64,000 nucleotides of DNA from positions 386,477-450,476 of the forward strand of contig JACOXI010000003.1 of NCBI GenBank assembly GCA_016176335.1, written 5' to 3'. The position numbers and the translations under genes are program-made. The notes beneath the pieces were generated by a model. The model worked only from the letters and a program-made list of their open reading frames with translations, searched no databases and was not told the origin of the DNA. Positions 1-64,000 of this stretch are shown one piece after another (the first letter of the stretch is position 1; the number at the start of each line of letters is the position of its first letter). The DNA is from Candidatus Daviesbacteria bacterium (lineage in GTDB: Bacteria; Patescibacteriota; Microgenomatia; Daviesbacterales; UBA10151).

Positions 1-2
1 AA

Positions 3-899
3 TACGATACCGTATTTAACTTTTTTGATCACTTCCCAACCGTCAGACAACTGGTTACCCCTTACTGGGGGTATGGAGGATCTGTTCCTGGTCCAGGAGA
101 TGGGATGTCTTTCTTTTTAGGCGGGGCCAATTTATTAGTTTTTGTAACTGCGGGATTACTGCTTATTTTTAAATGGAAAGTAATCAACCGGCAAAACAAA
201 TTATTGATGATTTGGGTAATTAGTGCACTTGCTACTGCCATTTTTTTGATGAATTATCGCTCAACTTTTGTTTGGAATAATCTACCACTTCTTCCATATT
301 TTCAATTTCCCTGGAGATTTTTGATACTGGTAACCTTTTTTATACCTTTGCTGGTGGTAATTTTTGAAAAATTTAAATACGAGAAAGCACTTTTATTACT
401 TATTATGGCTTTCATTATTTTTCCAACATGGACCTTTTTTAGACCTGAAGATTTTTTAGGTCGAGAGGATGGTTACTATCTTAATCGCTATATACCCATT
501 CCTTCTGCAAGCAGCGAATATTTAAAAACCCAAGAAGAATATTTGAGATTGCCTAAAGCAACTGAAATTAGACCGGATAAAAATTTCCCATTACTTTTTC
601 CCGAGAACGGAATAAGAAGAGTGGATAAAATCAATGATTTAAAAGTAGCTTTTGAATTTGTTTCGGATAAAGGGGAGTTAATTAATTTAAACAAGTATTA
701 TTTCCCTGGTTGGCAAGCAAGAATTGATGGAAAATCAGTAGAAATTTTTGCAGGTAAGCCTTTTGGGCAAGTGAGTATATTCGTGCCTGCGGGATCTCAC
801 AAAGCAGAAGTTTATTTCCAAGAAACAAGTTTTAGAAAATTCTTAAACTTTGCTTCCTTGGGTGCATTTTTAGTATCATTGATGATGTTGTTAATATGA
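3..899 (+). CDS. 5'-truncated polytopic membrane protein with a YfhO-like C-terminal module (FPGWQARIDGK...GSHKAEVYF) and a C-terminal TM anchor
   Basis: The frame is open from the window start (codon phase from nt 3), so the gene begins upstream. Hydrophobic helices are followed by an ~110-aa soluble domain carrying the Y-x-P-G-W-x-A-x-V/I-D-G-K motif I associate with YfhO-family C-termini, then a terminal TM helix. It ends in an ATGA overlap with the next gene. Confidence 0.55.
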   Translation, partial: YDTVFNFFDHFPTVRQLVTPYWGYGGSVPGPGDGMSFFLGGANLLVFVTAGLLLIFKWKVINRQNKLLMIWVISALATAIFLMNYRSTFVWNNLPLLPYFQFPWRFLILVTFFIPLLVVIFEKFKYEKALLLLIMAFIIFPTWTFFRPEDFLGREDGYYLNRYIPIPSASSEYLKTQEEYLRLPKATEIRPDKNFPLLFPENGIRRVDKINDLKVAFEFVSDKGELINLNKYYFPGWQARIDGKSVEIFAGKPFGQVSIFVPAGSHKAEVYFQETSFRKFLNFASLGAFLVSLMMLLI

Positions 900-2155
900 G
901 TCTTTTAAAAAAACCGTTAGTTTTTATATTGATTGCAGGTATCTTCATCAGATTGTTTTTGTCGGCTACAACATTCCACAGCGATATTCAGCATTTTGAT
1001 CTGGCAGGGTATGTATTGGGCAAAGGAAATTTATCAAATTTTTATGACTACACTTTAAGTTTAAATAAGGACGACCAGTTTCTTAAAAAATATCCTGTTG
1101 CTGTATTCAATTACCCACCTACTACCTATTTTTATTTAGGGGGCCTAAATTGGATACTAACCAGTTGGACAGATCATGATTTCCATAACAACTTTTTATT
1201 TGATTTCACAAATACTTTAGGAGATTTAAGGTTATACCTACATTTAATCTTACTTAAAGTACCTTACCTACCTTTTGATATTTTTATAGCATATCTTTTG
1301 TACAATTTGTATGCTCTCAAAAGAGAAAAAATTTTAGCATTTACTCTTTGGATTTTTAACCCTTGGGTTTTGTATTCAACTTATATGATAGGTCAGTTTG
1401 ACATTATCCCAACAGCTTTTGTAGTACTTGCTTTGTATATGGTTGTCAAAATTGCCAATCTTAACAAAGCAGTCTTTCTGGCTGCGATATTGTTGGGGGT
1501 TGGTGCGTCTTTTAAAATATATCCACTTCTTTTCTTATTACCATTGGCTTTTCTTTTGCCGACTTGGTCAAAAAGAATACAGGCAATATTTTTAGGAGTT
1601 TCGGTATATGTGGTAACAATTCTGCCTTTTATCAATTCCTTAGGATATAGGTCTACGGCTCTAGCCGCAAACCAAATGTTTAAAAGTTTGTATGCACAAA
1701 TTCCTATTTCGGGAGGAGAAGGAATCATATTATTTGTGGTACTTACCGGATTTTTTTATCTTATTTATCTATACCGAGCAGGAAGCGCTGAAAATTTATG
1801 GCAGAGGTTTTTTGTTATTCTTCTTTTATTTTTTATATTCACACATTACCATCCTCAATGGTTCTTATGGCTTACTCCTTTTTTAATTATTGAACTTATT
1901 CATAGTAATTTTAAACACGCTTTCTTGTTACTTGTGATAGCCATTACATTCCTTGGGTCTGTATCTTTGTTTGAGCAGTCGCTATCAATAGGTTTGTTTA
2001 CACCACTTAACCCATCCCTTTATAATGGAGCTAATTTATGGCAGCTGCTTAATATAAAGTATGATCTAAATCTACTGCGAAGTTTATTCCAGAGTTTATT
2101 TGTCTCTGTTGCCGGATACCTTATTTACTACTATTTTCCCAAAAAATCCGGTTAA
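896..2155 (+). CDS. Polytopic integral membrane protein, putative GT-C-fold glycosyltransferase (DUF2029/GT87-like guess)
   Basis: 419 aa with more than 10 predicted TM segments and short loops rich in aromatics. It is in-frame with the next ORF, separated by a single TAA. Confidence 0.45.
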   Translation: MSLLKKPLVFILIAGIFIRLFLSATTFHSDIQHFDLAGYVLGKGNLSNFYDYTLSLNKDDQFLKKYPVAVFNYPPTTYFYLGGLNWILTSWTDHDFHNNFLFDFTNTLGDLRLYLHLILLKVPYLPFDIFIAYLLYNLYALKREKILAFTLWIFNPWVLYSTYMIGQFDIIPTAFVVLALYMVVKIANLNKAVFLAAILLGVGASFKIYPLLFLLPLAFLLPTWSKRIQAIFLGVSVYVVTILPFINSLGYRSTALAANQMFKSLYAQIPISGGEGIILFVVLTGFFYLIYLYRAGSAENLWQRFFVILLLFFIFTHYHPQWFLWLTPFLIIELIHSNFKHAFLLLVIAITFLGSVSLFEQSLSIGLFTPLNPSLYNGANLWQLLNIKYDLNLLRSLFQSLFVSVAGYLIYYYFPKKSG

Positions 2156-2161
2156 AAAACT

Positions 2162-3319
2162 ATGCTTAAAAACAAATTCATCTTGTTAGGTCTCATTTTG
2201 ACGATTTTATTGATTTGTTTTCTTTTTATTGTACCCTTTACAAATCAAGAGAAGTATTTAATCAGGCTTTCTGAAATAGATAGATGTTTTAAAGACGGTC
2301 AAATTCCCTGTAGATGGGTTTTGGGTTTAGAAGATTTTTACGGATCTCCCATATTTAATTACCATGCTCCGCTGCCTTATTATTTTGGGGAACTTATTTT
2401 TTTTATCACCAACAACCTGACAATTACCCTCAAAATAATATTCGCGGTTAGTCTAATAGGAAGCTATATATTCATGTATCTTTTTGCATACAAATTTCTA
2501 GGGAAATTCAGAGCCAATTCATCTGCGATTTTTTATACTGTGCTAGCTTTTTCAGCTATTATCTTATCCAATGAAGGATTAGGGTTAGCTTGGGGTCTGA
2601 TGTTTTTTCCTTTAATTCTTTTAAACTTAAACTTACTTTCACAAAAAATGAAAATTCAGAATTTTCTGTTTTCTTCTATATTTTTATCACTGCTAACACT
2701 CTCCGCAGATACAGCGCCTATTTTTCTTGGCTTAATTTTCCTGTGGGTAGGCTATCAATATATTCGGAAAAAAAGTTTCACTTTTCTTTTCTTGAGTCTA
2801 TCATCAATAATATTTGCATTTTTACTGTCCTCTTTTTATATTTTTCCCTCTGTTTTGGAAAGGAATTTAGTGCATAGCGTATCTATGAATGATCCGCTGC
2901 GTTTTTTGCCAAAATCAGTAGCAGAAAAACCGCAGATTGTGATAGATGCCAAGTACCAAATATTAACAGGGGATTCGGATGTTTCCAATTTTAAACAAGG
3001 TACTAATTGGTTGAGATTTGAAACAAATACAAGAACGCATACCATTATTCGTTTATCCCAAGTTTATTTTCCACATTGGAAAATATTTATTGACGGAAAA
3101 GAAGCACAAGTTGAATATAAAAACAACAGCTTAGGATTGATGACTATTATTTTAGGAGAAGGTAGCCACATTGTAGAAGGGAGATTGTTAGATACTCCGA
3201 TACGTGCAGTCTCCAATATTGTAACAGTAGTCTCGGTCATTGTTACTTTACTTTTATGGATAATTCAGTTTAAGAAGGTCCGTAACTCACTAAACTATTA
3301 TAAAAAAAGAGTAAACTAA
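2162..3319 (+). CDS. YfhO-like membrane protein (about 7 TM, then a C-terminal beta-rich domain with YFPHWKIFIDGKEAQVEY, then a TM anchor)
   Basis: The C-terminal motif is paralogous to the ORF ending at 899 and to the C-termini of ORFs 36764 and 48634. Confidence 0.55.
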   Translation: MLKNKFILLGLILTILLICFLFIVPFTNQEKYLIRLSEIDRCFKDGQIPCRWVLGLEDFYGSPIFNYHAPLPYYFGELIFFITNNLTITLKIIFAVSLIGSYIFMYLFAYKFLGKFRANSSAIFYTVLAFSAIILSNEGLGLAWGLMFFPLILLNLNLLSQKMKIQNFLFSSIFLSLLTLSADTAPIFLGLIFLWVGYQYIRKKSFTFLFLSLSSIIFAFLLSSFYIFPSVLERNLVHSVSMNDPLRFLPKSVAEKPQIVIDAKYQILTGDSDVSNFKQGTNWLRFETNTRTHTIIRLSQVYFPHWKIFIDGKEAQVEYKNNSLGLMTIILGEGSHIVEGRLLDTPIRAVSNIVTVVSVIVTLLLWIIQFKKVRNSLNYYKKRVN

Positions 3320-3329
3320 ATATAAAAAA

Positions 3330-4811
3330 ATGGCTGAAAGCGTTGAGCAGTTAGATCCAACTCAAGAGTTAACTACAGATGTTGTAAAAAAAAGGGCAGT
3401 TAGGGGAGCTGCCATTTTAACAGGCAGAAATATTTTGATTCAGGCTATTTCTTTTTTCTCCACAGCTCTTTTAACGGTATTTTTACTGCCTTCGGAGTTT
3501 GGAGTATTTTTTCTCGTCTCGGCAGTTATTAATTTTATGGCATATTTTGGAGATATTGGTTTTGCAGCTGCTTTAATTCAAAAAAAAGATCAGCTGACAG
3601 AAGAAGATCTCAAAACCGTATTTACCGCCCAGCAGGTATTAGTGGTAGTAATTTTAATCGCAGTCTTCATTATGACCCCTTTACTTCAAAATATTTATAA
3701 CTTGGATTATAAAGCTATATTGTTACTTTGGGCTTTAGGTTTTTCTCTCCTGATGTCTTCACTTAAAACAATTCCTACAGTCTTAATGGAGCGAAGACTG
3801 GAGTTTAACAAATATGTTGTGCCACAGATTGCAGAAACAATTATTTTTAATATAACTGCGGTTTTACTTGCATGGATGGGTTTTGGAGTGACAAGCTATA
3901 CAGTTGCCGTAATTTTAAGAAGTTTTTCAGGACTGATTATTACATATTTCATACAGCCTTGGATTCCATCCTTTTCTTTTTCAAAGCAGGCTTTTAAATC
4001 AGTACTAAAATTTGGAGTCCCATATCAGGCAAACACTTTGCTTGCTATGGTGAAAGATGATGGAATGATTTTATTTTTGGGAAGTATTTTAGGGCCTTCT
4101 GGAGTAGGGCTGTTGGGTTGGGCACAAAAGTGGGCATATGCACCTTTAAGATTTTTTATGGATCAGGTGATTAAAGTCACATTTCCCGCTTTCTCCAGAC
4201 TTCAAGATCAAAAACAAGAACTATCAAATGCGGTTTCAAAATCTATCTTCTTTGTTAGTATTCTGGTTTTCCCATCCCTTGTTATGTTAAATCTCTTGGC
4301 ACCAACCTTGGTTGAAATTATTCCAAAATATACTAAATGGAACCCTGCTTTAACCGCGTTACTGTTTATTAGCGTTACTTCCGCTTTGGCGTCCATTACA
4401 ACACCGCTGACAAATACTTTAAATGCCATAGGAAAAATTTCCATAACTTTTAGATTGATGATAATGTGGACAGTGACTACTTGGATTTTTGTTCCGTTTC
4501 TTACCATAAAATACGGATTAAACGGGGCGGCTACGGGTTTCACAATCGTTGGTTTGACATCTGTTGTTGCACTTTTCGTTATTTCCAAATATGTAAGTAT
4601 TAATTACATTCAAAGTGTGGGAAAACCTGTTCTTGCAACAATTACCATGGGACTTTTGGTATTTTTTGTCCGCTCCATTATCGGAACCTCGCTTACTCAA
4701 GTTATTTTAATGGTTGCAGTAGGTCTTATTTCGTATACACTATCTTTATTTGTTTTAGAACCTAATATACTAGCTAGTTTTAAAAAACTATTCATTAAGA
4801 AAGCAGAATGA
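3330..4811 (+). CDS. Wzx-type oligosaccharide flippase / polysaccharide biosynthesis protein (MOP superfamily)
   Basis: 493 aa with about 12-14 TM. The N-terminal region (ILTGRNILIQAISFFSTALLTVFLLPSEFGVFFLVSAVINF...AAALIQKK) is typical of Wzx/PST-family flippases. Confidence 0.7.
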   Translation: MAESVEQLDPTQELTTDVVKKRAVRGAAILTGRNILIQAISFFSTALLTVFLLPSEFGVFFLVSAVINFMAYFGDIGFAAALIQKKDQLTEEDLKTVFTAQQVLVVVILIAVFIMTPLLQNIYNLDYKAILLLWALGFSLLMSSLKTIPTVLMERRLEFNKYVVPQIAETIIFNITAVLLAWMGFGVTSYTVAVILRSFSGLIITYFIQPWIPSFSFSKQAFKSVLKFGVPYQANTLLAMVKDDGMILFLGSILGPSGVGLLGWAQKWAYAPLRFFMDQVIKVTFPAFSRLQDQKQELSNAVSKSIFFVSILVFPSLVMLNLLAPTLVEIIPKYTKWNPALTALLFISVTSALASITTPLTNTLNAIGKISITFRLMIMWTVTTWIFVPFLTIKYGLNGAATGFTIVGLTSVVALFVISKYVSINYIQSVGKPVLATITMGLLVFFVRSIIGTSLTQVILMVAVGLISYTLSLFVLEPNILASFKKLFIKKAE

Positions 4812-7800
4812 TTAAATTAGCAGTTACAATCTTATCTTTACTTTTTTTAGCCATAAACCCATTTGCAGTATTGGCAAACACTAACTCGTTCGTTTCAGTT
4901 GTAAATCCCATAAGAGGATCGGATTTTTGGGAAGATAAAGCACAAAATCCAAAAACAGCGGTCACGGGCCAAATGGACATTTTGGATAAATTTAATATTC
5001 CTGCAACTTGGCTGATAAGATATGACGCTTTATTCGAAACCGAGATTATAAACAAGTTGAAAGATGCGGCAGATGACGAGAAAGGGATATTTTTGGAAAT
5101 TACCCCGACTTTTACAAAAGATGCTGATGTTGGCTATCACAAGTCGGAAAACTGGCATGATGCCGGCAGTTCTTTTCTTTCCGGTTATGAAAGGGATGAA
5201 AGGATCAAACTTATTGATAAGGCATTTGCAAAGTTCAAAGACACATTCGGAATCTATCCGAAATCGGTGGGCGCCTGGTGGATTGACGCTTTTTCCCTTT
5301 CGTACATGCAGGAAAAATACGGAGTAGTTTCGGCCCTCATCGTTGCCGATCAGTATACAACCGATAATTATCAAATCTGGGGACAATTTTGGTCAACTCC
5401 TTATTACCCGTCCAAAAATAATATTTTGCATCCTGCTCAAACTGCCGCAAACAGATTGCCTGTTGTGATGACCCAATGGGCTGCTCGAGATCCGGTCAAC
5501 GCTTATGGAAGGGGAGTAGAAGAGAGTACTTTCAGCATTCAGGCGAATGATTATACTGACTACCACAATTTGAACACAAGCTACTTCTCATCGATGGTGG
5601 ATATTTATACCAAGCAGCAGTTTAACCAATTTGGGCATTTAACAGTGGGATTGGAAAATTCATATCCTTGGAAAAAGTATGCGAATGAATATAAAAACCA
5701 GATGAAAGTTTTGAGAGAAAAAAGTAACCAAGGACAGTTCTCCTTAGTGACAATGGAAAGCTTTGCCAATAGGTATAAAAATACATTTCCCGATCTTTCT
5801 CCCACTCAAATAATTGTTGCCGATGATTCCTTGGGTGGTTTCAAAAAAGCGGTTTGGTTTATGAATCCGTATTATCGGGTCGGCTGGTTTTACAACCAGG
5901 AAGGAAGTGTAATACGCGATATCCGCCAATACATTGACGGCGAAGAAGAACTTTGTTTTGTCCGAAGATGCGATGAAGTTAATTTTGGAACTTTTGCCAC
6001 CAGAGTTTTGGATGAGGTGACTTACGGGAATAATTGGATAATAGATGGCGGGAAAATTTCTGATTTTAATGTTTTGAAAAAAGGCGATAATTTTGTCATA
6101 ACATACTTAAATGAAGTAGGAAACTTACGAACTATAAAGTTTTTGCCTCGGGATATTAGTGTTGATGAAAAAATTTCATCAATTGATGGTGCAATTTTGG
6201 ATGCAATCAAACAGGATACGGTAGAACAAAAAAAGCAGAGTGAATTTAAGGAAGGCGGCTTTTATTGGGGTCCTATTAGCGTATTATCAAAGATAATTAA
6301 ATTCTCATTTTTCCTACTGATAGTATATTTGGTGCCAGGATTGGTTTTGACGGATAAATTATTTAACAAAGATAGTCCTTCGGTTTATTTAAAACGGGTA
6401 TTTCTAGCGCTGATCACAGGTTTTGTTTTACTGACTGGTGCATTCTATATTTTTAGCCTGTTAAATCTAAGATTCCTGATTTTCGTTTATATCTTATTAT
6501 TCTCATTTGTGTTTTTAAAGCTAAAACTTTTTTACCTACTTAAGATTAGGATACCTAAACCTGCTGACAAACTTACTTTGGCAACTGTTGTGCTGGTTAT
6601 TGCAGGAGTAATTTTCCAAAATATACCCAGCTTTAAAAATGGTTTGGTTTTTCCGTTCGGAATGGGATTTTGGGGTCCGAATACACATGATGGAATCTGG
6701 CACATAAGTTTGATAAACCAACTGATTAAGGGGTTGCCTGCCGGGAATCCTATCTTTGCAGATACAATACTTAAAAATTACCATTTTTTCTATGATTTAT
6801 TAATCGCAGCTACAGCATACCTTACTAAGATACCTATTTTAGATTTGGTTTTCAGATTCTATCCAATCTTGTTCTCATTATCTTTGGGAGTAGGTACTTA
6901 TTTTTTAGCAACTACTCTTTCGAAAAGCAGAATTGCAGTAATTCTTAGCCTTTACTTTGTTTATTTTGCAGGAAGTTTTGGCTGGATTGTGGAATATATA
7001 AAACAAAAAAGTTTTGGCGGAGAATCTGCATTTTGGGCTAATCAATCAATCTCGTTTAACTTAAATCCGCCTTTTGCGGTATCTTTGCTAATTATCATTG
7101 CTTTGCTTCTCCTTCTACATGGCAAGGAATCAAAAAGTTTAAAGGGAATCTTGGTAGCATCACTTCTGGCAGGTAGTTTAGTTGGATTTAAAGCGTATGG
7201 GGCAGTTTTAATTTTGGGTGCGTTACTCTCTATAGCAATTGTAAATATACTGAAGAAGGATTTATCATATCTTTTAATTTTTTTCTTTTCATCAATTCTC
7301 ACATCCTTAATATTTTTCTTAAATTTCCAACCCAGCCAGCAACTGATAATTTTTTCTCCATTTTGGTTTATTCATTCCATGATTGATTCGCCCGATAGGA
7401 TTGGGTGGGTCAGGTTATCTATTGCGAGAACTGTGGGTTTTGAAACAAGAAACTGGTTTAAGTTGATATCCGCGGAAGTCATAAGCCTGACCTTATTCAT
7501 TGTGGGAAATTTAGGAATGAGGATTTTAAGCATTGGATCTTTAATAAAAATCAAAAGTATAATTAAAGATCATAATCTTTTGTTTATTTTAGTATTTTCG
7601 ATATTATCAATATTTATTCCCATACTTTTTATACAATCCGGAAATCCCTGGAATACGATTCAATTTTTTTACTACGGTCTTTACGTAACCGCAGTAGTAA
7701 GCGGCATTGTTTTATCTTCTTTGATTTTTAATTTGCCTAGGGCACTATCTTTTTTAATAATAGTTTTCGTATTAATATTGACGCCGATTAACTCAATTAC

Positions 7801-8233
7801 CACCGCAAGCTATTACACTAATTACTTACCACATGGCAGAATTGATGGGAAAGAATTAGAGGCCTTAACATATTTATCTTTGCAAAAAGATGGTACGGTA
7901 CTCACATACCCCTACGACAAAAAACTAAAGGTTAAAATATCAGAACCCTGGCCTCTATTTGCCTATGATAGCACGGCATATGTATCCGCCTTATCAAACA
8001 AGGCCACTTTTCTGGAAGATGAGCCGCAAAATCAAATTCTTTTGACAGATTATAAAAAAAGATTAGTTGCTTCAAAAGATTTCTTTTTGAAACCGCAAGC
8101 AAACTTCATGAAAGAGAATAATATCCAATATATTTATTTACCTAAAAAATTTAATATGAGAATGAGTGAAAATCTATTATCTGTTGAAAATATTTTTGAA
8201 AATGAAGAAGTAATTATCTACAAAGTAAAATAA
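4808..8233 (+). CDS. Giant (1141 aa) membrane protein with three regions: signal peptide plus an ~450-aa extracytoplasmic carbohydrate-active-like domain, a >12-TM GT-C-like core with an HDGIWH motif, and an ~200-aa C-terminal soluble domain
   Basis: Signal peptide MIKLAVTILSLLFLAINPFAVLA. The soluble N-domain carries motifs (ATWLIRYDAL, HKSENWHD, WSTPYYP) loosely reminiscent of a deacetylase/hydrolase fold. The TM core is paralogous to ORF 8241 (FWGPNTHDGIWHISL vs FWSSQGHDGLWHVAS). There is an ATGA overlap with the flippase. Confidence 0.55.
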   Translation: MIKLAVTILSLLFLAINPFAVLANTNSFVSVVNPIRGSDFWEDKAQNPKTAVTGQMDILDKFNIPATWLIRYDALFETEIINKLKDAADDEKGIFLEITPTFTKDADVGYHKSENWHDAGSSFLSGYERDERIKLIDKAFAKFKDTFGIYPKSVGAWWIDAFSLSYMQEKYGVVSALIVADQYTTDNYQIWGQFWSTPYYPSKNNILHPAQTAANRLPVVMTQWAARDPVNAYGRGVEESTFSIQANDYTDYHNLNTSYFSSMVDIYTKQQFNQFGHLTVGLENSYPWKKYANEYKNQMKVLREKSNQGQFSLVTMESFANRYKNTFPDLSPTQIIVADDSLGGFKKAVWFMNPYYRVGWFYNQEGSVIRDIRQYIDGEEELCFVRRCDEVNFGTFATRVLDEVTYGNNWIIDGGKISDFNVLKKGDNFVITYLNEVGNLRTIKFLPRDISVDEKISSIDGAILDAIKQDTVEQKKQSEFKEGGFYWGPISVLSKIIKFSFFLLIVYLVPGLVLTDKLFNKDSPSVYLKRVFLALITGFVLLTGAFYIFSLLNLRFLIFVYILLFSFVFLKLKLFYLLKIRIPKPADKLTLATVVLVIAGVIFQNIPSFKNGLVFPFGMGFWGPNTHDGIWHISLINQLIKGLPAGNPIFADTILKNYHFFYDLLIAATAYLTKIPILDLVFRFYPILFSLSLGVGTYFLATTLSKSRIAVILSLYFVYFAGSFGWIVEYIKQKSFGGESAFWANQSISFNLNPPFAVSLLIIIALLLLLHGKESKSLKGILVASLLAGSLVGFKAYGAVLILGALLSIAIVNILKKDLSYLLIFFFSSILTSLIFFLNFQPSQQLIIFSPFWFIHSMIDSPDRIGWVRLSIARTVGFETRNWFKLISAEVISLTLFIVGNLGMRILSIGSLIKIKSIIKDHNLLFILVFSILSIFIPILFIQSGNPWNTIQFFYYGLYVTAVVSGIVLSSLIFNLPRALSFLIIVFVLILTPINSITTASYYTNYLPHGRIDGKELEALTYLSLQKDGTVLTYPYDKKLKVKISEPWPLFAYDSTAYVSALSNKATFLEDEPQNQILLTDYKKRLVASKDFFLKPQANFMKENNIQYIYLPKKFNMRMSENLLSVENIFENEEVIIYKVK

Positions 8234-8240
8234 TACTAAT

Positions 8241-10259
8241 ATGTATCAACTATTTCAAACAACAGTATTTTTTCTATTATTTATTGTTCTTTCAATTGTA
8301 GTTTTCTATATACCGGGATTCGCAGTAGTAGCCAGAATTAGAAAACAATTAGAAGATCAAGAGATTATTACATTATCTTTGGCATTGGGAATTGTTATTT
8401 TCGTTTTATCTGCCATTATTTTAGCTTTGCTAAATACTAGATACCTTTTATTACCTTTAATAATATTTCTAAATTTGTTTATTATTTCAAAAAATAAATT
8501 AGCTGCATTTTCCCCATGGAAAATATTTATTAAAAATAAAATACTTCTAATATTGATAGTATTGGGAATTCTAACTCAAGGATTTATTAATTTTCCCAGC
8601 GGTTATTTATATAAAGATGGTCTTCAATTTTGGAGTTCACAAGGTCATGATGGTCTCTGGCATGTAGCCTCAATGGAAGTAATTAAAAAGTCTATTCCTC
8701 CCCAAAACCCTGTTTTTTCAGGCGAACCACTTTATAACTATCATTATTTAGTTGATGGTTTAATGGGGGAATTTGCAAGAATTTTTCCTTTTTTCTCAAC
8801 ATTGGATTTATATTTTAGATTTTTCCCGGTAATTTTTTCACTCCTTATAGGGATAAGCGTTTTTGCATTTGTCAGAAGATGGCAAGAAAATCTTAAAATT
8901 GGGTATCTTGCTTTATTCTTTACTTATTTTGTTGGAAGTTTTGGCTATGTGGTAACTTTTATAAGAAGTGGAAATATTTTTGGAGGCGAGACTATTTTTT
9001 GGGCAGCACAACAGAATACTCTTTTGGGTAATCCCCCTCATGCGATTTCTCATGGTTTGCTGGCAGCCTTTTTCTTAAGCTTTTTATTTTATCTAAAGGA
9101 AAGAAAAACGATTTGGGTTGTAGTATCTTTTTTAATTGGTTCAACTTTAGCTGGTTTTAAAGTTTCAGGAGGATTTGTGATGTTAATGGGACTTGGAGCT
9201 GCTGCTTTAATTGATTTTATAAACAAGCGAAAATTCTTGAGTTTGCTGTTGCCTTTTCTGTTGGGAATGTCTAATTTTCTAACTTTTAAATGGATGACAT
9301 CTAATGGGAGTTCATTTTTAATGTTTTTACCTTGGTGGTTTGTTAGAACGATGATTGTAGATAAACTTGGCTGGATGGATTTAGAGTTAAGACGCCAGCA
9401 CTACCTTTCAAAGGGTACATGGAATGCATATCTTCGGGTTTTACAACTTGAGTTAATTGCACTTGCGATCTTTATTTTAGGTAATTTAGGCATGAGATTT
9501 TTAGGAATAATTGAGGTAATCAGAAAATTTATCTTAAGACAGGGGACATTTTTAAAAGATCCTATTGAAGTCATGCTTATTGTAACCATGTTAACAGGAC
9601 TTATTATGCCGATGTTATTTGTTCAAAAAGGACTCATCTATAATAATATTCAGTTCATGCAATATTTTCTTTTTATATTCGGTTTTTACGGGGCAATATC
9701 AACGTATAAAGTTCTGAACTATTTTAAGAATAAAGTAATTAAACTGATAGTCATTGGATTGATAATCGTTTTTTCCATACCCACAGTAATAGGTAACTTA
9801 GTTGAGTTGTATGGTCCAGGCAGGGCCCCCTTGGCCAAAATAACTAATTCCGATCTTGAAGCGCTTCAATACTTAAAGCAAAACTCCAAGAAAGATGCGG
9901 TCATATTAACCGTGCCTTATAATCCATTTTTAAGGGATAAATTTACAAACCAACCATGGCCAATCTATGCTTGGTATGATACCCCTTATGTTTCTGCTAT
10001 TACTGGTAGGTTTTCTTATCTTGCTTCTGAACATGTCAGGCTTTTATTTTATCCATCAACAGAAGAAAGAATAAAAAATAAGATTAAGTTTTTTGAGCAA
10101 TCAGATTTTTCTTGGAATAGGCAATTTCTAAAAAATGAAAGAATAAGCTATATTTATGCGGCACAAGATGAACTGATCAAACCCCTTGATATACAAAAAA
10201 ACAATTTGGAAATATTTTTTGAAAATAATGAGATAATTATATTCAAAGTGAAATCCTAA
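8241..10259 (+). CDS. Polytopic membrane protein, paralog of the core and C-terminal regions of ORF 4808 (putative GT-C glycosyltransferase, HDGLWH motif)
   Basis: 672 aa. It shares the loop motif and the C-terminal domain with ORF 4808 (…LEALQYLKQ…EIIIFKVKS vs …LEALTYLSLQ…EEVIIYKVK). Confidence 0.55.
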   Translation: MYQLFQTTVFFLLFIVLSIVVFYIPGFAVVARIRKQLEDQEIITLSLALGIVIFVLSAIILALLNTRYLLLPLIIFLNLFIISKNKLAAFSPWKIFIKNKILLILIVLGILTQGFINFPSGYLYKDGLQFWSSQGHDGLWHVASMEVIKKSIPPQNPVFSGEPLYNYHYLVDGLMGEFARIFPFFSTLDLYFRFFPVIFSLLIGISVFAFVRRWQENLKIGYLALFFTYFVGSFGYVVTFIRSGNIFGGETIFWAAQQNTLLGNPPHAISHGLLAAFFLSFLFYLKERKTIWVVVSFLIGSTLAGFKVSGGFVMLMGLGAAALIDFINKRKFLSLLLPFLLGMSNFLTFKWMTSNGSSFLMFLPWWFVRTMIVDKLGWMDLELRRQHYLSKGTWNAYLRVLQLELIALAIFILGNLGMRFLGIIEVIRKFILRQGTFLKDPIEVMLIVTMLTGLIMPMLFVQKGLIYNNIQFMQYFLFIFGFYGAISTYKVLNYFKNKVIKLIVIGLIIVFSIPTVIGNLVELYGPGRAPLAKITNSDLEALQYLKQNSKKDAVILTVPYNPFLRDKFTNQPWPIYAWYDTPYVSAITGRFSYLASEHVRLLFYPSTEERIKNKIKFFEQSDFSWNRQFLKNERISYIYAAQDELIKPLDIQKNNLEIFFENNEIIIFKVKS

Positions 10260-10260
10260 G

Positions 10261-11940
10261 ATGACAAAGAAAACATTTTTGTTGGTTTTAATATTAGCCT
10301 TGGCTACAATTTTGAGAATTTGGAAGCTGGATTCAGTTCCAGTGTCACTGTTTGGTGATGAGCTCGATGTTGGTTACCATGCTTATTCAATTTTAAAAAC
10401 CGGCAAAGATTACACAGGCAATACAGCATTATTTTATGTTAACTCGATTGCAGACAAGAAAGCCCCCCTTTATTCATATTTAGCAGTTCCTACTGTAGGA
10501 ATTTTTGGAATATCTCCTTTAGGTGTTCGTTTACCAGCTAGCCTATTTGGAATTTTGGGAGTATTACTTATTTTTTATGTTGTTAAGCTCATAACTTCTG
10601 AAAATATTGGTTTGATCTCTGCTGTACTGTTGGCTGTTTCTCCCTGGCATATTCAATTTTCTCGTTGGGGATTGGAACACACCTTAATGTTAGGATTATT
10701 TTTAGCAGGTATTTATTTTTTCTTTAAAAGTTTATCAAAAAATAAATGGTTGTTGGTATCTAGTGTCTGTTTTGCACTCACACCTTATGCTTATCATGCA
10801 GCAAAAATTTTTCTCCCCTTAATTTTAGTTGTTATGCTGATGATATTTTGGCGAGAGCTTAAAAAAGTCTCAAAAAGTTATTTCATAGTTTCCACATTAT
10901 TGATATTGATAATTGCTGGACCAGTAATCATAAGTAGCATTTTTGGAAATACCGCAGAACGTTTTAATTCTTTATCTATCTTGAGCGACTCTAAGAATGT
11001 TGGGGAGATAGGTTTTGATAGAGTCAAAGATATTCAGATGGAATCGCCTTTTGGTAGGCTATTTCATAATAAAATCACACTGCTTTTGGGAAAAATTGGA
11101 GAGAATTATTTTCGTTCTTTTTCAACAGAATTTCTATTCATCAGAGGAGATATTAATTTAAGACATTCAATTCTACAAAACGGTGAATTTTATAAGTATC
11201 AACTTTTCTTTTTAATTTTGGGATTAATATTTTTTACAGCTAAAATACCGAATCAAAAATACAAACTTTTTATAATATCTTGGTTACTTTTGTCCCCTTT
11301 TCCTGCTATGGTTACAACAGAGGGTGGTAATCATGCTGCAAGATTGTTCTTTATGCTACCAGTGCTGATAATCATTATCGCTACAGGAATATACTATAGT
11401 TATTTTACTTTAAGTAAAAAATTCCAAAGAATGTACATATTGGGTATGGCTTTATTGATTTTGTTAAGCTTTTTGTTTTACCAACATAATTATTGGATAC
11501 ACTATCCTTGGGATTCAGAGAGATGGTGGCAGGCAGGGTTTAAAGAGGCGATTCAATCAGTGGTTTCAGAAAGCAAAAATTATGATAAAGTGATTATCAG
11601 CCAAGCTGACGAACCGGCTCTGATTTCTTTCCTTGGTTACTCTGAATATCCTCCAGATCAATTTCAACAGAAGTACCCTTTAACTTCAGAAGATGTACCA
11701 AGTTTTGGCTCAATATCAAAACTGGATAAATATCATTTTCCTTCCATTGGAAAGGGAACCGATCTTTATAGCTTAGGATCTGTTTTACCTCCTAAAACTT
11801 TATACCTTGCTACAATAAAAGAGATAAATTTAAATCTTATACGTGAGCCGGAGCGTGTCCCAAAAGATCTTAAACTGATTAAATCAATCACTTATCCTTC
11901 AGGTGACCCTGCTTTTTATCTTTTCCAGAAAGCAATATAA
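10261..11940 (+). CDS. ArnT/PMT_2-family (GT39/GT83-like) GT-C glycosyltransferase
   Basis: The first extracytoplasmic loop has FGDELDVGYHAYSI (acidic DE/EL motif) and a ...KKAPLYSYL... (KPPL-like) motif. It has more than 10 TM and a C-terminal soluble domain shared with ORFs 17577, 19212 and 20813. Confidence 0.7.
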   Translation: MTKKTFLLVLILALATILRIWKLDSVPVSLFGDELDVGYHAYSILKTGKDYTGNTALFYVNSIADKKAPLYSYLAVPTVGIFGISPLGVRLPASLFGILGVLLIFYVVKLITSENIGLISAVLLAVSPWHIQFSRWGLEHTLMLGLFLAGIYFFFKSLSKNKWLLVSSVCFALTPYAYHAAKIFLPLILVVMLMIFWRELKKVSKSYFIVSTLLILIIAGPVIISSIFGNTAERFNSLSILSDSKNVGEIGFDRVKDIQMESPFGRLFHNKITLLLGKIGENYFRSFSTEFLFIRGDINLRHSILQNGEFYKYQLFFLILGLIFFTAKIPNQKYKLFIISWLLLSPFPAMVTTEGGNHAARLFFMLPVLIIIIATGIYYSYFTLSKKFQRMYILGMALLILLSFLFYQHNYWIHYPWDSERWWQAGFKEAIQSVVSESKNYDKVIISQADEPALISFLGYSEYPPDQFQQKYPLTSEDVPSFGSISKLDKYHFPSIGKGTDLYSLGSVLPPKTLYLATIKEINLNLIREPERVPKDLKLIKSITYPSGDPAFYLFQKAI

Positions 11941-11954
11941 TTAACATTAGTATT

Positions 11955-12860
11955 ATGAGCAAAGACATTTCAGTCATAATCAATACCTTAAATGAAGAGA
12001 AAAACATTGCAAGAGCAATTGAGTCTGTTAAATGGGCGGATGAAGTAGTGGTATGTGATATGCACTCCGAAGATAAAACTGTTGAGATTGCTAAAAAATT
12101 AGGCGCAAAAGTAATTTCCCATAAAAGGTTAGATTATGTAGAACCTGCCAGAAATTTTGCCATATCAAAGGCTTCTAATGAATGGATACTGATTGCTGAT
12201 CCTGATGAGGAGATTCCAGATCAGTTAGCCAAGAGATTAAAAGAGATTGCAAATAAAATGGAGCAGATAGATTATGTCAGAATACCCAGAAAAAATATTA
12301 TTTTTGGTAAATGGATGAAAGGAGCAATGTGGTGGCCTGACTTAAATGTAAGATTTTTTAGGCAAGATAAGGTTAAATGGACCGACAAAATCCATCGACC
12401 GCCAGAACTGTTAGGACAAGGATTAGACTTACCAGCAGAGGAAAAATGGGCGATTATTCATCATAATTATCAGACTATTGGTCAATTTATAGAGAGGATG
12501 AACCGTTATACCACAATTGAAGCAGAGGAATTAAAAAAGCAGGGATACGAATTTAACTGGCAAGACCTTTTTGATAAACCGTTAAATGAGTTTCTTTCAA
12601 GATTTTTTGCAAACCGAGGTTTTGAAGACGGATTACATGGATTGGCTTTAAGTTTATTACAGGGTTTTTCTTTTTTAATAATCTATCTTAAAGTGTGGGA
12701 AAATTCTTCATTCAAGGAAGCTGCGCTTAATCTGGCTGATTTGGAAGCAGACAAATCAAAGATGGGTTATCAAATAAATTACTGGATGAAGGAGATTAAA
12801 TCATCTAAAAATCCTTTTAAAAGATTTTTCTCGAAGTTTAAAGTTTATTTTTTTGAATAA
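11955..12860 (+). CDS. GT2-family glycosyltransferase
   Basis: The N-terminus ISVIINTLNEEKNIARAIESVKWADEVVVCDMHSEDKT is a GT-A fold with an acidic motif. It is a tandem paralog of the next gene. Confidence 0.75.
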   Translation: MSKDISVIINTLNEEKNIARAIESVKWADEVVVCDMHSEDKTVEIAKKLGAKVISHKRLDYVEPARNFAISKASNEWILIADPDEEIPDQLAKRLKEIANKMEQIDYVRIPRKNIIFGKWMKGAMWWPDLNVRFFRQDKVKWTDKIHRPPELLGQGLDLPAEEKWAIIHHNYQTIGQFIERMNRYTTIEAEELKKQGYEFNWQDLFDKPLNEFLSRFFANRGFEDGLHGLALSLLQGFSFLIIYLKVWENSSFKEAALNLADLEADKSKMGYQINYWMKEIKSSKNPFKRFFSKFKVYFFE

Positions 12861-12866
12861 AGAATT

Positions 12867-13670
12867 ATGTTAAGCGTTGTTGTACTTACGAAAAATGAAG
12901 AGGATAGAATAAAGGTTTGTCTTGAGTCTGTTAAATGGGCTGATGAGATTGTTGTAGTGGATAATGGATCGAAAGATAGCACCTTAGAAATAGCAAAAAG
13001 ATATACAGATAAAATTTTTAGTGTGAATCTGCAAGATTTTGCCGCATGGCGAAATTTTGCTGCAGAAAAAGTATTAGGGGATTGGATGTTATTTGTAGAC
13101 CCGGATGAGAGAGTACTTGAACCTTTAAAAAAAGAAATAGAAGGTATGATAAGCGTTTCGGATTTTTCCGCATATGCTCTTTCCCGAAAGAATATAATAT
13201 TTGGAACCGAGGTGAAGTATGGTCCATTCTGGCCTGATTGGGTAATCAGGCTTTTAAAAAAGGATGATTTTGAAACTTGGGTGGGGAAAATTCATGAATA
13301 CCCTAAATTTAAAGGCCAACTAGGATATAGCAAAAACTCTCTGTTACATCTGACTCATCAGGATCTTGATCGAATAGTTTTAAAAAGTTTGGCATGGAGC
13401 AAGATTGATGCCAAATTGAGGTTTGATGTTAACCACCCAAAAATGAGTGGCATCAGATTTTTAAGGATTTTTATCACAGAGTTTTTTCACCAAGGAATTA
13501 CAAGAGGCGGTTTTTTTGGCGGCACTGTTGGGGTAATGGATTCTATACTACAAGTTTTTAGCTTGTTCATGACCTATGTCAGGCTTTGGCAAATGCAACA
13601 AAGGAAACCACTAAGAGAAATTTATAGTGATATTGATAAAAAATTAATCGAAGATAACTTCAAATATTAG
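12867..13670 (+). CDS. GT2-family glycosyltransferase
   Basis: LSVVVLTKNEEDRIKVCLESVKWADEIVVVDNGSKDSTLEIAKRY, plus a DPDE motif. Confidence 0.75.
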   Translation: MLSVVVLTKNEEDRIKVCLESVKWADEIVVVDNGSKDSTLEIAKRYTDKIFSVNLQDFAAWRNFAAEKVLGDWMLFVDPDERVLEPLKKEIEGMISVSDFSAYALSRKNIIFGTEVKYGPFWPDWVIRLLKKDDFETWVGKIHEYPKFKGQLGYSKNSLLHLTHQDLDRIVLKSLAWSKIDAKLRFDVNHPKMSGIRFLRIFITEFFHQGITRGGFFGGTVGVMDSILQVFSLFMTYVRLWQMQQRKPLREIYSDIDKKLIEDNFKY

Positions 13671-14761
13671 TGAAACTTATGAAAATTGCTATTTATTCCC
13701 CGTATTTGGATACCTTTGGCGGCGGAGAGAAATATATGATGAGTATTGGCGAAATACTTTCCCAAAATAATTTTGAGGTAGATATACTTTTGGATAAGAA
13801 TTTGGAGAATAAGGATTGCAAGTATTTAAAAAATGAATTATCAAAAAGATTTAATTTGAATCTTGAGAGAGTATCTTTTATCAGAGCTCCAATAGGAGAG
13901 GGATCTAATTTTTTTTCGAGATTCTTTTTTTTAAAAAAATATACGGTATTTTTCTATTTGTCAGATGGTAGTATCTTTTATCCAACTGCCAGAAAGAACA
14001 TTTTACATATCCAATCTCCCATTATTGGACAACCTGCAAAAAGTTTATGGGGGAAAATAAAACTAAAGGGGTGGAATTTAATTATTTATAATTCGCAGTT
14101 TACCCAAAAATATTCTCAAAACAATTGGCCGCTGACGTCTCAAGTGATCTATCCCCCGGTTGATACTGAAAAAATTAAATTACTCGGGAAGAAAAATTAT
14201 ATTTTATCGGTAGGTAGATTTTTTGGTTACTTAAAAGACAAAAAACACGCAATTATGATCAAAGCATTTAAAGATCTGTATAAAGGTAAAAAAGTAGATG
14301 GTTGGAGTTTGTATTTGGTTGGAGTGGCATCAAAAGGAGATGAGCCTTATCTCATGCAATTACGCAATTTATCCAAAGGGTTTCCTATCAACTTTTATCC
14401 GAATTTAGCATATAACGCACTCATGACACTTTATGGACAGTCAAGTATTTACTGGCATGCTGCAGGTTTTGGAGAGGAAGATCCGACCAAGATGGAACAT
14501 TTTGGAATATCAACAGTTGAGGCAATGGCAGCAGGCTCTGTGCCAGTGGTTGTAAATGGTGGAGGACAAACAGAAATTGTAGAAGACGGAAAGAGCGGTT
14601 TTTTGTGGAATTCTCTAAAAGATTTGCAAAGATTTACAACTTCGTTAATTAAAGACCAAAATTTAAGGTCTAAATTATCACAAAATGCGGTTTTGGCTTC
14701 TCATAAATTTTCCAAAAAAAGATTTGAGAAAGAAATTTTAAAGGTAGTTGATTATTTATGA
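13670..14761 (+). CDS. GT4-family glycosyltransferase
   Basis: The C-terminal half has EHFGISTVEAMAAGSVPVVVNGGGQTEIVEDGKSGFL (EX7E-type retaining GT-B motif). The track start is a GTG at 13670; an alternative ATG lies at 13679. Confidence 0.75.
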   Translation: MKLMKIAIYSPYLDTFGGGEKYMMSIGEILSQNNFEVDILLDKNLENKDCKYLKNELSKRFNLNLERVSFIRAPIGEGSNFFSRFFFLKKYTVFFYLSDGSIFYPTARKNILHIQSPIIGQPAKSLWGKIKLKGWNLIIYNSQFTQKYSQNNWPLTSQVIYPPVDTEKIKLLGKKNYILSVGRFFGYLKDKKHAIMIKAFKDLYKGKKVDGWSLYLVGVASKGDEPYLMQLRNLSKGFPINFYPNLAYNALMTLYGQSSIYWHAAGFGEEDPTKMEHFGISTVEAMAAGSVPVVVNGGGQTEIVEDGKSGFLWNSLKDLQRFTTSLIKDQNLRSKLSQNAVLASHKFSKKRFEKEILKVVDYL

Positions 14762-16137
14762 AAAGATTTTTTCAAAAAACAACAGTCTGGGTATCAATTT
14801 TCTTTTTACTAAGCTCCATTTTTAGACTATCCAATCTTAATTTGATGGAGTTTAAATCTGATGAGGCTACAACCGTTTTTCAAACTATCCAGTTTTTTGA
14901 CCGTCCATATCTGATTGCGCGGGGTTTGATTTCAGGAACAGGAGTCTACAATTTTCCTTTGTTCAATTATTTGATAATTATTATTGCTGCTGTATCAAAA
15001 GATCCCCAAGTTTTAAGCTGGATGATTGCTTTAATCAACAGTGTACTGGTGGGTATTTTCTTCTTATTGGTTAAAAGATATTACAATTTTTTAACAGCTA
15101 TCCTGGCCGCAACACTTTTGGCATTTTCACCATGGGCTGTGATTTTCTCCCGCAAGATTTGGGCGCAAGATTTGATTAATCTTTTGCTGATTCCCATTCT
15201 ATGGCTGTTGCATGAGATTATTTTAAAAAAGACCACCAAAGTTTTTTTACCCCTATTTGCGCTGCTGACTTTATTAATACAGCTTCATGGTTCAGGATTA
15301 TTTTTTGCAGCCGTCACAGTAATTGTTTTGCTGATTTTGCGTGTCAGGGTGAAATTTAAACAAGCCTTAGCAGGCATTTTAATCGGGTTAATACCTATCC
15401 TGCCTTATGTTTTTTTTCAAATTAATTCCTATCCTTCATGCCCCGATTGCGAAGCTTTCTTAAACTACCAGCAGTCTTTTCGCATATTTGACTTTAACAA
15501 TTTCCTCAAGCCCTTTCAAATTATCAGCGGTTTAGGGTATCATTTTGTTTTAGGTAAAAGTTATACTGATTTTATTGCTGTTTATCCTTTAGTTAATCAA
15601 TTAAAATATATTTTCTTCACAGGATTTTTTGTTACTTTAATGGGTATACTTTTTGTGATTGCAAAAAAACAAAAGTATCTTTTTTTAGTTATATATTTTG
15701 TTACTCTTCCCTTTTTGTTCTTTATTACTAAAACACCAGCATATATGCATTATTTTGTTATCATTATACCCGTGAGCACTCTTTTATTTGCAGTCTCTTT
15801 AAGTACTGCCTATTCTTTTTTACGGAATAAGCTTTTGAGAGCATCCATCATAACCTATTTCTTGCTATTTCTTGCTTCAAACATTGCCTTCCTTATTTTC
15901 TTTAATAATTTTCTGGCAGTTAAAAAGCAAATTGACGGAGATTATGGACCAGTATACTCTGTGACCAAAAGCTTCATTGAAAAGGAAACAAGCGATTACA
16001 AAAGCCTGCCTTATTATCAATTTCTCAAAAGTTATGCTTACATGTATGCCCAGTCAAAAAATTTTCATACTAAACTGGGGGAATTTTTTTTGGAAAAAGG
16101 CGAATATGATTTAGCAGCACAGGAGTTGAAAAAATGA
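14758..16137 (+). CDS. PMT_2/ArnT-like GT-C membrane glycosyltransferase (divergent)
   Basis: The first loop has FKSDEATTVFQ...NFPLFNYL (DE and PL motifs). It has more than 10 TM and a short TPR-like C-terminal tail. There is an ATGA overlap with the GT4 upstream. Confidence 0.55.
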   Translation: MKRFFQKTTVWVSIFFLLSSIFRLSNLNLMEFKSDEATTVFQTIQFFDRPYLIARGLISGTGVYNFPLFNYLIIIIAAVSKDPQVLSWMIALINSVLVGIFFLLVKRYYNFLTAILAATLLAFSPWAVIFSRKIWAQDLINLLLIPILWLLHEIILKKTTKVFLPLFALLTLLIQLHGSGLFFAAVTVIVLLILRVRVKFKQALAGILIGLIPILPYVFFQINSYPSCPDCEAFLNYQQSFRIFDFNNFLKPFQIISGLGYHFVLGKSYTDFIAVYPLVNQLKYIFFTGFFVTLMGILFVIAKKQKYLFLVIYFVTLPFLFFITKTPAYMHYFVIIIPVSTLLFAVSLSTAYSFLRNKLLRASIITYFLLFLASNIAFLIFFNNFLAVKKQIDGDYGPVYSVTKSFIEKETSDYKSLPYYQFLKSYAYMYAQSKNFHTKLGEFFLEKGEYDLAAQELKK

Positions 16138-17573
16138 AGAAGCTAATAATTTTCCTGATAGTTTTAATTTTTACTTTTATTTTAAGAGCTCACAATTTTG
16201 ACCGCATACCGGCAATGGGACATTTAGAGGAGCAAATGTTTGCCTGGGCAGGAATTCACCTGATTGAAAGAGGAGTGCCACTTGCCTGGTCATCCTTGGA
16301 TTTTCCGGAAAGGGCCATAGTCTATAAAGGGCCAGTTTCTTATAAAGGCGGAGACCCAGTTGTTCATGTAAATTTAGTTCAGCCTTGGCTGGAGCAACCG
16401 CCACTTTTCTCACTTTTAGTAGGCAGTTTTGCTCATTGGTATAAGGTAGATCGTAATGGAGTAATTCCCACCTCATTTATAAGAACACCGATAGTGATAA
16501 TTTCAATTTTTACATCTGTGATGATTTTTTTGGTTGCCAGGCTTATTTCCGGTTATTGGACTGGTATTTTGGCGATGCTTATTTATGGTGTTACTCCTAT
16601 TTTAGTTTTAGGATCGAGATTGGCTGTGCCGGAAAACGTAATTGCTTTAGTATATCTTATAATTATCTACTTACTTCTAAAATTTCAGCAAAATCCAAAA
16701 TTTAAATTTATTGTTTTAATACCTTTGTTAGTAGGTATAGCAGGACTTTCTAAAGCCACAGGCTTTTTTATTATCTTTTTAGCAATTTATATTGTACTAA
16801 TAAAGCATCAATTTAAAAGAGCGTTTTATCTTTTTGTGGCTACTCTTCCTTTCGTGGCTTTATTTTTTGCCTACGGGCTTTATTTTGATCAAGAAATTTT
16901 TTGGAAGATTACTGCTATTCAATCATTTCGCCCGGTAGGTTTTGGAAACTTGGGTTGGTTTTTTGTTTCGCCAGCCTATGATATTACTGAACTGGTGGAT
17001 GGATGGTTTATTTTTTTGCTGCTTTCTGCGGCCTTTTTCCTTTTTTCTCCACAAGCGGGTCTGAAAAGGTTTATCAGTCTGTCTTTTATTTTCTGGCTAG
17101 CCGTGGTGATGGTTTCCGGAGGAGAGACAGATCTTTTACCTTGGTATAGATATCCTTCATATCCGCTGCTGGCAATTATGGGAGCTTGGGGTTTACAGAT
17201 TCTGGTCAAGCGGGCTGATTTCTTTGCCGCTTTTTTGACAACTGGATTGCTCTTGGGTAATAGGATGCTTTTGGTTAACCCTTTTCGTCCTAATATAACT
17301 CCTATAAATTTTAGATTGGTTTTTTTGCTACTTTTATTACCAGCTCTTTTAATAACAATTTTTAACAAAAGTTATTTGGAAAAACTTATTAAAGTGGTGC
17401 TTATTTTAGTCGTTATTACAGGCATGTATTTTAATACAAGTTATTTATACAATATCTTTGAATTGAAGTGTGAGAGTCGGACTTGTCCAATAGGACCTTC
17501 CACCAAGCTTTCTACTATTAGCTTCCCATTCATCTGGCGATGGCTGGTTTTAGGTGAACCTAAACTAAGATAA
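16134..17573 (+). CDS. PMT_2/ArnT-like GT-C membrane glycosyltransferase (divergent)
   Basis: HLEEQMFAWAGIHLIERG...PWLEQPPLFSLLVGSFAHW (acidic loop plus PPL motif), then many TM segments. ATGA overlap upstream. Confidence 0.55.
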   Translation: MKKLIIFLIVLIFTFILRAHNFDRIPAMGHLEEQMFAWAGIHLIERGVPLAWSSLDFPERAIVYKGPVSYKGGDPVVHVNLVQPWLEQPPLFSLLVGSFAHWYKVDRNGVIPTSFIRTPIVIISIFTSVMIFLVARLISGYWTGILAMLIYGVTPILVLGSRLAVPENVIALVYLIIIYLLLKFQQNPKFKFIVLIPLLVGIAGLSKATGFFIIFLAIYIVLIKHQFKRAFYLFVATLPFVALFFAYGLYFDQEIFWKITAIQSFRPVGFGNLGWFFVSPAYDITELVDGWFIFLLLSAAFFLFSPQAGLKRFISLSFIFWLAVVMVSGGETDLLPWYRYPSYPLLAIMGAWGLQILVKRADFFAAFLTTGLLLGNRMLLVNPFRPNITPINFRLVFLLLLLPALLITIFNKSYLEKLIKVVLILVVITGMYFNTSYLYNIFELKCESRTCPIGPSTKLSTISFPFIWRWLVLGEPKLR

Positions 17574-17576
17574 ATT

Positions 17577-19193
17577 ATGGATAAAAAAGTTAACATAGTT
17601 TTATTTACTTTAATACTGCTAATAGCCTTTCTCTTAAGATTCTATCAAGTTAATGATCTTCCTCCGTCTTTAAACTGGGACGAGGTGTCAATTGGCTATA
17701 ATGCTTATTCGATCTTCAAAACAGGTAGAGATGAGTGGGGGCAATTTTTGCCTTTAAGTTTTAGAGCCTTTGGTGATTATAAATTACCTCTTTACATTTA
17801 CCTGGATGTGCCGTTTGTGGCTATCTTAGGTTTGAATGAAATAGCAGTGAGACTTCCTTCTGTGGTATCGGGAATAGGGGTGGTAGTGCTTATTTTTCTG
17901 ATATTAAAAGAATTAACAAAGAGTATTTATCTTTCTCTTTGGGGGATGTTTATGAGTGCAATTCTGCCTTGGTTGGTAGTTTTTTCCCGTATTGCCTTAG
18001 AGGCAAATCTGGCTCTTTTTTTAACGACTGCTTCGTTTTATTTGTTTTTACTTTCTCAAAGAAAAAAGAAATTATTACCTTTATCTGCCATCCTCTTAGG
18101 GTTATCAACTTTCTCTTATAATAGCAGCAGAGTATTAGTCTTACCCTTTGTAATACTTGCAGCAATTTTTCTCTTTAGTTCTTCAAAGATTAAAGAAGTA
18201 TTTATTCCTTTAGTAGTCTTGCTAATATTTATTAGTGTGGCTTTCTTTCAAGCTCTTGCGGTTGATTCCGGAGCGAGGTATAGATGGACGACTATTCTGG
18301 ATGAGGGAGCAATCGAAAGCATCAATCAACTCCGCGGATCATCTAACCTGCCATCAATACTGAACCAATTGGTATATAATAAAGCTACTTATTTTCTGGT
18401 TGAATCCTCCAAAAACTACCTGTCTCATTTTGATCCGAATTTTTTATTTCTGAGGGGGGGATCAAACTTTCAATTTTCTGTCCCTGGAACCGGCCAAATA
18501 TACTTGGGAATGCTACCTTTTATTCTATTGGGAATTTGGCAAATGATGAAACAAAGGAAAAACTGGCAGCTGTTTATACTAGGTTGGATGCTGATTGCGC
18601 CAATTCCCGGGGCAATCACCAGAGATGCTCCTCATTCTCTAAGAACTATTTTTTTGACTATACCGTTACTTTTGAGTGCGGTTATAGGAATAAAATGGAG
18701 CAAGGATTTTTTACCTGCAAAAATTTTCCATCCCTTGTCAGTCCTTACAGTATTGGTACTGCTTGGTAGCACCTACATGTTTTGGCAAAACTATACTGGT
18801 GATTACCGAAAAGAATATTCCTGGTCTTGGCAATACGGATACAAGGAGGCTTTAGAGTTTGTCAAGACACATCAAGCCAATTATGATCGGATTGTTTTTA
18901 GTAAAATTTACGGTGAACCTCATGAATTTGTACTTTTTTACTTGAATTACGATCCTCATAAGTACCAAACCAGTAAAAATTTAATTAGGTACCGACAATC
19001 TGACTGGTTCTGGGTAGATAGATTTGACAAGTTTGAATTTATAAATGATTGGGAAATCAATGACAAGGTTTTAGGTATGAAGAATACTTTACTTATTACC
19101 AGCCCTCAAAATTTCCCGGCAAATTCTCAAATTTTAAAAACCATTAATTTTTTAGACGGAAAGAAGGCTTTTGAGATAGTAGCGGTGAACTAA
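17577..19193 (+). CDS. ArnT/PMT_2-family (GT39/83-like) GT-C glycosyltransferase, tandem paralog 1 of 3
   Basis: LNWDEVSIGYNAYSIFKTGRDEWG...YKLPLYIYL...RLPSVVSG, then more than 10 TM and a conserved C-terminal soluble domain. Contains a G7 tract at 18454-18460. Confidence 0.7.
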   Translation: MDKKVNIVLFTLILLIAFLLRFYQVNDLPPSLNWDEVSIGYNAYSIFKTGRDEWGQFLPLSFRAFGDYKLPLYIYLDVPFVAILGLNEIAVRLPSVVSGIGVVVLIFLILKELTKSIYLSLWGMFMSAILPWLVVFSRIALEANLALFLTTASFYLFLLSQRKKKLLPLSAILLGLSTFSYNSSRVLVLPFVILAAIFLFSSSKIKEVFIPLVVLLIFISVAFFQALAVDSGARYRWTTILDEGAIESINQLRGSSNLPSILNQLVYNKATYFLVESSKNYLSHFDPNFLFLRGGSNFQFSVPGTGQIYLGMLPFILLGIWQMMKQRKNWQLFILGWMLIAPIPGAITRDAPHSLRTIFLTIPLLLSAVIGIKWSKDFLPAKIFHPLSVLTVLVLLGSTYMFWQNYTGDYRKEYSWSWQYGYKEALEFVKTHQANYDRIVFSKIYGEPHEFVLFYLNYDPHKYQTSKNLIRYRQSDWFWVDRFDKFEFINDWEINDKVLGMKNTLLITSPQNFPANSQILKTINFLDGKKAFEIVAVN

Positions 19194-19211
19194 CTACGTT
19201 ATAATTAAAGT

Positions 19212-20816
19212 ATGAGGATTTTGCTGGGAATTTTTTTATTAGGTTTTATTTTGAGAGTTATTTTTTTAGATGTTGCTCCACCGGGGTTTAACGCTGATGA
19301 GGCAGCCTTAGGTTACAACGCTTACTCTATAATAAAAACCGGAAAAGATGAGTGGGGTACCAGTTTCCCTCTGGTTTTTAAATCCTTTTCAGATTATAAA
19401 CCTGGATTATATGTTTATTTGACCATCCCCTTTGTCTGGCTGTTAGGATTAAATGAGTTTTCAGTAAGAATACCTTCAATTTTATTAGGGTCCTTCTCAA
19501 TAGTGCTAATCTATTTTTTATCAAAAGAGCTGTTCAAGAAAGAAGCAGTAGCTTTAGCTTGCGCTTTTCTGTTAAGCATTTCCCCCTGGCATCTGCACTT
19601 TTCCCGGGGGGCTTGGGAAACCAATGCAGCCACTTTTTTTATCCTTTTAGGAGTATACACCTTTATTAAATCTTTTAAAAACCACCGCTTGTTATGGATA
19701 TCTGCAGCAGCTTTTATTGCCTCTATGTATACATATCAAAGCCCTCGGGTAGTAGTACCCGGATTAATTTTGTTATTTATAATCTTCTATTGGAAGAGAC
19801 TGGTGGTAAAGAAAAATATTCCGGTGGTTGTTCTGGCAGTCATCTTATTACTTCCGCTGGTTTTCATTCTAGTTAGCACAGCCGGCTTGGCCAGGTTTAA
19901 GGGGGTATCGATTTTCTCCGACACAGGTCCAATTAATCCGGTGAATGAAGAGAGAGGTCAACATCAAGATCCTTCCTCCTTTTGGATCAGATTCTTTCAC
20001 AATAAAGCAGAAGTTTACGCTCGTAATTTCTTCGGTCATTATCTTGATCATTTTAATCCTAACTTTCTCTTTACTTTGGGCGACCCTCTCAAAAGAAATA
20101 AAGTGCCTGATATGGGACAGATGTATATTTTTGAGATAGTAACTCTTGTTTCGGGATTATATTTTATTATCAGAAGTAAATTTAGTAATACTAAGGTAGT
20201 GTTTTTGTGGCTTCTGGTAGCTCCTTTAGCCTCTTCCTTGACTTATCAGACACCACACGCCCTAAGAGTTCATAATATGGTTATACCCCTCACTTTAATT
20301 TCCGGTTTAGGACTCGGTATGTTATGGGAAAATTTGCCGCGTCTTGCCTGGTCGGTAAAGTATCTAGCTAAAAGTGCGGTTGTTATAGTGATAGGTCTTT
20401 CTGTGGTCAGTTACTTGGATAGATATTATCTTCATTTGCCAAAACAATATGCGCTAGAATGGGAGTACGGTTTTTCTCAAGTGATACCATATATCGTAGA
20501 AAATCAAAATAACTATCAGAAGATTATCATTACAGACAGATACGACCAGCCTTATATCTTATTGTTGTTTTATTCAAAATATGATCCGGCAAGATATCAT
20601 AAGCAGAATAAAGAAATGGGCGAAGATAAATTTGGTTTTTTCACAATTACCTCTTTTGATAAATTCAATTTTAGACCAATAGGTAAAGAAGAAATTCACA
20701 AAAGTAAAAACACTCTATATATTGGAACAAATGAAGAAATTGGCGAAGATCAGATTCCATTGAAGGTGATTAATTTCCCAAATGGAATACCCGCCTTTAA
20801 GATTGTAGGGACTTGA
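19212..20816 (+). CDS. ArnT/PMT_2-family GT-C glycosyltransferase, tandem paralog 2 of 3
   Basis: FNADEAALGYNAYSIIKTGKDEWG...YKPGLYVYL...RIPSILLG. Same architecture as ORF 17577. Confidence 0.7.
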   Translation: MRILLGIFLLGFILRVIFLDVAPPGFNADEAALGYNAYSIIKTGKDEWGTSFPLVFKSFSDYKPGLYVYLTIPFVWLLGLNEFSVRIPSILLGSFSIVLIYFLSKELFKKEAVALACAFLLSISPWHLHFSRGAWETNAATFFILLGVYTFIKSFKNHRLLWISAAAFIASMYTYQSPRVVVPGLILLFIIFYWKRLVVKKNIPVVVLAVILLLPLVFILVSTAGLARFKGVSIFSDTGPINPVNEERGQHQDPSSFWIRFFHNKAEVYARNFFGHYLDHFNPNFLFTLGDPLKRNKVPDMGQMYIFEIVTLVSGLYFIIRSKFSNTKVVFLWLLVAPLASSLTYQTPHALRVHNMVIPLTLISGLGLGMLWENLPRLAWSVKYLAKSAVVIVIGLSVVSYLDRYYLHLPKQYALEWEYGFSQVIPYIVENQNNYQKIIITDRYDQPYILLLFYSKYDPARYHKQNKEMGEDKFGFFTITSFDKFNFRPIGKEEIHKSKNTLYIGTNEEIGEDQIPLKVINFPNGIPAFKIVGT

Positions 20817-22429
20817 TGACTAAGCAAGTAAAGATTTTTTTTCTTTTAATAATTCTTATATCGGCAATTTTGAGGTTTTATAAACTGGATGTTATTCCTC
20901 CTTCTTTGTCTTGGGATGAGGTTGCTAATGGTTATAATGCCTATACTATTGCCAATTGGGGCAAGGATGAATGGGGTAAAGTTTTTCCTTTAACTTTTAA
21001 ATCTTTTGAGGATGACAAACATCCGGTTCATATATATTTCACTGCTTTATCGGTTAAGCTATTGGGCTTATCAGATTTCAGCACCAGGTTTCCTGCAGCC
21101 TTATATGGAGTGTTAAATGTAGTAGTTATTTTTTACCTTGCCAAAACATTATTTGCCAGCAATTTAATGGGACTTCTTTCTGCATTATTTTTAGCGATCT
21201 CCCCTTACAATCTCCAGTTTTCCCGTTTTAATCATGAAGCTAATTTTGCCCTATTTTTCTTTTTGTTGGGTTTTTTGTTGTTTTTAAAAGGAATCCGGGA
21301 AAACAGAATATTTCTGCCTTGGGGATTTTTTAGCTTTGGAGTCAGTTTATTAAGCTATCATCCATCTAAAGTAGTTGTCCCTCCTCTAATTTTGCTGCTA
21401 ATAATATTTTTTTTCAAAGATTTACTTAAAATTAAAAAGTATTTCCTGATGGCTTTGTTGGCTTTATCTATTATTTTTATGCTGATGTTTTCGGATAAAG
21501 CTCTTTTAGGAGGAGCTAGAATCAAACAGACTTCTATAAATCGTGATAAAATTATCAAGACCTCCTTTTTTAAAAAAACGCACAATGAACTTCTGGGGAG
21601 AATGGAGGTTACGTTTAAACAATATTTATGGCATTTTGACCCAGGATATTTGTTTGTCACCGGCAGCTCAAATTCCAAATTCTCTATTCAAACCGTAGGT
21701 CAGTTTTATAAATCAGATGCACTTTTTCTGACAATTGGTTTGATCGGGCTAATTGCAGGTATCTTATTTGTGCCCAGTCTTAGAAAAAAATTATTGATAC
21801 TTTTAGTATGGGCAATATTATCTCCTTTACCCTCCAGTTTAGTGGAAGAAGCTCCTCATGCAGCCAGGGCCAGTTTTATGATGGGTAGTTGGCTGTTGAT
21901 TTCGGCCTATGGTTTTTATTTACTTATCATATTACTTCGAGGCAAACTGGCGAGAGCAACTATTCTGGTGTTAGGTTTGGCAGTGACTTTTTGGTTATTC
22001 AAAGACTATCTGATTGATTTTTACACAACTTACCCAAGGGAACATGGTATTGATTGGCAATATGGCATGAAGCAAATTGTTGAATACGTTAAGGAACATA
22101 ATGGATATTCCAGGGTATATGTGACGGATATTAGATTCCAGCCTTATATTTTCTTCCTGTATTATTTGAAAACACCTTTGCCGAAGTATTTGGAAACTGT
22201 TATCTTTACCCAAGATACAGAACATCGAAAATATAGCTTGGTTTCATCATTTGGTAAATATCATTTTGGCGATTGGGATCCTATTGAAAGCGAACTAACT
22301 ATGGGTGTTCTATATGCAGTTACTCCCAGTCAATATGATGGATTAAGGCACAGGGATGCATTTGATGTTAAAAAGATTATCTATTATCCTAATGGCACAA
22401 CAGCTTTTTATCTGGTAAGTAGCATATGA
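20813..22429 (+). CDS. ArnT/PMT_2-family GT-C glycosyltransferase, tandem paralog 3 of 3
   Basis: LSWDEVANGYNAYTIANWGKDEWG...RFPAALYG. ATGA overlap with paralog 2. Confidence 0.7.
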   Translation: MMTKQVKIFFLLIILISAILRFYKLDVIPPSLSWDEVANGYNAYTIANWGKDEWGKVFPLTFKSFEDDKHPVHIYFTALSVKLLGLSDFSTRFPAALYGVLNVVVIFYLAKTLFASNLMGLLSALFLAISPYNLQFSRFNHEANFALFFFLLGFLLFLKGIRENRIFLPWGFFSFGVSLLSYHPSKVVVPPLILLLIIFFFKDLLKIKKYFLMALLALSIIFMLMFSDKALLGGARIKQTSINRDKIIKTSFFKKTHNELLGRMEVTFKQYLWHFDPGYLFVTGSSNSKFSIQTVGQFYKSDALFLTIGLIGLIAGILFVPSLRKKLLILLVWAILSPLPSSLVEEAPHAARASFMMGSWLLISAYGFYLLIILLRGKLARATILVLGLAVTFWLFKDYLIDFYTTYPREHGIDWQYGMKQIVEYVKEHNGYSRVYVTDIRFQPYIFFLYYLKTPLPKYLETVIFTQDTEHRKYSLVSSFGKYHFGDWDPIESELTMGVLYAVTPSQYDGLRHRDAFDVKKIIYYPNGTTAFYLVSSI

Positions 22430-23193
22430 CAAAAATTTCAGTAGTTCTTGCAGTCCATAACGAAGAAGAAAATATCGGAAAATGTCTTGAGTCGGTTAAA
22501 GATTTATCATGGGAGACTATAATTGTAGATGGGGGATCTACGGATAAAACTTTAGATATTGCAAAAGAGTTTGGAGCCAGGATTATAGAAACAGAAAACT
22601 TTCAAAATTTCCATATAAATAAAAATAAGGCCATAGATGCAGCTAGAGGAGATTGGGTTTTACAACTGGATGCTGATGAGATTGTGACAAGGCAGTTAAA
22701 AGAGGAAATTCAAACAGTAGTTGAAGACCAAAAATATAATGGTTACTGGATTCCACGAAGAAACTTTTTTTTAACAAGATTTTTGACAAAGGGAGGACAA
22801 TATCCTGATTATACATTAAGACTTTACAAGAAAGGATTAGGCAGACTGCCAGGAAAAGATGTTCACGAACAGGCAATTGTAGAAGGCAGAGTAGGGTATT
22901 TGAAAAACGACCTGTTACATATGCGAGATAGAAACTTCTCGATTTATTTCAGCAGATTTAAAAGATATACGGATCTGTTGGCTTCTCAACTACACGAGAA
23001 AGGGCAAAGAGTTAATTTAATATCCTCAATAAACTATCTGTTTATCAAGCCTGTATGTTGGTTTATTAAATCCTATCTAAGGCACAGAGGGTATGTTGAT
23101 GGGTTTGCCGGATTTGTTTTTGCGCTTTTTTCTTCACTTCGATTCCCTGTTGCCTATTATAAATTATGGAGGCTTTATGCACGTAGCAATTAA
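22426..23193 (+). CDS. GT2-family glycosyltransferase
   Basis: ISVVLAVHNEEENIGKCLESVKDLSWETIIVDGGSTDKTLDIAKEFGARII, plus a DADE motif. ATGA overlap upstream. Confidence 0.75.
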   Translation: MTKISVVLAVHNEEENIGKCLESVKDLSWETIIVDGGSTDKTLDIAKEFGARIIETENFQNFHINKNKAIDAARGDWVLQLDADEIVTRQLKEEIQTVVEDQKYNGYWIPRRNFFLTRFLTKGGQYPDYTLRLYKKGLGRLPGKDVHEQAIVEGRVGYLKNDLLHMRDRNFSIYFSRFKRYTDLLASQLHEKGQRVNLISSINYLFIKPVCWFIKSYLRHRGYVDGFAGFVFALFSSLRFPVAYYKLWRLYARSN

Positions 23194-24250
23194 TGTAACG
23201 CCGTTAAAATCAGCTCATAAAAACAGAGGGATTGGTTATTATACTTACAATCTGGTCGAGAATCTGAAGAAAGATCAGAGCATTATAATTTCTACCTTTT
23301 CGGATACAGCTGAAGTTAAAGAGGCGGATATAATACATTATCCTTGGTTTGATTTTTTCTTTCATACTTTACCGCTTAGGAAAATTGCTCCAACAGTTGT
23401 GACAATCCATGATGTGATCCCGTTCATTTTTAAAGAACATTATCCTGTTGGAATTAAAGGCAGGATTAACTTTTTGCTTCAAAAAGTTGCCCTTAAAAAT
23501 TGCGGAGCCTTTATTACCGATTCCGATACGTCAAAACAGGATATTGTAAAACATCTAAAATTGGAAAGTAAAAAAGTTTTTTCAATACCTTTGGCAGCAG
23601 AAGACAGATTTAAACTGCTAAGCGACACAAAACTTTTATACGCAAAAAGGAAACTTAAATTACCAGACAGATATTTATTGTATGTAGGAGATGCTAATTG
23701 GGTTAAAAATATACCGTTTTTAATTAAAGCCTTCAAAAAACTTAAAAACATTTCATCTGACATGAATGACCTAAAGTTGGTCCTTGTTGGGGGGGTATTT
23801 CTCAAAAGAGTAAACAATATAAATCACCCGGAGCTGGAAAGTCTAAAATTAGCAAATAAGTTAATCGAAGGACAAGGATTAGAAGAAAGTATCGTAAGAG
23901 TCGGAAATTTGGAGCAAGATGAGCTTGTGGCCTGTTATAATTTGGCAACTGTCTACGTCCAACCATCATTTTATGAAGGATTTGGTCTGCCAGTTCTCGA
24001 GGCTTTTGCTTGTGGCGTACCTGTTGTCTGTTCGAATGGTGGAAGCTTACCGGAAGTTGGAGGAGATGCCGCACTTTTTTTTGATCCGCATAATTTGGAT
24101 CAATGTATAAATCTTTTGAGGGAGGTTTTGCAAAATATGTCACTTCGGGAAAAATTAATAAAATTGGGATTAAAGCAGGCAGAAAAATTTTCATGGCAAA
24201 AAGTTTTGGATGATACTAAAGCTGTCTATATGAAAACCTTAATGAGATGA
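23177..24250 (+). CDS. GT4-family glycosyltransferase
   Basis: FYEGFGLPVLEAFACGVPVVCSNGGSLPEVGGDAALFFDP. The preferred start is the ATG at 23177, preceded by GGAGG; the track ORF starts at 23093 inside the previous gene. Contains a G7 tract at 23789-23795. Confidence 0.75.
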   Translation: MHVAINVTPLKSAHKNRGIGYYTYNLVENLKKDQSIIISTFSDTAEVKEADIIHYPWFDFFFHTLPLRKIAPTVVTIHDVIPFIFKEHYPVGIKGRINFLLQKVALKNCGAFITDSDTSKQDIVKHLKLESKKVFSIPLAAEDRFKLLSDTKLLYAKRKLKLPDRYLLYVGDANWVKNIPFLIKAFKKLKNISSDMNDLKLVLVGGVFLKRVNNINHPELESLKLANKLIEGQGLEESIVRVGNLEQDELVACYNLATVYVQPSFYEGFGLPVLEAFACGVPVVCSNGGSLPEVGGDAALFFDPHNLDQCINLLREVLQNMSLREKLIKLGLKQAEKFSWQKVLDDTKAVYMKTLMR

Positions 24251-25524
24251 AAAGTATTAAGGATGCAATAAGACGCCCCTTTTTTTATGGCAGTGCCACA
24301 ATGATTATTGGCAGCAATGCTTCTAATTTTCTCAACTATATTTACCATCTGATTATGGGAAGATTACTTGGGCCGGCAAGTTATGGAGAACTCGCTACCC
24401 TACTTTCCTTAAGTGGGCTGTTGGTTATTATTCCGGCTTCGTTTAGTTTAGTTATTACAAAATACATATCTTCCGCTCATACAAATAAGGATGTAGAGAG
24501 TATCATCAAATGGTTTGACAAAAAAGTTTTTCTGGCAGGAGGAATTACATTCTTACTGATCTTTTTAACTTCACGGTATATTTCATCCTTTTTGAGTATC
24601 GGAGACCACCTATTAATTACTATTATTGGAGCTGGGTTTGTCTTTACCCTGCCCTTAATATTGAATAGATCAGTTTTACAAGGATTATTGAGATTTAAAC
24701 AGATGGTGATCATCATTTTAGTGGAGAGTGGTCTAAAACTATTGCTTGGAGCAGTGCTTGTTTATATTGGATTTTCGGTGGGAGGAGCTTTAGTTGGTCT
24801 TATAATTGCGGGATTTGTAGGGTGGCTTTTGTCCAGATGGTTTATTTCAGACTACATAAGAGGTGGAGAAGCGAAATCCCCGATTCTTAAACCTTTTGTA
24901 ATGTATTCTATTTCAGTTTTAATTTACTCTATAGCTATGACCTCTTTATATTCGACGGACTTAATTTTAGCTAAACATTTTCTATCTTCACACGATGCAG
25001 GTATTTATGCGGCGTTATCAACCTTGGGTAAGATTATCTTTTTTGGGGCAGGACCAATTGGCGCAGTCATGTTTCCGTTAGTAGCACAAAAGCAAAAAAA
25101 AGGAGAAAATTACACAACGGTTTTTAAGTACAGTTTTATTTTGACCAGTATTTTTGCTTTGACAATCCTCGCAGTCTATTGGCTACAACCTGCAATCGCT
25201 ATCCAGATTTTATATGGTTCGCGCTATCTTGAGGGAGTCAATCTTTTAATCTGGTTTGGAGTATTTATGATGTTTTTTACCCTTTCTTCACTATTTATTA
25301 CTTATAATCTTTCCCTGGGAAGGGTCAAGGTAGTGATACTTCCATCCTTGGCAGCAGTTGCCCAAATTGGGGGGATCTGGGTTTATCATGCGGACACAAT
25401 GACTATTGTTTCAATTTCGATTTTAGTGACTGCTTTACTGCTTGCAACACTCCTTATATACTCTAGCTATGGAAAAGTCTCTTATAAAAATAAGGTTAGT
25501 TTCAGTAATCGTCCCGGCATTTAA
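24247..25524 (+). CDS. Wzx/PST-family flippase-like polysaccharide biosynthesis membrane protein
   Basis: 425 aa with about 12 TM. The N-terminus FFYGSATMIIGSNASNFLNYIYHLIMGRLLGPASYGELATL is typical of the MOP flippase family. Confidence 0.65.
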   Translation: MKSIKDAIRRPFFYGSATMIIGSNASNFLNYIYHLIMGRLLGPASYGELATLLSLSGLLVIIPASFSLVITKYISSAHTNKDVESIIKWFDKKVFLAGGITFLLIFLTSRYISSFLSIGDHLLITIIGAGFVFTLPLILNRSVLQGLLRFKQMVIIILVESGLKLLLGAVLVYIGFSVGGALVGLIIAGFVGWLLSRWFISDYIRGGEAKSPILKPFVMYSISVLIYSIAMTSLYSTDLILAKHFLSSHDAGIYAALSTLGKIIFFGAGPIGAVMFPLVAQKQKKGENYTTVFKYSFILTSIFALTILAVYWLQPAIAIQILYGSRYLEGVNLLIWFGVFMMFFTLSSLFITYNLSLGRVKVVILPSLAAVAQIGGIWVYHADTMTIVSISILVTALLLATLLIYSSYGKVSYKNKVSFSNRPGI

Positions 25525-26290
25525 GCAGGAACAAACTATTGTCAGGGATTTAAAAAGAATTGGAGAGGTTTTAGGTAAACTCCGTTATCCGACAGAGTTA
25601 ATTTGTGTGGTAGACGGAAAAGTTGATGGGACCTTAAATAAGACCAAAATGTTCGCAAAGAAAAATCCCCATATAAAGGTAATTGGGTACGACACCAACA
25701 AAGGTAAGGGTTATGCAGTACGCTTTGGTATGGCAGAAAGCAAGGGAGATATTGTAGGCTTTATAGATTCTGGAATGGATATTAACCCGAATGGTTTGGC
25801 AATGCTTCTGGAGCATTTTGAGTGGTATGATGCTGATATAATAATTGGTTCTAAAAGACACCCGGTTTCCAAGGTTGATTATCCTTGGCAACGAAAAATT
25901 CTCTCCATGGGTTATCAATTACTGGTTTTTATACTTTTTGGATTAAAAGTTAGGGATACACAAGTTGGAATAAAATTTTTCAAGCGGGAGGTTTTGGAAA
26001 AAGTATTACCGAGACTTTTAGTAAAAGAGTATGCTTTTGATGTAGAGATACTGTCGGTTGCTGACTATTTAGGCTATAAGAGGATCTATGAGGCTCCCAT
26101 AGACATTAAACTCGGTTTTGGAGGAACCTCAACTGTCACAAGCAAAGCATTCCTGAAAGTAGTGTTTGCTATACTAAAAGATACACTGGCAGTTTTTTAC
26201 AGACTTAAATTACTCGAGTATTACTCGAGTAAAAATAAAAGAAAATGGAGGTTTGATCCTGAACTTAATTTCAGAGTTAATGTCGGATGA
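25469..26290 (+). CDS. Dpm1/GtrB-like GT2 polyprenol-phosphate sugar synthase
   Basis: VSVIVPAFKQEQTI...DTQVGIKFFKREVLE...FDVEIL resembles dolichyl-/undecaprenyl-phosphate glycosyltransferases. The alternative start at 25442 overlaps the flippase more deeply. Confidence 0.7.
   Translation: MEKSLIKIRLVSVIVPAFKQEQTIVRDLKRIGEVLGKLRYPTELICVVDGKVDGTLNKTKMFAKKNPHIKVIGYDTNKGKGYAVRFGMAESKGDIVGFIDSGMDINPNGLAMLLEHFEWYDADIIIGSKRHPVSKVDYPWQRKILSMGYQLLVFILFGLKVRDTQVGIKFFKREVLEKVLPRLLVKEYAFDVEILSVADYLGYKRIYEAPIDIKLGFGGTSTVTSKAFLKVVFAILKDTLAVFYRLKLLEYYSSKNKRKWRFDPELNFRVNVG
26209..26230. repeat. Perfect 11-bp tandem duplication (ATTACTCGAGT x2) inside the 3' end of the Dpm1-like GT2 gene
   Basis: Read directly from the sequence. 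It encodes LLEYYSS and creates two CTCGAG palindromes. Confidence 0.6.
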
Positions 26291-27420
26291 AGATTTTAAT
26301 CTTATCTTGGAGAGGGCCAAAGCATCCCAATGCTGGAGGAGCAGAGGTTTCAACGTTTGAACATGCAAAAAGTTGGGTAAAGGCTGGTTATGATGTCACC
26401 TTGTTTACTTCCGCTTTTGCAGGTTGTAAAGAGCAAGAGGTGATAGATGGAATAAAGATAAAAAGATGTGGTAGACAGATATTTGGAGTTCAATGGGAAG
26501 CTTTTAAATGGTACTTATTTGGCGAGCACCCCAAATTTGATTTAGTAATTGATCAATTTCATGGCATTCCCTTTTTTACTCCAATATATATTAAAGAAAA
26601 AAAATTGGCATTTATTCATGAGGTTACCAAAGAAGTTTGGAGACTAAATCCTTGGTCTTGGCCCTTTAATAGGATAGCTGCTTTTATTGGTGAGATATGC
26701 GAACCTTTGGTGTTTAAATTGTTATATAAAGAGATGCCTTTTATGACAGTGTCGCAGTCAACGAAGCAAGACTTAGTTGATTGGGGAATTCCCAAAAGCA
26801 ATATTACAGTTATACATAATGGTATAAATATCCCAAGAACAAAAAAGTTTCCACCAAAAGAGAAAAAGAAAACAGCCATTTTTCTTGGTTCTATAAGTAA
26901 AGATAAAGGAATTGAAGATGCAATTTATATCTTCAAAGAAATAGACAATATTGAGAAGGGTTGGCAGTTTTGGGTGGTAGGAAAATCGGATATGAGATAT
27001 TTGAATACCATTCAAAGATTAGCAAAAAATTTAGGAATTTTTCATAAGATTATTTTTTGGGGGTATGTAACGGAGAGTAAAAAATTTGAACTTTTATCGA
27101 AAGCTCATATTTTAGTTAACCCATCAATTAGAGAGGGATGGGGATTGGTAGTGATTGAGGCAGGAGGTGTAGGTACGCCGACAGCAGGCTATAATGTTGC
27201 CGGGTTAAGAAATTCCGTTATAAATGGCAAGACAGGACTTCTTTCCCACCCACATAATATCACAGCTTTAGCAATTAAAATTGTTAAATTAATGAATAAC
27301 AAATTGCGCTTAAGAAAGATGAGTCTTGATGCTTATTTTTGGAGCAAAAAATTTAGATGGGAAAATGCTTGTTGGGAAAGTCTAAAATTGGTTGAAAGCG
27401 TAGTCAGCGAAAAATATTGA
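26287..27420 (+). CDS. GT4-family glycosyltransferase
   Basis: REGWGLVVIEAGGVGTPTAGYNVAGLRNSVINGKTGLL. ATGA overlap upstream. This is the last gene of the long + strand run. Confidence 0.75.
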   Translation: MKILILSWRGPKHPNAGGAEVSTFEHAKSWVKAGYDVTLFTSAFAGCKEQEVIDGIKIKRCGRQIFGVQWEAFKWYLFGEHPKFDLVIDQFHGIPFFTPIYIKEKKLAFIHEVTKEVWRLNPWSWPFNRIAAFIGEICEPLVFKLLYKEMPFMTVSQSTKQDLVDWGIPKSNITVIHNGINIPRTKKFPPKEKKKTAIFLGSISKDKGIEDAIYIFKEIDNIEKGWQFWVVGKSDMRYLNTIQRLAKNLGIFHKIIFWGYVTESKKFELLSKAHILVNPSIREGWGLVVIEAGGVGTPTAGYNVAGLRNSVINGKTGLLSHPHNITALAIKIVKLMNNKLRLRKMSLDAYFWSKKFRWENACWESLKLVESVVSEKY

Positions 27421-27421
27421 T

Positions 27422-28420
27422 TCAAACTTTCCAATTCTTAGGCAAGAGAGGACTATCAATTTCTACAGTATCAAAACAAGATTTTTGGGGTCCTTGCCTT
27501 TTTGCATACTCCCAAGTGGATATGATACCTTTTAATAATGGAGTTTTATCTTGATAATGTAAATACTTAATTGCTTGGGTATGATCTGAAATAGCTATTT
27601 TAACTTCTTGTGGTCTATTGTCAAGATAGATTGGAGGAATATTTATACCCGAGACTTTTTGAATGATTTCTGATAACTGATTAAGAGAATAATCTTTTTC
27701 GGCTCCAATATTAAAAACCATGCCGTGGAAATTTCCGAAGCCACATTTAAATATCGCGTCGACTACATCGTCAATATAGGAAAAACATCTACGTTGATTA
27801 CCGTCACCGTAAATATAATAAGGCTGATTTTTTAAAAGGGCATTCATGAAAATAGTAATGACATTCCTATATGGATCTGTCATATTTTGTCTTGGCCCAT
27901 AGACATTGTGAGGTCTGGTAATAACGTATTCGAACTTATGAACTTTACTTAAGACTTCTAGTGTTTTTTCTATTGCTAATTTACTTATTCCATACAAATC
28001 TTCCGGTTCAGGCTTGTAAGTTTCTTTGAAGGGGGTTTGTAAAGCCCCGTATACTGCGATAGAAGAAGTGAAGACCAATCTTTTCATACCATTTCTTAAT
28101 GCAGGTACTAATGTATTAATAAATGCATTCCAGTTTCGGGAAGTAACATCTATAGGGGAAAACTGGGCTTTATTCTCCGCTGCGTTAGCAGCTAAATGAT
28201 AAACAATCTCAGGTTTTATTTTTTTGATGATTTTGTCGGCAGAATTTTTATTTCTTAGATCAACTTTATAAAACTCACTTTTGGGATTAATATTTCTTAG
28301 AAAACCTCCTGACAGATCATCAATTATTCTAACTTTATGGCCAGCTGTTACTAACCGATCAACCACATGTGACCCGATAAATCCTGCACCTCCTGTGACT
28401 AAAATGCTTTTTGATTTCAT
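27422..28420 (-). CDS. NAD-dependent sugar epimerase/dehydratase (extended SDR, UDP-sugar 4-epimerase-like)
   Basis: [18 protein letters not shown] Rossmann motif and YGISK catalytic YxxxK. The likely start is the internal Met ([13 protein letters not shown]); the track ORF extends to 28456. It is convergent with the GT4, with only 1 nt between the two stops. Confidence 0.7.
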   Translation of the reverse strand: MKSKSILVTGGAGFIGSHVVDRLVTAGHKVRIIDDLSGGFLRNINPKSEFYKVDLRNKNSADKIIKKIKPEIVYHLAANAAENKAQFSPIDVTSRNWNAFINTLVPALRNGMKRLVFTSSIAVYGALQTPFKETYKPEPEDLYGISKLAIEKTLEVLSKVHKFEYVITRPHNVYGPRQNMTDPYRNVITIFMNALLKNQPYYIYGDGNQRRCFSYIDDVVDAIFKCGFGNFHGMVFNIGAEKDYSLNQLSEIIQKVSGINIPPIYLDNRPQEVKIAISDHTQAIKYLHYQDKTPLLKGIISTWEYAKRQGPQKSCFDTVEIDSPLLPKNWKV

Positions 28421-28452
28421 ACCGCAAATATTAATTGCTTTTATGCTAAATA

Positions 28453-29166
28453 TCAACCAAAATATTTAGGTAAGCTGGAAAAATAGACTTTGGTAATTGT
28501 TTTGAAAACATTGAGACCATCTTTGAGGGCTTTGATTCCAGAGATACCTCCGACTCTTTTTGTGTATGTAATGGGAATTTGTACCAAGTTCATTCCCATC
28601 TTTGCTGCTTTTACCACCACCTCAGCTTCATATTCAAAATGCCTTTCCTTTAAATCCAAAGCTAGGAATGCATTTTTTCTAAATCCTTTAAATCCCGCCA
28701 TAACATCGGTAATTTTTCTACCGCAGGCAATTGATGTTGCAAGGGAAATTATCCAGTTGCCCAAAAGGTTTCTAAAGGTTATTGAGCCTTGTTCAACTTT
28801 TCCTCCATTAAACCGTGTACCTATAACAATATCAGCTCCCATCTCCAGTGCCTTAACAAATAAGGGTATCTCATATGGTTGAAATTGGTGATCGGTATCA
28901 ATTTGAATAATATAATTACCTTTGGCTGCTAAACCTCCTGCCCAAAAATCTGCACCTTTTCCTCGTTTAAAGGGAAATCTAATAATTCTATCAATCCTTA
29001 ATCTTTTGGCAATTGTAACTGTTTTATCCTTTGAGGCTGCATCTACTAAAATGATTTCTATGGGGAAAAATTTCTTTAAAATCTTGCAATCTTTTATAGT
29101 TCTGCCAATATTTTTCTCTTCATTGTAAGAAGTAAGAACTATGCTTACTAATTTTGGGGTGTTCAT
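28453..29166 (-). CDS. Dpm1-like GT2 polyprenol-phosphate glycosyltransferase
   Basis: VSIVLTSYNEEKNIGRTIKD...IIQIDTDHQ...DVMAGFKGFRKNAF matches the dolichol-phosphate mannose/glucose synthase family. Confidence 0.7.
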   Translation of the reverse strand: MNTPKLVSIVLTSYNEEKNIGRTIKDCKILKKFFPIEIILVDAASKDKTVTIAKRLRIDRIIRFPFKRGKGADFWAGGLAAKGNYIIQIDTDHQFQPYEIPLFVKALEMGADIVIGTRFNGGKVEQGSITFRNLLGNWIISLATSIACGRKITDVMAGFKGFRKNAFLALDLKERHFEYEAEVVVKAAKMGMNLVQIPITYTKRVGGISGIKALKDGLNVFKTITKVYFSSLPKYFG

Positions 29167-29262
29167 GTTAATTTACATTAGATTCAGGCTAGGGTATCCA
29201 ATATAAAATTGATTGTCAACTATTGCAAGGACTTCTTGATTTATAGTAGGATCGAGGTGTTA
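29167..29262. promoter_or_regulatory. Divergent intergenic region between the Dpm1-like GT2 (-) and the sugar dehydrogenase (+); probable bidirectional promoter region
   Basis: A 96-bp AT-rich gap at an operon polarity switch. TTGCAA/TATAGT-like hexamers are present but the spacing is not canonical. Confidence 0.25.
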
Positions 29263-30606
29263 ATGAGAGATAAACGCATCGCCATTTTTGGTATCGGGAG
29301 GATTGGGTTACCTCTCGCCTTAATACTAGCTGATAAAGGATTTCAAGTCACAGGGGTAGATGTGGATCCCTATAGAATTTCCTTACTGCGGCATAAGATA
29401 ATGCCGTTTACGGAAGAGGGAGCACAATCCCTCTTGGATAAACATAGTGGTAAAAAATTTCAGGTTTTTTCTCAGGAGCATGTTGATAGGATAGTAGTAG
29501 AAAATGAGATAATTATTTTTACTCTAGGTACTCCTATTGATGAAACATATAGCCCTAATTTTTCCGACATAGAAAAACTGATTAGAAAAATAGCACCAGT
29601 CATGAAACCCGGACATTTGATTATCTTAAGAAGTACAGTTTTCCCGGGAGCAACTGAACAGTTGGCAAGGCAGCTTGAAGAGCAAACGAAACTATCAATA
29701 GGAGATAATCTTTTTTTGGCATATTGCCCCGAAAGGATAGCAGAAGGGAAATCTATAGAGGAACTAACTCAAATTCCACAAATAATTGGTACCATAGACG
29801 AAATAAGCGCAGAAAAGGCAGCTAAAGTTTTTGAAAAAATTGCTCCGAAACTTTTATTTACAAATCCCAAATCAGCAGAACTGGCAAAGTTATTTTGTAA
29901 TATGTATAGGTATATTGATTTTGCGATTGGAAATGAATTTATGATGATAGCTGAAAGCTATGGGTGTAATATTTATGAGGTGTTGCATCTTGTGAATGAT
30001 AACTATAAAAGAGGTAATTTAAAATCCCCAGGTTTTACTGCCGGACCCTGTTTAGTTAAGGATGGATTTTTCCTGATAGATAAAAGCCCGTATATGGAAC
30101 TTGTGACAGCTGCCTGGAGATTAAATGAGAATGTTCCTGGTTATCTTTTATCAAGAGTGAAAGCAGAAATAAAGGATTTGCATAGAAAAAAGGTAGCAAT
30201 TTTAGGCTTGTCTTTTAAGAAGAATATAGACGACACAAGACACTCTCTTTCTCCAAAGTTGGAGCGTTACTTTTTGGCAGAAGGTGCCAAAGTGTCCCTA
30301 TACGATCCTTTTATTGACTCTCAACCTCTGGAAGATGTAATTAAAGATGCTGATATTTTAATTTTGGCGATTAACCACGATGTTTTTAAGAGTTTAAACT
30401 TTCAATATTTAGGCAATTTAGTATCTGAAGGCTGTTTAATATTTGATATCTGGAACATGTTTGGTACCGGAAAAATCCTCTTTTATCTAAAAGATGTCAT
30501 AGATAGTAATAAGTCTGTGACCACTGGCAATGGAGAAATAAAAAAATCTAATAGAAAGCACACAAGGCGTACACTCCAGCGTAGAGTATCTCTTTCCACT
30601 ACATGA
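29263..30606 (+). CDS. Nucleotide-sugar 6-dehydrogenase (UDP-glucose/GDP-mannose/UDP-ManNAc dehydrogenase family)
   Basis: RIAIFGIGRIGLPLALILADKGFQVTGVDVD (N-terminal NAD-binding) and catalytic FTAGPCLVKD (GGxCxxKD-like). The preferred start is the ATG at 29263, after GAGGTG; the track start at 29209 is a TTG. Confidence 0.7.
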   Translation: MRDKRIAIFGIGRIGLPLALILADKGFQVTGVDVDPYRISLLRHKIMPFTEEGAQSLLDKHSGKKFQVFSQEHVDRIVVENEIIIFTLGTPIDETYSPNFSDIEKLIRKIAPVMKPGHLIILRSTVFPGATEQLARQLEEQTKLSIGDNLFLAYCPERIAEGKSIEELTQIPQIIGTIDEISAEKAAKVFEKIAPKLLFTNPKSAELAKLFCNMYRYIDFAIGNEFMMIAESYGCNIYEVLHLVNDNYKRGNLKSPGFTAGPCLVKDGFFLIDKSPYMELVTAAWRLNENVPGYLLSRVKAEIKDLHRKKVAILGLSFKKNIDDTRHSLSPKLERYFLAEGAKVSLYDPFIDSQPLEDVIKDADILILAINHDVFKSLNFQYLGNLVSEGCLIFDIWNMFGTGKILFYLKDVIDSNKSVTTGNGEIKKSNRKHTRRTLQRRVSLSTT

Positions 30607-31559
30607 AAAAAAATCAAATATTAGTTACTGGTGGCGCAGGATTTATCGGTAGTGAAGTAGTCCGGCAATTACTTGAGAAAGGGTATCATGTAAGAGTTGC
30701 AGATGACCTAAGTAAAAAGATAGCTTACATCCCTCAAAGAGCTGAATTTCTAAAAATTGATTTAACCAAGAAGAAAGCAGCTCTTCGGGTCATGGAAAAT
30801 ATAGATTGTTGTATTCATTTGGCAGCTAAGATTGGAGGTATTGGTTATTTTCATAAATACCCGGCAACGATTCTATCTGAAAATAATAAGATGTATTCCG
30901 CAATCTTTGAAGCAGCAGTTGCGAAAAAAATCAAAAGAATTATATACCTTTCATCCTCGATGGTTTTTGAATCAACAAATATCTTTCCGTCTAAAGAGAG
31001 AGATATTGCAAATATACCTCCTCCAGTCAGTAGTTATGGTTTCTCTAAATTGGTGGGGGAATGGTATTGTAAGTCATTCAAAGAAGAATTTGGATTAAAT
31101 TATACTATCATTAGGCCCTTTAATGCCTATGGCATCAATGAACTTCCAGGAGAAGAGGCAGGAGATACTCACGTTATACCGGATCTTATTAAGAAAATTC
31201 TTACCGAGCAAAACCCATTGGAAATTTTAGGTAGCGGTAATCAAACAAGATGTTTCACTCACGTTACTGACATTGTCAGAGGAATTATTATGGCAATGGA
31301 ATCAAAAGAGGCAGAAAATGAAGATTTTAATATTGGTTCTGAAGAAGAGATTCGTATAAAAGATTTAGCAAAATATATCTTTGAAATTATTTATAAAAAC
31401 AAACCCTTAAAAATAAAATTCATTTCTGGATTTAAGTATGATATTAAAAGAAGAGTCCCATCCACTACTAAGGCGAGAAGGATTTTAGGTTGGAAACCAG
31501 AGAAGAAATTAGAAAGGGAGTTACCTATAATTATAGATTGGATTAAAATTCATATATGA
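30603..31559 (+). CDS. NAD-dependent epimerase/dehydratase (extended SDR; reductase/epimerase with an Fcl-like HVIPDLIKK segment)
   Basis: [18 protein letters not shown] and YGFSK (YxxxK). ATGA overlap with the dehydrogenase. Confidence 0.7.
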   Translation: MKKNQILVTGGAGFIGSEVVRQLLEKGYHVRVADDLSKKIAYIPQRAEFLKIDLTKKKAALRVMENIDCCIHLAAKIGGIGYFHKYPATILSENNKMYSAIFEAAVAKKIKRIIYLSSSMVFESTNIFPSKERDIANIPPPVSSYGFSKLVGEWYCKSFKEEFGLNYTIIRPFNAYGINELPGEEAGDTHVIPDLIKKILTEQNPLEILGSGNQTRCFTHVTDIVRGIIMAMESKEAENEDFNIGSEEEIRIKDLAKYIFEIIYKNKPLKIKFISGFKYDIKRRVPSTTKARRILGWKPEKKLERELPIIIDWIKIHI

Positions 31560-32392
31560 AGAAGAAAGATTTAGTCTCGGTAGTGATCACAACAAAAAAT
31601 GAAGAAGATGCGATAAGTAATCTTTTGGAAAGTATCACAAAACAAACATATAAAAACATTGAAATAATTTTAGTAGATAACAATTCAGAAGATAATACTT
31701 TGAAAATTGCAAGAAGGTTTAAGAAAGTCAAAGTTTATAACTGGGGTCCGGAAAGAAGTTCTCAAAGAAATTATGGTGCGAAAAAAAGTTTTGGGGAATA
31801 TCTCTTATTTTTGGATGCAGATATGAAACTCTCACCTAAAGTAGTAGAAGTTTGCGTCAAGATTACAAAATCAAAAAAAAATATTGGTTCGGTTGTGATT
31901 CCAGAACAATCTGAAGCTTATATGTTTTGGGAAAAGGTTAAAGCATTCGAAAGATCGTTTTACAATGAGAAGGGGGATCCGATAACAGATGCGGCCAGAT
32001 TTTTCAAAAGGAGTGTTTTTGAGAAAGCTGGAAGATATGATGAAACAATAACGGGTCCTGAAGACTGGGATCTTCCTGAAACCATAAGAGAGTTAGGGTA
32101 TAAAGATGGTAGGATTTCTGAAAAGATTTACCATCGGGAAAGGGCCACCTCCTTGATAGCCTTGTTTAAGAAGAAGTTCTACTATGGATTATATGCCCAT
32201 AAATATTTGAGAAAACATAATATCCCAATCGTTAGCCCTAAGACAGTCTATTTTTTAAGGCCTCTATTTTATAAAAGCTGGAAGAGATTGTTATCGCAAC
32301 CCTTGCTTGCTCTGGGGATGATTGCGATGCTTATCACACAAACATTAGGCGGAGGATCAGGTTATTTAATAGGTAGAATCAGGAAACTTTAA
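31556..32392 (+). CDS. GT2-family glycosyltransferase
   Basis: VSVVITTKNEEDAISNLLESITKQTYKNIEIILVDNNSEDNT, plus DADM. Confidence 0.75.
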   Translation: MKKKDLVSVVITTKNEEDAISNLLESITKQTYKNIEIILVDNNSEDNTLKIARRFKKVKVYNWGPERSSQRNYGAKKSFGEYLLFLDADMKLSPKVVEVCVKITKSKKNIGSVVIPEQSEAYMFWEKVKAFERSFYNEKGDPITDAARFFKRSVFEKAGRYDETITGPEDWDLPETIRELGYKDGRISEKIYHRERATSLIALFKKKFYYGLYAHKYLRKHNIPIVSPKTVYFLRPLFYKSWKRLLSQPLLALGMIAMLITQTLGGGSGYLIGRIRKL

Positions 32393-32397
32393 GCCGC

Positions 32398-33231
32398 ATG
32401 TCATTGCAACAGTCAAGAGATCTATTAAATAAATTACTCGGCAATGTAGGAGATATGTCCCTTAAAAGAAGGGCATCTAAAATATTAGAGGGGTTGGATT
32501 TAAAAGTGGGAGATAAAGTTTTAGATGTTGGCTGCGGAGATGGATTTTTTTTGTATTTGATATCCACCTTACCAATTAAATTGAGTTTGGTAGGTTTTGA
32601 TAATGACAAAAAAATCTTAACTATAGCCAGAAAGAATTTGGCTCATAAAAGATTAAGACTAGTAAACGGAGACGCTACTGCAATGCCTTTTGCGGAAAAC
32701 AGTTTCAACCAAGTAATCATGACGGAAGTTTTAGAACATGTACAAAACGAAAGAAAATCCGTATCCGAAGTGTATAGAGTTTTAAAACCAAACGGTATAC
32801 TTGTTCTTACAGTCCCCGGTTACAATTTCCCGTTTCTTTGGGACCCTTTAAATTGGATTTTACAAAATATTTTCGGAACCCATATTTCCGGCACTAATTT
32901 TTTTGCCGGAATTTGGGCCAGACATCTAAGGCTTTACAAAAGAAATAATCTGAAAAAGCTAATCAAAAATGCAGGTTTTAAAATTGAAGAGGCGGAGGAG
33001 CTAACTACACGATGTCTACCTTTCAACCACTATCTGGTTAATTTGGTAGCCAGGCTTTTATATGATGTTAAGCCGAGTTTTGTCACTTTGGAGTCTTTAA
33101 GCAAGTTTAAAAATGCCAAAAAGCCATTACTTATCAGATTAGCTTTTTTCTTAGTTAATACTTTCGATAAATTAAATGATATTCTACCGGGTAAAAACGG
33201 CCTAAATATTTATATTAAGGCCAGGAAATAA
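32398..33231 (+). CDS. Class I SAM-dependent methyltransferase
   Basis: VLDVGCGDGFF (motif I) and ...MTEVLEHV... Confidence 0.7.
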   Translation: MSLQQSRDLLNKLLGNVGDMSLKRRASKILEGLDLKVGDKVLDVGCGDGFFLYLISTLPIKLSLVGFDNDKKILTIARKNLAHKRLRLVNGDATAMPFAENSFNQVIMTEVLEHVQNERKSVSEVYRVLKPNGILVLTVPGYNFPFLWDPLNWILQNIFGTHISGTNFFAGIWARHLRLYKRNNLKKLIKNAGFKIEEAEELTTRCLPFNHYLVNLVARLLYDVKPSFVTLESLSKFKNAKKPLLIRLAFFLVNTFDKLNDILPGKNGLNIYIKARK

Positions 33232-33232
33232 T

Positions 33233-34249
33233 TTAAGTTTGCAAAAACTGTCTAAAATCAGAGAACAGGGATTTGGATGAAAAAAGAGCATAGTCTTTTT
33301 CAGACAAAGACTTTGCCCCAATTTTTTTAATTTTATTTCTTGAAACAATAATATCAGGAAGATGAAATATAACCCAAATTAGAGATGTTAATCGAACCCG
33401 GCCCATATTCCAGTTCCTTCGAATAATCCACTCATAAAGGATGATCAGTTGGTACAATAAAATTGTGACAGGTAAAGATTTAAGTAGCAGCCAGACAGGA
33501 TAATTTTTCAGCATAGTAATTAACCTGTTTTTATTAAAATGCCATTTAACTTTTACCCTGATGAAATCTGCCAGATCCGTGGCTGCCCTTTTATGATATA
33601 TAACTGCATCCGGAAACCTTTTAACTTTATAACCTAACCTTCTTACTCTTAGTGCCAAATCCATATCCTCATAACCTATACCAAAAATGGGGTCATACCC
33701 ACCTAGTTTTTCAAAAATGCTTTTTCTTATCACACAGGCAGAACCGCTTGCAGAAAGTATTTCTTCAACATGGTTATATTGTCCTTTATCGATTTCTCCA
33801 AAGCCAATGGTAACTGGGTTTCCGAATATATCCATGCTTTCACCGGCGCTGTCTATTTTTTTATGATCCGTGTAGTTTAAAAGTTTACCTTGCGCAATTG
33901 CTAATTTTTTATCTTTTTCAAATTCTTTGACTAAATTATTTAAGTACGTTTTTGTTATAGCCACATCATTATTAAAATATGCTAGATATTTACCGGTTGC
34001 TTTCTCTGCTCCTAAATTTAATCCTTGACTGTACATGTTGATTGGGTTCTCCAAAACAATGCAATTTTTGTAATTTTTAAACCTTTTGTTAAGATATTTA
34101 ACACTATCATCAGTTGAGGCATTATCCACAACAATTAATTCCCAATTAGGATAGCCTGGTTTGATTAGAAAGTTTATACAAGCACCAATTAAGTTAAGCT
34201 GTACACCATTAATATTTGAAACAATCATTGATACTGTAGGCTTTGTCAT
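33233..34249 (-). CDS. GT2-family glycosyltransferase
   Basis: VSMIVSNINGVQLNLIGACINFLIKPGYPNWELIVVDNASTDDS, FNNDV and a GYEDMD-type motif. Confidence 0.75.
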   Translation of the reverse strand: MTKPTVSMIVSNINGVQLNLIGACINFLIKPGYPNWELIVVDNASTDDSVKYLNKRFKNYKNCIVLENPINMYSQGLNLGAEKATGKYLAYFNNDVAITKTYLNNLVKEFEKDKKLAIAQGKLLNYTDHKKIDSAGESMDIFGNPVTIGFGEIDKGQYNHVEEILSASGSACVIRKSIFEKLGGYDPIFGIGYEDMDLALRVRRLGYKVKRFPDAVIYHKRAATDLADFIRVKVKWHFNKNRLITMLKNYPVWLLLKSLPVTILLYQLIILYEWIIRRNWNMGRVRLTSLIWVIFHLPDIIVSRNKIKKIGAKSLSEKDYALFSSKSLFSDFRQFLQT

Positions 34250-34293
34250 GCTGTCGATTATACATTAAAAAAGAAAGGTTGTAGAATGAAAAA

Positions 34294-35448
34294 ATGAACA
34301 TACTTTTAATATCTCCATATTTTTCACCCGCCGTTGGTGGCGTTGAGACTCACTTGACCGATCTTTGTAAATACTTGGTATCAAAAAAGCATCAAGTTTT
34401 TGTGAGAACTTATAAAGCCATGGGAGTAAAAAATAGAGGAGAGACAGAGGAAGAAGGTAAGTTTTTAAAAATTCACAGATTTTGGTGGCCGGATTTTAAC
34501 TTAATCTTTAAATTAGAAAAATATCCCGTATTAAAATTCCTATATCTTTTTACTGGTTTATTTTTTGATTGTTTCATTTTTATGATTAAAAATTCAAAAA
34601 AAATAGATGTTATTCAATCACATGGATTTATTGCAGCCATGATGGGTGTAATTTTGGGAAAATTATTTAATAAAAGAGTAGTAATTAACACACATGTCGG
34701 TTTTAGATTCAACAAGGGTTTTATGACCGAAATAATAAAATGGACTTTGTTAAATTCAGATAAAATTCTTGTGCTAACCACTGGTATTAAGAAATCGCTT
34801 GTTAATTTGGGAATACCCGAAAAGAAAATTGATATTTACCACTACTGGGTAGATCAAAGAATTTTCAAAAGACAAAAAAATGGCAAGGAAAAATTGGGCT
34901 GGAAGGATAAATTTATTGTGTTATTTGTGGGAAGATTAATTGAGGTTAAAGGGGTCAAAAAAATATTTGATCTTGCTAAAGTATTAAAAGATATGAGATT
35001 TGTCATAATAGGATTAGGGCCTCTTGCTCATCAGTTAAAACAAAAATCCTCAAGTTATAAAAACGTTGAGTTTGTTGGCAAGATAGATAATGAAAATTTA
35101 CCGCTATATTATAGTGCTGCTGATATTCTTTTGATTCCATCCCAACTTATTGAGCAAGAGTATGGAGAAGGGATACCAAGGGTTATGATTGAAGCGTTAT
35201 CTTGCGGTTTGCCTGTTATTTCTACAAAATCAGGCGCGATTTCGGATATTTTTAGTGATCGAATAGGCATTTTGGTTGAAGATGACATTGAATCAATGAG
35301 AAAGGCGATAGAAAAGTTTTATAAGAATAAAATCTATTATCAGATCATTGCGGAAAATTGCCGTCGATACGCGTTGAATCATTTTAGCATAAATAATGCT
35401 CACATAATCGAAGAGAGTTTATTCTGGTTTTTAAAAAAGTTTTTATAA
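34294..35448 (+). CDS. GT4-family glycosyltransferase
   Basis: EQEYGEGIPRVMIEALSCGLPVISTKSGAISDIF. Divergent from the GT2 at 34249, 44 bp away. Confidence 0.75.
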   Translation: MNILLISPYFSPAVGGVETHLTDLCKYLVSKKHQVFVRTYKAMGVKNRGETEEEGKFLKIHRFWWPDFNLIFKLEKYPVLKFLYLFTGLFFDCFIFMIKNSKKIDVIQSHGFIAAMMGVILGKLFNKRVVINTHVGFRFNKGFMTEIIKWTLLNSDKILVLTTGIKKSLVNLGIPEKKIDIYHYWVDQRIFKRQKNGKEKLGWKDKFIVLFVGRLIEVKGVKKIFDLAKVLKDMRFVIIGLGPLAHQLKQKSSSYKNVEFVGKIDNENLPLYYSAADILLIPSQLIEQEYGEGIPRVMIEALSCGLPVISTKSGAISDIFSDRIGILVEDDIESMRKAIEKFYKNKIYYQIIAENCRRYALNHFSINNAHIIEESLFWFLKKFL

Positions 35449-36635
35449 ATTCTTTTATAATTATATTTTCTTGCTAATTTAAGAGCACTTTTAGAATATT
35501 TAGTTTGAAATTTGATGAGATTGCCGACAGACCTAATAAAATTTGCTTTATCATGGTAATCTACTACAATTCCTGCCTTGCTCTTGTTTATTTCGTTGGA
35601 GAAAGGGGTAACATTTGTACAGATGACTGGTACACCAACACTAAGATAAGTTTTTATTTTTGAGGGATCAGCAAAATAGGCAGGATTATTGGTGGTTGGA
35701 GTATAAGTCGCAACTCCTATAGACCATTTCTTCATAATTTTTGTGACTTTTTCGAGGGATTCGATATAACCATAAAATTTAACTATTTTTTGATAATATT
35801 TTAATCTTTTCTTTAACTTATCCTCATATGGACCAGAACCGACAATTTCAATTTTTAAGTCGGGAAGATTTTTTAAGATTTTAGGTAAAGTATCAACCAA
35901 TAAATCTAACCCTTGGGATTGTTTTATTACTCCTAGATAACCAATAGTAGGTATAGACTTCCGCATAAGTTTAATGGGTTTGACATTGGCTCCGATTGGA
36001 ATTACGGGATGGGATTTATTTTCAGGAAATAAGCCAAACTTTTTTCTAATTTTTTGTAATTTGGCGCTAAGAAAAAAGGTATGAGTAGATTCTTGAGCAC
36101 CAAATTTATCTAAATGCCAATAGAGCGACCTCATAATTTTTACTTCTAAAGAATTACCTTGGGTGGGATAATAGTCCCAAATCCAAAAAATAGTTTCATT
36201 GACTATCCCTATTTTCTTAAGAATAATTCCTAGCCAGGCTGTTAATGCATTGACTGAAAAAAAATAATCAAACTTATTTCCTCTAATCCTTAAAAGAAAA
36301 ATCCACCAAAGAAGTTGTAATAAAAATAGTGTTCCAGTTATGGGAAGTAAAAAGTATAACAATGACTCCGGGACGCTAAGATTAAAAAAAGTTAGACGAT
36401 ACGCTTGTTGTCCTCTTTTATATATTGTAAGTGTATTTTTTTGTTTTGCCTTTCCTAATTTATGAAATTGAAATGAGAAATGAGCAACAAATAAAAAATT
36501 TTCTACAAAAAAATCTAAAATGTTGCCAGCGTTATCATATGGTGCAAAATTTGCATAAATTATCGCTTTGGGTATTCTCATCTGAACCCTGTTTCCTGTA
36601 ACGGTAATAGTAACGTAGACAAGTTTTGATTGCAA
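35400..36635 (-). CDS. GT4/GT-B-like glycosyltransferase with one N-terminal TM helix (start uncertain)
   Basis: The C-terminal half (GYLGVIKQSQGLDLLVDTL...VGVPVICTNVTPFSNEINKSKAGIVVDY) is GT-B-like. It overlaps the convergent GT4 by 49 nt. Confidence 0.55.
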   Translation of the reverse strand: MQSKLVYVTITVTGNRVQMRIPKAIIYANFAPYDNAGNILDFFVENFLFVAHFSFQFHKLGKAKQKNTLTIYKRGQQAYRLTFFNLSVPESLLYFLLPITGTLFLLQLLWWIFLLRIRGNKFDYFFSVNALTAWLGIILKKIGIVNETIFWIWDYYPTQGNSLEVKIMRSLYWHLDKFGAQESTHTFFLSAKLQKIRKKFGLFPENKSHPVIPIGANVKPIKLMRKSIPTIGYLGVIKQSQGLDLLVDTLPKILKNLPDLKIEIVGSGPYEDKLKKRLKYYQKIVKFYGYIESLEKVTKIMKKWSIGVATYTPTTNNPAYFADPSKIKTYLSVGVPVICTNVTPFSNEINKSKAGIVVDYHDKANFIRSVGNLIKFQTKYSKSALKLARKYNYKRIYKNFFKNQNKLSSIM

Positions 36636-36763
36636 TGTAAAAATGCTTATATCCCAGATGTATACAAAGATTTTGGAATAAAAAATTTGTGGTATTATTC
36701 GTGAGGGATAAATATAAGTTATATGCCCTATAAATCTTTGGTATAAAAAATTCCAAATGACAA
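36636..36763. promoter_or_regulatory. Divergent intergenic region between the GT4 (-) and the 850-aa membrane protein (+); probable bidirectional promoter region
   Basis: A 128-bp AT-rich noncoding gap at a polarity switch. No defined consensus elements identified. Confidence 0.2.
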
Positions 36764-39316
36764 ATGATAGCCTTTATGACTAGTAAAGTTAGTGTCATTA
36801 TTTTAATTACCATTTGTTTCTTTTTTACCCTTTCTTGGTACAAGCATGGTTTGATTATAGGTGGAGCAGAAGAGGGCTTGATTTTTCTCGATCCGCATAA
36901 AACCCAAGATTTATACAAATATACATGGGAAGATATACATTACGGTGGACCACAGACTGTTACCGTGACCCGTTACCCAAATTTTGTCTTTTTAGGATAT
37001 CTTAAAGATCTTGGTGTTCCCTCTGCTTTAATACAAATATTTACTTTCTTAACTTTAATTCTTACTTCAGCTATCTTTACATATCTTTTTGCAAAAGAAA
37101 TTTTAGGCAATAAACAAATGTATTGTTTACTTGCAGCATTGTTTTATATTGGGAACACTTTTGTTTTTTTCAATATTTGGCATCGATTTTTATTAGCAAT
37201 GTTTTTTTTTGAGCCTCTCTTACCAGCCTCCATATATTTTCTTTACAAAGTTTTTAAGACAAATAATATTTTATATTTGTTGTCCTTTCTTTTGATCTCT
37301 TTTATTTTATCATCAGCTTTTTCATTACCATCTAACGTAATTACGTTATGGGTCGTATTGTTTTTTCTCTTACTCTCAAATCTGATTGAAATTAGAAAGT
37401 CTTCAATATCTTTACTTAAATATGTAGGATGGTTTGTACTTTTTCTTTTGAGTTGGGTTTTAACTAATCTTTGGTGGATTATACCTTTAAATTATCAGGC
37501 AACGGTAGTATATTCACCTGTCTTTGGTACAAATGAAAACATTGCGGTGTTAAGAAGTATAAGTAACCAATTTCCGTTTCTAACCGCTATAACACTTGGT
37601 TACAAAAGTATGCTTTCAATGCTACAAGGAATAATTAGTTTTGTCATGCTACTTGTCGTATGGCTTGGTTTCAAGGAGACGAAATCTAAAGATACGAGGA
37701 ACTTCTTATTAATAATAGTACTTGTTAGTTACTTTGTTTTAAATGGATCTAATTTTCCCACCGGAAAGATATTTGAATTCTTTTTTGAGAAGATCTCTCA
37801 ACTTCAACTTTTGAGAAATCCTTACGAGAAATTTGGGATTGTTCTTACTTTTGCATACTCACTGCTTTTTCCCTTAGGAATATTATATCTGTCAAAAATT
37901 TCTCGATATATCTCTATATTTTTAGTAATTTTGATATTTGGTTTTCTATTTATTCCTGTTTGGGGAGGAAAGGTTTTCGGAGATGACAATATAAATTTTT
38001 ATGTCAGTGTTCCAGCTGATTACAAAAAGGTTAATGAATTATTAAATCAGGATACTGACGAATTCAGGATTTTACAATTGCCGCTTTTAGTAAGTGGAGG
38101 CTTAGCATACAACTGGCCAAATAAATATTTTGGTATACCTCCAAATTCCTTTCTTTTCGATAAACCTTCTCTTGAAGGTTTGGTATCAATGAAGAATCCT
38201 GATAATTACTGGAGGGCATTAAGAGAGGGTTTTTATACTGGAAAGATTAGACAACTGTTAAAATACGCAAATATAAGATACCTGGTTTTGCATAAGGATA
38301 TAGATACAGATTATTCTCAGTCTGAAGATACAGAGACAACTTTATTTTATTTAAACCATGGAATTATTCCAGATTCTCTTTCCTCCTTTCGGATTTGTCA
38401 CGATTTAACAGAGCTAACATATATTTTTAGAAAAGTTCAATTTTTCGGAGAGTGTAAATTAGATTCCCTAAATTCAGATTGGTCGAATATAAACTTTCTA
38501 AGTTTTGAAATGCAATCAGACGGTGCAGGTCAAATTAGGGTAGATATTGTCGATCGGGATGGGCAGCGCTTGGTCTTTGAAGGCAAATCAGAAAATATTT
38601 ATACGCTATCTGAAAACGAAGTCAACAAAACAAAGCTGTTTACTTTAAACATAAAAGTTCCCACTGAAAAGTATGCAAAGTTTTCTCCTATTAATGTAGA
38701 TCATCTCGAATTAACTTTTATTCCAAGTTCAGTTAATCTAATTCCGAAAGTAAGGATCGGGAGTATCTATTTGGATAAGGGGACGACAATAGCAAATGAC
38801 TACTGGAGTAAAATTTATTCCACTGCTAATTTGGAAATTTATCGGATTAATGACAGCTATTTCTATCCAAGAATATATGCAGTCGGCAGTCTATTGGAAG
38901 TTGATAATTGGAATTCTTTATTAAAATTAAATTCCTTGCCGGATGCTTTTTATCTTAGGGATCAACAAGATAAAGATATTAATTACGACACAAATTTAGA
39001 CAAACCTGATATCGAGTTTAAAAAAATAAATAATACAAGGTATGAAATTTACATAAAAAATGCAAAAACTCCTTTTTGGCTAGTGTTTTCCGAAACTTTT
39101 TCTCCTGATTGGAAAGCCAAATTAAGAAACGGCCAGGAGTTTGCACATTTTACTGTAAACGGATTTACTAATGGTTATTTTATCAATCAAACTGGCGATT
39201 TCACGCTTGAGCTAGAGTATATTGTTCAACAAGGAATTGAGAAATATAGAGCAATTTCGCTTCTGGCGTTTATTGCGATTGTAATAATTGCGACTCTTAA
39301 AAAGAGAGCTTTTTAA
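36764..39316 (+). CDS. Large (850 aa) GT-C-like membrane protein with a YfhO/AftD-like C-terminal module
   Basis: The N-terminus has GGAEEGLIFLDPHKTQD..., then about 13 TM, a long extracytoplasmic region, and a C-terminal FSPDWKAKLRNGQEFAHFTVNGFTNGYF (FxPxW motif) followed by a TM anchor. Confidence 0.55.
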   Translation: MIAFMTSKVSVIILITICFFFTLSWYKHGLIIGGAEEGLIFLDPHKTQDLYKYTWEDIHYGGPQTVTVTRYPNFVFLGYLKDLGVPSALIQIFTFLTLILTSAIFTYLFAKEILGNKQMYCLLAALFYIGNTFVFFNIWHRFLLAMFFFEPLLPASIYFLYKVFKTNNILYLLSFLLISFILSSAFSLPSNVITLWVVLFFLLLSNLIEIRKSSISLLKYVGWFVLFLLSWVLTNLWWIIPLNYQATVVYSPVFGTNENIAVLRSISNQFPFLTAITLGYKSMLSMLQGIISFVMLLVVWLGFKETKSKDTRNFLLIIVLVSYFVLNGSNFPTGKIFEFFFEKISQLQLLRNPYEKFGIVLTFAYSLLFPLGILYLSKISRYISIFLVILIFGFLFIPVWGGKVFGDDNINFYVSVPADYKKVNELLNQDTDEFRILQLPLLVSGGLAYNWPNKYFGIPPNSFLFDKPSLEGLVSMKNPDNYWRALREGFYTGKIRQLLKYANIRYLVLHKDIDTDYSQSEDTETTLFYLNHGIIPDSLSSFRICHDLTELTYIFRKVQFFGECKLDSLNSDWSNINFLSFEMQSDGAGQIRVDIVDRDGQRLVFEGKSENIYTLSENEVNKTKLFTLNIKVPTEKYAKFSPINVDHLELTFIPSSVNLIPKVRIGSIYLDKGTTIANDYWSKIYSTANLEIYRINDSYFYPRIYAVGSLLEVDNWNSLLKLNSLPDAFYLRDQQDKDINYDTNLDKPDIEFKKINNTRYEIYIKNAKTPFWLVFSETFSPDWKAKLRNGQEFAHFTVNGFTNGYFINQTGDFTLELEYIVQQGIEKYRAISLLAFIAIVIIATLKKRAF

Positions 39317-40310
39317 GTAACCATTTTATTTCCGATATTGCGTATGCAATCACCATTCCGAAACAAATTAACGGATGCAAAAACCAAGCTCGATCCCGAA
39401 TCCTTGCATACCCCCTCACACTTTCAATAAAAGGAATAATAAATGTGAAAGAGAAAATAATGTATTTTGTCAGGTTGATTCGATCTTGATAAGAATTCCA
39501 ATTAAATACTAGATATTTTCTTTTACCTCTGTTTTGATCATAAAACTGTTCTTTTGCCTCAATTCTTCTTTTTATTAAATCAATTATATTGGCTTTTTGG
39601 GTGTGAATAATTGAATTATTTACAACTCCAAAAGTATTATATCCGAGGTCGAGAAGCTCACTAAAAGCATCTGTATGCATGTATGTTTCATAATCCTTAA
39701 CCACTCTCTTCATAACACTTGTTAGAAACAAGTGGCCATTGTCACCCAAAGTAGGTAGATTATCTTGATTAAACTGTACGATGTAATAATCCTGAGTTTT
39801 TTTTATAACTTTCCCCTTATTATATTGAGTCTTGTCCATCCGTATTTTTTCTGTTTTATTAAGGTAGTATAGTGTTGGATCAGGTGATCCAAAAAGCGCA
39901 CAGTATCTTGTTGTAGCAGGCATATCTTTGTGATAAGAGTTATATGCGCTGAATGTGCAAAAAACTTTACCATCCTCTATAAAGGGTTTAACCATTTTTA
40001 AAAGCCAGTCGCTTGATGTAAGGATATTATCTGATTGAAGCATGAGAATTAGATCCCCTTTTGCCTTTTTAATTGCTATACCAACACGAGCTTCGTCTTT
40101 ATCTTTTAAATCTTTTCTTACTATTACCAAACAACCGTATCTTCTTGCCAGTTCGGGGCTCTTATTGGTGGATCCACCATCCATGACAATATGCTGAATT
40201 AACTTTTTTGGATATTTTTGTAGCTTAAGCGAATCTAAAACCTGCTTAAAAGTCGGTATATGACTATCTAATACACCTGTAATAACAGTGATCGAGGGAA
40301 GATTTTTCAT
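39297..40310 (-). CDS. GT2-family glycosyltransferase
   Basis: ITVITGVLDSHIPTFKQVLDSLKLQKYPKKLIQHIVMDGGSTNKS, plus LMLQSDN. Confidence 0.7.
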   Translation of the reverse strand: MKNLPSITVITGVLDSHIPTFKQVLDSLKLQKYPKKLIQHIVMDGGSTNKSPELARRYGCLVIVRKDLKDKDEARVGIAIKKAKGDLILMLQSDNILTSSDWLLKMVKPFIEDGKVFCTFSAYNSYHKDMPATTRYCALFGSPDPTLYYLNKTEKIRMDKTQYNKGKVIKKTQDYYIVQFNQDNLPTLGDNGHLFLTSVMKRVVKDYETYMHTDAFSELLDLGYNTFGVVNNSIIHTQKANIIDLIKRRIEAKEQFYDQNRGKRKYLVFNWNSYQDRINLTKYIIFSFTFIIPFIESVRGYARIRDRAWFLHPLICFGMVIAYAISEIKWLLKKLSF

Positions 40311-40326
40311 TTTTTTATTAAGTCTT

Positions 40327-41862
40327 TCATGGGATATAAAGCTTTCCAGTTAAGTATTCTCTTACCCGAGGTGTGATATTTGTTAGAGTTTTTTTTTGAA
40401 GTTGGAATGTATAAACATTTTCAATAGGTATTTTTATGGGATTATAGCCGTATCTTTTTAGTTCTTTGCTTTCCGGCCCGCTTAAAACATCAATTAAGCT
40501 CTCCATGTTGTCGGCAGGAAAGGGGGATTTTTGGTAATCCATTCCAAATCTTGGATCAATAAGCATCATATGATAGGAAAATCCAAAAGTTATAGCATTA
40601 TACAGATAAAAAGGATTATCTGAAATAAATAGAAAAACTGACGGAGCATCATTTTTTGGCGCCCCAATTTGTGATGTTATAAACTTGAATTGTTTTTCAG
40701 CATCTTCTGCTAATCTTCCATTTTCAGATAGCATATCAAAATAATTCCTCAAGCTGATTAAGTTAATAATGATTATTATATTTATGAAACTAATCGCCAA
40801 AATTTTATAAAATTGATTTCTTTGTCTTAAAAGTTCTGACAAAAGAATTGCAAACGCTACCAATATATATGCACCGGGTATAATTAGATATCTGTGGTCA
40901 GAAGATAATGTTCCCGCAGGACCAAACACTATCAAAGGAATTATTAAGAAAAAGACGGACACAGATAAACTAATTAAAGTGAAGAGATATTTTTGAGAAC
41001 GGAGCTTGATAAGCATGATAGGTAGACCTAGGAAGATTAAAATAACCAAAAGGGCTTTTAATTCGTTTGTTATCTTAAATAAAGTATCAGGTAGTATTGC
41101 ATTCTCAATGTTTGAGAAAATGCTTAATATAAAGTTTTTCCATTGACTTACAGATTGAACAAAAGAATTCATATAAACAGTATCATCTGATGATCTAGTT
41201 AAAAATCTATAACCAAGAATCGGAGAGAAGAAAACGAGGATTTGAAATAAAAACCTCTTTAAATTCTGTATATTAATTTTCCCTATATTAGAGATAATTA
41301 GTAGAGGAGTGATGAATAGAAGTCCATGCATTCTGTTTTGAGTTACGATGAATGATGATGTAAGAATAAGAGATGTTAATATGCCCCGTTTTGATAATTG
41401 AAAATCTTTTGAATAATATAGGTAGATAAATAAATTAAAAAGTGTAATTGAAATATAAGTATTCATATTAAATACCCAGTTAGTTGTTTCTATTCCTGCA
41501 AACATGCAAGCAAAGAAGACAGACGAAAGAAAGCCGGCTCGTTTATCCTTACTTGCAGCGGAGACTGCAGGATAGAAAGAAATTGCAGCAATAACTCTAA
41601 GGATTATGGATACCAGATAGTATGGAAAAGGATTAAAAGAAAATAATCTATAAATAATTCCCATAATGATATTTGCAAACACATAATTACCATAATCAGT
41701 AGAGTAATTTGTTAAATCAAAGTGTGACCCAAAAGCAGTAAAGTCTTTAATATATCTATAAAGAGTCAACCAACTATCACCATCTAAGGCAAAATGCAAA
41801 CTTTGTCCTATTGCGAAAAAAGTAATAAAAATCATTAGCAGGGAAAATAAAGTAAATTTCAT
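40327..41862 (-). CDS. Polytopic membrane protein, GT-C-like candidate of unassigned family (DGDSW loop motif)
   Basis: About 12 TM; paralog of ORF 44795-46738 (FALDGDSWLTLY vs LALGGDDWGIHY). The preferred start is the Met at 41862, in an ATGA overlap with the MTase upstream; the track start is 41901. Confidence 0.45.
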   Translation of the reverse strand: MKFTLFSLLMIFITFFAIGQSLHFALDGDSWLTLYRYIKDFTAFGSHFDLTNYSTDYGNYVFANIIMGIIYRLFSFNPFPYYLVSIILRVIAAISFYPAVSAASKDKRAGFLSSVFFACMFAGIETTNWVFNMNTYISITLFNLFIYLYYSKDFQLSKRGILTSLILTSSFIVTQNRMHGLLFITPLLIISNIGKINIQNLKRFLFQILVFFSPILGYRFLTRSSDDTVYMNSFVQSVSQWKNFILSIFSNIENAILPDTLFKITNELKALLVILIFLGLPIMLIKLRSQKYLFTLISLSVSVFFLIIPLIVFGPAGTLSSDHRYLIIPGAYILVAFAILLSELLRQRNQFYKILAISFINIIIIINLISLRNYFDMLSENGRLAEDAEKQFKFITSQIGAPKNDAPSVFLFISDNPFYLYNAITFGFSYHMMLIDPRFGMDYQKSPFPADNMESLIDVLSGPESKELKRYGYNPIKIPIENVYTFQLQKKTLTNITPRVREYLTGKLYIP

Positions 41863-42416
41863 TTTTGAATAAGAAATGCTATATGGGAGAAAGGGTACCA
41901 AAAGGGTTTCCTCATTACTTTTACTTCTAATTTTACATGAAGCTTTTTAAAAAGACTCTTCCATTCTGACAAATCCCTGAAAGATAAAGGTGTGCTTAGA
42001 TCTCCATAATGAAATTTATTAAGGGTAGCATCACTAATTTTTGCCACAAGACTCGGTTTCATTTCAAATATTAGTACTTTTTTGGCAACTCTTAAAGCAT
42101 CCTTTATAAGATTTTCTTGATTTTCTTTTGGAATATGATGGAGTACATCGTTTAATAAGGCCGTATCAAATTTACGTTTAAACTTTGGTAATTTGTCACT
42201 GGCCATTTTTTTAAAAGGAATATCATTATAAATCAAGTAATTTTTTATATCACACGCTTGTAGTTGTAATGAATAATGATGCCTTAATAGTTTTGTAATA
42301 GTTCCCCTACCGCAACCAATATCTAACACTCTTTCATTTTCTTTGAGCCATTTATCATAGGCTGTGGTCATCAGACGGAAGCGATAGGATGATGTTTTTT
42401 GGAAGATATTCATCAC
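41859..42416 (-). CDS. Class I SAM-dependent methyltransferase
   Basis: VLDIGCGRGTITKLL (motif I) and LLNDVLHHI. Confidence 0.7.
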   Translation of the reverse strand: MMNIFQKTSSYRFRLMTTAYDKWLKENERVLDIGCGRGTITKLLRHHYSLQLQACDIKNYLIYNDIPFKKMASDKLPKFKRKFDTALLNDVLHHIPKENQENLIKDALRVAKKVLIFEMKPSLVAKISDATLNKFHYGDLSTPLSFRDLSEWKSLFKKLHVKLEVKVMRKPFWYPFSHIAFLIQK

Positions 42417-43180
42417 TTTTTATCATTTTTTGCTAAAACTATCAGTGCGTTACCATAAGATATGAATTTTTTGAAAAATACATATTGAATAATGAAAATG
42501 GGCAGCCACAAAAAGGAAGTTCTGTCTAGAATAGATGATATGATTGGTATGTTCCAAGCATAGGAAAAAGAGCTTTGTTCGGTTTGTTTCTCTCTATCTA
42601 CTACTCTTTTTTTATTGCTAATTATTTTAGTGTAAATCCTTCGAAGAGCCCAAAAGACAGGGAAAGTGTAATCGCAAAAGATAATTGGTTTAAATCCAGC
42701 TTTGATGAGTTTTTCTTTTAATTCATTTTGGGTATATCTTCTAAAATGTCCATAAAAGTTGTCATCCCATCTCCATTCTTTAGGATTACTTGGGGTAGCA
42801 ATGACTAAATGTCCGTGCCGCGATAACAACAAATTAGCCTTTCTTAAAGCAGAAGTATCATCCTTGATATGTTCTAAAATATCGAACATTAAGACAGTAT
42901 TATATTTACCGGAAACTTTTGAAAAGAATTTTTTTTCCATCTTTACCTTTTGGTATCCTTTTAAATTTTCCTTGGTAATATTTACAGCTTTGCGAGAGTA
43001 ATCAATTGCTACGCCTTCCCAACCTTTACTTGCTAAATGTTTAGATAAGTATCCGGTTCCGCAGGCAACATCAAGAAATGGTGGCTTCAGATAGTATTTC
43101 TCAATAAGCTTATTCAGTATAAATAGAGCATAGTTATTTAGAGGTTTGAAATTAGCCATATTATTTTTTGATGATTCCAA
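42413..43180 (-). CDS. Class I SAM-dependent methyltransferase
   Basis: FLDVACGTGYLSKHL and MFDILEHI. ATGA overlap with the MTase downstream. Confidence 0.7.
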   Translation of the reverse strand: MESSKNNMANFKPLNNYALFILNKLIEKYYLKPPFLDVACGTGYLSKHLASKGWEGVAIDYSRKAVNITKENLKGYQKVKMEKKFFSKVSGKYNTVLMFDILEHIKDDTSALRKANLLLSRHGHLVIATPSNPKEWRWDDNFYGHFRRYTQNELKEKLIKAGFKPIIFCDYTFPVFWALRRIYTKIISNKKRVVDREKQTEQSSFSYAWNIPIISSILDRTSFLWLPIFIIQYVFFKKFISYGNALIVLAKNDKK

Positions 43181-43958
43181 ATTCCTGAAATCTAAAAAAA
43201 ATAGCTTTAATTTTATTTGTAAACTTTTTAAAAGTCTTTTCGTAACTTATATCGTCACTGACTAAAAGTCCATTTTTTTTAATATATGGCCAGCAAGTTT
43301 CATATTCAAAAGCCATAGTTTTATCCGAATGCTCACTGTCATGAAAAAATATATTGATTTCGCCTAATTCTTTAAGTAAGACTGGTAATTTATCACGAGT
43401 ATTTCCTAAAAAAAGTTTCCAGTTTGTCTTTAAATTAGCCGGTACCAGAAATCCTGGTATTTTTCCGGCTGGCAAACTGTCCAGATGAAGTTTATGATTT
43501 CCGTATATATACCACTGAAAAGGAAGATCTATTGAATAAAGTTTACCAAACCCGTTGTCTTTTAATGCTCGCAATATATATCCTGTAGATTCTCCTGCTG
43601 CTACTCCAGTTTCTACAACATTTTTTGGTTTTAGCTTTCTGACCAAAAAATAAAGAATTTGAAATTTACTCCAAAGATGAGGTTCTAAAACTTCATAACT
43701 TTTCTGTTTTGTATAATCAAAACTTTTTCCATATTTTTTATAAAGCAGAACTGTTTTATTAATTGCAGTTGTTGCTTTTTTAGTGTGTTTTTCAACTAAT
43801 ACATTTTTTGCAAAAAATCTGGGAGAGGCAATTAATTTTTCAAGAATAAATACTAAAATTGCGGGAGTTTCTTTGGGATTATTTATCCAGAATTTTAATA
43901 AAGTAATCGATAATTCTTTAACCCACAACAAGGCTCTTTTTAGATATTTTAATTCCAT
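43161..43958 (-). CDS. SAM-dependent O-methyltransferase, TylF/MycF-like (Methyltransf_24-like)
   Basis: VVETGVAAGESTGYIL ... FHDSEHSDKTMAFEYETCWPYIKKNGLLVSDDI. Confidence 0.55.
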   Translation of the reverse strand: MELKYLKRALLWVKELSITLLKFWINNPKETPAILVFILEKLIASPRFFAKNVLVEKHTKKATTAINKTVLLYKKYGKSFDYTKQKSYEVLEPHLWSKFQILYFLVRKLKPKNVVETGVAAGESTGYILRALKDNGFGKLYSIDLPFQWYIYGNHKLHLDSLPAGKIPGFLVPANLKTNWKLFLGNTRDKLPVLLKELGEINIFFHDSEHSDKTMAFEYETCWPYIKKNGLLVSDDISYEKTFKKFTNKIKAIFFRFQEFGIIKK

Positions 43959-43998
43959 TTTCTTGCAAGATTAATATGGCTAGGTTAACATTACGACA

Positions 43999-44856
43999 AT
44001 GAGCAATGCAACAGGGAAGGCGCTTGTTTCCATCATAATTCCTGCATTTAATGAGGAGAGAATTATCGGTAAGTGTCTGGAATCTGTTGCCAGACAGAGT
44101 TTTAAAAACATAGAAGTTGTTTTGGTTGATGATTGCTCAAGTGATAATACTAATGCTGTAGTCCAAGATAAGATTAAAAAATTGAAGTTAAATCTTAATT
44201 TGATAAGTCTTAAGAGTCACCAGGAAAGAGGAAAAGTAAGAAACTTAGGCTCTAAAAAAGCGAAAGGAGAATACCTTTTATTTATTGATGCAGACATGAT
44301 ACTGACTAAAAAAGTTATTGCAGAATGCCTAACTAAAATTATGGGTAAACTGGATATAGGTGGGATTATTATTCCGGAGGAATCTAGGGGAGTTGGATTT
44401 TGGGCAAAGTGTCGGCGCTTAGAAAAAAAATGCTACCTCGGAGATGACAGTATAGAAGCTGCCAGATTTTTTAAAAAAAATGCTTTTTGGAAAGTTGGAG
44501 GTTGGGATGAAGAGATGATATCGGGAGAGGATTGGGATTTAACCAGAAGGATTAGAGAAAAGTATGAAGTTATAAGAGTCAATGCTGAAATTCTCCATGA
44601 CGAAGGCAAATTAACCCTTTGGATGGTCGCCAAAAAGAAATTTTATTATGCTTTCAAATCAGGGATATATCTTAAAAAATATCCTTTAAAAATAACGGAT
44701 TTATTTTTTTTCATTTTTAGACCTGCATATTTGAAAAATTGGAAATTGATTCTTTCAGATCCTACCCGCGGAGCAGGTATGTTTTTTTTGAAAGCTATTG
44801 AAATGTTTGCGGGAGGGATAGGGTACCTTTTTTCAAAGCTTCCAAATCTACCTTAA
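43999..44856 (+). CDS. GT2-family glycosyltransferase
   Basis: VSIIIPAFNEERIIGKCLESVARQSFKNIEVVLVDDCSSDNT, plus DADM. Confidence 0.75.
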   Translation: MSNATGKALVSIIIPAFNEERIIGKCLESVARQSFKNIEVVLVDDCSSDNTNAVVQDKIKKLKLNLNLISLKSHQERGKVRNLGSKKAKGEYLLFIDADMILTKKVIAECLTKIMGKLDIGGIIIPEESRGVGFWAKCRRLEKKCYLGDDSIEAARFFKKNAFWKVGGWDEEMISGEDWDLTRRIREKYEVIRVNAEILHDEGKLTLWMVAKKKFYYAFKSGIYLKKYPLKITDLFFFIFRPAYLKNWKLILSDPTRGAGMFFLKAIEMFAGGIGYLFSKLPNLP

Positions 44857-46738
44857 GCTTTTCTCGTACCTGTTCGGTAACGTTGTACATCTCTTTATTT
44901 TGTAGGGCAAATGCATGAATTCTGTCAATTGTTGTCGGAATTGGTTTACGGCCTTGTTTAATTAGGTATCTTCCATCATAAACAGAGGAAAGTATGCTTT
45001 CATATTCATTGACGACCATGAATGTGCTGTAATCCCAGTTTCTGGTATTGTAGAATATGGAGGCTCTTCCGTAGAAACCAAAACGTATTGCTTCAGCAAT
45101 TTCGGCACTTTGTTGGTCGGTCAGCAGCAAGAAAATATTCAACCCATCTCTATCGATTTTGGAGACTTCGGTTATGATTATATTCCAAAATTTGGTATCA
45201 ATTTGCTTACTTCTGTAAGTTGCAACATAGGTTAAATAATCGTTTGCAAACATAACGTGCATAAATATAAAAAGTACGATTAGCAAATAAGTGATTCCTA
45301 ATAAAAAAAATTTTCTTTTTTTATTTAAATAATCTATCGTAATAAACGAAACTACTGCCATCCAGATTGCGAGACCTGCTCCTTGTTGAACAGAATACCT
45401 TCCCCAGGTAAGTATGATTCCATATGGACTTATAATCCATGGAAACAGTATGAAAGTAAACATCCATCCCAGTCCTAACAAAAGCATTAGGGCAATAAGT
45501 GGTTTAGTATTTTTGAGTAAGAAAAATAACCATACGGAAAAAATAATAGTAAATCCGCCAACGAGAGCAAAGGCAACTCTCGGGTATGAAAAAGTGTTTA
45601 TATTAACTTTTTGAAGGAGATAGATAAATAATATCCAAAAACATAAATTTAAAATATACAAAAAAGAAACCTTTTTTTTAATTCTTGCGAAATAAAGAAC
45701 AATATATGTTAATCCACCGTATACCAGAGAAATGGGAAGTATATAAGAAAAGAAGGTGAAAGGGGGTCTCCAAAGTAGAGATATTTGTGAAAAAGGAATT
45801 TTGTTCCAAAGCATATCCGGCATAATATAATTTCCCAGTGTTGCAATTGGATCAATAATTAAATCCGACTGTCCGGCAATAAATTTTTGCCTTAAAAAGT
45901 CAATTCCTTCCAACGATCTTTGGGTATTCCACTCCCTTGCACCGTAGCCGTTGCCTATAAAGAAAGGCCCGATTTCAAAACCTTTTATTAAATGGTCTCT
46001 GATTAAAAAATACAAATCACTAACCCCGTATAGAATAATGTAGTTAGTAACGATAAGAATAAATATTCTTAGGGAAGCAATTTTCAGATTAAACTTTTTT
46101 CCGTCGATCAGCCACCAGCCCAGCTCTAAAATTAAAATAAGGGGTATCATTCCGTGCATTCTAGGGGGGGATACAACAAGAGCGCTCGCAAATAGCAAAG
46201 CAGAAATTATTAGTGGTTTGATTTTTAAAGTTTCTTTTGCTTTAAAGTACCAAACAAAGAATAATGTCAATATGCCGATACCTAATATATGGTTGTAATT
46301 GAAGGCCCAGTCCGTTGCCTCTATCCCCAAATAAGTTACCGCAAAAAAACAGCTTGCCAAAAAAGCTATCATAGTTTCCTCGGTAATCTTTTTGAGAAGA
46401 TAGAAAAGACTCAAAGCGACAAGTACTCTTGATATAAATGATGCGAGAAAATAATAAAATGGTTCATATCCAAAGACTCTACTGATGATGGAGAGGAAAA
46501 AATAATGAGGGCAGTATGTACAAAAATAAGTAAATGGGTTAAAGTAACTAGCCTCTTTTCTAATATCGAAGATTCCCCAAATAAGATAGTGTATCCCCCA
46601 ATCATCCCCTCCTAATGCTAAGTTGAAAGCGCCCCTTACAGTAATAAATGATAAAAAAGAGATAAAAATAATTAAGAGAACAAATGCACTGAAAGATTTT
46701 TTTCTGTAAGTTGTTTCTAGTTTCTGTTCTAATTGCAT
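44795..46738 (-). CDS. Polytopic membrane protein, GT-C-like candidate (GGDDW loop motif), paralog of ORF 40327
   Basis: 647 aa with about 14 TM. Contains a C7 tract on the coding strand (G7 on + at 46164-46170). Confidence 0.45.
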   Translation of the reverse strand: MQLEQKLETTYRKKSFSAFVLLIIFISFLSFITVRGAFNLALGGDDWGIHYLIWGIFDIRKEASYFNPFTYFCTYCPHYFFLSIISRVFGYEPFYYFLASFISRVLVALSLFYLLKKITEETMIAFLASCFFAVTYLGIEATDWAFNYNHILGIGILTLFFVWYFKAKETLKIKPLIISALLFASALVVSPPRMHGMIPLILILELGWWLIDGKKFNLKIASLRIFILIVTNYIILYGVSDLYFLIRDHLIKGFEIGPFFIGNGYGAREWNTQRSLEGIDFLRQKFIAGQSDLIIDPIATLGNYIMPDMLWNKIPFSQISLLWRPPFTFFSYILPISLVYGGLTYIVLYFARIKKKVSFLYILNLCFWILFIYLLQKVNINTFSYPRVAFALVGGFTIIFSVWLFFLLKNTKPLIALMLLLGLGWMFTFILFPWIISPYGIILTWGRYSVQQGAGLAIWMAVVSFITIDYLNKKRKFFLLGITYLLIVLFIFMHVMFANDYLTYVATYRSKQIDTKFWNIIITEVSKIDRDGLNIFLLLTDQQSAEIAEAIRFGFYGRASIFYNTRNWDYSTFMVVNEYESILSSVYDGRYLIKQGRKPIPTTIDRIHAFALQNKEMYNVTEQVREKLKVDLEALKKGTLSLPQTFQ

Positions 46739-46761
46739 TTTATGAGGTAGAATTCTACAGT

Positions 46762-47997
46762 ATGAAAAATACTAAACCTTCAATTTATATTATCGCACTC
46801 TCTTCTTTGGGACAAGGACTTTCCGGAGGAGACAGGATATATATTGAGCTTGCAAGAAGATGGAGTAAAAAGCACCTAGTGACTGTTATCGTTTGGGAAG
46901 AAGGACGGGAGATGTTGCAAAGACAACATCTAATAGATAATGGACAATGGTTAATGATTAGAACTCTGAAGATGGGGGGATGGTGTAAATTTGGCTTTAT
47001 TATCTGCTACTTTGCACGGATCATTCGCTCTTTAATTTTTGCTTTGACATTTGATGTATCAACTATCAATTATCAACCATCAGCCACGATTTATTCTGCT
47101 TCTGAATTTTGGATGGATTCACTGCCGGCTTTTATACTTAAGGTGCGCTTCTCAAAAATGACTTGGGCAGCGGCTTGGTATCAGACCGCCCCAAACCCGT
47201 TTAAAGGTTTTGCCGAAGGGAAAAGAGATAAAGTTTATAGATTTAGGACATTTTTATATTGGTTTGTCCAACTTCCTATCAAGCCTCTGATTTCCAAATT
47301 TGCAGATTATGTTTTGGTTAGTAATCAGAAGGAGAAGAGACAATTTCCTAAACTTGTAAAAAAAAATAAGGCAATAGTTTTTTTGGGAGCAGTTGATACT
47401 GAAGCAATATCGGAGTATATCAAAACACACAAGAGAATAATAGATAAAAAATATATTGGAGTTTTTCAGGGAAGATTTCATCCTCAAAAAGGCGTTGTCG
47501 AGTTAATTGATATTTGGAAGTTAGTAACTAAAAAAATACCGCATGCAAAACTGGCGATGATCGGGGACGGGCCTTTAATGGCAGATGTGAAGGAAAGAAT
47601 TCGAAACCTTGGACTTGAAGATAATGTTATCTTATTTGGATATCAATATGACGGCGATAAAAAATATTCAATTTTTCAAAGCAGTAAAATAGTTGTACAT
47701 CCGTCATTTTATGATAGTGGCGGTATGGCAGCAGCAGAGGCAATGGCTTTTGGGCTACCTGCTGTTGGCTTTGATTTAAAAGCATACACCTCCTATTATC
47801 CAAAGGGTATGATAAAAGTTGCAGTTGGAGATCTTCAGGCTTTTGCAAAGAAAATATTAGAACTTAATGAAAATGAAATTTTATATCATCAACTGGGGCT
47901 AAACGCAAAAGCAATGATCATGAGTCAATTTTCCTGGAATAAAAGGGCAAAGGAGATACTATCCACCTTAGAAATTCAAAATCAAAAGTTAAATTAA
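46762..47997 (+). CDS. GT4-family glycosyltransferase
   Basis: GGMAAAEAMAFGLPAVGFDLKAY. The preferred ATG at 46762 lies after the divergent membrane gene; the track start at 46711 is a TTG inside it. Confidence 0.65.
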   Translation: MKNTKPSIYIIALSSLGQGLSGGDRIYIELARRWSKKHLVTVIVWEEGREMLQRQHLIDNGQWLMIRTLKMGGWCKFGFIICYFARIIRSLIFALTFDVSTINYQPSATIYSASEFWMDSLPAFILKVRFSKMTWAAAWYQTAPNPFKGFAEGKRDKVYRFRTFLYWFVQLPIKPLISKFADYVLVSNQKEKRQFPKLVKKNKAIVFLGAVDTEAISEYIKTHKRIIDKKYIGVFQGRFHPQKGVVELIDIWKLVTKKIPHAKLAMIGDGPLMADVKERIRNLGLEDNVILFGYQYDGDKKYSIFQSSKIVVHPSFYDSGGMAAAEAMAFGLPAVGFDLKAYTSYYPKGMIKVAVGDLQAFAKKILELNENEILYHQLGLNAKAMIMSQFSWNKRAKEILSTLEIQNQKLN

Positions 47998-47998
47998 G

Positions 47999-48637
47999 AT
48001 GACAAATACATTCCCGCCCACATACAAATTAATACTCAAGCACCTGTTACCAAAAGGATTCCTAAAGGTTTTGGATTTAGGTTGTGGAGTTGGTGCTGCC
48101 GCAGAGGTTTTAAATAAGGGCAAGATCCATCAGTTTTTCGGTGTAGATATATACGAGCCTTATCTTAAGATATGCAGAAGGAGTGGGTTTTATAAAAAAG
48201 TTACAAAGGCTGATTTAAGAAATATAAATTTTAACAAAAAAAGCTTTGATGTGGTGATTTTATTTCAGGTGATAGAACACCTTAACAAAAAAGATGCAAA
48301 AAAACTCATCCGAAAAGCCGTGAGTGTTGCAACTAAGGCAGTGCTTATTTCCGTCCCAAATGGTCATTGTGATCAGGGAGTTTACGATGGAAATATTTAT
48401 AATAAACACAAATCAACATGGAATGCTGCGGATTTTAAAAAAATGGGCTTTAAAGTATATGGCCAAGGTTTAAAAATCATATACGGTTCTCGCAGTTACG
48501 AGGGTCGGATAGGGGCAAGCTGGTGGCAGAAAATAGTTGTCCCGCTTTCAATAATACTCCTTCCATTGGTGCTGATTTTTCCCGAGATTGCAGTGCAGCT
48601 GATAGGTGTAAAATATTTAGGAGGTGCAAGTAAATGA
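47999..48637 (+). CDS. Class I SAM-dependent methyltransferase
   Basis: VLDLGCGVGAAAEVL and ILFQVIEHL. Confidence 0.65.
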   Translation: MTNTFPPTYKLILKHLLPKGFLKVLDLGCGVGAAAEVLNKGKIHQFFGVDIYEPYLKICRRSGFYKKVTKADLRNINFNKKSFDVVILFQVIEHLNKKDAKKLIRKAVSVATKAVLISVPNGHCDQGVYDGNIYNKHKSTWNAADFKKMGFKVYGQGLKIIYGSRSYEGRIGASWWQKIVVPLSIILLPLVLIFPEIAVQLIGVKYLGGASK

Positions 48638-51600
48638 TGCATATTTTAAAAAAATTTGACACAAAAGTTATTTTCGTTCTTTTTTTCATTTCACTGTTTT
48701 TGGTTTTGATTTGGTTGCCGAACAATAAAATTATTGCCGGCGGAGATATAGGCATCCCAACTTATGCTCCTCAAAAACAACTTGAGGAGGTTACAAGTTC
48801 CTGGTGGGAATCTCACGCCACAGGAATCTCAAGCCCTGTAACTTATACCGCAGTACCCTTTTATTTAACCCTTTCGATACTGGAAAAACTGGGAATGGAT
48901 TCGGGCATGACTCAAAAAATAATCTTCTTTACCATTCTTTTTGGAAGTTCCTTAAGTATCTATTATTTGGGATTGAACTTTTCATTTAATAAATGGACGT
49001 CTCTTATTGCATGCTTGTTTTATATCTTTAATCTAACCTCCTTATCGGTTTGGCAAAGGGGAGTGCATAACGCCATGTTAATGCTTCTTTTGGTACCTCT
49101 TTCTCTTTTAATTTTGGTCTGGGGAATCAAAAATAAAAAATATGTTTCTATCTTAATAATAAATGTAGTTTCTTTTTTACTAGCCTATGTGTTTGGCGCA
49201 TTAGGTTTTCTGTTCTCTCTTTGGTTGCTCTGGACAGTTTACATAGCGGTAATATTGTTTGATTCTTGGAGTGATAAATTGGCAAGAAGATTTCTTTTAA
49301 CCTATTTTTTTCTATTGATAATTTCTTGGATTGGAAGTAATTTGTGGTGGATTACTAACCTTTTACAATCAAGCAATTATACCTTGGGTCAATTTACCCA
49401 AGGTGAACTAATGAGTAGAGGGTCGGATGTTTTAGCGGCTTTAAAGCCTTACCATGAGCCCTCAATTATATTACGGGGCTTAAGCAGATTTTATCTATAT
49501 GTTGTTCGTGACTGGGGGGAAATATATTCACACCCTCTTTTTATAATGCTTTCCTGGGTTCCCACACTGATAATCTTTTATACCGCCCTCATAAGAACCA
49601 ATTATAAGTTGACTCCTTGGAGATTTTTAATTGTATTGACTGTTTTAGTGCTGGCATTATCTAAAGGAGTGAACCCTCCTTTGGGAGAGTTAAACAGAAT
49701 TCCTTTTGATCTGTTTCAATTCCTTGCCCCGCTTCGAAACACATATGAGAAAGTGGGAATCCTTTTAACTATACCTTTCTCGTTGCTTTTTGCTTTAGGT
49801 ATTAATCAAATTATTTCAATCTTTAAAGCAAAAAAAATGGATTATCTACACTTACCACTACTAGTTGTAATCGTTATGTGTTTAATAGTTTTAGTCTGGC
49901 CGCTTTGGCTGGGTAAGTTATTTGTAAGCGAGGGAAGAAAGTATGCAGTTTCTATCCCGTCATATTATTCGCAGGCCAACAGTTGGATAAAAAGTAAAAT
50001 AGAAGCAGATGATACCAGAATTCTGCATCTTCCGTTATCTTGGGGTGAATCTATAGATTATAACTGGAATTATACAGGTGTCGAGCCAAGTCAATATTTT
50101 TTTAATGGATCATCCATCGGGTATCAAATCGGTGTACCTCCCGTCGACTCAAGAATAAGAGATATTCTACTGCTTATACATAAACAAGATACACTAAATA
50201 TTCAAAAAGCGCTTGTGTCATTAAATATTGGCTGGGTTGTTGTCCACAATGAAACATTGTTCAGAGACAGAATCTTAGAAAATCCAGAAAGAATTGATGC
50301 TTGGCTTGCCACCAAGCCACCATTTATAGAATACAAAACAGATTTTGGACCGCTTTCAATATGGAGGGTTAAAGATGAATATCGAGCAAGACATTTTTAT
50401 TCATCAGGTAAGTTAGTTCGTAGAGGTATACCCAATCCAACTTCTTCTTTAAATGTCTGGAATGAGATAAATAATTTAAATGATAGCTTCCTGACTGAAA
50501 TTCAAAAGGAACAAAGTTTGGATAAATTTATCTTTAAAAATACAATTATCCCGACAAGTAAAATAAAATATTCACCTTTAGGGTTGATAGATAAAGAAAC
50601 AGCGATAAATGATATCGCAAAAGTTGGTTTCCTGCCTGATTCACCCCTTTTTGTACTAACCCTGTTTAAGGAAAGTTTATTTTCCTTCTTAAATCAAAAC
50701 GATCGGGTCATAAACTGTTTTGATTTAAGCGGGAAGAGACTGAAAGAAGTTGTACTTTTAAAAAGAGGTCGGAGGTTGGAAGAAGCAGATAAAGCAATAA
50801 AAAGATATGAAAATCAGTTTAAAGAATGTATTAGTGTGGGGAAAGATACATTGAGCATTTATTTAAATACCCCCCAGGCGAGAGATTTAATTCTTAGTCA
50901 GCTAATCAGACAAAAAAACATTTTGGAAAATGAGTTTGACGAACAAAGCTTAAAGGAGGCTGTAAATCAAGTTAAAGATATTTTGAATGAATATCTTGCT
51001 AAGTTAGGCTTGGCACCAAAATATAATCCTGTCAAACAGAATTTAGGTAAGCAATTGATTGTTTTTGATTACCTTATTAACAAAAAAGGGGATTATTCAG
51101 TAGAGCTTAAGGAAGTAGACGAACAACTAATCAAAAATCCACCCCAAATTATTCAGATTGATAATAAAGCAGTTGATTTTTCCGCTGCAGAGGTTGGTGT
51201 AAATATCATTAGGTATCCGCAAATTAGACTGGATGAGGGGTTTCATGAAATCCAGCTGGAAACAGGTGAGGAGAAAAATATCCTAACTGATCTTTATGAT
51301 AACAAAAAACTACATCCGGATCCAGGGTTTACTTATCAAAAAGATCCGGAAAGTGGGGAAGGTTACTTCCGGGGGGCTCCCTCCAACGCAATAGTCAGTT
51401 TAATATTTGATATTCCAAATGTAAGTATTGAGGATATATATGAGGTGAGTTTTGATATTTATCATGTAGGTGGCACAGCACCTATGTTTATTATGACTCA
51501 TGATACTGACCCGACCGATTCCCATGGGTTAATAAAGCCCGCAGTCAGCAGAAATATTGATTTTAGTACTTATCCATCAGGATGGAGAAATGTGAAATTA

Positions 51601-52101
51601 AGTTACACCCCGGTATTAAATGCTACCTCTGCCAGAATGATTTTTATGTTATCCCCGCAAACGGGATTAAATAATCCCACAGAAGTATTATTAAAAAACA
51701 TCAGCATTAGAAAAGTTTTTCCTTATCAGCTGGTATTGGAGGAGGATAATCCATCTGTAATGCCACTGGGTACTGCCGAAATAAAATCTGTAAAGCTAAA
51801 TCCTACGGAGTACGAGATTAATTTAACAAATCAAAAATTACCGTATATCTTGATTTTTTCAGAAACTTTTCACCCACTTTGGCAAATAACAGATTCTTCC
51901 GGTAATAAAATAGATTTGCCTCATTTTAGCATCAATGGATTTGCAAACGGTTGGTTTGTTGATAAAGAGCTTGCTGACAGAATTAAGGTAAAGTTTATGC
52001 TTCAGAATGCCCTGACACAAGGTATTATTATCGCTGTTATATTTTTTATCTTTTCGTCTATTTTTCTTATCTATTTGGATCAACGAGGAAAAATAAAATG
52101 A
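48634..52101 (+). CDS. Giant (1155 aa) GT-C-like membrane protein with a long extracytoplasmic region and a YfhO/AftD-like C-terminal module
   Basis: The N-terminus has IAGGDIGIPTYAPQ... and there are more than 13 TM. The C-terminus has FHPLWQITDSSGNKIDLPHFSINGFANGWF plus a TM anchor. Paralogous in architecture to ORF 36764. ATGA overlap with the MTase. Confidence 0.55.
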   Translation: MMHILKKFDTKVIFVLFFISLFLVLIWLPNNKIIAGGDIGIPTYAPQKQLEEVTSSWWESHATGISSPVTYTAVPFYLTLSILEKLGMDSGMTQKIIFFTILFGSSLSIYYLGLNFSFNKWTSLIACLFYIFNLTSLSVWQRGVHNAMLMLLLVPLSLLILVWGIKNKKYVSILIINVVSFLLAYVFGALGFLFSLWLLWTVYIAVILFDSWSDKLARRFLLTYFFLLIISWIGSNLWWITNLLQSSNYTLGQFTQGELMSRGSDVLAALKPYHEPSIILRGLSRFYLYVVRDWGEIYSHPLFIMLSWVPTLIIFYTALIRTNYKLTPWRFLIVLTVLVLALSKGVNPPLGELNRIPFDLFQFLAPLRNTYEKVGILLTIPFSLLFALGINQIISIFKAKKMDYLHLPLLVVIVMCLIVLVWPLWLGKLFVSEGRKYAVSIPSYYSQANSWIKSKIEADDTRILHLPLSWGESIDYNWNYTGVEPSQYFFNGSSIGYQIGVPPVDSRIRDILLLIHKQDTLNIQKALVSLNIGWVVVHNETLFRDRILENPERIDAWLATKPPFIEYKTDFGPLSIWRVKDEYRARHFYSSGKLVRRGIPNPTSSLNVWNEINNLNDSFLTEIQKEQSLDKFIFKNTIIPTSKIKYSPLGLIDKETAINDIAKVGFLPDSPLFVLTLFKESLFSFLNQNDRVINCFDLSGKRLKEVVLLKRGRRLEEADKAIKRYENQFKECISVGKDTLSIYLNTPQARDLILSQLIRQKNILENEFDEQSLKEAVNQVKDILNEYLAKLGLAPKYNPVKQNLGKQLIVFDYLINKKGDYSVELKEVDEQLIKNPPQIIQIDNKAVDFSAAEVGVNIIRYPQIRLDEGFHEIQLETGEEKNILTDLYDNKKLHPDPGFTYQKDPESGEGYFRGAPSNAIVSLIFDIPNVSIEDIYEVSFDIYHVGGTAPMFIMTHDTDPTDSHGLIKPAVSRNIDFSTYPSGWRNVKLSYTPVLNATSARMIFMLSPQTGLNNPTEVLLKNISIRKVFPYQLVLEEDNPSVMPLGTAEIKSVKLNPTEYEINLTNQKLPYILIFSETFHPLWQITDSSGNKIDLPHFSINGFANGWFVDKELADRIKVKFMLQNALTQGIIIAVIFFIFSSIFLIYLDQRGKIK

Positions 52102-52406
52102 TTTTAATAGAATCGCTTGTAATTTTATTACCTATGATTGTCTTCTATATACTTGGTGCGCAAAATAAAAATCTGCACCCTGAATTTTTGATTAATTTTA
52201 TCTTCATAGTTTTATTTATTAGTTTGTTTATTTTTAGAAGCGGTAACATTCGTCATATGTATCTTGCCTTTGCACTACTCTTACTGGCAGTTTTTGCCAG
52301 TGTATTTGGACTGAATAATTTTCTCTATATTTCAAGCAGTTTGTCCTTAGGCTTATTAATACTTGGGATTATTAATATGTTGTTGTTTAAAAAAGAGGAG
52401 GCATGA
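52098..52406 (+). CDS. Small (102 aa) hydrophobic membrane protein of unknown function
   Basis: Three to four TM helices; ATGA overlaps on both sides. Confidence 0.4.
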   Translation: MILIESLVILLPMIVFYILGAQNKNLHPEFLINFIFIVLFISLFIFRSGNIRHMYLAFALLLLAVFASVFGLNNFLYISSSLSLGLLILGIINMLLFKKEEA

Positions 52407-54007
52407 GAAAAAATCTAGTTTCAGCAATTGTGGTAACAAGGAATAGAAAGCAAGATTTAATAAGATGTATAGGGTCTTTAAGTCATTCCGAATATAATCA
52501 ACTTGAAATGATTGTAGTTGATAACGCTTCCTTTGCCCCTGTTTCAACTTGGCTAAATAGGCAATACCCAAGAGTCAAAGTCATAACAAGCAATAAAAAT
52601 TTAGGGGCTGCCGGAGGGAGAAATTTAGGTTTTAAATTTGCAAAAGGGGAGACCTTTCTTTTTATGGATGATGATTCTTTAGCGGATAGAACAATGGTCG
52701 GTGAGCTTGCCAAAATACTCAAGGGTAGAAAAGATGTTGGAATTGTTCAGCCAAAAATTTACGACATGGAAAGAAAAAATGTGTTACAGGGAATCGGCTG
52801 TGACATTAATTTGCTCACAGGCAGAGTTTCTGCTGTAGGCATTAGAGAGAAAGATCTTGGACAATACGACAGGCTGATAGAAATTTCTGGAGTGGGCTGT
52901 ATTTGGATGGTCGAAAGAAAAGTAATTGAGAAAATTGGTGGATATGATGAAGACTACTTTATTCCATATGAGGATTTGGATTTTTCATTTAGAGCAAGAA
53001 TGGCTGGCTTTAAGATTTTATTTGTTCCTACTGCAAGAGCCTGGCATAAAGGAATAAAGTCAACGTTTATCAGTCCGCTTATTGATTATATTGGTATTAG
53101 AAATAAAGAAAGGGCATACAGAGTAAGTCGAAACAAGATAATTTTTATGAGAAAAAATGCACCTTTGTTAAATTTTCTAATTTTTATTTTTGTTATTAAT
53201 CCAATATATTTACTCGTTCATTCAATTTTAATTTCCTTAACCGGACGTTTTGACGTATTAGTAAAATACTGGTTGGGTTTTATATCGGGTATATGGTATG
53301 CAGTCAAATATGAAAATCTAATTCTTAAGCTTTACAATGATATAGATAAGCAACTAATAGGGTTCAAATATCATCTGATGGTTTGGACAGATCCTATCTG
53401 TTGGGTGATTGATAAATCCGCAAAGAACATTCTGGATGTTGGAAGCGGACTAGGTATACCGATGGAATTAATAAGAAGGAGAATGAAAGTTCAATATGCA
53501 GTTGGGATAGACAAATTTAGGCCGTATATAGATTATCTAAAAAGTAAGAAAGTACATGATAAGTATATTTTAGGAGATGTAAGAAAAATGAGATTTAGAG
53601 CAAAATCTTTTGATGTAGTTTTTGCATCAGATTTAATTGAACACTTGCCAAAAAAAGATTCATGGAAGTTGATAGAAAATATGGAGAGAATTGCTAAAAG
53701 ACAAGTAATTGTTACGACATCCTTAGGCTACTTTTTTCATCCGGCAGTTGATGGAAACCCACTTCAGTTACATAAATCGGGTTTTCACCCGCAGGAATTT
53801 GAAATAAAGGGATATAAGACTTTTAAGTACGGAAGAAAAGAAATACTCGGAACGAATGGATGGGTGCATACTATTAATTTCGATTCTTTAAAAAAGTTAT
53901 TATTTTTGGTTAATTCTTTATTTTTTCCACTTTTTATAATTTTTCCCAATTTCGGTAATTATTGCTTTATTGCTTACAAAAATACGGAAAATAATAAGTA
54001 TAATTAG
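52403..54007 (+). CDS. Fusion protein: N-terminal GT2 glycosyltransferase, central TM helices, C-terminal class I SAM methyltransferase
   Basis: N-terminus VSAIVVTRNRKQDLIRCIGSL...EMIVVDNAS...FMDDDS. C-terminal domain ILDVGSGLGIPMEL...VFASDLIEHL. Confidence 0.65.
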   Translation: MRKNLVSAIVVTRNRKQDLIRCIGSLSHSEYNQLEMIVVDNASFAPVSTWLNRQYPRVKVITSNKNLGAAGGRNLGFKFAKGETFLFMDDDSLADRTMVGELAKILKGRKDVGIVQPKIYDMERKNVLQGIGCDINLLTGRVSAVGIREKDLGQYDRLIEISGVGCIWMVERKVIEKIGGYDEDYFIPYEDLDFSFRARMAGFKILFVPTARAWHKGIKSTFISPLIDYIGIRNKERAYRVSRNKIIFMRKNAPLLNFLIFIFVINPIYLLVHSILISLTGRFDVLVKYWLGFISGIWYAVKYENLILKLYNDIDKQLIGFKYHLMVWTDPICWVIDKSAKNILDVGSGLGIPMELIRRRMKVQYAVGIDKFRPYIDYLKSKKVHDKYILGDVRKMRFRAKSFDVVFASDLIEHLPKKDSWKLIENMERIAKRQVIVTTSLGYFFHPAVDGNPLQLHKSGFHPQEFEIKGYKTFKYGRKEILGTNGWVHTINFDSLKKLLFLVNSLFFPLFIIFPNFGNYCFIAYKNTENNKYN

Positions 54008-54011
54008 ATTT

Positions 54012-55196
54012 ATGAAAAGGTTGGAAATATTTAAAATTTTTATAGTTTGGAGGGTGGTATTATTTGCAGTGTCAGCTTTGGCAATTCTTTTTATTACTGA
54101 TTTTGGAGTAAGGTTTCCTTATTATAATACGGTATTGGAGCCAACTGGACTACCTTCTTGGGTATGGGGCTTTGGAAATTTCGATGGGGTGCATTATTTA
54201 AGAATTGCTCAAGATAGTTACAGCGCGCAGTATTCGCAGGCTTTCTTTCCTTTGTACCCGTTACTCATAAGAATATTTACGGAAGCGAATATTCTTTTAC
54301 CCAAAGATCCCAATCTTGACACGCGAATTTATGTAGATCCAACCTTTTTCTATAGCGGATTGATACTTTCAAATCTAATTTTACTAATAGCTTTATATTT
54401 TTTTTACAAATTAGTTATCCTCGATTACAAAAAAGAGATTGGCCTAAAATCTATTATATTACTGCTTGCTTTTCCGACTGCTTTTTATTTCGGGTCGATA
54501 TATACCGAATCTTTGTTTTTGCTTCTTGTAGTTGGATTTTTCTATTTAATGAGAAAACAAAATTTTATTGCCGCAGGAGTATTGGCAGGATTAGCCTCCG
54601 CCACCAGAATTTTCGGACTTTTGCTTCTACCTGTGTTTCTTGCCGAACTATACTTAAAAATTAAGAATAAAGAGATATCGTTAAAAAGCGAACAATTTGT
54701 CAAAGCTCTGATTGGGATTTTACTTGCCCCTACGGGTATCCTGCTTTATATGCTTTATCTACGGTTTGAATTTGATAATCCCCTATATTTTTTAACTTCC
54801 CAGCCACTGTTTGGGGCAGAAAGGAGAAATGAAATTATTCTATTGCCGCAAGTTCTGTTCAGGTACATTAAGATTTTTTTAACTGTTTCCCCAATTTCAT
54901 TACCTTTTTTCAATGCTTTTTTAGAATTTTCTTTTACTCTGATAGCTTTAGGTCTATTGTTTGTTTCATTTAAGAAAATTAGATTCAGTTACTTTATATT
55001 CACTTTTGGTAGTTTGCTACTGCCAACACTTACAGGAACCCTCTCTTCGATGCCAAGGTATTCTTTAATGTCGTTTCTTATGCTCCCATTTTTAGTACGG
55101 TTTTCAGGAAGACATTTTAAATTAGTGGTGGTTTCGTTTATACTCTTACAAATGATCCTAGTTGGTCTTTTTACCAGAGGATATTGGGTGGCTTGA
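54012..55196 (+). CDS. PIG-V/GT76-like GT-C mannosyltransferase-family membrane protein
   Basis: FDGVHYLRIAQDSYSAQYSQAFFPLYPLL resembles the WDxxHxLxIAExGY...AFFPLxPL signature of PIG-V-type mannosyltransferases; more than 8 TM. The alternative start at 53970 lies within the previous gene. Confidence 0.5.
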   Translation: MKRLEIFKIFIVWRVVLFAVSALAILFITDFGVRFPYYNTVLEPTGLPSWVWGFGNFDGVHYLRIAQDSYSAQYSQAFFPLYPLLIRIFTEANILLPKDPNLDTRIYVDPTFFYSGLILSNLILLIALYFFYKLVILDYKKEIGLKSIILLLAFPTAFYFGSIYTESLFLLLVVGFFYLMRKQNFIAAGVLAGLASATRIFGLLLLPVFLAELYLKIKNKEISLKSEQFVKALIGILLAPTGILLYMLYLRFEFDNPLYFLTSQPLFGAERRNEIILLPQVLFRYIKIFLTVSPISLPFFNAFLEFSFTLIALGLLFVSFKKIRFSYFIFTFGSLLLPTLTGTLSSMPRYSLMSFLMLPFLVRFSGRHFKLVVVSFILLQMILVGLFTRGYWVA

Positions 55197-55198
55197 AA

Positions 55199-55858
55199 AT
55201 GAAAATATATTTAGTCATACCGGCATATAATGAAGCCAAAAGAATTGACAATTTGCTTGAAAGTCTTAAGGGGGTTAACCTTCCTGTCATTTTGGTTGAT
55301 GACGGATCTTTTGATAAAACTTTTCAGTTGGCAAAAAAATATCCGGTTACTGTTTTGCGGCACAAAGTAAATCTGGGAAAAGGTGCAGCGCTTAAAACCG
55401 GTTGCGAAGCGGCAATTCTGCTAGGTGCTAGTGCTGTAATTTTAATGGATTCTGATGGGCAGCATAAAGCTTCTGATTTGCCTAAGTTTGTTGGAAAAAT
55501 TAGCATGGAAACATATGATGTTGTTTTTGGTTCAAGGAATTTAAATATAGGAGTTCCTTTGGTGCGATATATTGGGAATAAAATAGAATCAGTATTAATC
55601 TCGTTATTATATGGAATCTATATTTCAGATCCGATATGTGGTTTCAGGGCAATGACTAAAAAAGCATACCAAAAAATGAAGTTGGAATCAGCGGGATATG
55701 ATATTGAAACAGAAATGGTGATTAAGACTAAACATTTTGGTTTCAAGTATTGTGAGGTGCCTGTGGAAACTGTATACTATGATAAGTTTAAAGGGGTGAC
55801 AATTTTGGATGCGTTGGGAATATTTACTAATATATTAAAATGGAAAATATTTAAATGA
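55199..55858 (+). CDS. GtrB/Dpm1-like GT2 polyprenol-phosphate sugar synthase
   Basis: IYLVIPAYNEAKRI...VILMDSDGQH...DPICGFRAMTKKAYQ...GYDIETEM. Confidence 0.7.
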   Translation: MKIYLVIPAYNEAKRIDNLLESLKGVNLPVILVDDGSFDKTFQLAKKYPVTVLRHKVNLGKGAALKTGCEAAILLGASAVILMDSDGQHKASDLPKFVGKISMETYDVVFGSRNLNIGVPLVRYIGNKIESVLISLLYGIYISDPICGFRAMTKKAYQKMKLESAGYDIETEMVIKTKHFGFKYCEVPVETVYYDKFKGVTILDALGIFTNILKWKIFK

Positions 55859-56211
55859 TCTTAGGACTACAAGTTATTGCTTTAGTATTTGCATTAGTAA
55901 TGATTTATTTTGCTTACCTTCATTATAGAAGGGGTGAAATCAACGGCTTGGAAATTTTATTTTGGCTTACTGCGTGGATGGGAGCAATATTTATAGCAAT
56001 ATTTCCTGAAGCTTTTCGTGCTTTCTCTGCAACAATTGCAGTTAATAGAGCCTTTGACCTTGCTATGATTGGAGCATTTATATTGGTTATTCCAACTGTT
56101 TATGTTTCATATATCAGAACAAAAAGAATAGAAAAGAAAATAGAAGATTTGGTAAGAAAGGAATCTTTAAAACCTTTGGATGAGCTACAGAAAAACAGAA
56201 AGTCTACCTAA
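55855..56211 (+). CDS. DUF2304-like small membrane protein
   Basis: YLHYRRGEINGLEILFWLTAWMGAIFIAIFPEAF... then a charged C-terminal tail. This pattern accompanies GtrB-like GT2 genes. ATGA overlap upstream. Confidence 0.5.
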   Translation: MILGLQVIALVFALVMIYFAYLHYRRGEINGLEILFWLTAWMGAIFIAIFPEAFRAFSATIAVNRAFDLAMIGAFILVIPTVYVSYIRTKRIEKKIEDLVRKESLKPLDELQKNRKST

Positions 56212-56980
56212 GATTTCAATTGTGATCCCCTCCTATAATAAAGCCTCTTATATAGAGGCTACTTTGAGCTCGATAATAAATCAAGGGTACCCAAATCTGG
56301 AAGTTATTATTCAGGATGGCGGATCAAAAGATGGGACTGCAGAGATAATAAAACGATATGCGAAAAAGTATCCAGAAATTTTTCGATGGTCTTCAAAAAA
56401 GGATAAGGGCCAATTGGATGCAATAAATAAAGGGCTTGAAAAATCAAGCGGTGAAATATTGACATACATTAATGCCGATGATGTTTATAAAGATGGCTCG
56501 TTGTTAGAAATAGGCAGATATTTCCAGAAGAATACAAGTACTCTTTGGGTGACAGGCTATGGAGATATTATAGACAAAGATGGGAAAATTATTTCTCGAT
56601 TTGTGACCAGTTATAAAAATACCCTTCTTGATATTAATAAATTCTTTCTACTTATTATTGTTAATTTTATTACTCAACCTTCAACATTTCTAAGCAGAAA
56701 AGCATATCTGCAATTTGGACCTTTTACAGGTACAAGAAATTATGTAATGGAATATAATTTATGGCTGAAAATAGGAAAGTCTAAGATGCCTTATATAATC
56801 AAAAAAACTTTATCCAGTTTTAGGTTAACTGCTGACAATATTTCTTCTACCTCAGCAAAGGAACTATTAAAAGTGGACAATAAAATTACAAAAAAATATA
56901 CCAACAACGGTTTACTTTTTGCTTTACATAAGCTTCATAATCTTGGTAGAATTTTCATGTTAAAATTTTTAAAAAAATGA
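56180..56980 (+). CDS. GT2-family glycosyltransferase (paralog of ORF 62245)
   Basis: LPKISIVIPSYNKASYIEATLSSIINQGYPNLEVIIQDGGSKDGT...KDKGQLDAINKG...NADDVY. Confidence 0.7.
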   Translation: MSYRKTESLPKISIVIPSYNKASYIEATLSSIINQGYPNLEVIIQDGGSKDGTAEIIKRYAKKYPEIFRWSSKKDKGQLDAINKGLEKSSGEILTYINADDVYKDGSLLEIGRYFQKNTSTLWVTGYGDIIDKDGKIISRFVTSYKNTLLDINKFFLLIIVNFITQPSTFLSRKAYLQFGPFTGTRNYVMEYNLWLKIGKSKMPYIIKKTLSSFRLTADNISSTSAKELLKVDNKITKKYTNNGLLFALHKLHNLGRIFMLKFLKK

Positions 56981-57840
56981 GAAGTAAACAAAATCGGGAG
57001 GTTTTGCAGTTAGAATTAAAAGCCACAGAACTGCGCAAGCAAATTTTAGAGATGATTGTTACAGCTCGTGGAACACATATTGCCAGTGCATTTTCAATAG
57101 TTGAGTTAGTACTGTATCTTTACAAGAACGTTTTACGTATTGACCCAAAAAATCCAAATGAAGAAAAAAGAGATAAATTTGTCCTAAGCAAAGGACATGG
57201 TTGTGCCGCACTGTACGTTGTTTTAGCTGACCTTGGTTTTTTCCCAAAAAAACTCCTCAATACATTTACTTCTTTTGGTAGTATCTTGGGAGGACATCCA
57301 GATAGATCAAAAATACCAGGAGTTGAAGTTTCAACCGGGTCCTTGGGTCATGGGTTTTCTGTAGCGGTCGGATTTGCCCTGGCAAATAAAATGAATCACT
57401 CTAAATATCGGGTTTACTGTCTTGTTGGCGATGAAGAATTAAATGAAGGAAGTAATTGGGAAGCAGCCCAGATAGCAGCACATCACAAATTGGATAATCT
57501 ATCGTTAATAATTGATGAAAACAAGCTTATGATAAGTGGCTTTATGAAGGATATTTTAGATTCCTTTTCACTTAAAGAAAAATTTCGTGCCTTCGGATGG
57601 AACACGATCGAAGTTAATGGGCATAATTTCTCTGATTTAAGCGAAAAATTCAAACTAGCGCCAATTAAAAATGGTAAGCCGATAGTCATGATCGCTGATA
57701 CTATAAAGGGGAAAGGGGTAAGTTTTATGGAAAATAAAAAAGAGTGGTATAGTGTTCTTCCAGACGAAGAACAAATGGATGTAGCAGTAGAAGAGTTAAA
57801 CAGCAATATTGAAAAGCTAAGAGAACAGCTGGAAATATAA
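56977..57840 (+). CDS. Transketolase, N-terminal (TPP-binding) subunit
   Basis: SKGHGCAALYVVLADLGFF...GSLGHGFSVAVGFALA...CLVGDEELNEGSNWEAAQIAAHHKLDNLSLIIDENK. ATGA overlap with the GT2 upstream. Confidence 0.85.
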   Translation: MRSKQNREVLQLELKATELRKQILEMIVTARGTHIASAFSIVELVLYLYKNVLRIDPKNPNEEKRDKFVLSKGHGCAALYVVLADLGFFPKKLLNTFTSFGSILGGHPDRSKIPGVEVSTGSLGHGFSVAVGFALANKMNHSKYRVYCLVGDEELNEGSNWEAAQIAAHHKLDNLSLIIDENKLMISGFMKDILDSFSLKEKFRAFGWNTIEVNGHNFSDLSEKFKLAPIKNGKPIVMIADTIKGKGVSFMENKKEWYSVLPDEEQMDVAVEELNSNIEKLREQLEI

Positions 57841-57870
57841 GCAAAGTTTGAATTTTAATGGATTAAAATT

Positions 57871-58794
57871 ATGAGAGATTCATATGTAAGTGCCATATAC
57901 AATGCAACTAAAATCAACAGTAATGTACTTTGTATTGTTGGTGATATCGGCTCTTTTCTGCTCCGACATTATATTGAAGACTTTCCTGCAAATTATCTTA
58001 ATCTAGGGGCGGCTGAAGCCAACATGGTAGGAGTAGCTGCTGGGCTTGCCATGTCTGGAAAAATTCCCTTTGTATATACAATAACTCCGTTTATTACAGC
58101 TAGATGTTATGAACAGATCAAGCTTGATGTTTGCCATAATAGGGCAAACGTAAAACTTGTTGGAGTTGGAAGTGGCGTTTCCTATGGAACAATGGGATCG
58201 ACCCATCATTCTCTCGAAGACATTGCAATTATGAGAGTTCTTCCAAACATGACAATTTTTTCTCCCTCGAATAAGCAGGAGGTTGAAGAGGCGGTATTTG
58301 CTGCCATGAAACTCAAAGATCCTGTGTACATAAGGTTAACGTTGACTGCGAATTCGACTGATAAATATAGAGGTAAGTTTGAAATTGGAAAGGCTCGCAT
58401 TGTTCGAAAAGGACAAAATGCTGCAATTATGGCCACCGGCGATATGGTAAGCATTGCAATTAATGCGGCGAAAGCTCTAGAAAAAAATAATATTAATTGT
58501 TTTGTAATTGACTTTCCTACTTTAAAGCCGATCGATGAGTCTTTAATAAAGAAGTTATCTGAAAAGTGCAAGGCAATTATTTCTATAGAAGAGCACAGTG
58601 TAGTTGGGGGATTAGGCAGTACCATTGGTTCTGTACTATCGCAGTATCCAAATAACAAGACTTGCTTCAAAATACTTGGATTTAATGATGTTTTCTGTGG
58701 CGAATACTCCAGCGATAAATTAAAGTTATTTGAAGAATATGGTCTTTCAACAAGAAACCTCGTAAAAACAATGCTTGACCTTTTCAATTCATGA
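57871..58794 (+). CDS. Transketolase, C-terminal (pyrimidine-binding) subunit
   Basis: LGAAEANMVGVAAGLAMSGKIPFVYTITPFI...YGTMGSTHHSLEDIAIMRVLPNMTIFSPSN. Confidence 0.85.
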   Translation: MRDSYVSAIYNATKINSNVLCIVGDIGSFLLRHYIEDFPANYLNLGAAEANMVGVAAGLAMSGKIPFVYTITPFITARCYEQIKLDVCHNRANVKLVGVGSGVSYGTMGSTHHSLEDIAIMRVLPNMTIFSPSNKQEVEEAVFAAMKLKDPVYIRLTLTANSTDKYRGKFEIGKARIVRKGQNAAIMATGDMVSIAINAAKALEKNNINCFVIDFPTLKPIDESLIKKLSEKCKAIISIEEHSVVGGLGSTIGSVLSQYPNNKTCFKILGFNDVFCGEYSSDKLKLFEEYGLSTRNLVKTMLDLFNS

Positions 58795-58911
58795 AGCAAT
58801 TAATAAATCCAATTTCAAAAATTATTATCAAAGACTCGAAAAAGGTTTTAAATAGATCTGACTTCTCAACCTTTAAAAATAAGTCAATTTTTGAGTACCA
58901 GTGATGTATAC

Positions 58912-59015
58912 TTGGATTTGACAAAGATTAGAAAGGAATTCAATAAACGTCATTTTGTTCCGTTAGAGGAAGGATTAAGAACTACGATTACTTGGCAAAA
59001 AAAATTATATGTCTA
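58912..59015 (+). pseudogene. Probable remnant of the C-terminus of an SDR sugar epimerase/dehydratase (LDLTKIRKEFNKRHFVPLEEGLRTTITWQKKLYV*)
   Basis: Translating this 215-bp gap gives a terminal ~33 aa matching the D.(S/T)K....LG(W/F).P...LEEGL..T..W tail of extended SDR epimerases. There is no matching start or N-terminal domain upstream. Confidence 0.3.
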
Positions 59016-59947
59016 ACAAATCCAGGAAGAAGTTAACACTTGTTACAGGAGCGGGAGGACTCTTGGGATACGCCATTCGACAGCTCGCTCCCAAAGATAC
59101 TGATTATATCACCCGCAGTGATGGAGATTTAACTGATTTTGCAAAGACGAAAAAGATATTTCAGAAAATCAAGCCTAACCAGGTTATACATCTGGCCGCT
59201 GAAGTAGCAGGTATTGGAGGCAATATGATGCATTCAGGTAAATTTTTCAGAGATAATATTATGATTAACATAAATATCTTTGAGGCTGCACGGATAAACG
59301 GCGTTGATAAACTTATCTCATTTATGTCTACTTGTGTTTTTCCTGATAAATGTAAGTATCCTCTAAATGAAAAGGATATTCAAAGCGGCCCCCCGCATCC
59401 TTCAAACTTTGGATACGCTTACGCAAAAAGGATGCTGGAAGTACAAAGTGCTGCTTATCGCAAAGAATGGGGCTGTAATTTTATCGTAGCTATACCTACC
59501 AATATATATGGTGAAAATGACTTTTGGAATTTAGAAGATGGCCATGTGGTACCCTCATTAATTCATAAATGTTTTCTGGCCAAAAAGAATAAAGAAGATT
59601 TCATAGTGTGGGGAAGTGGCAGGCCGCTACGTGAATTTGTTTATTCGCAGGATGTCGCCAAACTAATCTTATGGGCGATAGATGAATATAATGAGGAATC
59701 TCCCATTATTTTTACCAATAGCAAGGAGAGTAGCATTAAAGACCTTGTTGATCTGGTTGTAAGGGAAGTAGGTTTTAAAGGTAAAGTAATTTTTGATAGC
59801 ACAAAACCTGAGGGGCAATTTAGAAAACCATCTGATAATAGCAAGCTAAAAAAGTATCTACCTAATTTCAAATTCACCCCGCTTGATAAAGGTATTAAAA
59901 ATACAGTTGAGTGGTTTATCAAAAACTATCCAAATGTTCGAATGTAG
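59009..59947 (+). CDS. fcl: GDP-L-fucose synthase (GDP-4-keto-6-deoxy-D-mannose 3,5-epimerase/4-reductase), eukaryote/TSTA3-like
   Basis: LTLVTGAGGLLG...IHLAAEVAGIGGNMMH...STCVFPDKCKYPLNEKDIQSGPPHPSNFGYAYAKRM...IPTNIYGENDFWNLEDGHVVPSLIHK...VWGSGRPLREF. From memory, this aligns closely along its whole length with metazoan GDP-fucose synthase. Confidence 0.75.
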   Translation: MSNKSRKKLTLVTGAGGLLGYAIRQLAPKDTDYITRSDGDLTDFAKTKKIFQKIKPNQVIHLAAEVAGIGGNMMHSGKFFRDNIMININIFEAARINGVDKLISFMSTCVFPDKCKYPLNEKDIQSGPPHPSNFGYAYAKRMLEVQSAAYRKEWGCNFIVAIPTNIYGENDFWNLEDGHVVPSLIHKCFLAKKNKEDFIVWGSGRPLREFVYSQDVAKLILWAIDEYNEESPIIFTNSKESSIKDLVDLVVREVGFKGKVIFDSTKPEGQFRKPSDNSKLKKYLPNFKFTPLDKGIKNTVEWFIKNYPNVRM

Positions 59948-59952
59948 CAGCA

Positions 59953-60888
59953 ATGAATAATAATAGAATACATCTTACTCCAAGAGATTTTGAGGTTGTT
60001 TTTCAGGATAATTTATCTGAATTCGTAAAGAAAAAAATTAAACACTTTAATTTCTTAGCCCAAATGGTATCTGTACAGGATAGAGATAAGATTTTGTTAA
60101 AAATCATAAAGACTCTTCTTGACCCACAGGTGGCCAAAGCCGGTAGGCATAGGCAGCTGCAATGGGAAAAAGGGTGGGCAGAAAATTTGAAAGCATTAAA
60201 GAGCCATAAAATCGAGTCAATAATTCCTCTTTATTTTGGCAAGTATAATGTTGTTAGGTGGAGACAGGAATTTTTAAGGCCAAGATCTTCAAACTTTGAG
60301 TACAATATGTTGGCAGTAATACAATATTGGTTATTCGATAAATATTTAAGATCTGCAGAGTGTATTTATGAGTTTGGTTGTGGCACTGGTCACAATCTGC
60401 TAAGAGTGAGGGAGATTAATCCAAAAGCACAAATTTGGGGACTTGATTGGACTCACTCCTCACAAGAAATTATCAAAATGATAAGTGCTGATAAAAATGA
60501 CTCCAGATTATTTGCCGATAACTTCGACTTTTCTAATCCCGACAAAAATTTCAGTCTAAACAAAAAGTCAGTAGTATACACTGTTGCTGCGCTAGAGCAA
60601 TTAGGAGATAATTTTCAGCCCTTCATTGATTTTTTATTGGAGAAGAAACCTGAGATTTGTTTACACATTGAACCAATTGCCGAATTACTTAACGAAGAAA
60701 ATCTAGTTGATTATTTATCGATACTTTATTTTAAAAAAAGAAATTATCTCAGCGGATTTCTATTAAAATTACGGGAATTGAAAGAAGCAGGGAAAATCAA
60801 GATTCACATGGCCAAACGTACTTTCATTGGTAGTTTATATATCGAAGGTTATTCTGTCGTTGTCTGGTCTCCTGTTTTTAAAACTTAA
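59953..60888 (+). CDS. Class I SAM-dependent methyltransferase
   Basis: IYEFGCGTGHNLLRV (motif I). The preferred ATG at 59953 follows the fcl stop; the track start 59911 lies inside fcl. Confidence 0.55.
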   Translation: MNNNRIHLTPRDFEVVFQDNLSEFVKKKIKHFNFLAQMVSVQDRDKILLKIIKTLLDPQVAKAGRHRQLQWEKGWAENLKALKSHKIESIIPLYFGKYNVVRWRQEFLRPRSSNFEYNMLAVIQYWLFDKYLRSAECIYEFGCGTGHNLLRVREINPKAQIWGLDWTHSSQEIIKMISADKNDSRLFADNFDFSNPDKNFSLNKKSVVYTVAALEQLGDNFQPFIDFLLEKKPEICLHIEPIAELLNEENLVDYLSILYFKKRNYLSGFLLKLRELKEAGKIKIHMAKRTFIGSLYIEGYSVVVWSPVFKT

Positions 60889-61077
60889 TTGAAAGATTAT
60901 GGAGGCTGTTTCATCAAAAAGTTACCTACAACCAATATTATGAAATTTTCCCTAAATTTAAGGTGTCTTGCCTAAACTTCTTTGAGAAGATCCACCTTTT
61001 CCAAAAAGAAATGAGGACACTACTAACTAATAGTTTTCAACTAATTCCCACCCAAAAGTTGCAAATTGCAGTTAGTT

Positions 61078-61118
61078 AGGTATACCATTGCTAATACCTC
61101 TCTTCGGATTTCTTTTGA
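61078..61118 (+). terminator. Weak candidate hairpin plus T-rich tail in the convergent gap
   Basis: AGGTAT (61078-83) pairs with ATACCT (61094-99), leaving a 10-nt loop, and is followed by CTCTTCGGATTTCTTTTG. The stem is only 6 bp and AT-rich. Confidence 0.15.
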
Positions 61119-61146
61119 AAGTTCCTCGAGCTTTTTTAATTCCATG

Positions 61147-62226
61147 TTATTGCTTTAAATTTCTAAACCATTCTGAAGTAATTACTAAACCTTCATTTAA
61201 GGAGACAAAGGTTTTTTTTTTAAATTCAGAAAGATAGCGATTATTATCTAAGGTTAATATTAGTGGTGTACCTCTTACCGCTCTTTCTTTAAATTTGTTA
61301 TTAAATTTTGCCTGGTTAATTTGGGCTATTAATTTTGCAAGGTTTTTAATCGTAGTAGTTTCCTTACCGCATGCATTATAGACAATTTCTCTTCCGTTAA
61401 GCATTATATTTAAAAGCACCTCAATCATATCAGTTATGAAGCAAAAAGTTCGCTCCGCCAGGCCTTCATCCATCATTATAATTTCCTTCGCTTCTTGAGC
61501 TTTCTTTATAAATTCTGAAATTACCCGTTTATCATCATATTTTACTCCTGGACCATAGGCAATAAGCGCCCGAGCTATTTTAATTTTAATTTTTTTACTA
61601 AAAAGATAGCAAATAGTTTCGGCAAGGCGTTTTGATTCAGAGTAAATTGCCCGGTCTGTTAATGTATTCACATTACCAAAGTATGTTTCCTTTGTTGGAA
61701 CATGAGTTTTATCTGCCTCTCCATATACTTCTGCTGAGCTTAAATAAAGAAAAATTGCCCGGTTTTTCTCAGATTGTTCAAGAAGATCAAACAAGACATC
61801 TATATTTAGACTAACAGTTTCTTTTGGGTATTCTAAAAATTTTTTAGGTTGGGCGTAGGTTGCGCAATGAATAAGATATTGAAACTTGAGATTTTTTAAC
61901 AGTTCATTTTTTGTAAGGTCTCGTTGTATATACCTGATTGTTGCCGATTGCGGCATCCATAATTCTCGCGAAGATCGATGAATTGCTATAATCTTGAGAT
62001 TCAGTTTTTCTCTTTCGTTTAAAAAATCCAAGTAAGCTACGAGGTTTGATCCTATAAGTCCACTTGCTCCGGTAATGAGAATGGTTTTGTCTTTTAATTG
62101 GGTGCAGTTAAGAACGGTAATTGTGGAGTAATATTCTTGAATGAATTCTTGTAAAGTCTTCATACATTGGGTTATTCTACTCATTTTTTTATTGCGAAGC
62201 AACAAGCTTGTCTTATTTATTAGCAA
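61147..62226 (-). CDS. NAD-dependent epimerase/dehydratase (extended SDR)
   Basis: ILITGASGLIGSNLVAYL and YSESK (YxxxK). The start is uncertain: the maximal ORF starts at a TTG at 62226 with an AAGGA upstream, and in-frame ATGs lie at 62184 and 62163. Confidence 0.65.
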   Translation of the reverse strand: MLINKTSLLLRNKKMSRITQCMKTLQEFIQEYYSTITVLNCTQLKDKTILITGASGLIGSNLVAYLDFLNEREKLNLKIIAIHRSSRELWMPQSATIRYIQRDLTKNELLKNLKFQYLIHCATYAQPKKFLEYPKETVSLNIDVLFDLLEQSEKNRAIFLYLSSAEVYGEADKTHVPTKETYFGNVNTLTDRAIYSESKRLAETICYLFSKKIKIKIARALIAYGPGVKYDDKRVISEFIKKAQEAKEIIMMDEGLAERTFCFITDMIEVLLNIMLNGREIVYNACGKETTTIKNLAKLIAQINQAKFNNKFKERAVRGTPLILTLDNNRYLSEFKKKTFVSLNEGLVITSEWFRNLKQ

Positions 62227-62244
62227 TTACTTATCCTTCATATT

Positions 62245-63129
62245 GTGAGATTTCCTACAAAACTGTATACTATGTTAGATTTAAAAATAAGGAAAATGAG
62301 AGACAACTTACCTAAAATTTCTATAGTAATGCCTTGTCTTAATTCGGTCGACTTCATTGAAAGATCAATAAGATCAGTTATTGAACAAGAATATAAAAAT
62401 ATTGAACTCTTTATAAAAGACGGTGGTTCTAGTGATGGTACCTTAGAAATAATTAGACATTATGCTAAAAAGTACCCACGTTTACTAAGGTGGATTTCTG
62501 AAAAGGATAAAGGGCAGGCAGATGCAATTAATAAGGGTATGAAAAAAGTAAATGGAGATATTTTAACTCATTTAAACGCAGATGATGTTTATAAAGAGGG
62601 TGCATTAAGAAAAGTTTCCGAATATTTTATGAAAAATCCTAATGTAATGTGGGCATATGGTAAGGCTGATATTATAAATGCCAATGATAAGGAAATAAGA
62701 AGGTGGATTACTCTTTATAAGAATTTTTGGCTGAAAAATTATTCTTACAACACGCTTCTAGTGTTGAATTATATTTCTTCAATGGCTTGTTTTTGGAGAA
62801 AAGAGGCAGCCAAAGAGGTAGGAGAATCGGACATTAATCAGCCTTTTGTTATTGATTATCATTATTGGTTAAGACTAGGAAAAAAATATAAGGCAGGAGT
62901 TATAAATGAGTATCTTTCAAGTTTCAGAATAAGCTATTCAAATAAAAGCAGTATAGCTTTTGTTAAACAATTTCAAGATGAATTTAATGTTGCCAAGAGA
63001 TTTACCAATAATAATTTAATTCTTTTTTTACATCTTTTACATTATAACCTAATAATTTTTATATATTCCATTTTAAAAATTATTAAGAATTTTACTTCTA
63101 GAAATTCAAATATCCAGGGTAGTGCATAA
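62245..63129 (+). CDS. GT2-family glycosyltransferase (paralog of ORF 56180)
   Basis: LPKISIVMPCLNSVDFIERSIRSVIEQEYKNIELFIKDGGSSDGT...KDKGQADAINKG...NADDVY. Confidence 0.7.
   Translation: MRFPTKLYTMLDLKIRKMRDNLPKISIVMPCLNSVDFIERSIRSVIEQEYKNIELFIKDGGSSDGTLEIIRHYAKKYPRLLRWISEKDKGQADAINKGMKKVNGDILTHLNADDVYKEGALRKVSEYFMKNPNVMWAYGKADIINANDKEIRRWITLYKNFWLKNYSYNTLLVLNYISSMACFWRKEAAKEVGESDINQPFVIDYHYWLRLGKKYKAGVINEYLSSFRISYSNKSSIAFVKQFQDEFNVAKRFTNNNLILFLHLLHYNLIIFIYSILKIIKNFTSRNSNIQGSA

Positions 63130-64000
<871 letters not shown>

Follow-up and report, generated by a model that had tools for sequence, protein, structure and literature searches.

Two overlapping genes on the forward strand of the window (the whole 64,000-nt stretch of Candidatus Daviesbacteria DNA that was analysed), located at 55199-55858 and 55855-56211, very probably encode the two subunits of a polyprenyl-phosphate sugar synthase of the GacI/GacJ type, the type represented also by WpsA/WpsB and PpgS/Rv3632. 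The first gene encodes a family 2 glycosyltransferase (GT2) of 219 aa, o55199, as the putative catalytic subunit, and the second encodes a small membrane protein of 118 aa from the DUF2304 family, to which GacJ, WpsB and Rv3632 belong. The ATG start codon of the latter (55855-55857) overlaps the TGA stop codon of the former (55856-55858) in the sequence ATGA. A previous sequence-only reading of the window had given these coordinates, the GT2 and DUF2304 calls and the ATGA overlap, and our Pfam searches and inspection of sequence positions confirmed them. The pairing of a GT2 with a DUF2304 protein, which that reading took as an open question, is already published: in GacI/GacJ, WpsA/WpsB, EpaI/EpaJ and PpgS/Rv3632, a polyprenyl-phosphate HexNAc synthase is bound and stimulated by its DUF2304 partner and acts together with a Wzx flippase and a GT-C glycosyltransferase.

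The catalytic GT2 subunit

The product of o55199 matched PF00535 with 88.9 bits, and its best NCBIfam model was PpgS (NF058614), to which it aligned over the full length with 115.1 bits. Because this score lies far under the equivalog cut-off of 370 bits, no sugar was assigned to o55199. In the PDB, the best match was P. furiosus DPMS (PfDPMS, 5mlz) with 71.7 bits (query 1-216 versus chain 23-250), followed by ArnC and GtrB. PfDPMS was also the best relative, again ahead of GtrB and ArnC, of two other GT2 proteins encoded in the window, o28453 (28453-29166, reverse strand) and o25469 (25469-26290, forward strand), and the GtrB alignments ended inside the catalytic domain. These results agree with the sequence-only reading insofar as all three ORFs encode GT2 proteins with a likeness to Dpm1.

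The DSDGQ sequence of o55199 aligns with DADLQ of both PfDPMS and GtrB, and D[SA]DxQ occurs in every one of 120 o55199 homologues. The DxDxQ motif, which has been proposed as a hallmark of polyisoprenyl-phosphate glycosyltransferases (PMC10821137), was found in two of the 13 GT2 domains of the window, namely those of o55199 and o28453. A DxD core had been ascribed to all three proteins; it is present in these two, whereas o25469 carries DSGMD at the aligned position. The other motif ascribed to them, [DQ]xxGFRxF[RK][RK], matched no ORF of the window in its literal form. A loosened pattern, D-x3-G-[FI]-[RKF]-x-[FML]-[RKT]-[KR], fits the three GT2 proteins, but it was derived from them.

The alignments with DPMS go beyond the nucleotide-binding half of the catalytic domain and cover its C-terminal half as well, whereas the control GT2 o56180 had chondroitin synthase as its best PDB match and DPMS only in 17th place, weakly and at the N-terminus. 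Together with the DxDxQ motif, which sets o55199 and o28453 apart from the other GT2 domains of the window, and with the experimentally studied homologues that have DUF2304 partners, all of them polyprenyl-phosphate glycosyltransferases, these results make it improbable that the three proteins are ordinary GT2s working on soluble or lipid-pyrophosphate-linked acceptors, with a DPMS likeness that reflects the shared GT-A fold alone. Such a reading would accommodate the NCBIfam matches, every one of which lies far under its equivalog cut-off, and the lack of DxDxQ in o25469, whose AF2 model (pLDDT 56, from a shallow alignment with 74-81% identity) is too poor for a test of the fold.

A Kyte-Doolittle scan with a 19-residue window and a mean of at least 1.6 detected no transmembrane (TM) segment in o55199, o28453 or o25469. 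As to an amphipathic C-terminal helix, the hydrophobic moment singled out neither o55199 nor the three synthases as a group against control GT2s. The sequence-only reading had tied synthase function to a C-terminal TM region, and in the literal sense all three proteins lack one; this does not refute the function, since GacI, WpsA and PpgS are also devoid of such a region. It does count against that part of the reading which placed the three enzymes in the GtrB/CsbB type.

The small DUF2304 subunit

The DUF2304 assignment, also made by the sequence-only reading, is well founded: PF10066 was the sole Pfam match of the small protein, with 65.5 bits against a gathering threshold of 25.5 and with 102 of the 106 model positions covered. 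An AF2 model with a pLDDT of 94 showed helices at residues 2-25, 31-49, 51-60 and 66-117, for which the model suggests a layout of three TM helices and one short interfacial helix, with a charged C-terminal helix in the cytoplasm. According to the positive-inside rule, the N-terminus is predicted to lie outside the cell. A search for relatives yielded 1040 DUF2304 cluster representatives at E<=1e-3. Among 139 diverse members, residues Y18, W37, W41, P51, R65 and D68 are conserved in at least 90% and sit in or at the edge of the three TM helices, and R101 reaches at least 90% in a diverse subset of 39 sequences. The published model of WpsB has the same layout, in which a helical hairpin precedes one short and one long helix, with residues 93-115 in contact with WpsA (PMC10821137), and R101 lies in the segment that matches these residues.

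The alignment of o55199 stops just before the TM domain of PfDPMS, and the DUF2304 protein was therefore considered as a detached TM domain of a DPMS/GtrB-like enzyme. Sequence and profile comparisons of the DUF2304 protein with the PDB gave no credible match, and a Foldseek search with the AF2 model gave a best E-value of 1.8. In natural fusions the GacJ part is N-terminal, and the only active fusion is WpsB-WpsA (PMC10821137). The idea was ruled out on the basis of these search results, the fusion order and the predicted outside location of the N-terminus; no fold or sequence similarity of DUF2304 to any solved chain, the DPMS TM domain included, could be detected.

Conserved gene order and the fate of the lipid-linked sugar

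The gene order was compared at 12 informative loci, comprising eight close Daviesbacteria-type loci and four distant DUF2304 representatives, with two overly short contigs left out. A GT2 gene followed by a DUF2304 gene was found at all 12, and in all eight Daviesbacteria-type loci the GT2 stop lies 4 nt inside the DUF2304 start. At the distant loci (28-39% identity, GC 34-56%), a GT2 gene for 217-226 aa stands directly 5′ in four of four, and the window ORF closest to its product is o55199.

This adjacency, together with the 4-nt overlap that all eight close relatives retain, is not incidental, and it argues against the view that the three GT2s are stand-alone synthases of the GtrB/CsbB type, belonging to GtrA/GtrB/GtrC or CsbB/GtcA/YfhO systems, with DUF2304 as an incidental or accessory neighbour. 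GtrB and CsbB possess C-terminal TM helices of their own and work with flippases of the GtrA/GtcA family. None of the three window enzymes has a TM helix, and no match to GtrA (PF04138), GtcA or YfhO (PF09586) was found among the 52 ORFs scanned. In favour of that view, each of the three GT2s has GtrB (sll0501) and ArnC among its best-ranking solved relatives and the window is rich in GT-C genes, but membership in the GtrB/CsbB type is largely refuted, and we consider that view highly unlikely. Separately, a 102-aa ORF with four TM segments (52098-52406) was weighed as a possible flippase of the GtrA/ArnE kind and dropped, as it had no match in Pfam, even at E<=1, or in NCBIfam.

Directly upstream of o55199 is a gene for a PIG-V/GT87-like GT-C membrane glycosyltransferase (54012-55196, forward strand), which matched PF04188 (Mannosyl_trans2) with 45.9 bits (cut-off 22.4) and GT87 with 23 bits and has about 10 or more hydrophobic segments. 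The gene was also called from 54012 in an independent contig (394 aa); the ORF can be extended to a TTG at 53970, and its stop lies 2 nt ahead of the start of o55199. A PIG-V-like GT-C gene occupies the position directly 5′ in five of the eight close relatives and at one distant locus (L007, L009, L010, L011, L013 and L019 together). The gene 3′ of DUF2304 varies: it is of the o56180 type in the window, L007 and L010, of the o62245 type in L011, L013 and L014, and a GT4 in L017 and L018, while L008 and L009 have no glycosyltransferase there. In the window, o56180 (56180-56980, forward strand; PF00535, 103 bits) shares 32 nt with the 3′ end of the DUF2304 gene and encodes an ordinary cytoplasmic GT2 with NADDV, not DxDxQ, at the aligned position. 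Neither a Wzx nor a GtrA gene adjoins the trio of GT-C, GT2 and DUF2304 genes; the Wzx-like genes are 30-50 kb off, the nearest (about 30 kb) being coupled to another synthase.

By analogy with the published homologues, we propose that o55199, as a TM-less GT-A enzyme, would, on the cytoplasmic side of the membrane, load undecaprenyl phosphate with one sugar taken from an NDP-sugar, presumably a UDP-HexNAc, in a metal-dependent reaction via its DxDxQ motif (DSDGQ). The DUF2304 protein, whose translation is coupled to that of the GT2 and which has its N-terminus out and its C-terminus in, would form a complex with the GT2 by docking its charged cytoplasmic C-terminal helix on it, holding the active site at the membrane and raising the activity. 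The resulting sugar-phosphate-polyprenol would be moved across the membrane, presumably by a Wzx-type protein of the same island, and would be used outside by a GT-C, for which the PIG-V-like protein encoded 2 nt before the synthase is the best candidate. The three-component logic of the sequence-only reading survives here in that a lipid-phosphate-sugar would be made inside, flipped and used by GT-C enzymes; its models, GtrA/GtrB/GtrC and CsbB/GtcA/YfhO, do not.

With the same synthase chemistry and a difference solely in the fate of the product, the sugar-phosphate-polyprenol may instead, with an appreciable though minor probability, serve as a Wps-like primer. As the acceptor, it would be built up to an oligosaccharide by o56180 and perhaps by other cytoplasmic glycosyltransferases and methyltransferases, flipped by Wzx, and transferred or polymerised by a GT-C, as in the lactococcal pellicle polysaccharide. 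In Lactococcus, WpsC elongates the GlcNAc-P-C55 made by WpsA/WpsB and is a strain-variable glycosyltransferase encoded just after wpsB (PMC10821137). The window and its relatives resemble this arrangement in that a cytoplasmic-type glycosyltransferase of variable type overlaps or follows DUF2304; o56180, which its PDB ranking marks as an ordinary GT2 and which is located in a WpsC-like position, is the candidate elongating transferase, and the island is rich in further GT2 domains (10), with several GT4s and many methyltransferases. On the other side, L008 and L009 do without a glycosyltransferase after DUF2304, and the tightest conserved partner is the GT-C gene on the 5′ side, as would suit a GacL-like decoration with single sugars. 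A cytoplasmic GT2 gene after DUF2304 is in itself as compatible with use of the product as a primer as with its use as a donor.

Since the trio has no flippase gene next to it, the DUF2304 protein, with its near-invariant Y18, W37, W41, P51, R65 and D68, might itself translocate the lipid-linked sugar besides activating the synthase, a reading that we regard as quite unlikely. The trio would then be a self-contained three-gene module for surface glycosylation, and the Wzx-coupled, DUF2304-less o25469 enzyme with its conserved DxGMD would form a separate, undescribed subclass of the enzyme class.

Further synthases of the window and comparison with known systems

The second enzyme, o28453, is a protein of 237 aa whose best NCBIfam match was AglJ (TIGR04182, 117 bits), while a haloarchaeal Dol-P hexose transferase model aligned over its full length with 70.8 bits. 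Its PDB scores were 66.8 bits for PfDPMS (query 7-219 versus chain 25-235) and 35.8 bits for ArnC, and its DxDxQ motif reads DTDHQ. On the grounds of the DPMS-like full-length similarity and this motif, o28453 is predicted to belong to the class of polyisoprenyl-phosphate glycosyltransferases. No small ORF with TM segments lies next to it, and it has no DUF2304 partner. Co-transcribed with it on its 3′ side is an SDR epimerase/dehydratase gene (27422-28456, reverse strand; PF01370, 178.8 bits; GalE-like, 144 bits, below cut-off), whose product probably shapes the NDP-sugar of o28453. A divergent gene at 29209-30606 encodes a nucleotide-sugar dehydrogenase with UDP-ManNAc dehydrogenase as its best match (225 bits). 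The assignment of particular sugars from the adjoining SDR, dehydrogenase and transketolase genes was dropped, because all NCBIfam matches were under the equivalog cut-offs.

The third enzyme, o25469, is a DPMS/GtrB-like GT2 of 273 aa, and the NCBI annotation contains a 273-aa product with the same start. Its family profile matched PfDPMS with 63.9 bits (query 9-229 versus chain 22-236) and then GtrB with 51.5 bits. Among its homologues, D[AS]GMD replaces DxDxQ in 117 of 120 and DxGMD in 119 of 120. The start of o25469 overlaps the end of a gene for a candidate flippase of the Wzx/MOP type (24247-25524, forward strand; PF13440, 65.8 bits; PF01943, 52.8 bits; polytopic), and this Wzx-GT2 synteny is conserved in L021 and L022. 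In other Daviesbacteria, a cassette of a PIG-V-like GT-C, a Wzx and an o25469-type GT2 was found, and this context supports the polyisoprenyl-phosphate class for o25469. A second Wzx/MOP-type flippase candidate is encoded at 3330-4811 on the forward strand (PF13440, 184.6 bits; NCBIfam MOP flippase NF007773, 154.9 bits; O-glycosylation flippase, 110.5 bits; both NCBIfam scores under cut-off). The presence of Wzx-like flippases and many GT-C enzymes in the window had been noted by the sequence-only reading. Overall, the best explanation for o28453 and o25469 is that both belong to the enzyme class of o55199 as well and act with no DUF2304 partner, o25469 being paired with Wzx. Up to three different lipid-linked donors may feed the many GT-C paralogs, as that reading supposed, but only two of the three enzymes have the DxDxQ motif, and the lipid-linked sugar may also be a primer, as in Lactococcus, and not a direct donor.

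Two proteins of an uncultivated CPR bacterium, one labelled "DUF2304 domain-containing protein" and the other bearing the generic label "glycosyltransferase family 2 protein", receive here a specific function that can be tested, and the GacI/GacJ-type module would be extended well past the Firmicutes and Actinobacteria in which it has been studied. The synteny points to a portable cassette of GT-C, synthase and activator in Daviesbacteria. About 60 kb of a small Daviesbacteria genome appears to be given to surface glycans, which helps to interpret the variable surfaces of episymbiotic bacteria. The mechanism is not new, as the partnership, the biochemistry and a structural model have all been published.

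Among solved structures, PfDPMS (5mlz), GtrB (5ekp, sll0501) and ArnC are the closest relatives and share the GT-A domain with the window enzymes and the DxDxQ motif with two of the three, but they have TM helices of their own. In eukaryotes, DPM1/DPM2/DPM3 combine a TM-less catalytic subunit with small membrane subunits that hold it at the membrane; the design of the window pair is analogous, with no evident homology, the small protein matching PF10066 alone in Pfam. The likeness of the window pair to GacI/GacJ, WpsA/WpsB and Rv3632 runs via Pfam, NCBIfam and the literature. In M. tuberculosis, Rv3632 is a DUF2304 member that stimulates PpgS (Rv3631), the top NCBIfam model for o55199; at 115 bits against a cut-off of 370 the GalNAc specificity of PpgS is not transferable, and the window has no arabinogalactan context. 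The Lactococcus pair, in which WpsB activates the TM-less WpsA (PMC10821137), shares with the window pair a four-helix small subunit, the DxDxQ motif, DPMS as the closest structure and a variable glycosyltransferase gene after the small subunit, a likeness that covers the pair and the following glycosyltransferase and not the rest of the Wps machinery. In S. pyogenes, GacI makes GlcNAc-P-Und, and GacJ co-purifies with GacI and stimulates it (Rush et al., 2017, bioRxiv 10.1101/180810). The GacI/GacJ/GacK(Wzx)/GacL(GT-C) system resembles the window in its TM-less GT2, followed by a three-TM DUF2304 protein of about 113-118 aa, and in the presence of GT-C and Wzx-type genes in the locus. It differs in that the window lacks the rhamnan context, has the GT-C gene directly 5′ and the Wzx gene not adjacent, and comes from a member of the CPR (Candidatus Daviesbacteria) and not from a Firmicute. 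The pair would be a further member of the GacI/GacJ type, already characterised in streptococci, in a CPR host.

The GT2/DUF2304 pair

The sequence-only reading had placed a GT2 gene and a DUF2304-like gene in ATGA overlap, and its coordinates proved exact. ORF 55199-55858 encodes a 219-aa GT2 protein (PF00535, 88.9 bits), and ORF 55855-56211 (+) encodes a 118-aa protein assigned to Pfam DUF2304 (PF10066) with 65.5 bits (gathering score 25.5) and an alignment spanning 102 of the 106 model positions; NCBI already labels it DUF2304. The overlap reads ...AAATGATC..., with the ATG at 55855-57 and the TGA at 55856-58. The preceding GT-C gene stops at 55196, 2 nt ahead of the GT2 ATG, and the next GT2 gene begins at 56180, 32 nt within the DUF2304 gene; these spacings and overlaps therefore indicate one translationally coupled unit of four genes (53970/54012-56980). 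By every testable criterion, in family membership, motif, architecture and synteny, the 55199/DUF2304 pair belongs to the GacI/GacJ (WpsA/WpsB, PpgS/Rv3632) family.

The AlphaFold2 model of the DUF2304 protein (139 diverse sequences, pLDDT 94) contained helices at residues 2-25, 31-49, 51-60 and 66-117. Helices one, two and four are hydrophobic as far as residue ~88, beyond which lies a charged extension (89-117). Since positive charges follow TM1 and TM3, the positive-inside rule suggests an outside N-terminus and a cytoplasmic C-terminal helix, in agreement with the orientation of natural and engineered fusions. Y18, W37, W41, P51, R65 and D68 were at least 90% conserved over the 139 members, as was R101, located in the predicted contact helix, in a 39-sequence set. 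The family comprised 1040 cluster representatives at E<=1e-3, the best 150 of which were all stand-alone proteins of ~80-170 aa, mostly 106-125. Sequence, profile and fold searches of PDB chains returned no solved DUF2304 structure.

Three DPMS-like GT2 enzymes

Gene calls also supported 25469-26290 and 28453-29166 (-) as GT2 ORFs, proposed together with 55199 to be Dpm1/GtrB-like. For all three, the top match among all PDB chains was Pyrococcus furiosus dolichol-phosphate-mannose synthase (DPMS; 5mlz), at 71.7 bits for 55199, 66.8 bits for 28453 and 51.7 bits for 25469, with alignments covering nearly the whole catalytic domain, followed by GtrB (sll0501) and ArnC; the family profile of 25469 scored up to 63.9 bits with DPMS and 51.5 bits with GtrB. 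The control GT2 at 56180 had chondroitin synthase as its top match, and DPMS ranked 17th, aligning only to the N-terminal nucleotide-binding half. The nearest NCBIfam models, all far under their equivalog cut-offs, were PpgS for 55199 (115 bits, full length), and archaeal AglJ (117 bits) and Dol-P hexose transferase (70.8 bits) for 28453; 25469 had no clear nearest family in this search.

None of the three has a predicted TM helix. Because 55199 lacks TM helices, it is not a GtrB/CsbB-type enzyme, and no GtrA/GtcA or YfhO family member was found by Pfam among the 52 ORFs scanned in the window, which makes the proposed GtrA/GtrB/GtrC and CsbB/GtcA/YfhO models very unlikely.

DxDxQ has been proposed as a hallmark of polyisoprenyl-phosphate glycosyltransferases (PMC10821137). 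At the aligned position 55199 (DSDGQ) and 28453 (DTDHQ) carry this motif, and the window's remaining 11 GT2 domains do not; 25469 has DSGMD where the DxD core was expected. Of 120 close homologues, 117 retain D[AS]GMD (119 have DxGMD), so this is a conserved variant rather than decay. The motif originally put forward, [DQ]xxGFRxF[RK][RK], matched no ORF in the window; a loosened form, D-x3-G-[FI]-[RKF]-x-[FML]-[RKT]-[KR], fits the three proteins from which it was itself derived, and also the aligned DPMS segment DPVSGFFALRK.

Gene order, cassettes and the glycan island

A GT2 gene lay directly upstream of DUF2304 in 12/12 informative loci. In all eight Daviesbacteria-type genomes, the stop of the GT2 orthologue (61-72% identity) falls 4 nt into the DUF2304 gene. 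In all four distant loci (28-39% identity; G+C 34-56%) a same-strand GT2 of 217-226 aa precedes it, whose nearest window ORF is 55199, not 28453 or 25469. The gene immediately before the pair encodes a PIG-V-like GT-C in L007, L009, L010, L011, L013 and the distant L019; in L012 one gene separates the GT-C gene from the pair. Six of the source MAG records (L008-L012 and L014) are titled 'uncultured Gammaproteobacteria bacterium', which looks like a placeholder or mislabel, the loci showing the same synteny, low GC and 59-75% identical DUF2304 proteins.

No small membrane ORF was found beside 25469 or 28453. The Wzx-like gene upstream of 25469 ends within this ORF, and in other Daviesbacteria the order PIG-V-like GT-C, Wzx, 25469-like GT2 (L021 5001-5807; L022 5001-5810) makes a complete three-component cassette. 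Close homologues of 25469 are 75-82% identical, more strongly conserved than the DUF2304-partnered GT2. One and the same GT2-GT4-GT-C trio precedes Wzx and a 25469-type GT2 in some genomes, but a 55199-type GT2 and DUF2304 in others, so that the two look like interchangeable modules. 28453 is co-transcribed with a GalE-like SDR (27422-28456, -) and faces a nucleotide-sugar dehydrogenase (29209-30606) scoring best as UDP-ManNAc dehydrogenase, neighbours that hint at an oxidised or epimerised sugar without naming which. This context supports the earlier suggestion that the GT-C enzymes may draw on several lipid-linked sugars.

Proteins that match those of the window exactly or nearly are assigned by NCBI to Candidatus Daviesbacteria, a member of the CPR/Microgenomates. 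Nearly the entire window (G+C ~34%) is given over to glycan biosynthesis, with most genes on the + strand; this island contains 13 GT2 domains, several GT4 enzymes, many SAM-methyltransferases, nucleotide-sugar enzymes, two Wzx/MOP-type genes (3330-4811 and 24247-25524) and at least six GT-C proteins over the Pfam threshold (PMT_2/PMT type at 10261, 16134, 17577, 19212 and 20813; PIG-V type at 53970/54012-55196). Four PMT_2-type paralogues (10261-11940, 17577-19193, 19212-20816 and 20813-22429, +), three in tandem, are 30-34% identical, with another two, more divergent, at 14758 and 16134. Six polytopic membrane proteins of 524-1155 aa without a Pfam match (4808-8233, 8241-10259, 36764-39316, 48634-52101, 40327-41901 (-) and 44795-46738 (-)) form three paralogous pairs (26-33% identity), and may be unrecognised GT-C enzymes, given the weak BLAST similarity between the 40327/44795 pair and the PMT_2-type GT-C at 10261.

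ORF 52098-52406 (+; 102 aa, four predicted TM helices) overlaps both neighbours, had no Pfam or NCBIfam match, and resembles small lipid-sugar flippases in size and topology only; its counterpart (L008 2317-2655) is likewise kept beside a homologue of the 1155-aa membrane protein. ORF 52403-54007 (+) is a GT2-SAM-methyltransferase fusion in which each domain is followed by hydrophobic segments, its content being split over two ORFs in L008 (2648-4275). A split transketolase-like pair, with the N-terminal ThDP-binding half (56977-57840) preceding the pyrimidine-binding and C-terminal half (57871-58794, +), also occurs near the GT2-DUF2304 pair in L008 (6534-8317, -) and L009 (6552-8306, -), and may serve sugar modification (two-carbon transfer) instead of central metabolism.

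Proposed function and comparison with known pairs

Complex formation, stimulation, the lipid acceptor and the later use of the product are all extrapolated from homologues. By this analogy the 55199 enzyme would transfer a single sugar from an NDP-sugar to undecaprenyl phosphate on the cytoplasmic side of the membrane, and the DUF2304 protein would bind it through the cytoplasmic helix, position it and raise its activity. A HexNAc is the best guess for the sugar, at about even chances, since UDP-GlcNAc or UDP-GalNAc is the donor of every characterised synthase with a DUF2304 partner and PpgS is the closest model. After flipping, the product would serve a GT-C, for which the neighbouring PIG-V-like enzyme is the likeliest candidate. 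A serious alternative, differing in product fate and not in chemistry, is that the sugar-P-lipid is a primer for elongation, as is GlcNAc-P-C55 in Lactococcus, elongated by WpsC, a strain-variable GT encoded after wpsAB. Where a GT gene overlaps or follows DUF2304, its product is always of cytoplasmic type, but its kind differs between genomes (two GT2 types, GT4; window 56180-56980, L007 5326-6126, L011 5342-6154, L017 4330-5526, L018 4333-5448). This overlapping, variable GT mirrors the position of wpsC and fits the primer pattern equally well.

Each testable feature of the known pairs is reproduced by the window proteins. Streptococcus pyogenes GacI is a TM-less GT2 making GlcNAc-P-undecaprenol; the gene directly after it encodes GacJ, a DUF2304 protein of 113 aa with three TM helices, which purifies together with GacI in CHAPS and enhances GacI activity, and GacK (Wzx) and GacL (GT-C) complete the pathway (bioRxiv 10.1101/180810). 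Rv3632, the Mycobacterium tuberculosis DUF2304 protein, stimulates PpgS, a GalNAc-P-polyprenol synthase, and GacJ-GacI fusions exist in Geobacter and relatives. Lactococcal WpsA/WpsB act like GacI/GacJ: WpsA lacks a TM helix, most closely resembles DPMS and contains DxDxQ; WpsB, in an AlphaFold2 complex model, comprises a helical hairpin, a short helix set perpendicularly and a long helix that touches WpsA through residues 93-115; and the WpsB-WpsA fusion is active, whereas WpsA-WpsB is not (PMC10821137). Earlier publications thus already cover the GT2/DUF2304 pairing, with its biochemistry and a structural model, and the window pair is a further GacI/GacJ-type member in an unusual lineage. 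Three points go a little further than published work: the GT-C/GT2/DUF2304 trio is conserved with no flippase gene next to it, the DxGMD variant enzyme is coupled to Wzx, and the 25469-type and 55199-type cassettes appear to be swapped as modules.

Follow-up and report, generated by a model that had tools for sequence, protein, structure and literature searches.

ThDP-dependent C-branching of sugars has been proven only for YerE-like and E1-type enzymes (PMC12247030). In the YerE/YerF system of Yersinia pseudotuberculosis (yersiniose A), encoded in an O-antigen cluster, the target is the C4 carbonyl of a nucleotide-activated 6-deoxy-4-keto sugar, to which the ThDP enzyme attaches a two-carbon unit before an SDR reductase acts. 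The E1-type enzymes AviB1/AviB2, AlmDI/DII and KbDH-alpha/beta are two-subunit ThDP enzymes of deoxysugar clusters, through which a keto sugar receives a branch of two carbons. For transketolases, such chemistry is a proposal, namely the transfer of a hydroxyacetyl group to a keto sugar by the split transketolases of the miharamycin and amipurimycin clusters, and the 13 predicted examples of transketolase-type branching are all from Streptomycetes (PMC12247030). Our literature search gave nothing relevant linking transketolase to O-antigen gene clusters or to GDP-4-keto-6-deoxy sugars.

We analysed a stretch of 64 kb (the window), part of a 456-kb contig, from a metagenome-assembled genome (MAG) of Candidatus Daviesbacteria (CPR), the whole of which is a glycosylation island. 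It contains the following genes at the position of interest:

56180 to 56980, + strand: GT2 glycosyltransferase (Pfam Glycos_transf_2, E=1.9e-29)
56977 to 57840, + strand: TK-N, thiamine-diphosphate-binding subunit of a non-canonical split transketolase-like enzyme (287 aa; Pfam Transketolase_N, E=2e-45)
57871 to 58794, + strand: TK-C, pyrimidine-binding and C-terminal subunit (307 aa; Transket_pyr, E=1e-28; Transketolase_C, E=1.5e-24)

The earlier note on this DNA had placed a split transketolase-type pair at 56977-58794; the open reading frames are exactly as it described them and the Pfam and PDB matches agree. Among solved structures, the best matches are the two chains of the split transketolase from Carboxydothermus, PDB 6yak for TK-N (E=9e-77) and PDB 6yaj for TK-C (E=5e-57). 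Both subunits are intact and full length, with lengths that match those of their orthologues. The sequence at 56971-56984 reads AAAAAAATGAGAAG, which bears out the reported overlap (ATGA) of the TK-N start codon at 56977 with the TGA of the GT2 gene, whose position is occupied in relatives (L001, L003) by a gene of the GT10 fucosyltransferase family. Within the 64 kb of the window we found neither a pentose-phosphate gene nor, by tblastn with TK-N and TK-C, another transketolase. An identity as DXS was considered and rejected: the pair is split over two genes whereas DXS is one chain of some 620 aa, Transketolase_N is matched with 155 bits and DXP_synthase_N with 50, and the DXS model TIGR00204 gives 52 and 163 bits (the latter for TK-C) for a cut-off of 466.

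The roles of the active-site residues of yeast transketolase are established by mutagenesis and structures. TK-N retains H34, H74, H107, D152 and N182 (yeast His30, His69, His103, Asp157 and Asn187), and TK-C retains the cofactor glutamate E49, His112 (yeast His481) and Arg2 (yeast Arg359). In the orthologue alignments, the counterparts of His30, His69, His103, Asp157, Asn187, Glu418 and His481 are invariant. The ThDP/Mg2+ motif of TK-N is G151-D152-E153...N182, with D152 and N182 invariant in 53 orthologues and position 153 occupied by Gly in 39 of them and by Glu in 14; in TK-C, the cofactor-activating E49 is invariant in 46 orthologues.

The substrate side of the active site is different. 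Of the sugar-phosphate pocket (yeast Arg359, Ser386, His469 and Arg528) and Asp477, the ligand of the acceptor C2-OH, the Arg359 counterpart alone is retained across orthologues, so that the enzyme probably still binds an anionic group of some kind. In TK-C, Gly, Met and Leu stand in for His469, Asp477 and Arg528, and these positions are non-canonical in 46/46 aligned orthologues, the Arg528 column being devoid of Arg in all 46, with an Arg at the adjacent position in P0115 and P0118. The Ser386 counterpart is Ser here and Ala in most orthologues. An invariant new tyrosine, Tyr105, enters the TK-C loop, and the signature motifs of TK-C are GVGSGVSYGTMGSTHH and YIRLTL. The counterpart of yeast His263 is Tyr258 of TK-N; a His263 to Tyr exchange was rejected as a hallmark of the family, since the residue is Tyr in just 30/53 orthologues and His in 23/53. 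The earlier note had named ordinary substrate-binding residues as a mark of a housekeeping enzyme, and those of the pair are not ordinary. By its sequence, the pair is thus not an ordinary transketolase: the cofactor residues are kept and the sugar-phosphate pocket is lost.

We use "class II" for the hitherto unnamed lineage, defined here, of non-canonical split transketolase-like pairs of glycan clusters. Its motifs, G-x-G-x-x-Y-x-x-x-G-x-(S/T)-H-H in the TK-C loop and GSLGHG in TK-N, are present in the pair. In a neighbour-joining tree of 101 TK-C sequences, the clade of the pair and class II were split from the canonical pairs in 58/60 and 59/60 bootstraps, for bipartitions redefined after inspection of the tree, as four intermediate sequences (L018, L022, L035 and L039) were at first unclassified; with the initial class labels, strict monophyly was not recovered. 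The comparison with housekeeping TktAB called for by the earlier note therefore gave a lineage separate from the canonical split transketolases, within which the window's own sub-clade is weakly supported (21-28/60 bootstraps). Of the 149 closest cluster representatives (50% identity), the non-canonical motif is present in at least 86 and the canonical motif in 7. The lineage is also found in Paenibacillus, Roseovarius, Hoeflea and Pseudoduganella, which presumably possess a full-length TktA too.

The genomic neighbourhoods were compared using 80 loci from reference genomes; by eye, 29 of these were taken as clear class II and 24 as clear canonical loci. Pfam assignment of 150 neighbouring genes from 25 of the 29 class II loci gave 23 extended SDRs, 13 DegT aminotransferases, 11 methyltransferases, 8 GT4, 6 Bac_transf and 6 TylF proteins. 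The 135 neighbours at the 24 canonical loci comprised 2 SDRs, together with RpiB, PFK, Rpe and transaldolase. The enrichment in SDRs is significant per gene (23/150 versus 2/135, Fisher p=3e-5) and per locus, an SDR lying within three genes in 16/29 class II and 2/24 canonical loci (p=4e-4). The relatives examined always present nucleotide-sugar and glycosyltransferase genes around the pair and never the pentose-phosphate genes that the housekeeping reading would lead one to expect.

In CPR, in Omnitrophica and on one 5.5-Mb contig, the relatives share a cassette of five genes encoding TK-N, TK-C, a UXS-like SDR, a GFUS-like SDR and a methyltransferase. The UXS-like SDR immediately follows TK-N/TK-C in every relative examined (L001-L006 and L086-L088), and a search with the methyltransferase only found the five-gene cassette again, in an Omnitrophica MAG and on the 5.5-Mb contig. 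Genes of the GT10 and GT11 fucosyltransferase families are often beside the cassette, and both adjoin it on the latter contig. As the same neighbourhood is repeated in more than 10 independent loci from several phyla, the arrangement is not due to chance. Gmd is absent from the window and from the 10 kb around the pair in the closest relatives; in three deeper relatives (L086-L088) it is found a few genes away at most, and in L087 directly upstream of TK-N, which fits the GDP-4-keto-6-deoxymannose substrate that had been guessed for the enzyme. These true Gmd genes, with their GITGQDGSYL motif, accompany the cassette, so the idea of the UXS-like SDR as a disguised Gmd was not adopted.

In the window, the pair is followed by these genes:

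58791 to 59016, + strand: internally deleted remnant of a UXS-like SDR gene (226 nt)
59009 to 59947, + strand: GDP-L-fucose-synthase-like SDR of the eukaryote GFUS type (human GFUS PDB 4e5y, E=5e-97, 328 bits)
59953 to 60888, + strand: class I SAM-dependent methyltransferase of a family without Pfam model, fifth member of the cassette (weak, sub-threshold match to Pfam Methyltransf_31)
61147 to 62226, - strand: UXS-like extended SDR, paralogue of the deleted cassette partner (Pfam Epimerase, E=1.5e-34)

The pair had been described as lying directly upstream of fcl. A GFUS-like gene is indeed found downstream, but not directly so, the intervening 214 nt holding what is left of the UXS-like SDR gene. 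This conserved partner, a key member of the cassette, was missing from the earlier note. Its N-terminal 37 codons (58791 to 58904) begin with an ATG that overlaps the TK-C stop and resemble by eye, with no scored alignment, the first ~33 residues of SDR345 of L001. Its C-terminal 37 codons (58903 to 59016) are in another frame, end with a stop that overlaps the start of the GFUS-like gene and share 61% identity over 36 aa with residues 305-340 of the same SDR345. Sister strains have a larger deletion in the same gene. Since the partner is deleted here and in these strains, the pathway may have changed or have lost part of its function, but there is a paralogue: the SDR encoded at 61147 to 62226, also found in the sister strains, is 40% identical to SDR345 and 32-37% identical to the other downstream SDRs, with which it shares the SS(A/S/G)E(V/I/L)Y and YxxSK motifs. 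It is a candidate replacement for the deleted partner in this genome.

The GFUS-like protein retains the Ser-x-Cys and YxxxK motifs and is 80% identical to the cassette member of L001 and 67% to those of L089 and L090. It matches E. coli Fcl with an E of about 1e-45 and the NCBIfam bacterial Fcl model with 227 bits, under the cut-off of 500. By likeness, it may be assigned to the GFUS type, the 3,5-epimerase/4-reductase of GDP-4-keto-6-deoxymannose. The next gene had been taken for a SAM-dependent methyltransferase, and in spite of the sub-threshold Pfam match its confident AlphaFold model (AF2, pLDDT 93.7) has the class I SAM-methyltransferase fold. The protein has 1268 homologues and an EFGCGTGHN motif, and Foldseek matched the model to SibL and to the AtmM/RebM sugar O-methyltransferases (E about 1e-9).

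The loss of the pocket residues together with the recurring nucleotide-sugar cassette makes a two-carbon addition to an activated cell-surface sugar most likely, rather than a role in central metabolism. With slightly better than even confidence, we consider the pair to be a heteromeric ThDP-dependent transketolase-like carboligase for the tailoring of nucleotide sugars of cell-surface glycans, and not a pentose-phosphate transketolase. The dedicated sugar-tailoring role suggested in the earlier note is in this way supported by the substituted pocket residues, the nucleotide-sugar synteny and the separate lineage; it is from the context and the active-site pattern that we infer the two-carbon transfer itself, onto a GDP-keto-6-deoxyhexose, and that acceptor, donor, position of attack and order of steps are proposed as follows. 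A GDP-linked 6-deoxyhexose would be made by Gmd and probably also by the GFUS-like enzyme, its ring carbonyl being either already there or introduced by the UXS-like SDR. The transketolase-like pair would load on ThDP a two-carbon unit, probably dihydroxyethyl (a ketol unit) donated by hydroxypyruvate or by a ketose without phosphate, and would add it to the carbonyl, yielding a C-branched sugar with a tertiary alcohol and a hydroxyacetyl side chain; an aldehyde acceptor would instead give a chain-extended sugar. By analogy with YerE/YerF, the partner SDR would reduce or prepare the keto group. The methyltransferase would then methylate the product and a nearby glycosyltransferase would install it, the GT2 enzyme in this genome and a GT10 or GT11 enzyme in relatives. 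More tentatively, at somewhat under even confidence, the pair may belong to a large C-C-bond-forming lineage present in many phyla, the cassette making an undescribed GDP-linked, branched or chain-extended, methylated 6-deoxy sugar that fucosyltransferase-family enzymes would place on the surface of CPR and other cells.

A housekeeping transketolase of the pentose-phosphate pathway, present in a glycan operon by chance or to supply fructose-6-phosphate in a minimal CPR cell, seems very improbable. The replaced His469, Asp477 and Arg528 counterparts argue against it, as do the branching of the lineage apart from the canonical pairs, its occurrence in Paenibacillus and the three other genera, and the nucleotide-sugar neighbours at every locus examined, where canonical pairs have RpiB, Rpe, transaldolase and PFK; the retention of all cofactor residues and of the Arg359 counterpart would suit it. 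At least one complete Microgenomates genome has split transketolases as its housekeeping form, but the housekeeping transketolase genes of Microgenomates Ch65 are followed by an aldolase and not by glycan genes (PMC7143001). Another explanation keeps the sugar acceptor and changes the donor: a DXS/E1-like enzyme would decarboxylate pyruvate and pass a hydroxyethyl or acetyl unit, not a ketol, to the keto sugar, as in YerE or AviB1-B2-type chemistry. Pyruvate is the donor of all proven sugar C2-branching enzymes (PMC12247030), a small acid donor would fit the lost phosphate pocket, the ligand of the donor C1-hydroxyl, His263, is Tyr in this sub-clade, and the 163 bits of TK-C against the DXS model come near to the 182 bits for transketolase. 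We nevertheless regard this explanation as unlikely, since TK-N matches Transketolase_N with 155 bits versus 50 for DXP_synthase_N and 24 for E1_dh, and since His30, His69 and His103, by which transketolase holds the dihydroxyethyl intermediate at its C1-hydroxyl, have invariant counterparts here.

It could also be imagined that a two-carbon glycolaldehyde unit is captured and, once oxidised, serves to decorate an amino sugar with a glycolyl (acyl) group, with no sugar C-C bond being formed, as in the NapB/NapD-QncN/QncL systems, which reportedly carry out glycolyl transfer. The DegT aminotransferases that are frequent in the wider lineage, and also present in L086-L088 and L090, would agree with this. 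However, no DegT gene adjoins the pair in the closest clade or in the window, the Pfam lists of the loci examined show no lipoyl, ACP or acyltransferase partner, and the invariant partner is an SDR rather than a carrier protein, so we give this idea very little credit. The reduction of the UXS-like partner to a 226-nt remnant, its further deletion in sister strains and the absence of Gmd from the window might suggest that the pair here is a functionless relic of a disabled pathway. This is quite improbable, as TK-N and TK-C are full length, TK-N is still translationally coupled to the GT2 gene, and both strains have, 2.3 kb downstream, the paralogue that is 40% identical to the partner. Moreover, the dN/dS values against a sister strain that has also lost the partner (0.13 for TK-N and 0.16 for TK-C) are similar to those of neighbouring genes, from few substitutions. 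The reading of the pair as a sugar-tailoring carboligase is the one that we retain.

If the lineage does this chemistry, branched or higher-carbon sugars would have a third enzymatic origin, widespread and at work in the primary cell-envelope glycans of CPR, Omnitrophica, Proteobacteria, Firmicutes and others, and the five-gene cassette would predict a new GDP-activated sugar. Glycobiology would gain a defined and clonable gene set, and biocatalysis a transketolase scaffold in which evolution has already reshaped the phosphate pocket. As annotation pipelines label such proteins "transketolase" or "hypothetical protein", small CPR genomes may be wrongly credited with a pentose-phosphate enzyme.

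Compared with the canonical split transketolases (Carboxydothermus hydrogenoformans, 6yak/6yaj; archaeal and Firmicute TktAB), the pair has the same two-gene architecture, fold and cofactor residues. The canonical motifs DADLxxST, THAGxxVGEDGxSHQ and RLGR are VGDIGxFLLR, GVGSGVSYGTMGSTHH and IRLTL in the lineage of the pair, whose genomic context also differs. The E1-type enzymes belong to the same structural superclass, but they match E1_dh, to which the pair responds with 24 bits against 155 for Transketolase_N, and they use pyruvate.

The pairing of YerE with YerF is mirrored here by the constant arrangement of the transketolase-like pair and SDR. Nevertheless, YerE is a single-chain enzyme of the decarboxylase (acetolactate-synthase-like) ThDP superfamily that uses pyruvate and a CDP sugar, whereas the pair is split, belongs to the transketolase superfamily and is associated with GDP-sugar genes. 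No YerE-type TPP_enzyme_N/M/C domain was found among the window proteins (Pfam, E up to 0.001), the pair having transketolase domains only. The miharamycin and amipurimycin systems, as described, are alike in having split TK-N/TK-C genes in a sugar-tailoring cluster, beside an oxidoreductase thought to make the keto acceptor, and in the proposed two-carbon ketol transfer to a sugar carbonyl. The gene arrangement described for them is the one seen in all relatives of the pair, where TK-N/TK-C are accompanied by the UXS-like SDR. They differ in being secondary-metabolite clusters of Streptomyces that act on the core sugar of a nucleoside antibiotic, while the pair and its relatives occupy cell-surface glycan clusters of CPR and many phyla, with Gmd/GFUS-like, GT10 and GT11 genes.

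The two ORFs that an earlier note had read as a split transketolase lie exactly where it had placed them, and both carry transketolase domains and have solved split-transketolase relatives. The closest structures are the N chain (6yak, E = 9e-77, for TK-N) and the C chain (6yaj, E = 5e-57, for TK-C) of the Carboxydothermus split transketolase; GenBank has identical proteins from a Candidatus Daviesbacteria MAG (CPR, Microgenomates), TK-N labelled 'transketolase' and TK-C 'hypothetical protein HYS96_02475'. The overlap claimed between the TK-N start and a glycosyltransferase stop was also borne out, the ATG sharing bases with the TGA that ends the GT2 gene 56180..56980 (ATGA at 56977-56980), and 30 nt separate TK-N from TK-C. 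Between the window and a sister strain, dN/dS was 0.13 for TK-N and 0.16 for TK-C, near the values of neighbouring genes and with few substitutions.

Features of the locus (window positions)
56977..57840, + strand: TK-N, 287 aa, Pfam Transketolase_N (E = 2e-45)
57871..58794, + strand: TK-C, 307 aa, Pfam Transket_pyr and Transketolase_C
58791..58904, + strand: 5' piece of a UXS-like SDR remnant, first 37 codons, ATG overlapping the TK-C stop
58903..59016, + strand: 3' piece of the same remnant, last 37 codons, in a different frame, stop overlapping the GFUS-like start
59009..59947, + strand: GFUS-like SDR, matching human GDP-L-fucose synthase (4e5y, E = 5e-97, 328 bits)
59953..60888, + strand: methyltransferase, Pfam methyltransferase match sub-threshold
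61147..62226, - strand: SDR paralogue, 40% identical to the SDR of locus L001 of a relative, present in the window and in the sister strain

The window proteins were aligned with 6yak/6yaj, human transketolase, and 46 TK-C and 53 TK-N orthologues (44-96% identity), the residue roles being those established for yeast transketolase.

Yeast transketolase residues and their counterparts (yeast residue, role: window; orthologues)
His30, cofactor/donor: H34; invariant
His69, cofactor/donor: H74; invariant
His103, cofactor/donor: H107; invariant
Asp157, cofactor/donor: D152; invariant
Asn187, cofactor/donor: N182; invariant
Glu418, cofactor activation: E49; invariant
His481, cofactor/donor: H112; invariant
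His469, sugar-phosphate pocket: Gly; replaced in 46/46
Asp477, acceptor C2-OH ligand: Met; replaced in 46/46
Arg528, sugar-phosphate pocket: Leu; aligned column non-Arg in 46/46, two with Arg one position off
Ser386, sugar-phosphate pocket: Ser; mostly Ala
Arg359, sugar-phosphate pocket: R2; retained
His263, donor C1-OH ligand: Tyr258; Tyr in 30/53, His in 23/53

Overall, the alignments indicate that the cofactor machinery has been kept and that the pocket for phosphorylated sugars has been rebuilt. The loop GVGSGVSYGTMGSTHH carries a new invariant Tyr, Y105. A Tyr in place of His263 was ruled out as a family trait, because its counterpart varies among the orthologues.

A scan covering a single genome of each species yielded 80 loci, most of which sort into two motif groups. 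Canonical pairs show DADLxxST, THAGxxVGEDGxSHQ and RLGR, with WHG in the N subunit, and the class II pairs show GxGxxYxxxGx(S/T)HH, with GSLGHG and NKxQ in the N subunit. Class II is carried by Paenibacillus, Roseovarius, Hoeflea, Pseudoduganella, Dehalococcoidia, Verrucomicrobia, several CPR groups and one archaeon. The earlier note had proposed a phylogeny as a check, and in a neighbour-joining tree of 101 TK-C sequences the window lineage indeed splits from canonical split transketolases: 58 of 60 bootstraps place the window clade and class II apart from them, 59 of 60 recover the canonical group, and the window's own sub-clade is weakly resolved. In a 1.8-billion-protein library clustered at 50% identity, the non-canonical motif was found in at least 86 of the 149 nearest representatives, and the canonical one in 7.

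For a comparison of gene neighbourhoods, loci of clear class, 29 class II and 24 canonical, were picked by eye, and the three genes flanking the pair on either side were taken; the class II Pfam summary covers 150 ORFs, drawn from 25 of its 29 loci. Extended SDRs account for 23/150 class II neighbours against 2/135 canonical ones (p = 3e-5), and an SDR lies within three genes at 16/29 and 2/24 loci, respectively (p = 4e-4). The other frequent class II neighbours are DegT (13), methyltransferases (11), GT4 (8), Bac_transf (6), TylF (6) and GT2 (6), and those of canonical pairs are RpiB, PFK, Rpe, transaldolase and unrelated housekeeping genes.

In the closest clade the gene order is [GT10 or GT2] - TK-N - TK-C - UXS-like SDR - GFUS-like SDR - methyltransferase. 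The closest relatives on long contigs (L001, from the 1.05-Mb contig of GCA_040960095.1, L003-L005 and L006) have an extended SDR of 345-364 aa directly after TK-C. Among solved structures, this SDR is closest to human UDP-glucuronate decarboxylase UXS1 (E = 7e-31). Deeper members, with TK-C 44-54% identical, preserve TK-N - TK-C - UXS-like SDR together with Gmd, a DegT aminotransferase, a GFUS-like SDR and glycosyltransferases, GT10 among them; locus L087 reads GT2 - Gmd - TK-N - TK-C - SDR - DegT - GFUS-like. A search with only the methyltransferase as query led to an Omnitrophica MAG and a 5.5-Mb contig, each with the five cassette genes in unchanged order, followed on the latter by GT10 and GT11, both fucosyltransferase families. 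Compared with the window or L001, these two cassettes show 50-54% identity for the SDR, 67% for the GFUS-like protein, 52-55% for the methyltransferase, 42-45% for TK-N and about 30% for TK-C. Their TK subunits are shorter (254-267 and 293-295 aa; Omnitrophica, L089 2357..4038; 5.5-Mb contig, L090 2357..4005) and share the class II loop, with a barely detectable Transketolase_C domain; in this branch, the C-terminal domain may have degenerated or may not be needed. Since the same cassette recurs across relatives, including these two, the transketolase-like pair is a fixed part of a nucleotide-sugar cassette, and the remaining members point to GDP-6-deoxyhexose chemistry.

L006 (CAYHEJ010000039.1) is a 7-kb contig binned as 'uncultured Gammaproteobacteria', with TK-C 69% identical to the Daviesbacteria protein. 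This bin assignment may be wrong, because the other relatives as close are metagenome contigs or named CPR (Daviesbacteria, Levybacteria).

The apparently empty 214 nt that follow TK-C in the window are the remains of the UXS-like SDR gene (58791..59016), its C-terminal piece being 61% identical to the L001 protein over 36 aa. The sister strain, with 89.9-98.6% nucleotide identity to the window in three aligned blocks, shows a larger deletion in the same gene in three independent assemblies, and the SDR loss is therefore real and no assembly artefact. There, the first 23 SDR codons run on in the same frame into the GFUS-like gene, and the resulting chimera has 333 aa (L091 7815..8816; L093 7398..8399). 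The cassette SDR gene thus occurs in two decay states among closely related strains.

The GFUS-like protein reaches roughly double the bit score with human GFUS that it does with E. coli Fcl (about 160 bits) and falls under the NCBIfam cut-off for bacterial Fcl. The AlphaFold model of the methyltransferase (pLDDT 93.7) has a class I SAM-methyltransferase fold, with the sugar O-methyltransferases AtmM and RebM among the nearest structures. Its family is well conserved (1268 homologues; 52-78% identity in the aligned sample), with no model in Pfam or NCBIfam and many members labelled 'hypothetical protein'; a ~130-residue N-terminal extension precedes the Rossmann core.

The window lies on a 456,706-bp contig, and most of its ORFs above 100 aa match glycosylation-related families. 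It holds roughly twenty GT2 and GT4 glycosyltransferases, two Wzx-like flippases, one nucleotide-sugar dehydrogenase, several SDRs, about ten methyltransferases and a 534-aa GT2-methyltransferase fusion (52403..54007; GT2 at residues 7-178, class I methyltransferase at 343-434). Neither a second transketolase, nor a pentose-phosphate gene, nor Gmd was found within these 64 kb. The + strand also carries six paralogues coding for PMT_2/STT3-like membrane (GT-C) glycosyltransferases of 479-559 aa (10261..11940 and 14758..22429), five of them consecutive, and ORF 14758..16137, which falls in this run, gives no Pfam match; the array suggests extensive protein or lipid-linked glycosylation. Cumulative GC skew climbs near-monotonically over 1..64000 and the + strand holds most genes, which fits genes running in the direction of replication, as other Microgenomates are reported to show (PMC7143001).

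Large ORFs (524-1155 aa) with no Pfam match at E <= 1e-4
4808..8233
8241..10259
36764..39316
40327..41901, - strand
44795..46738, - strand
48634..52101

The last of these may encode an AftD-like membrane glycosyltransferase, since the sister-strain gene at its place (L092), assigned by synteny and unaligned, has a precomputed GT-C_AftD match.

The earlier note had set a dedicated role in sugar-precursor tailoring, by two-carbon ketol transfer, against a housekeeping pentose-phosphate enzyme. In the complete Microgenomates genome Ch65 the housekeeping transketolase genes share an operon with aldolase (PMC7143001), a context that differs from that of the window pair. The rebuilt pocket, the separate lineage and the nucleotide-sugar neighbours together favour the dedicated enzyme over the housekeeping one, and we consider a dedicated glycan role very probable. 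For the specific mechanism, two-carbon transfer onto a GDP-keto-sugar, the chances are about even.

In this mechanism, the pair would load a two-carbon unit on ThDP and add it to the carbonyl of a GDP-linked 6-deoxyhexose, either GDP-4-keto-6-deoxymannose or a keto derivative of GDP-fucose formed by the UXS-like SDR. A ketol (hydroxyacetyl) unit is favoured because the three histidines holding the dihydroxyethyl C1-hydroxyl are retained, and hydroxypyruvate or a neutral ketose would be a likelier donor than phosphorylated ones because the phosphate pocket is lost. Attack on a ketone would give branching and attack on an aldehyde extension; the product would then be methylated, and the neighbouring glycosyltransferase would transfer it.

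Among ThDP enzymes, proof of sugar C-branching exists for the YerE-like members of the decarboxylase family and for E1-type pairs, and split-gene transketolases have solely been proposed for it, in miharamycin and amipurimycin, with 13 further candidates, all from Streptomycetes, predicted from gene clusters and none of these transketolases characterised (PMC12247030, a 2025 review). In the literature searched, no link of transketolases to GDP-sugar pathways or O-antigen clusters was found. Two-carbon transfer to sugars is known chemistry, but for transketolases it is a proposal alone. The constant UXS-like SDR accompanies the TK pair as the SDR YerF partners the ThDP enzyme YerE, whose helper role it could take, and its counterpart in the miharamycin proposal would be the 'keto-introducing oxidoreductase'.
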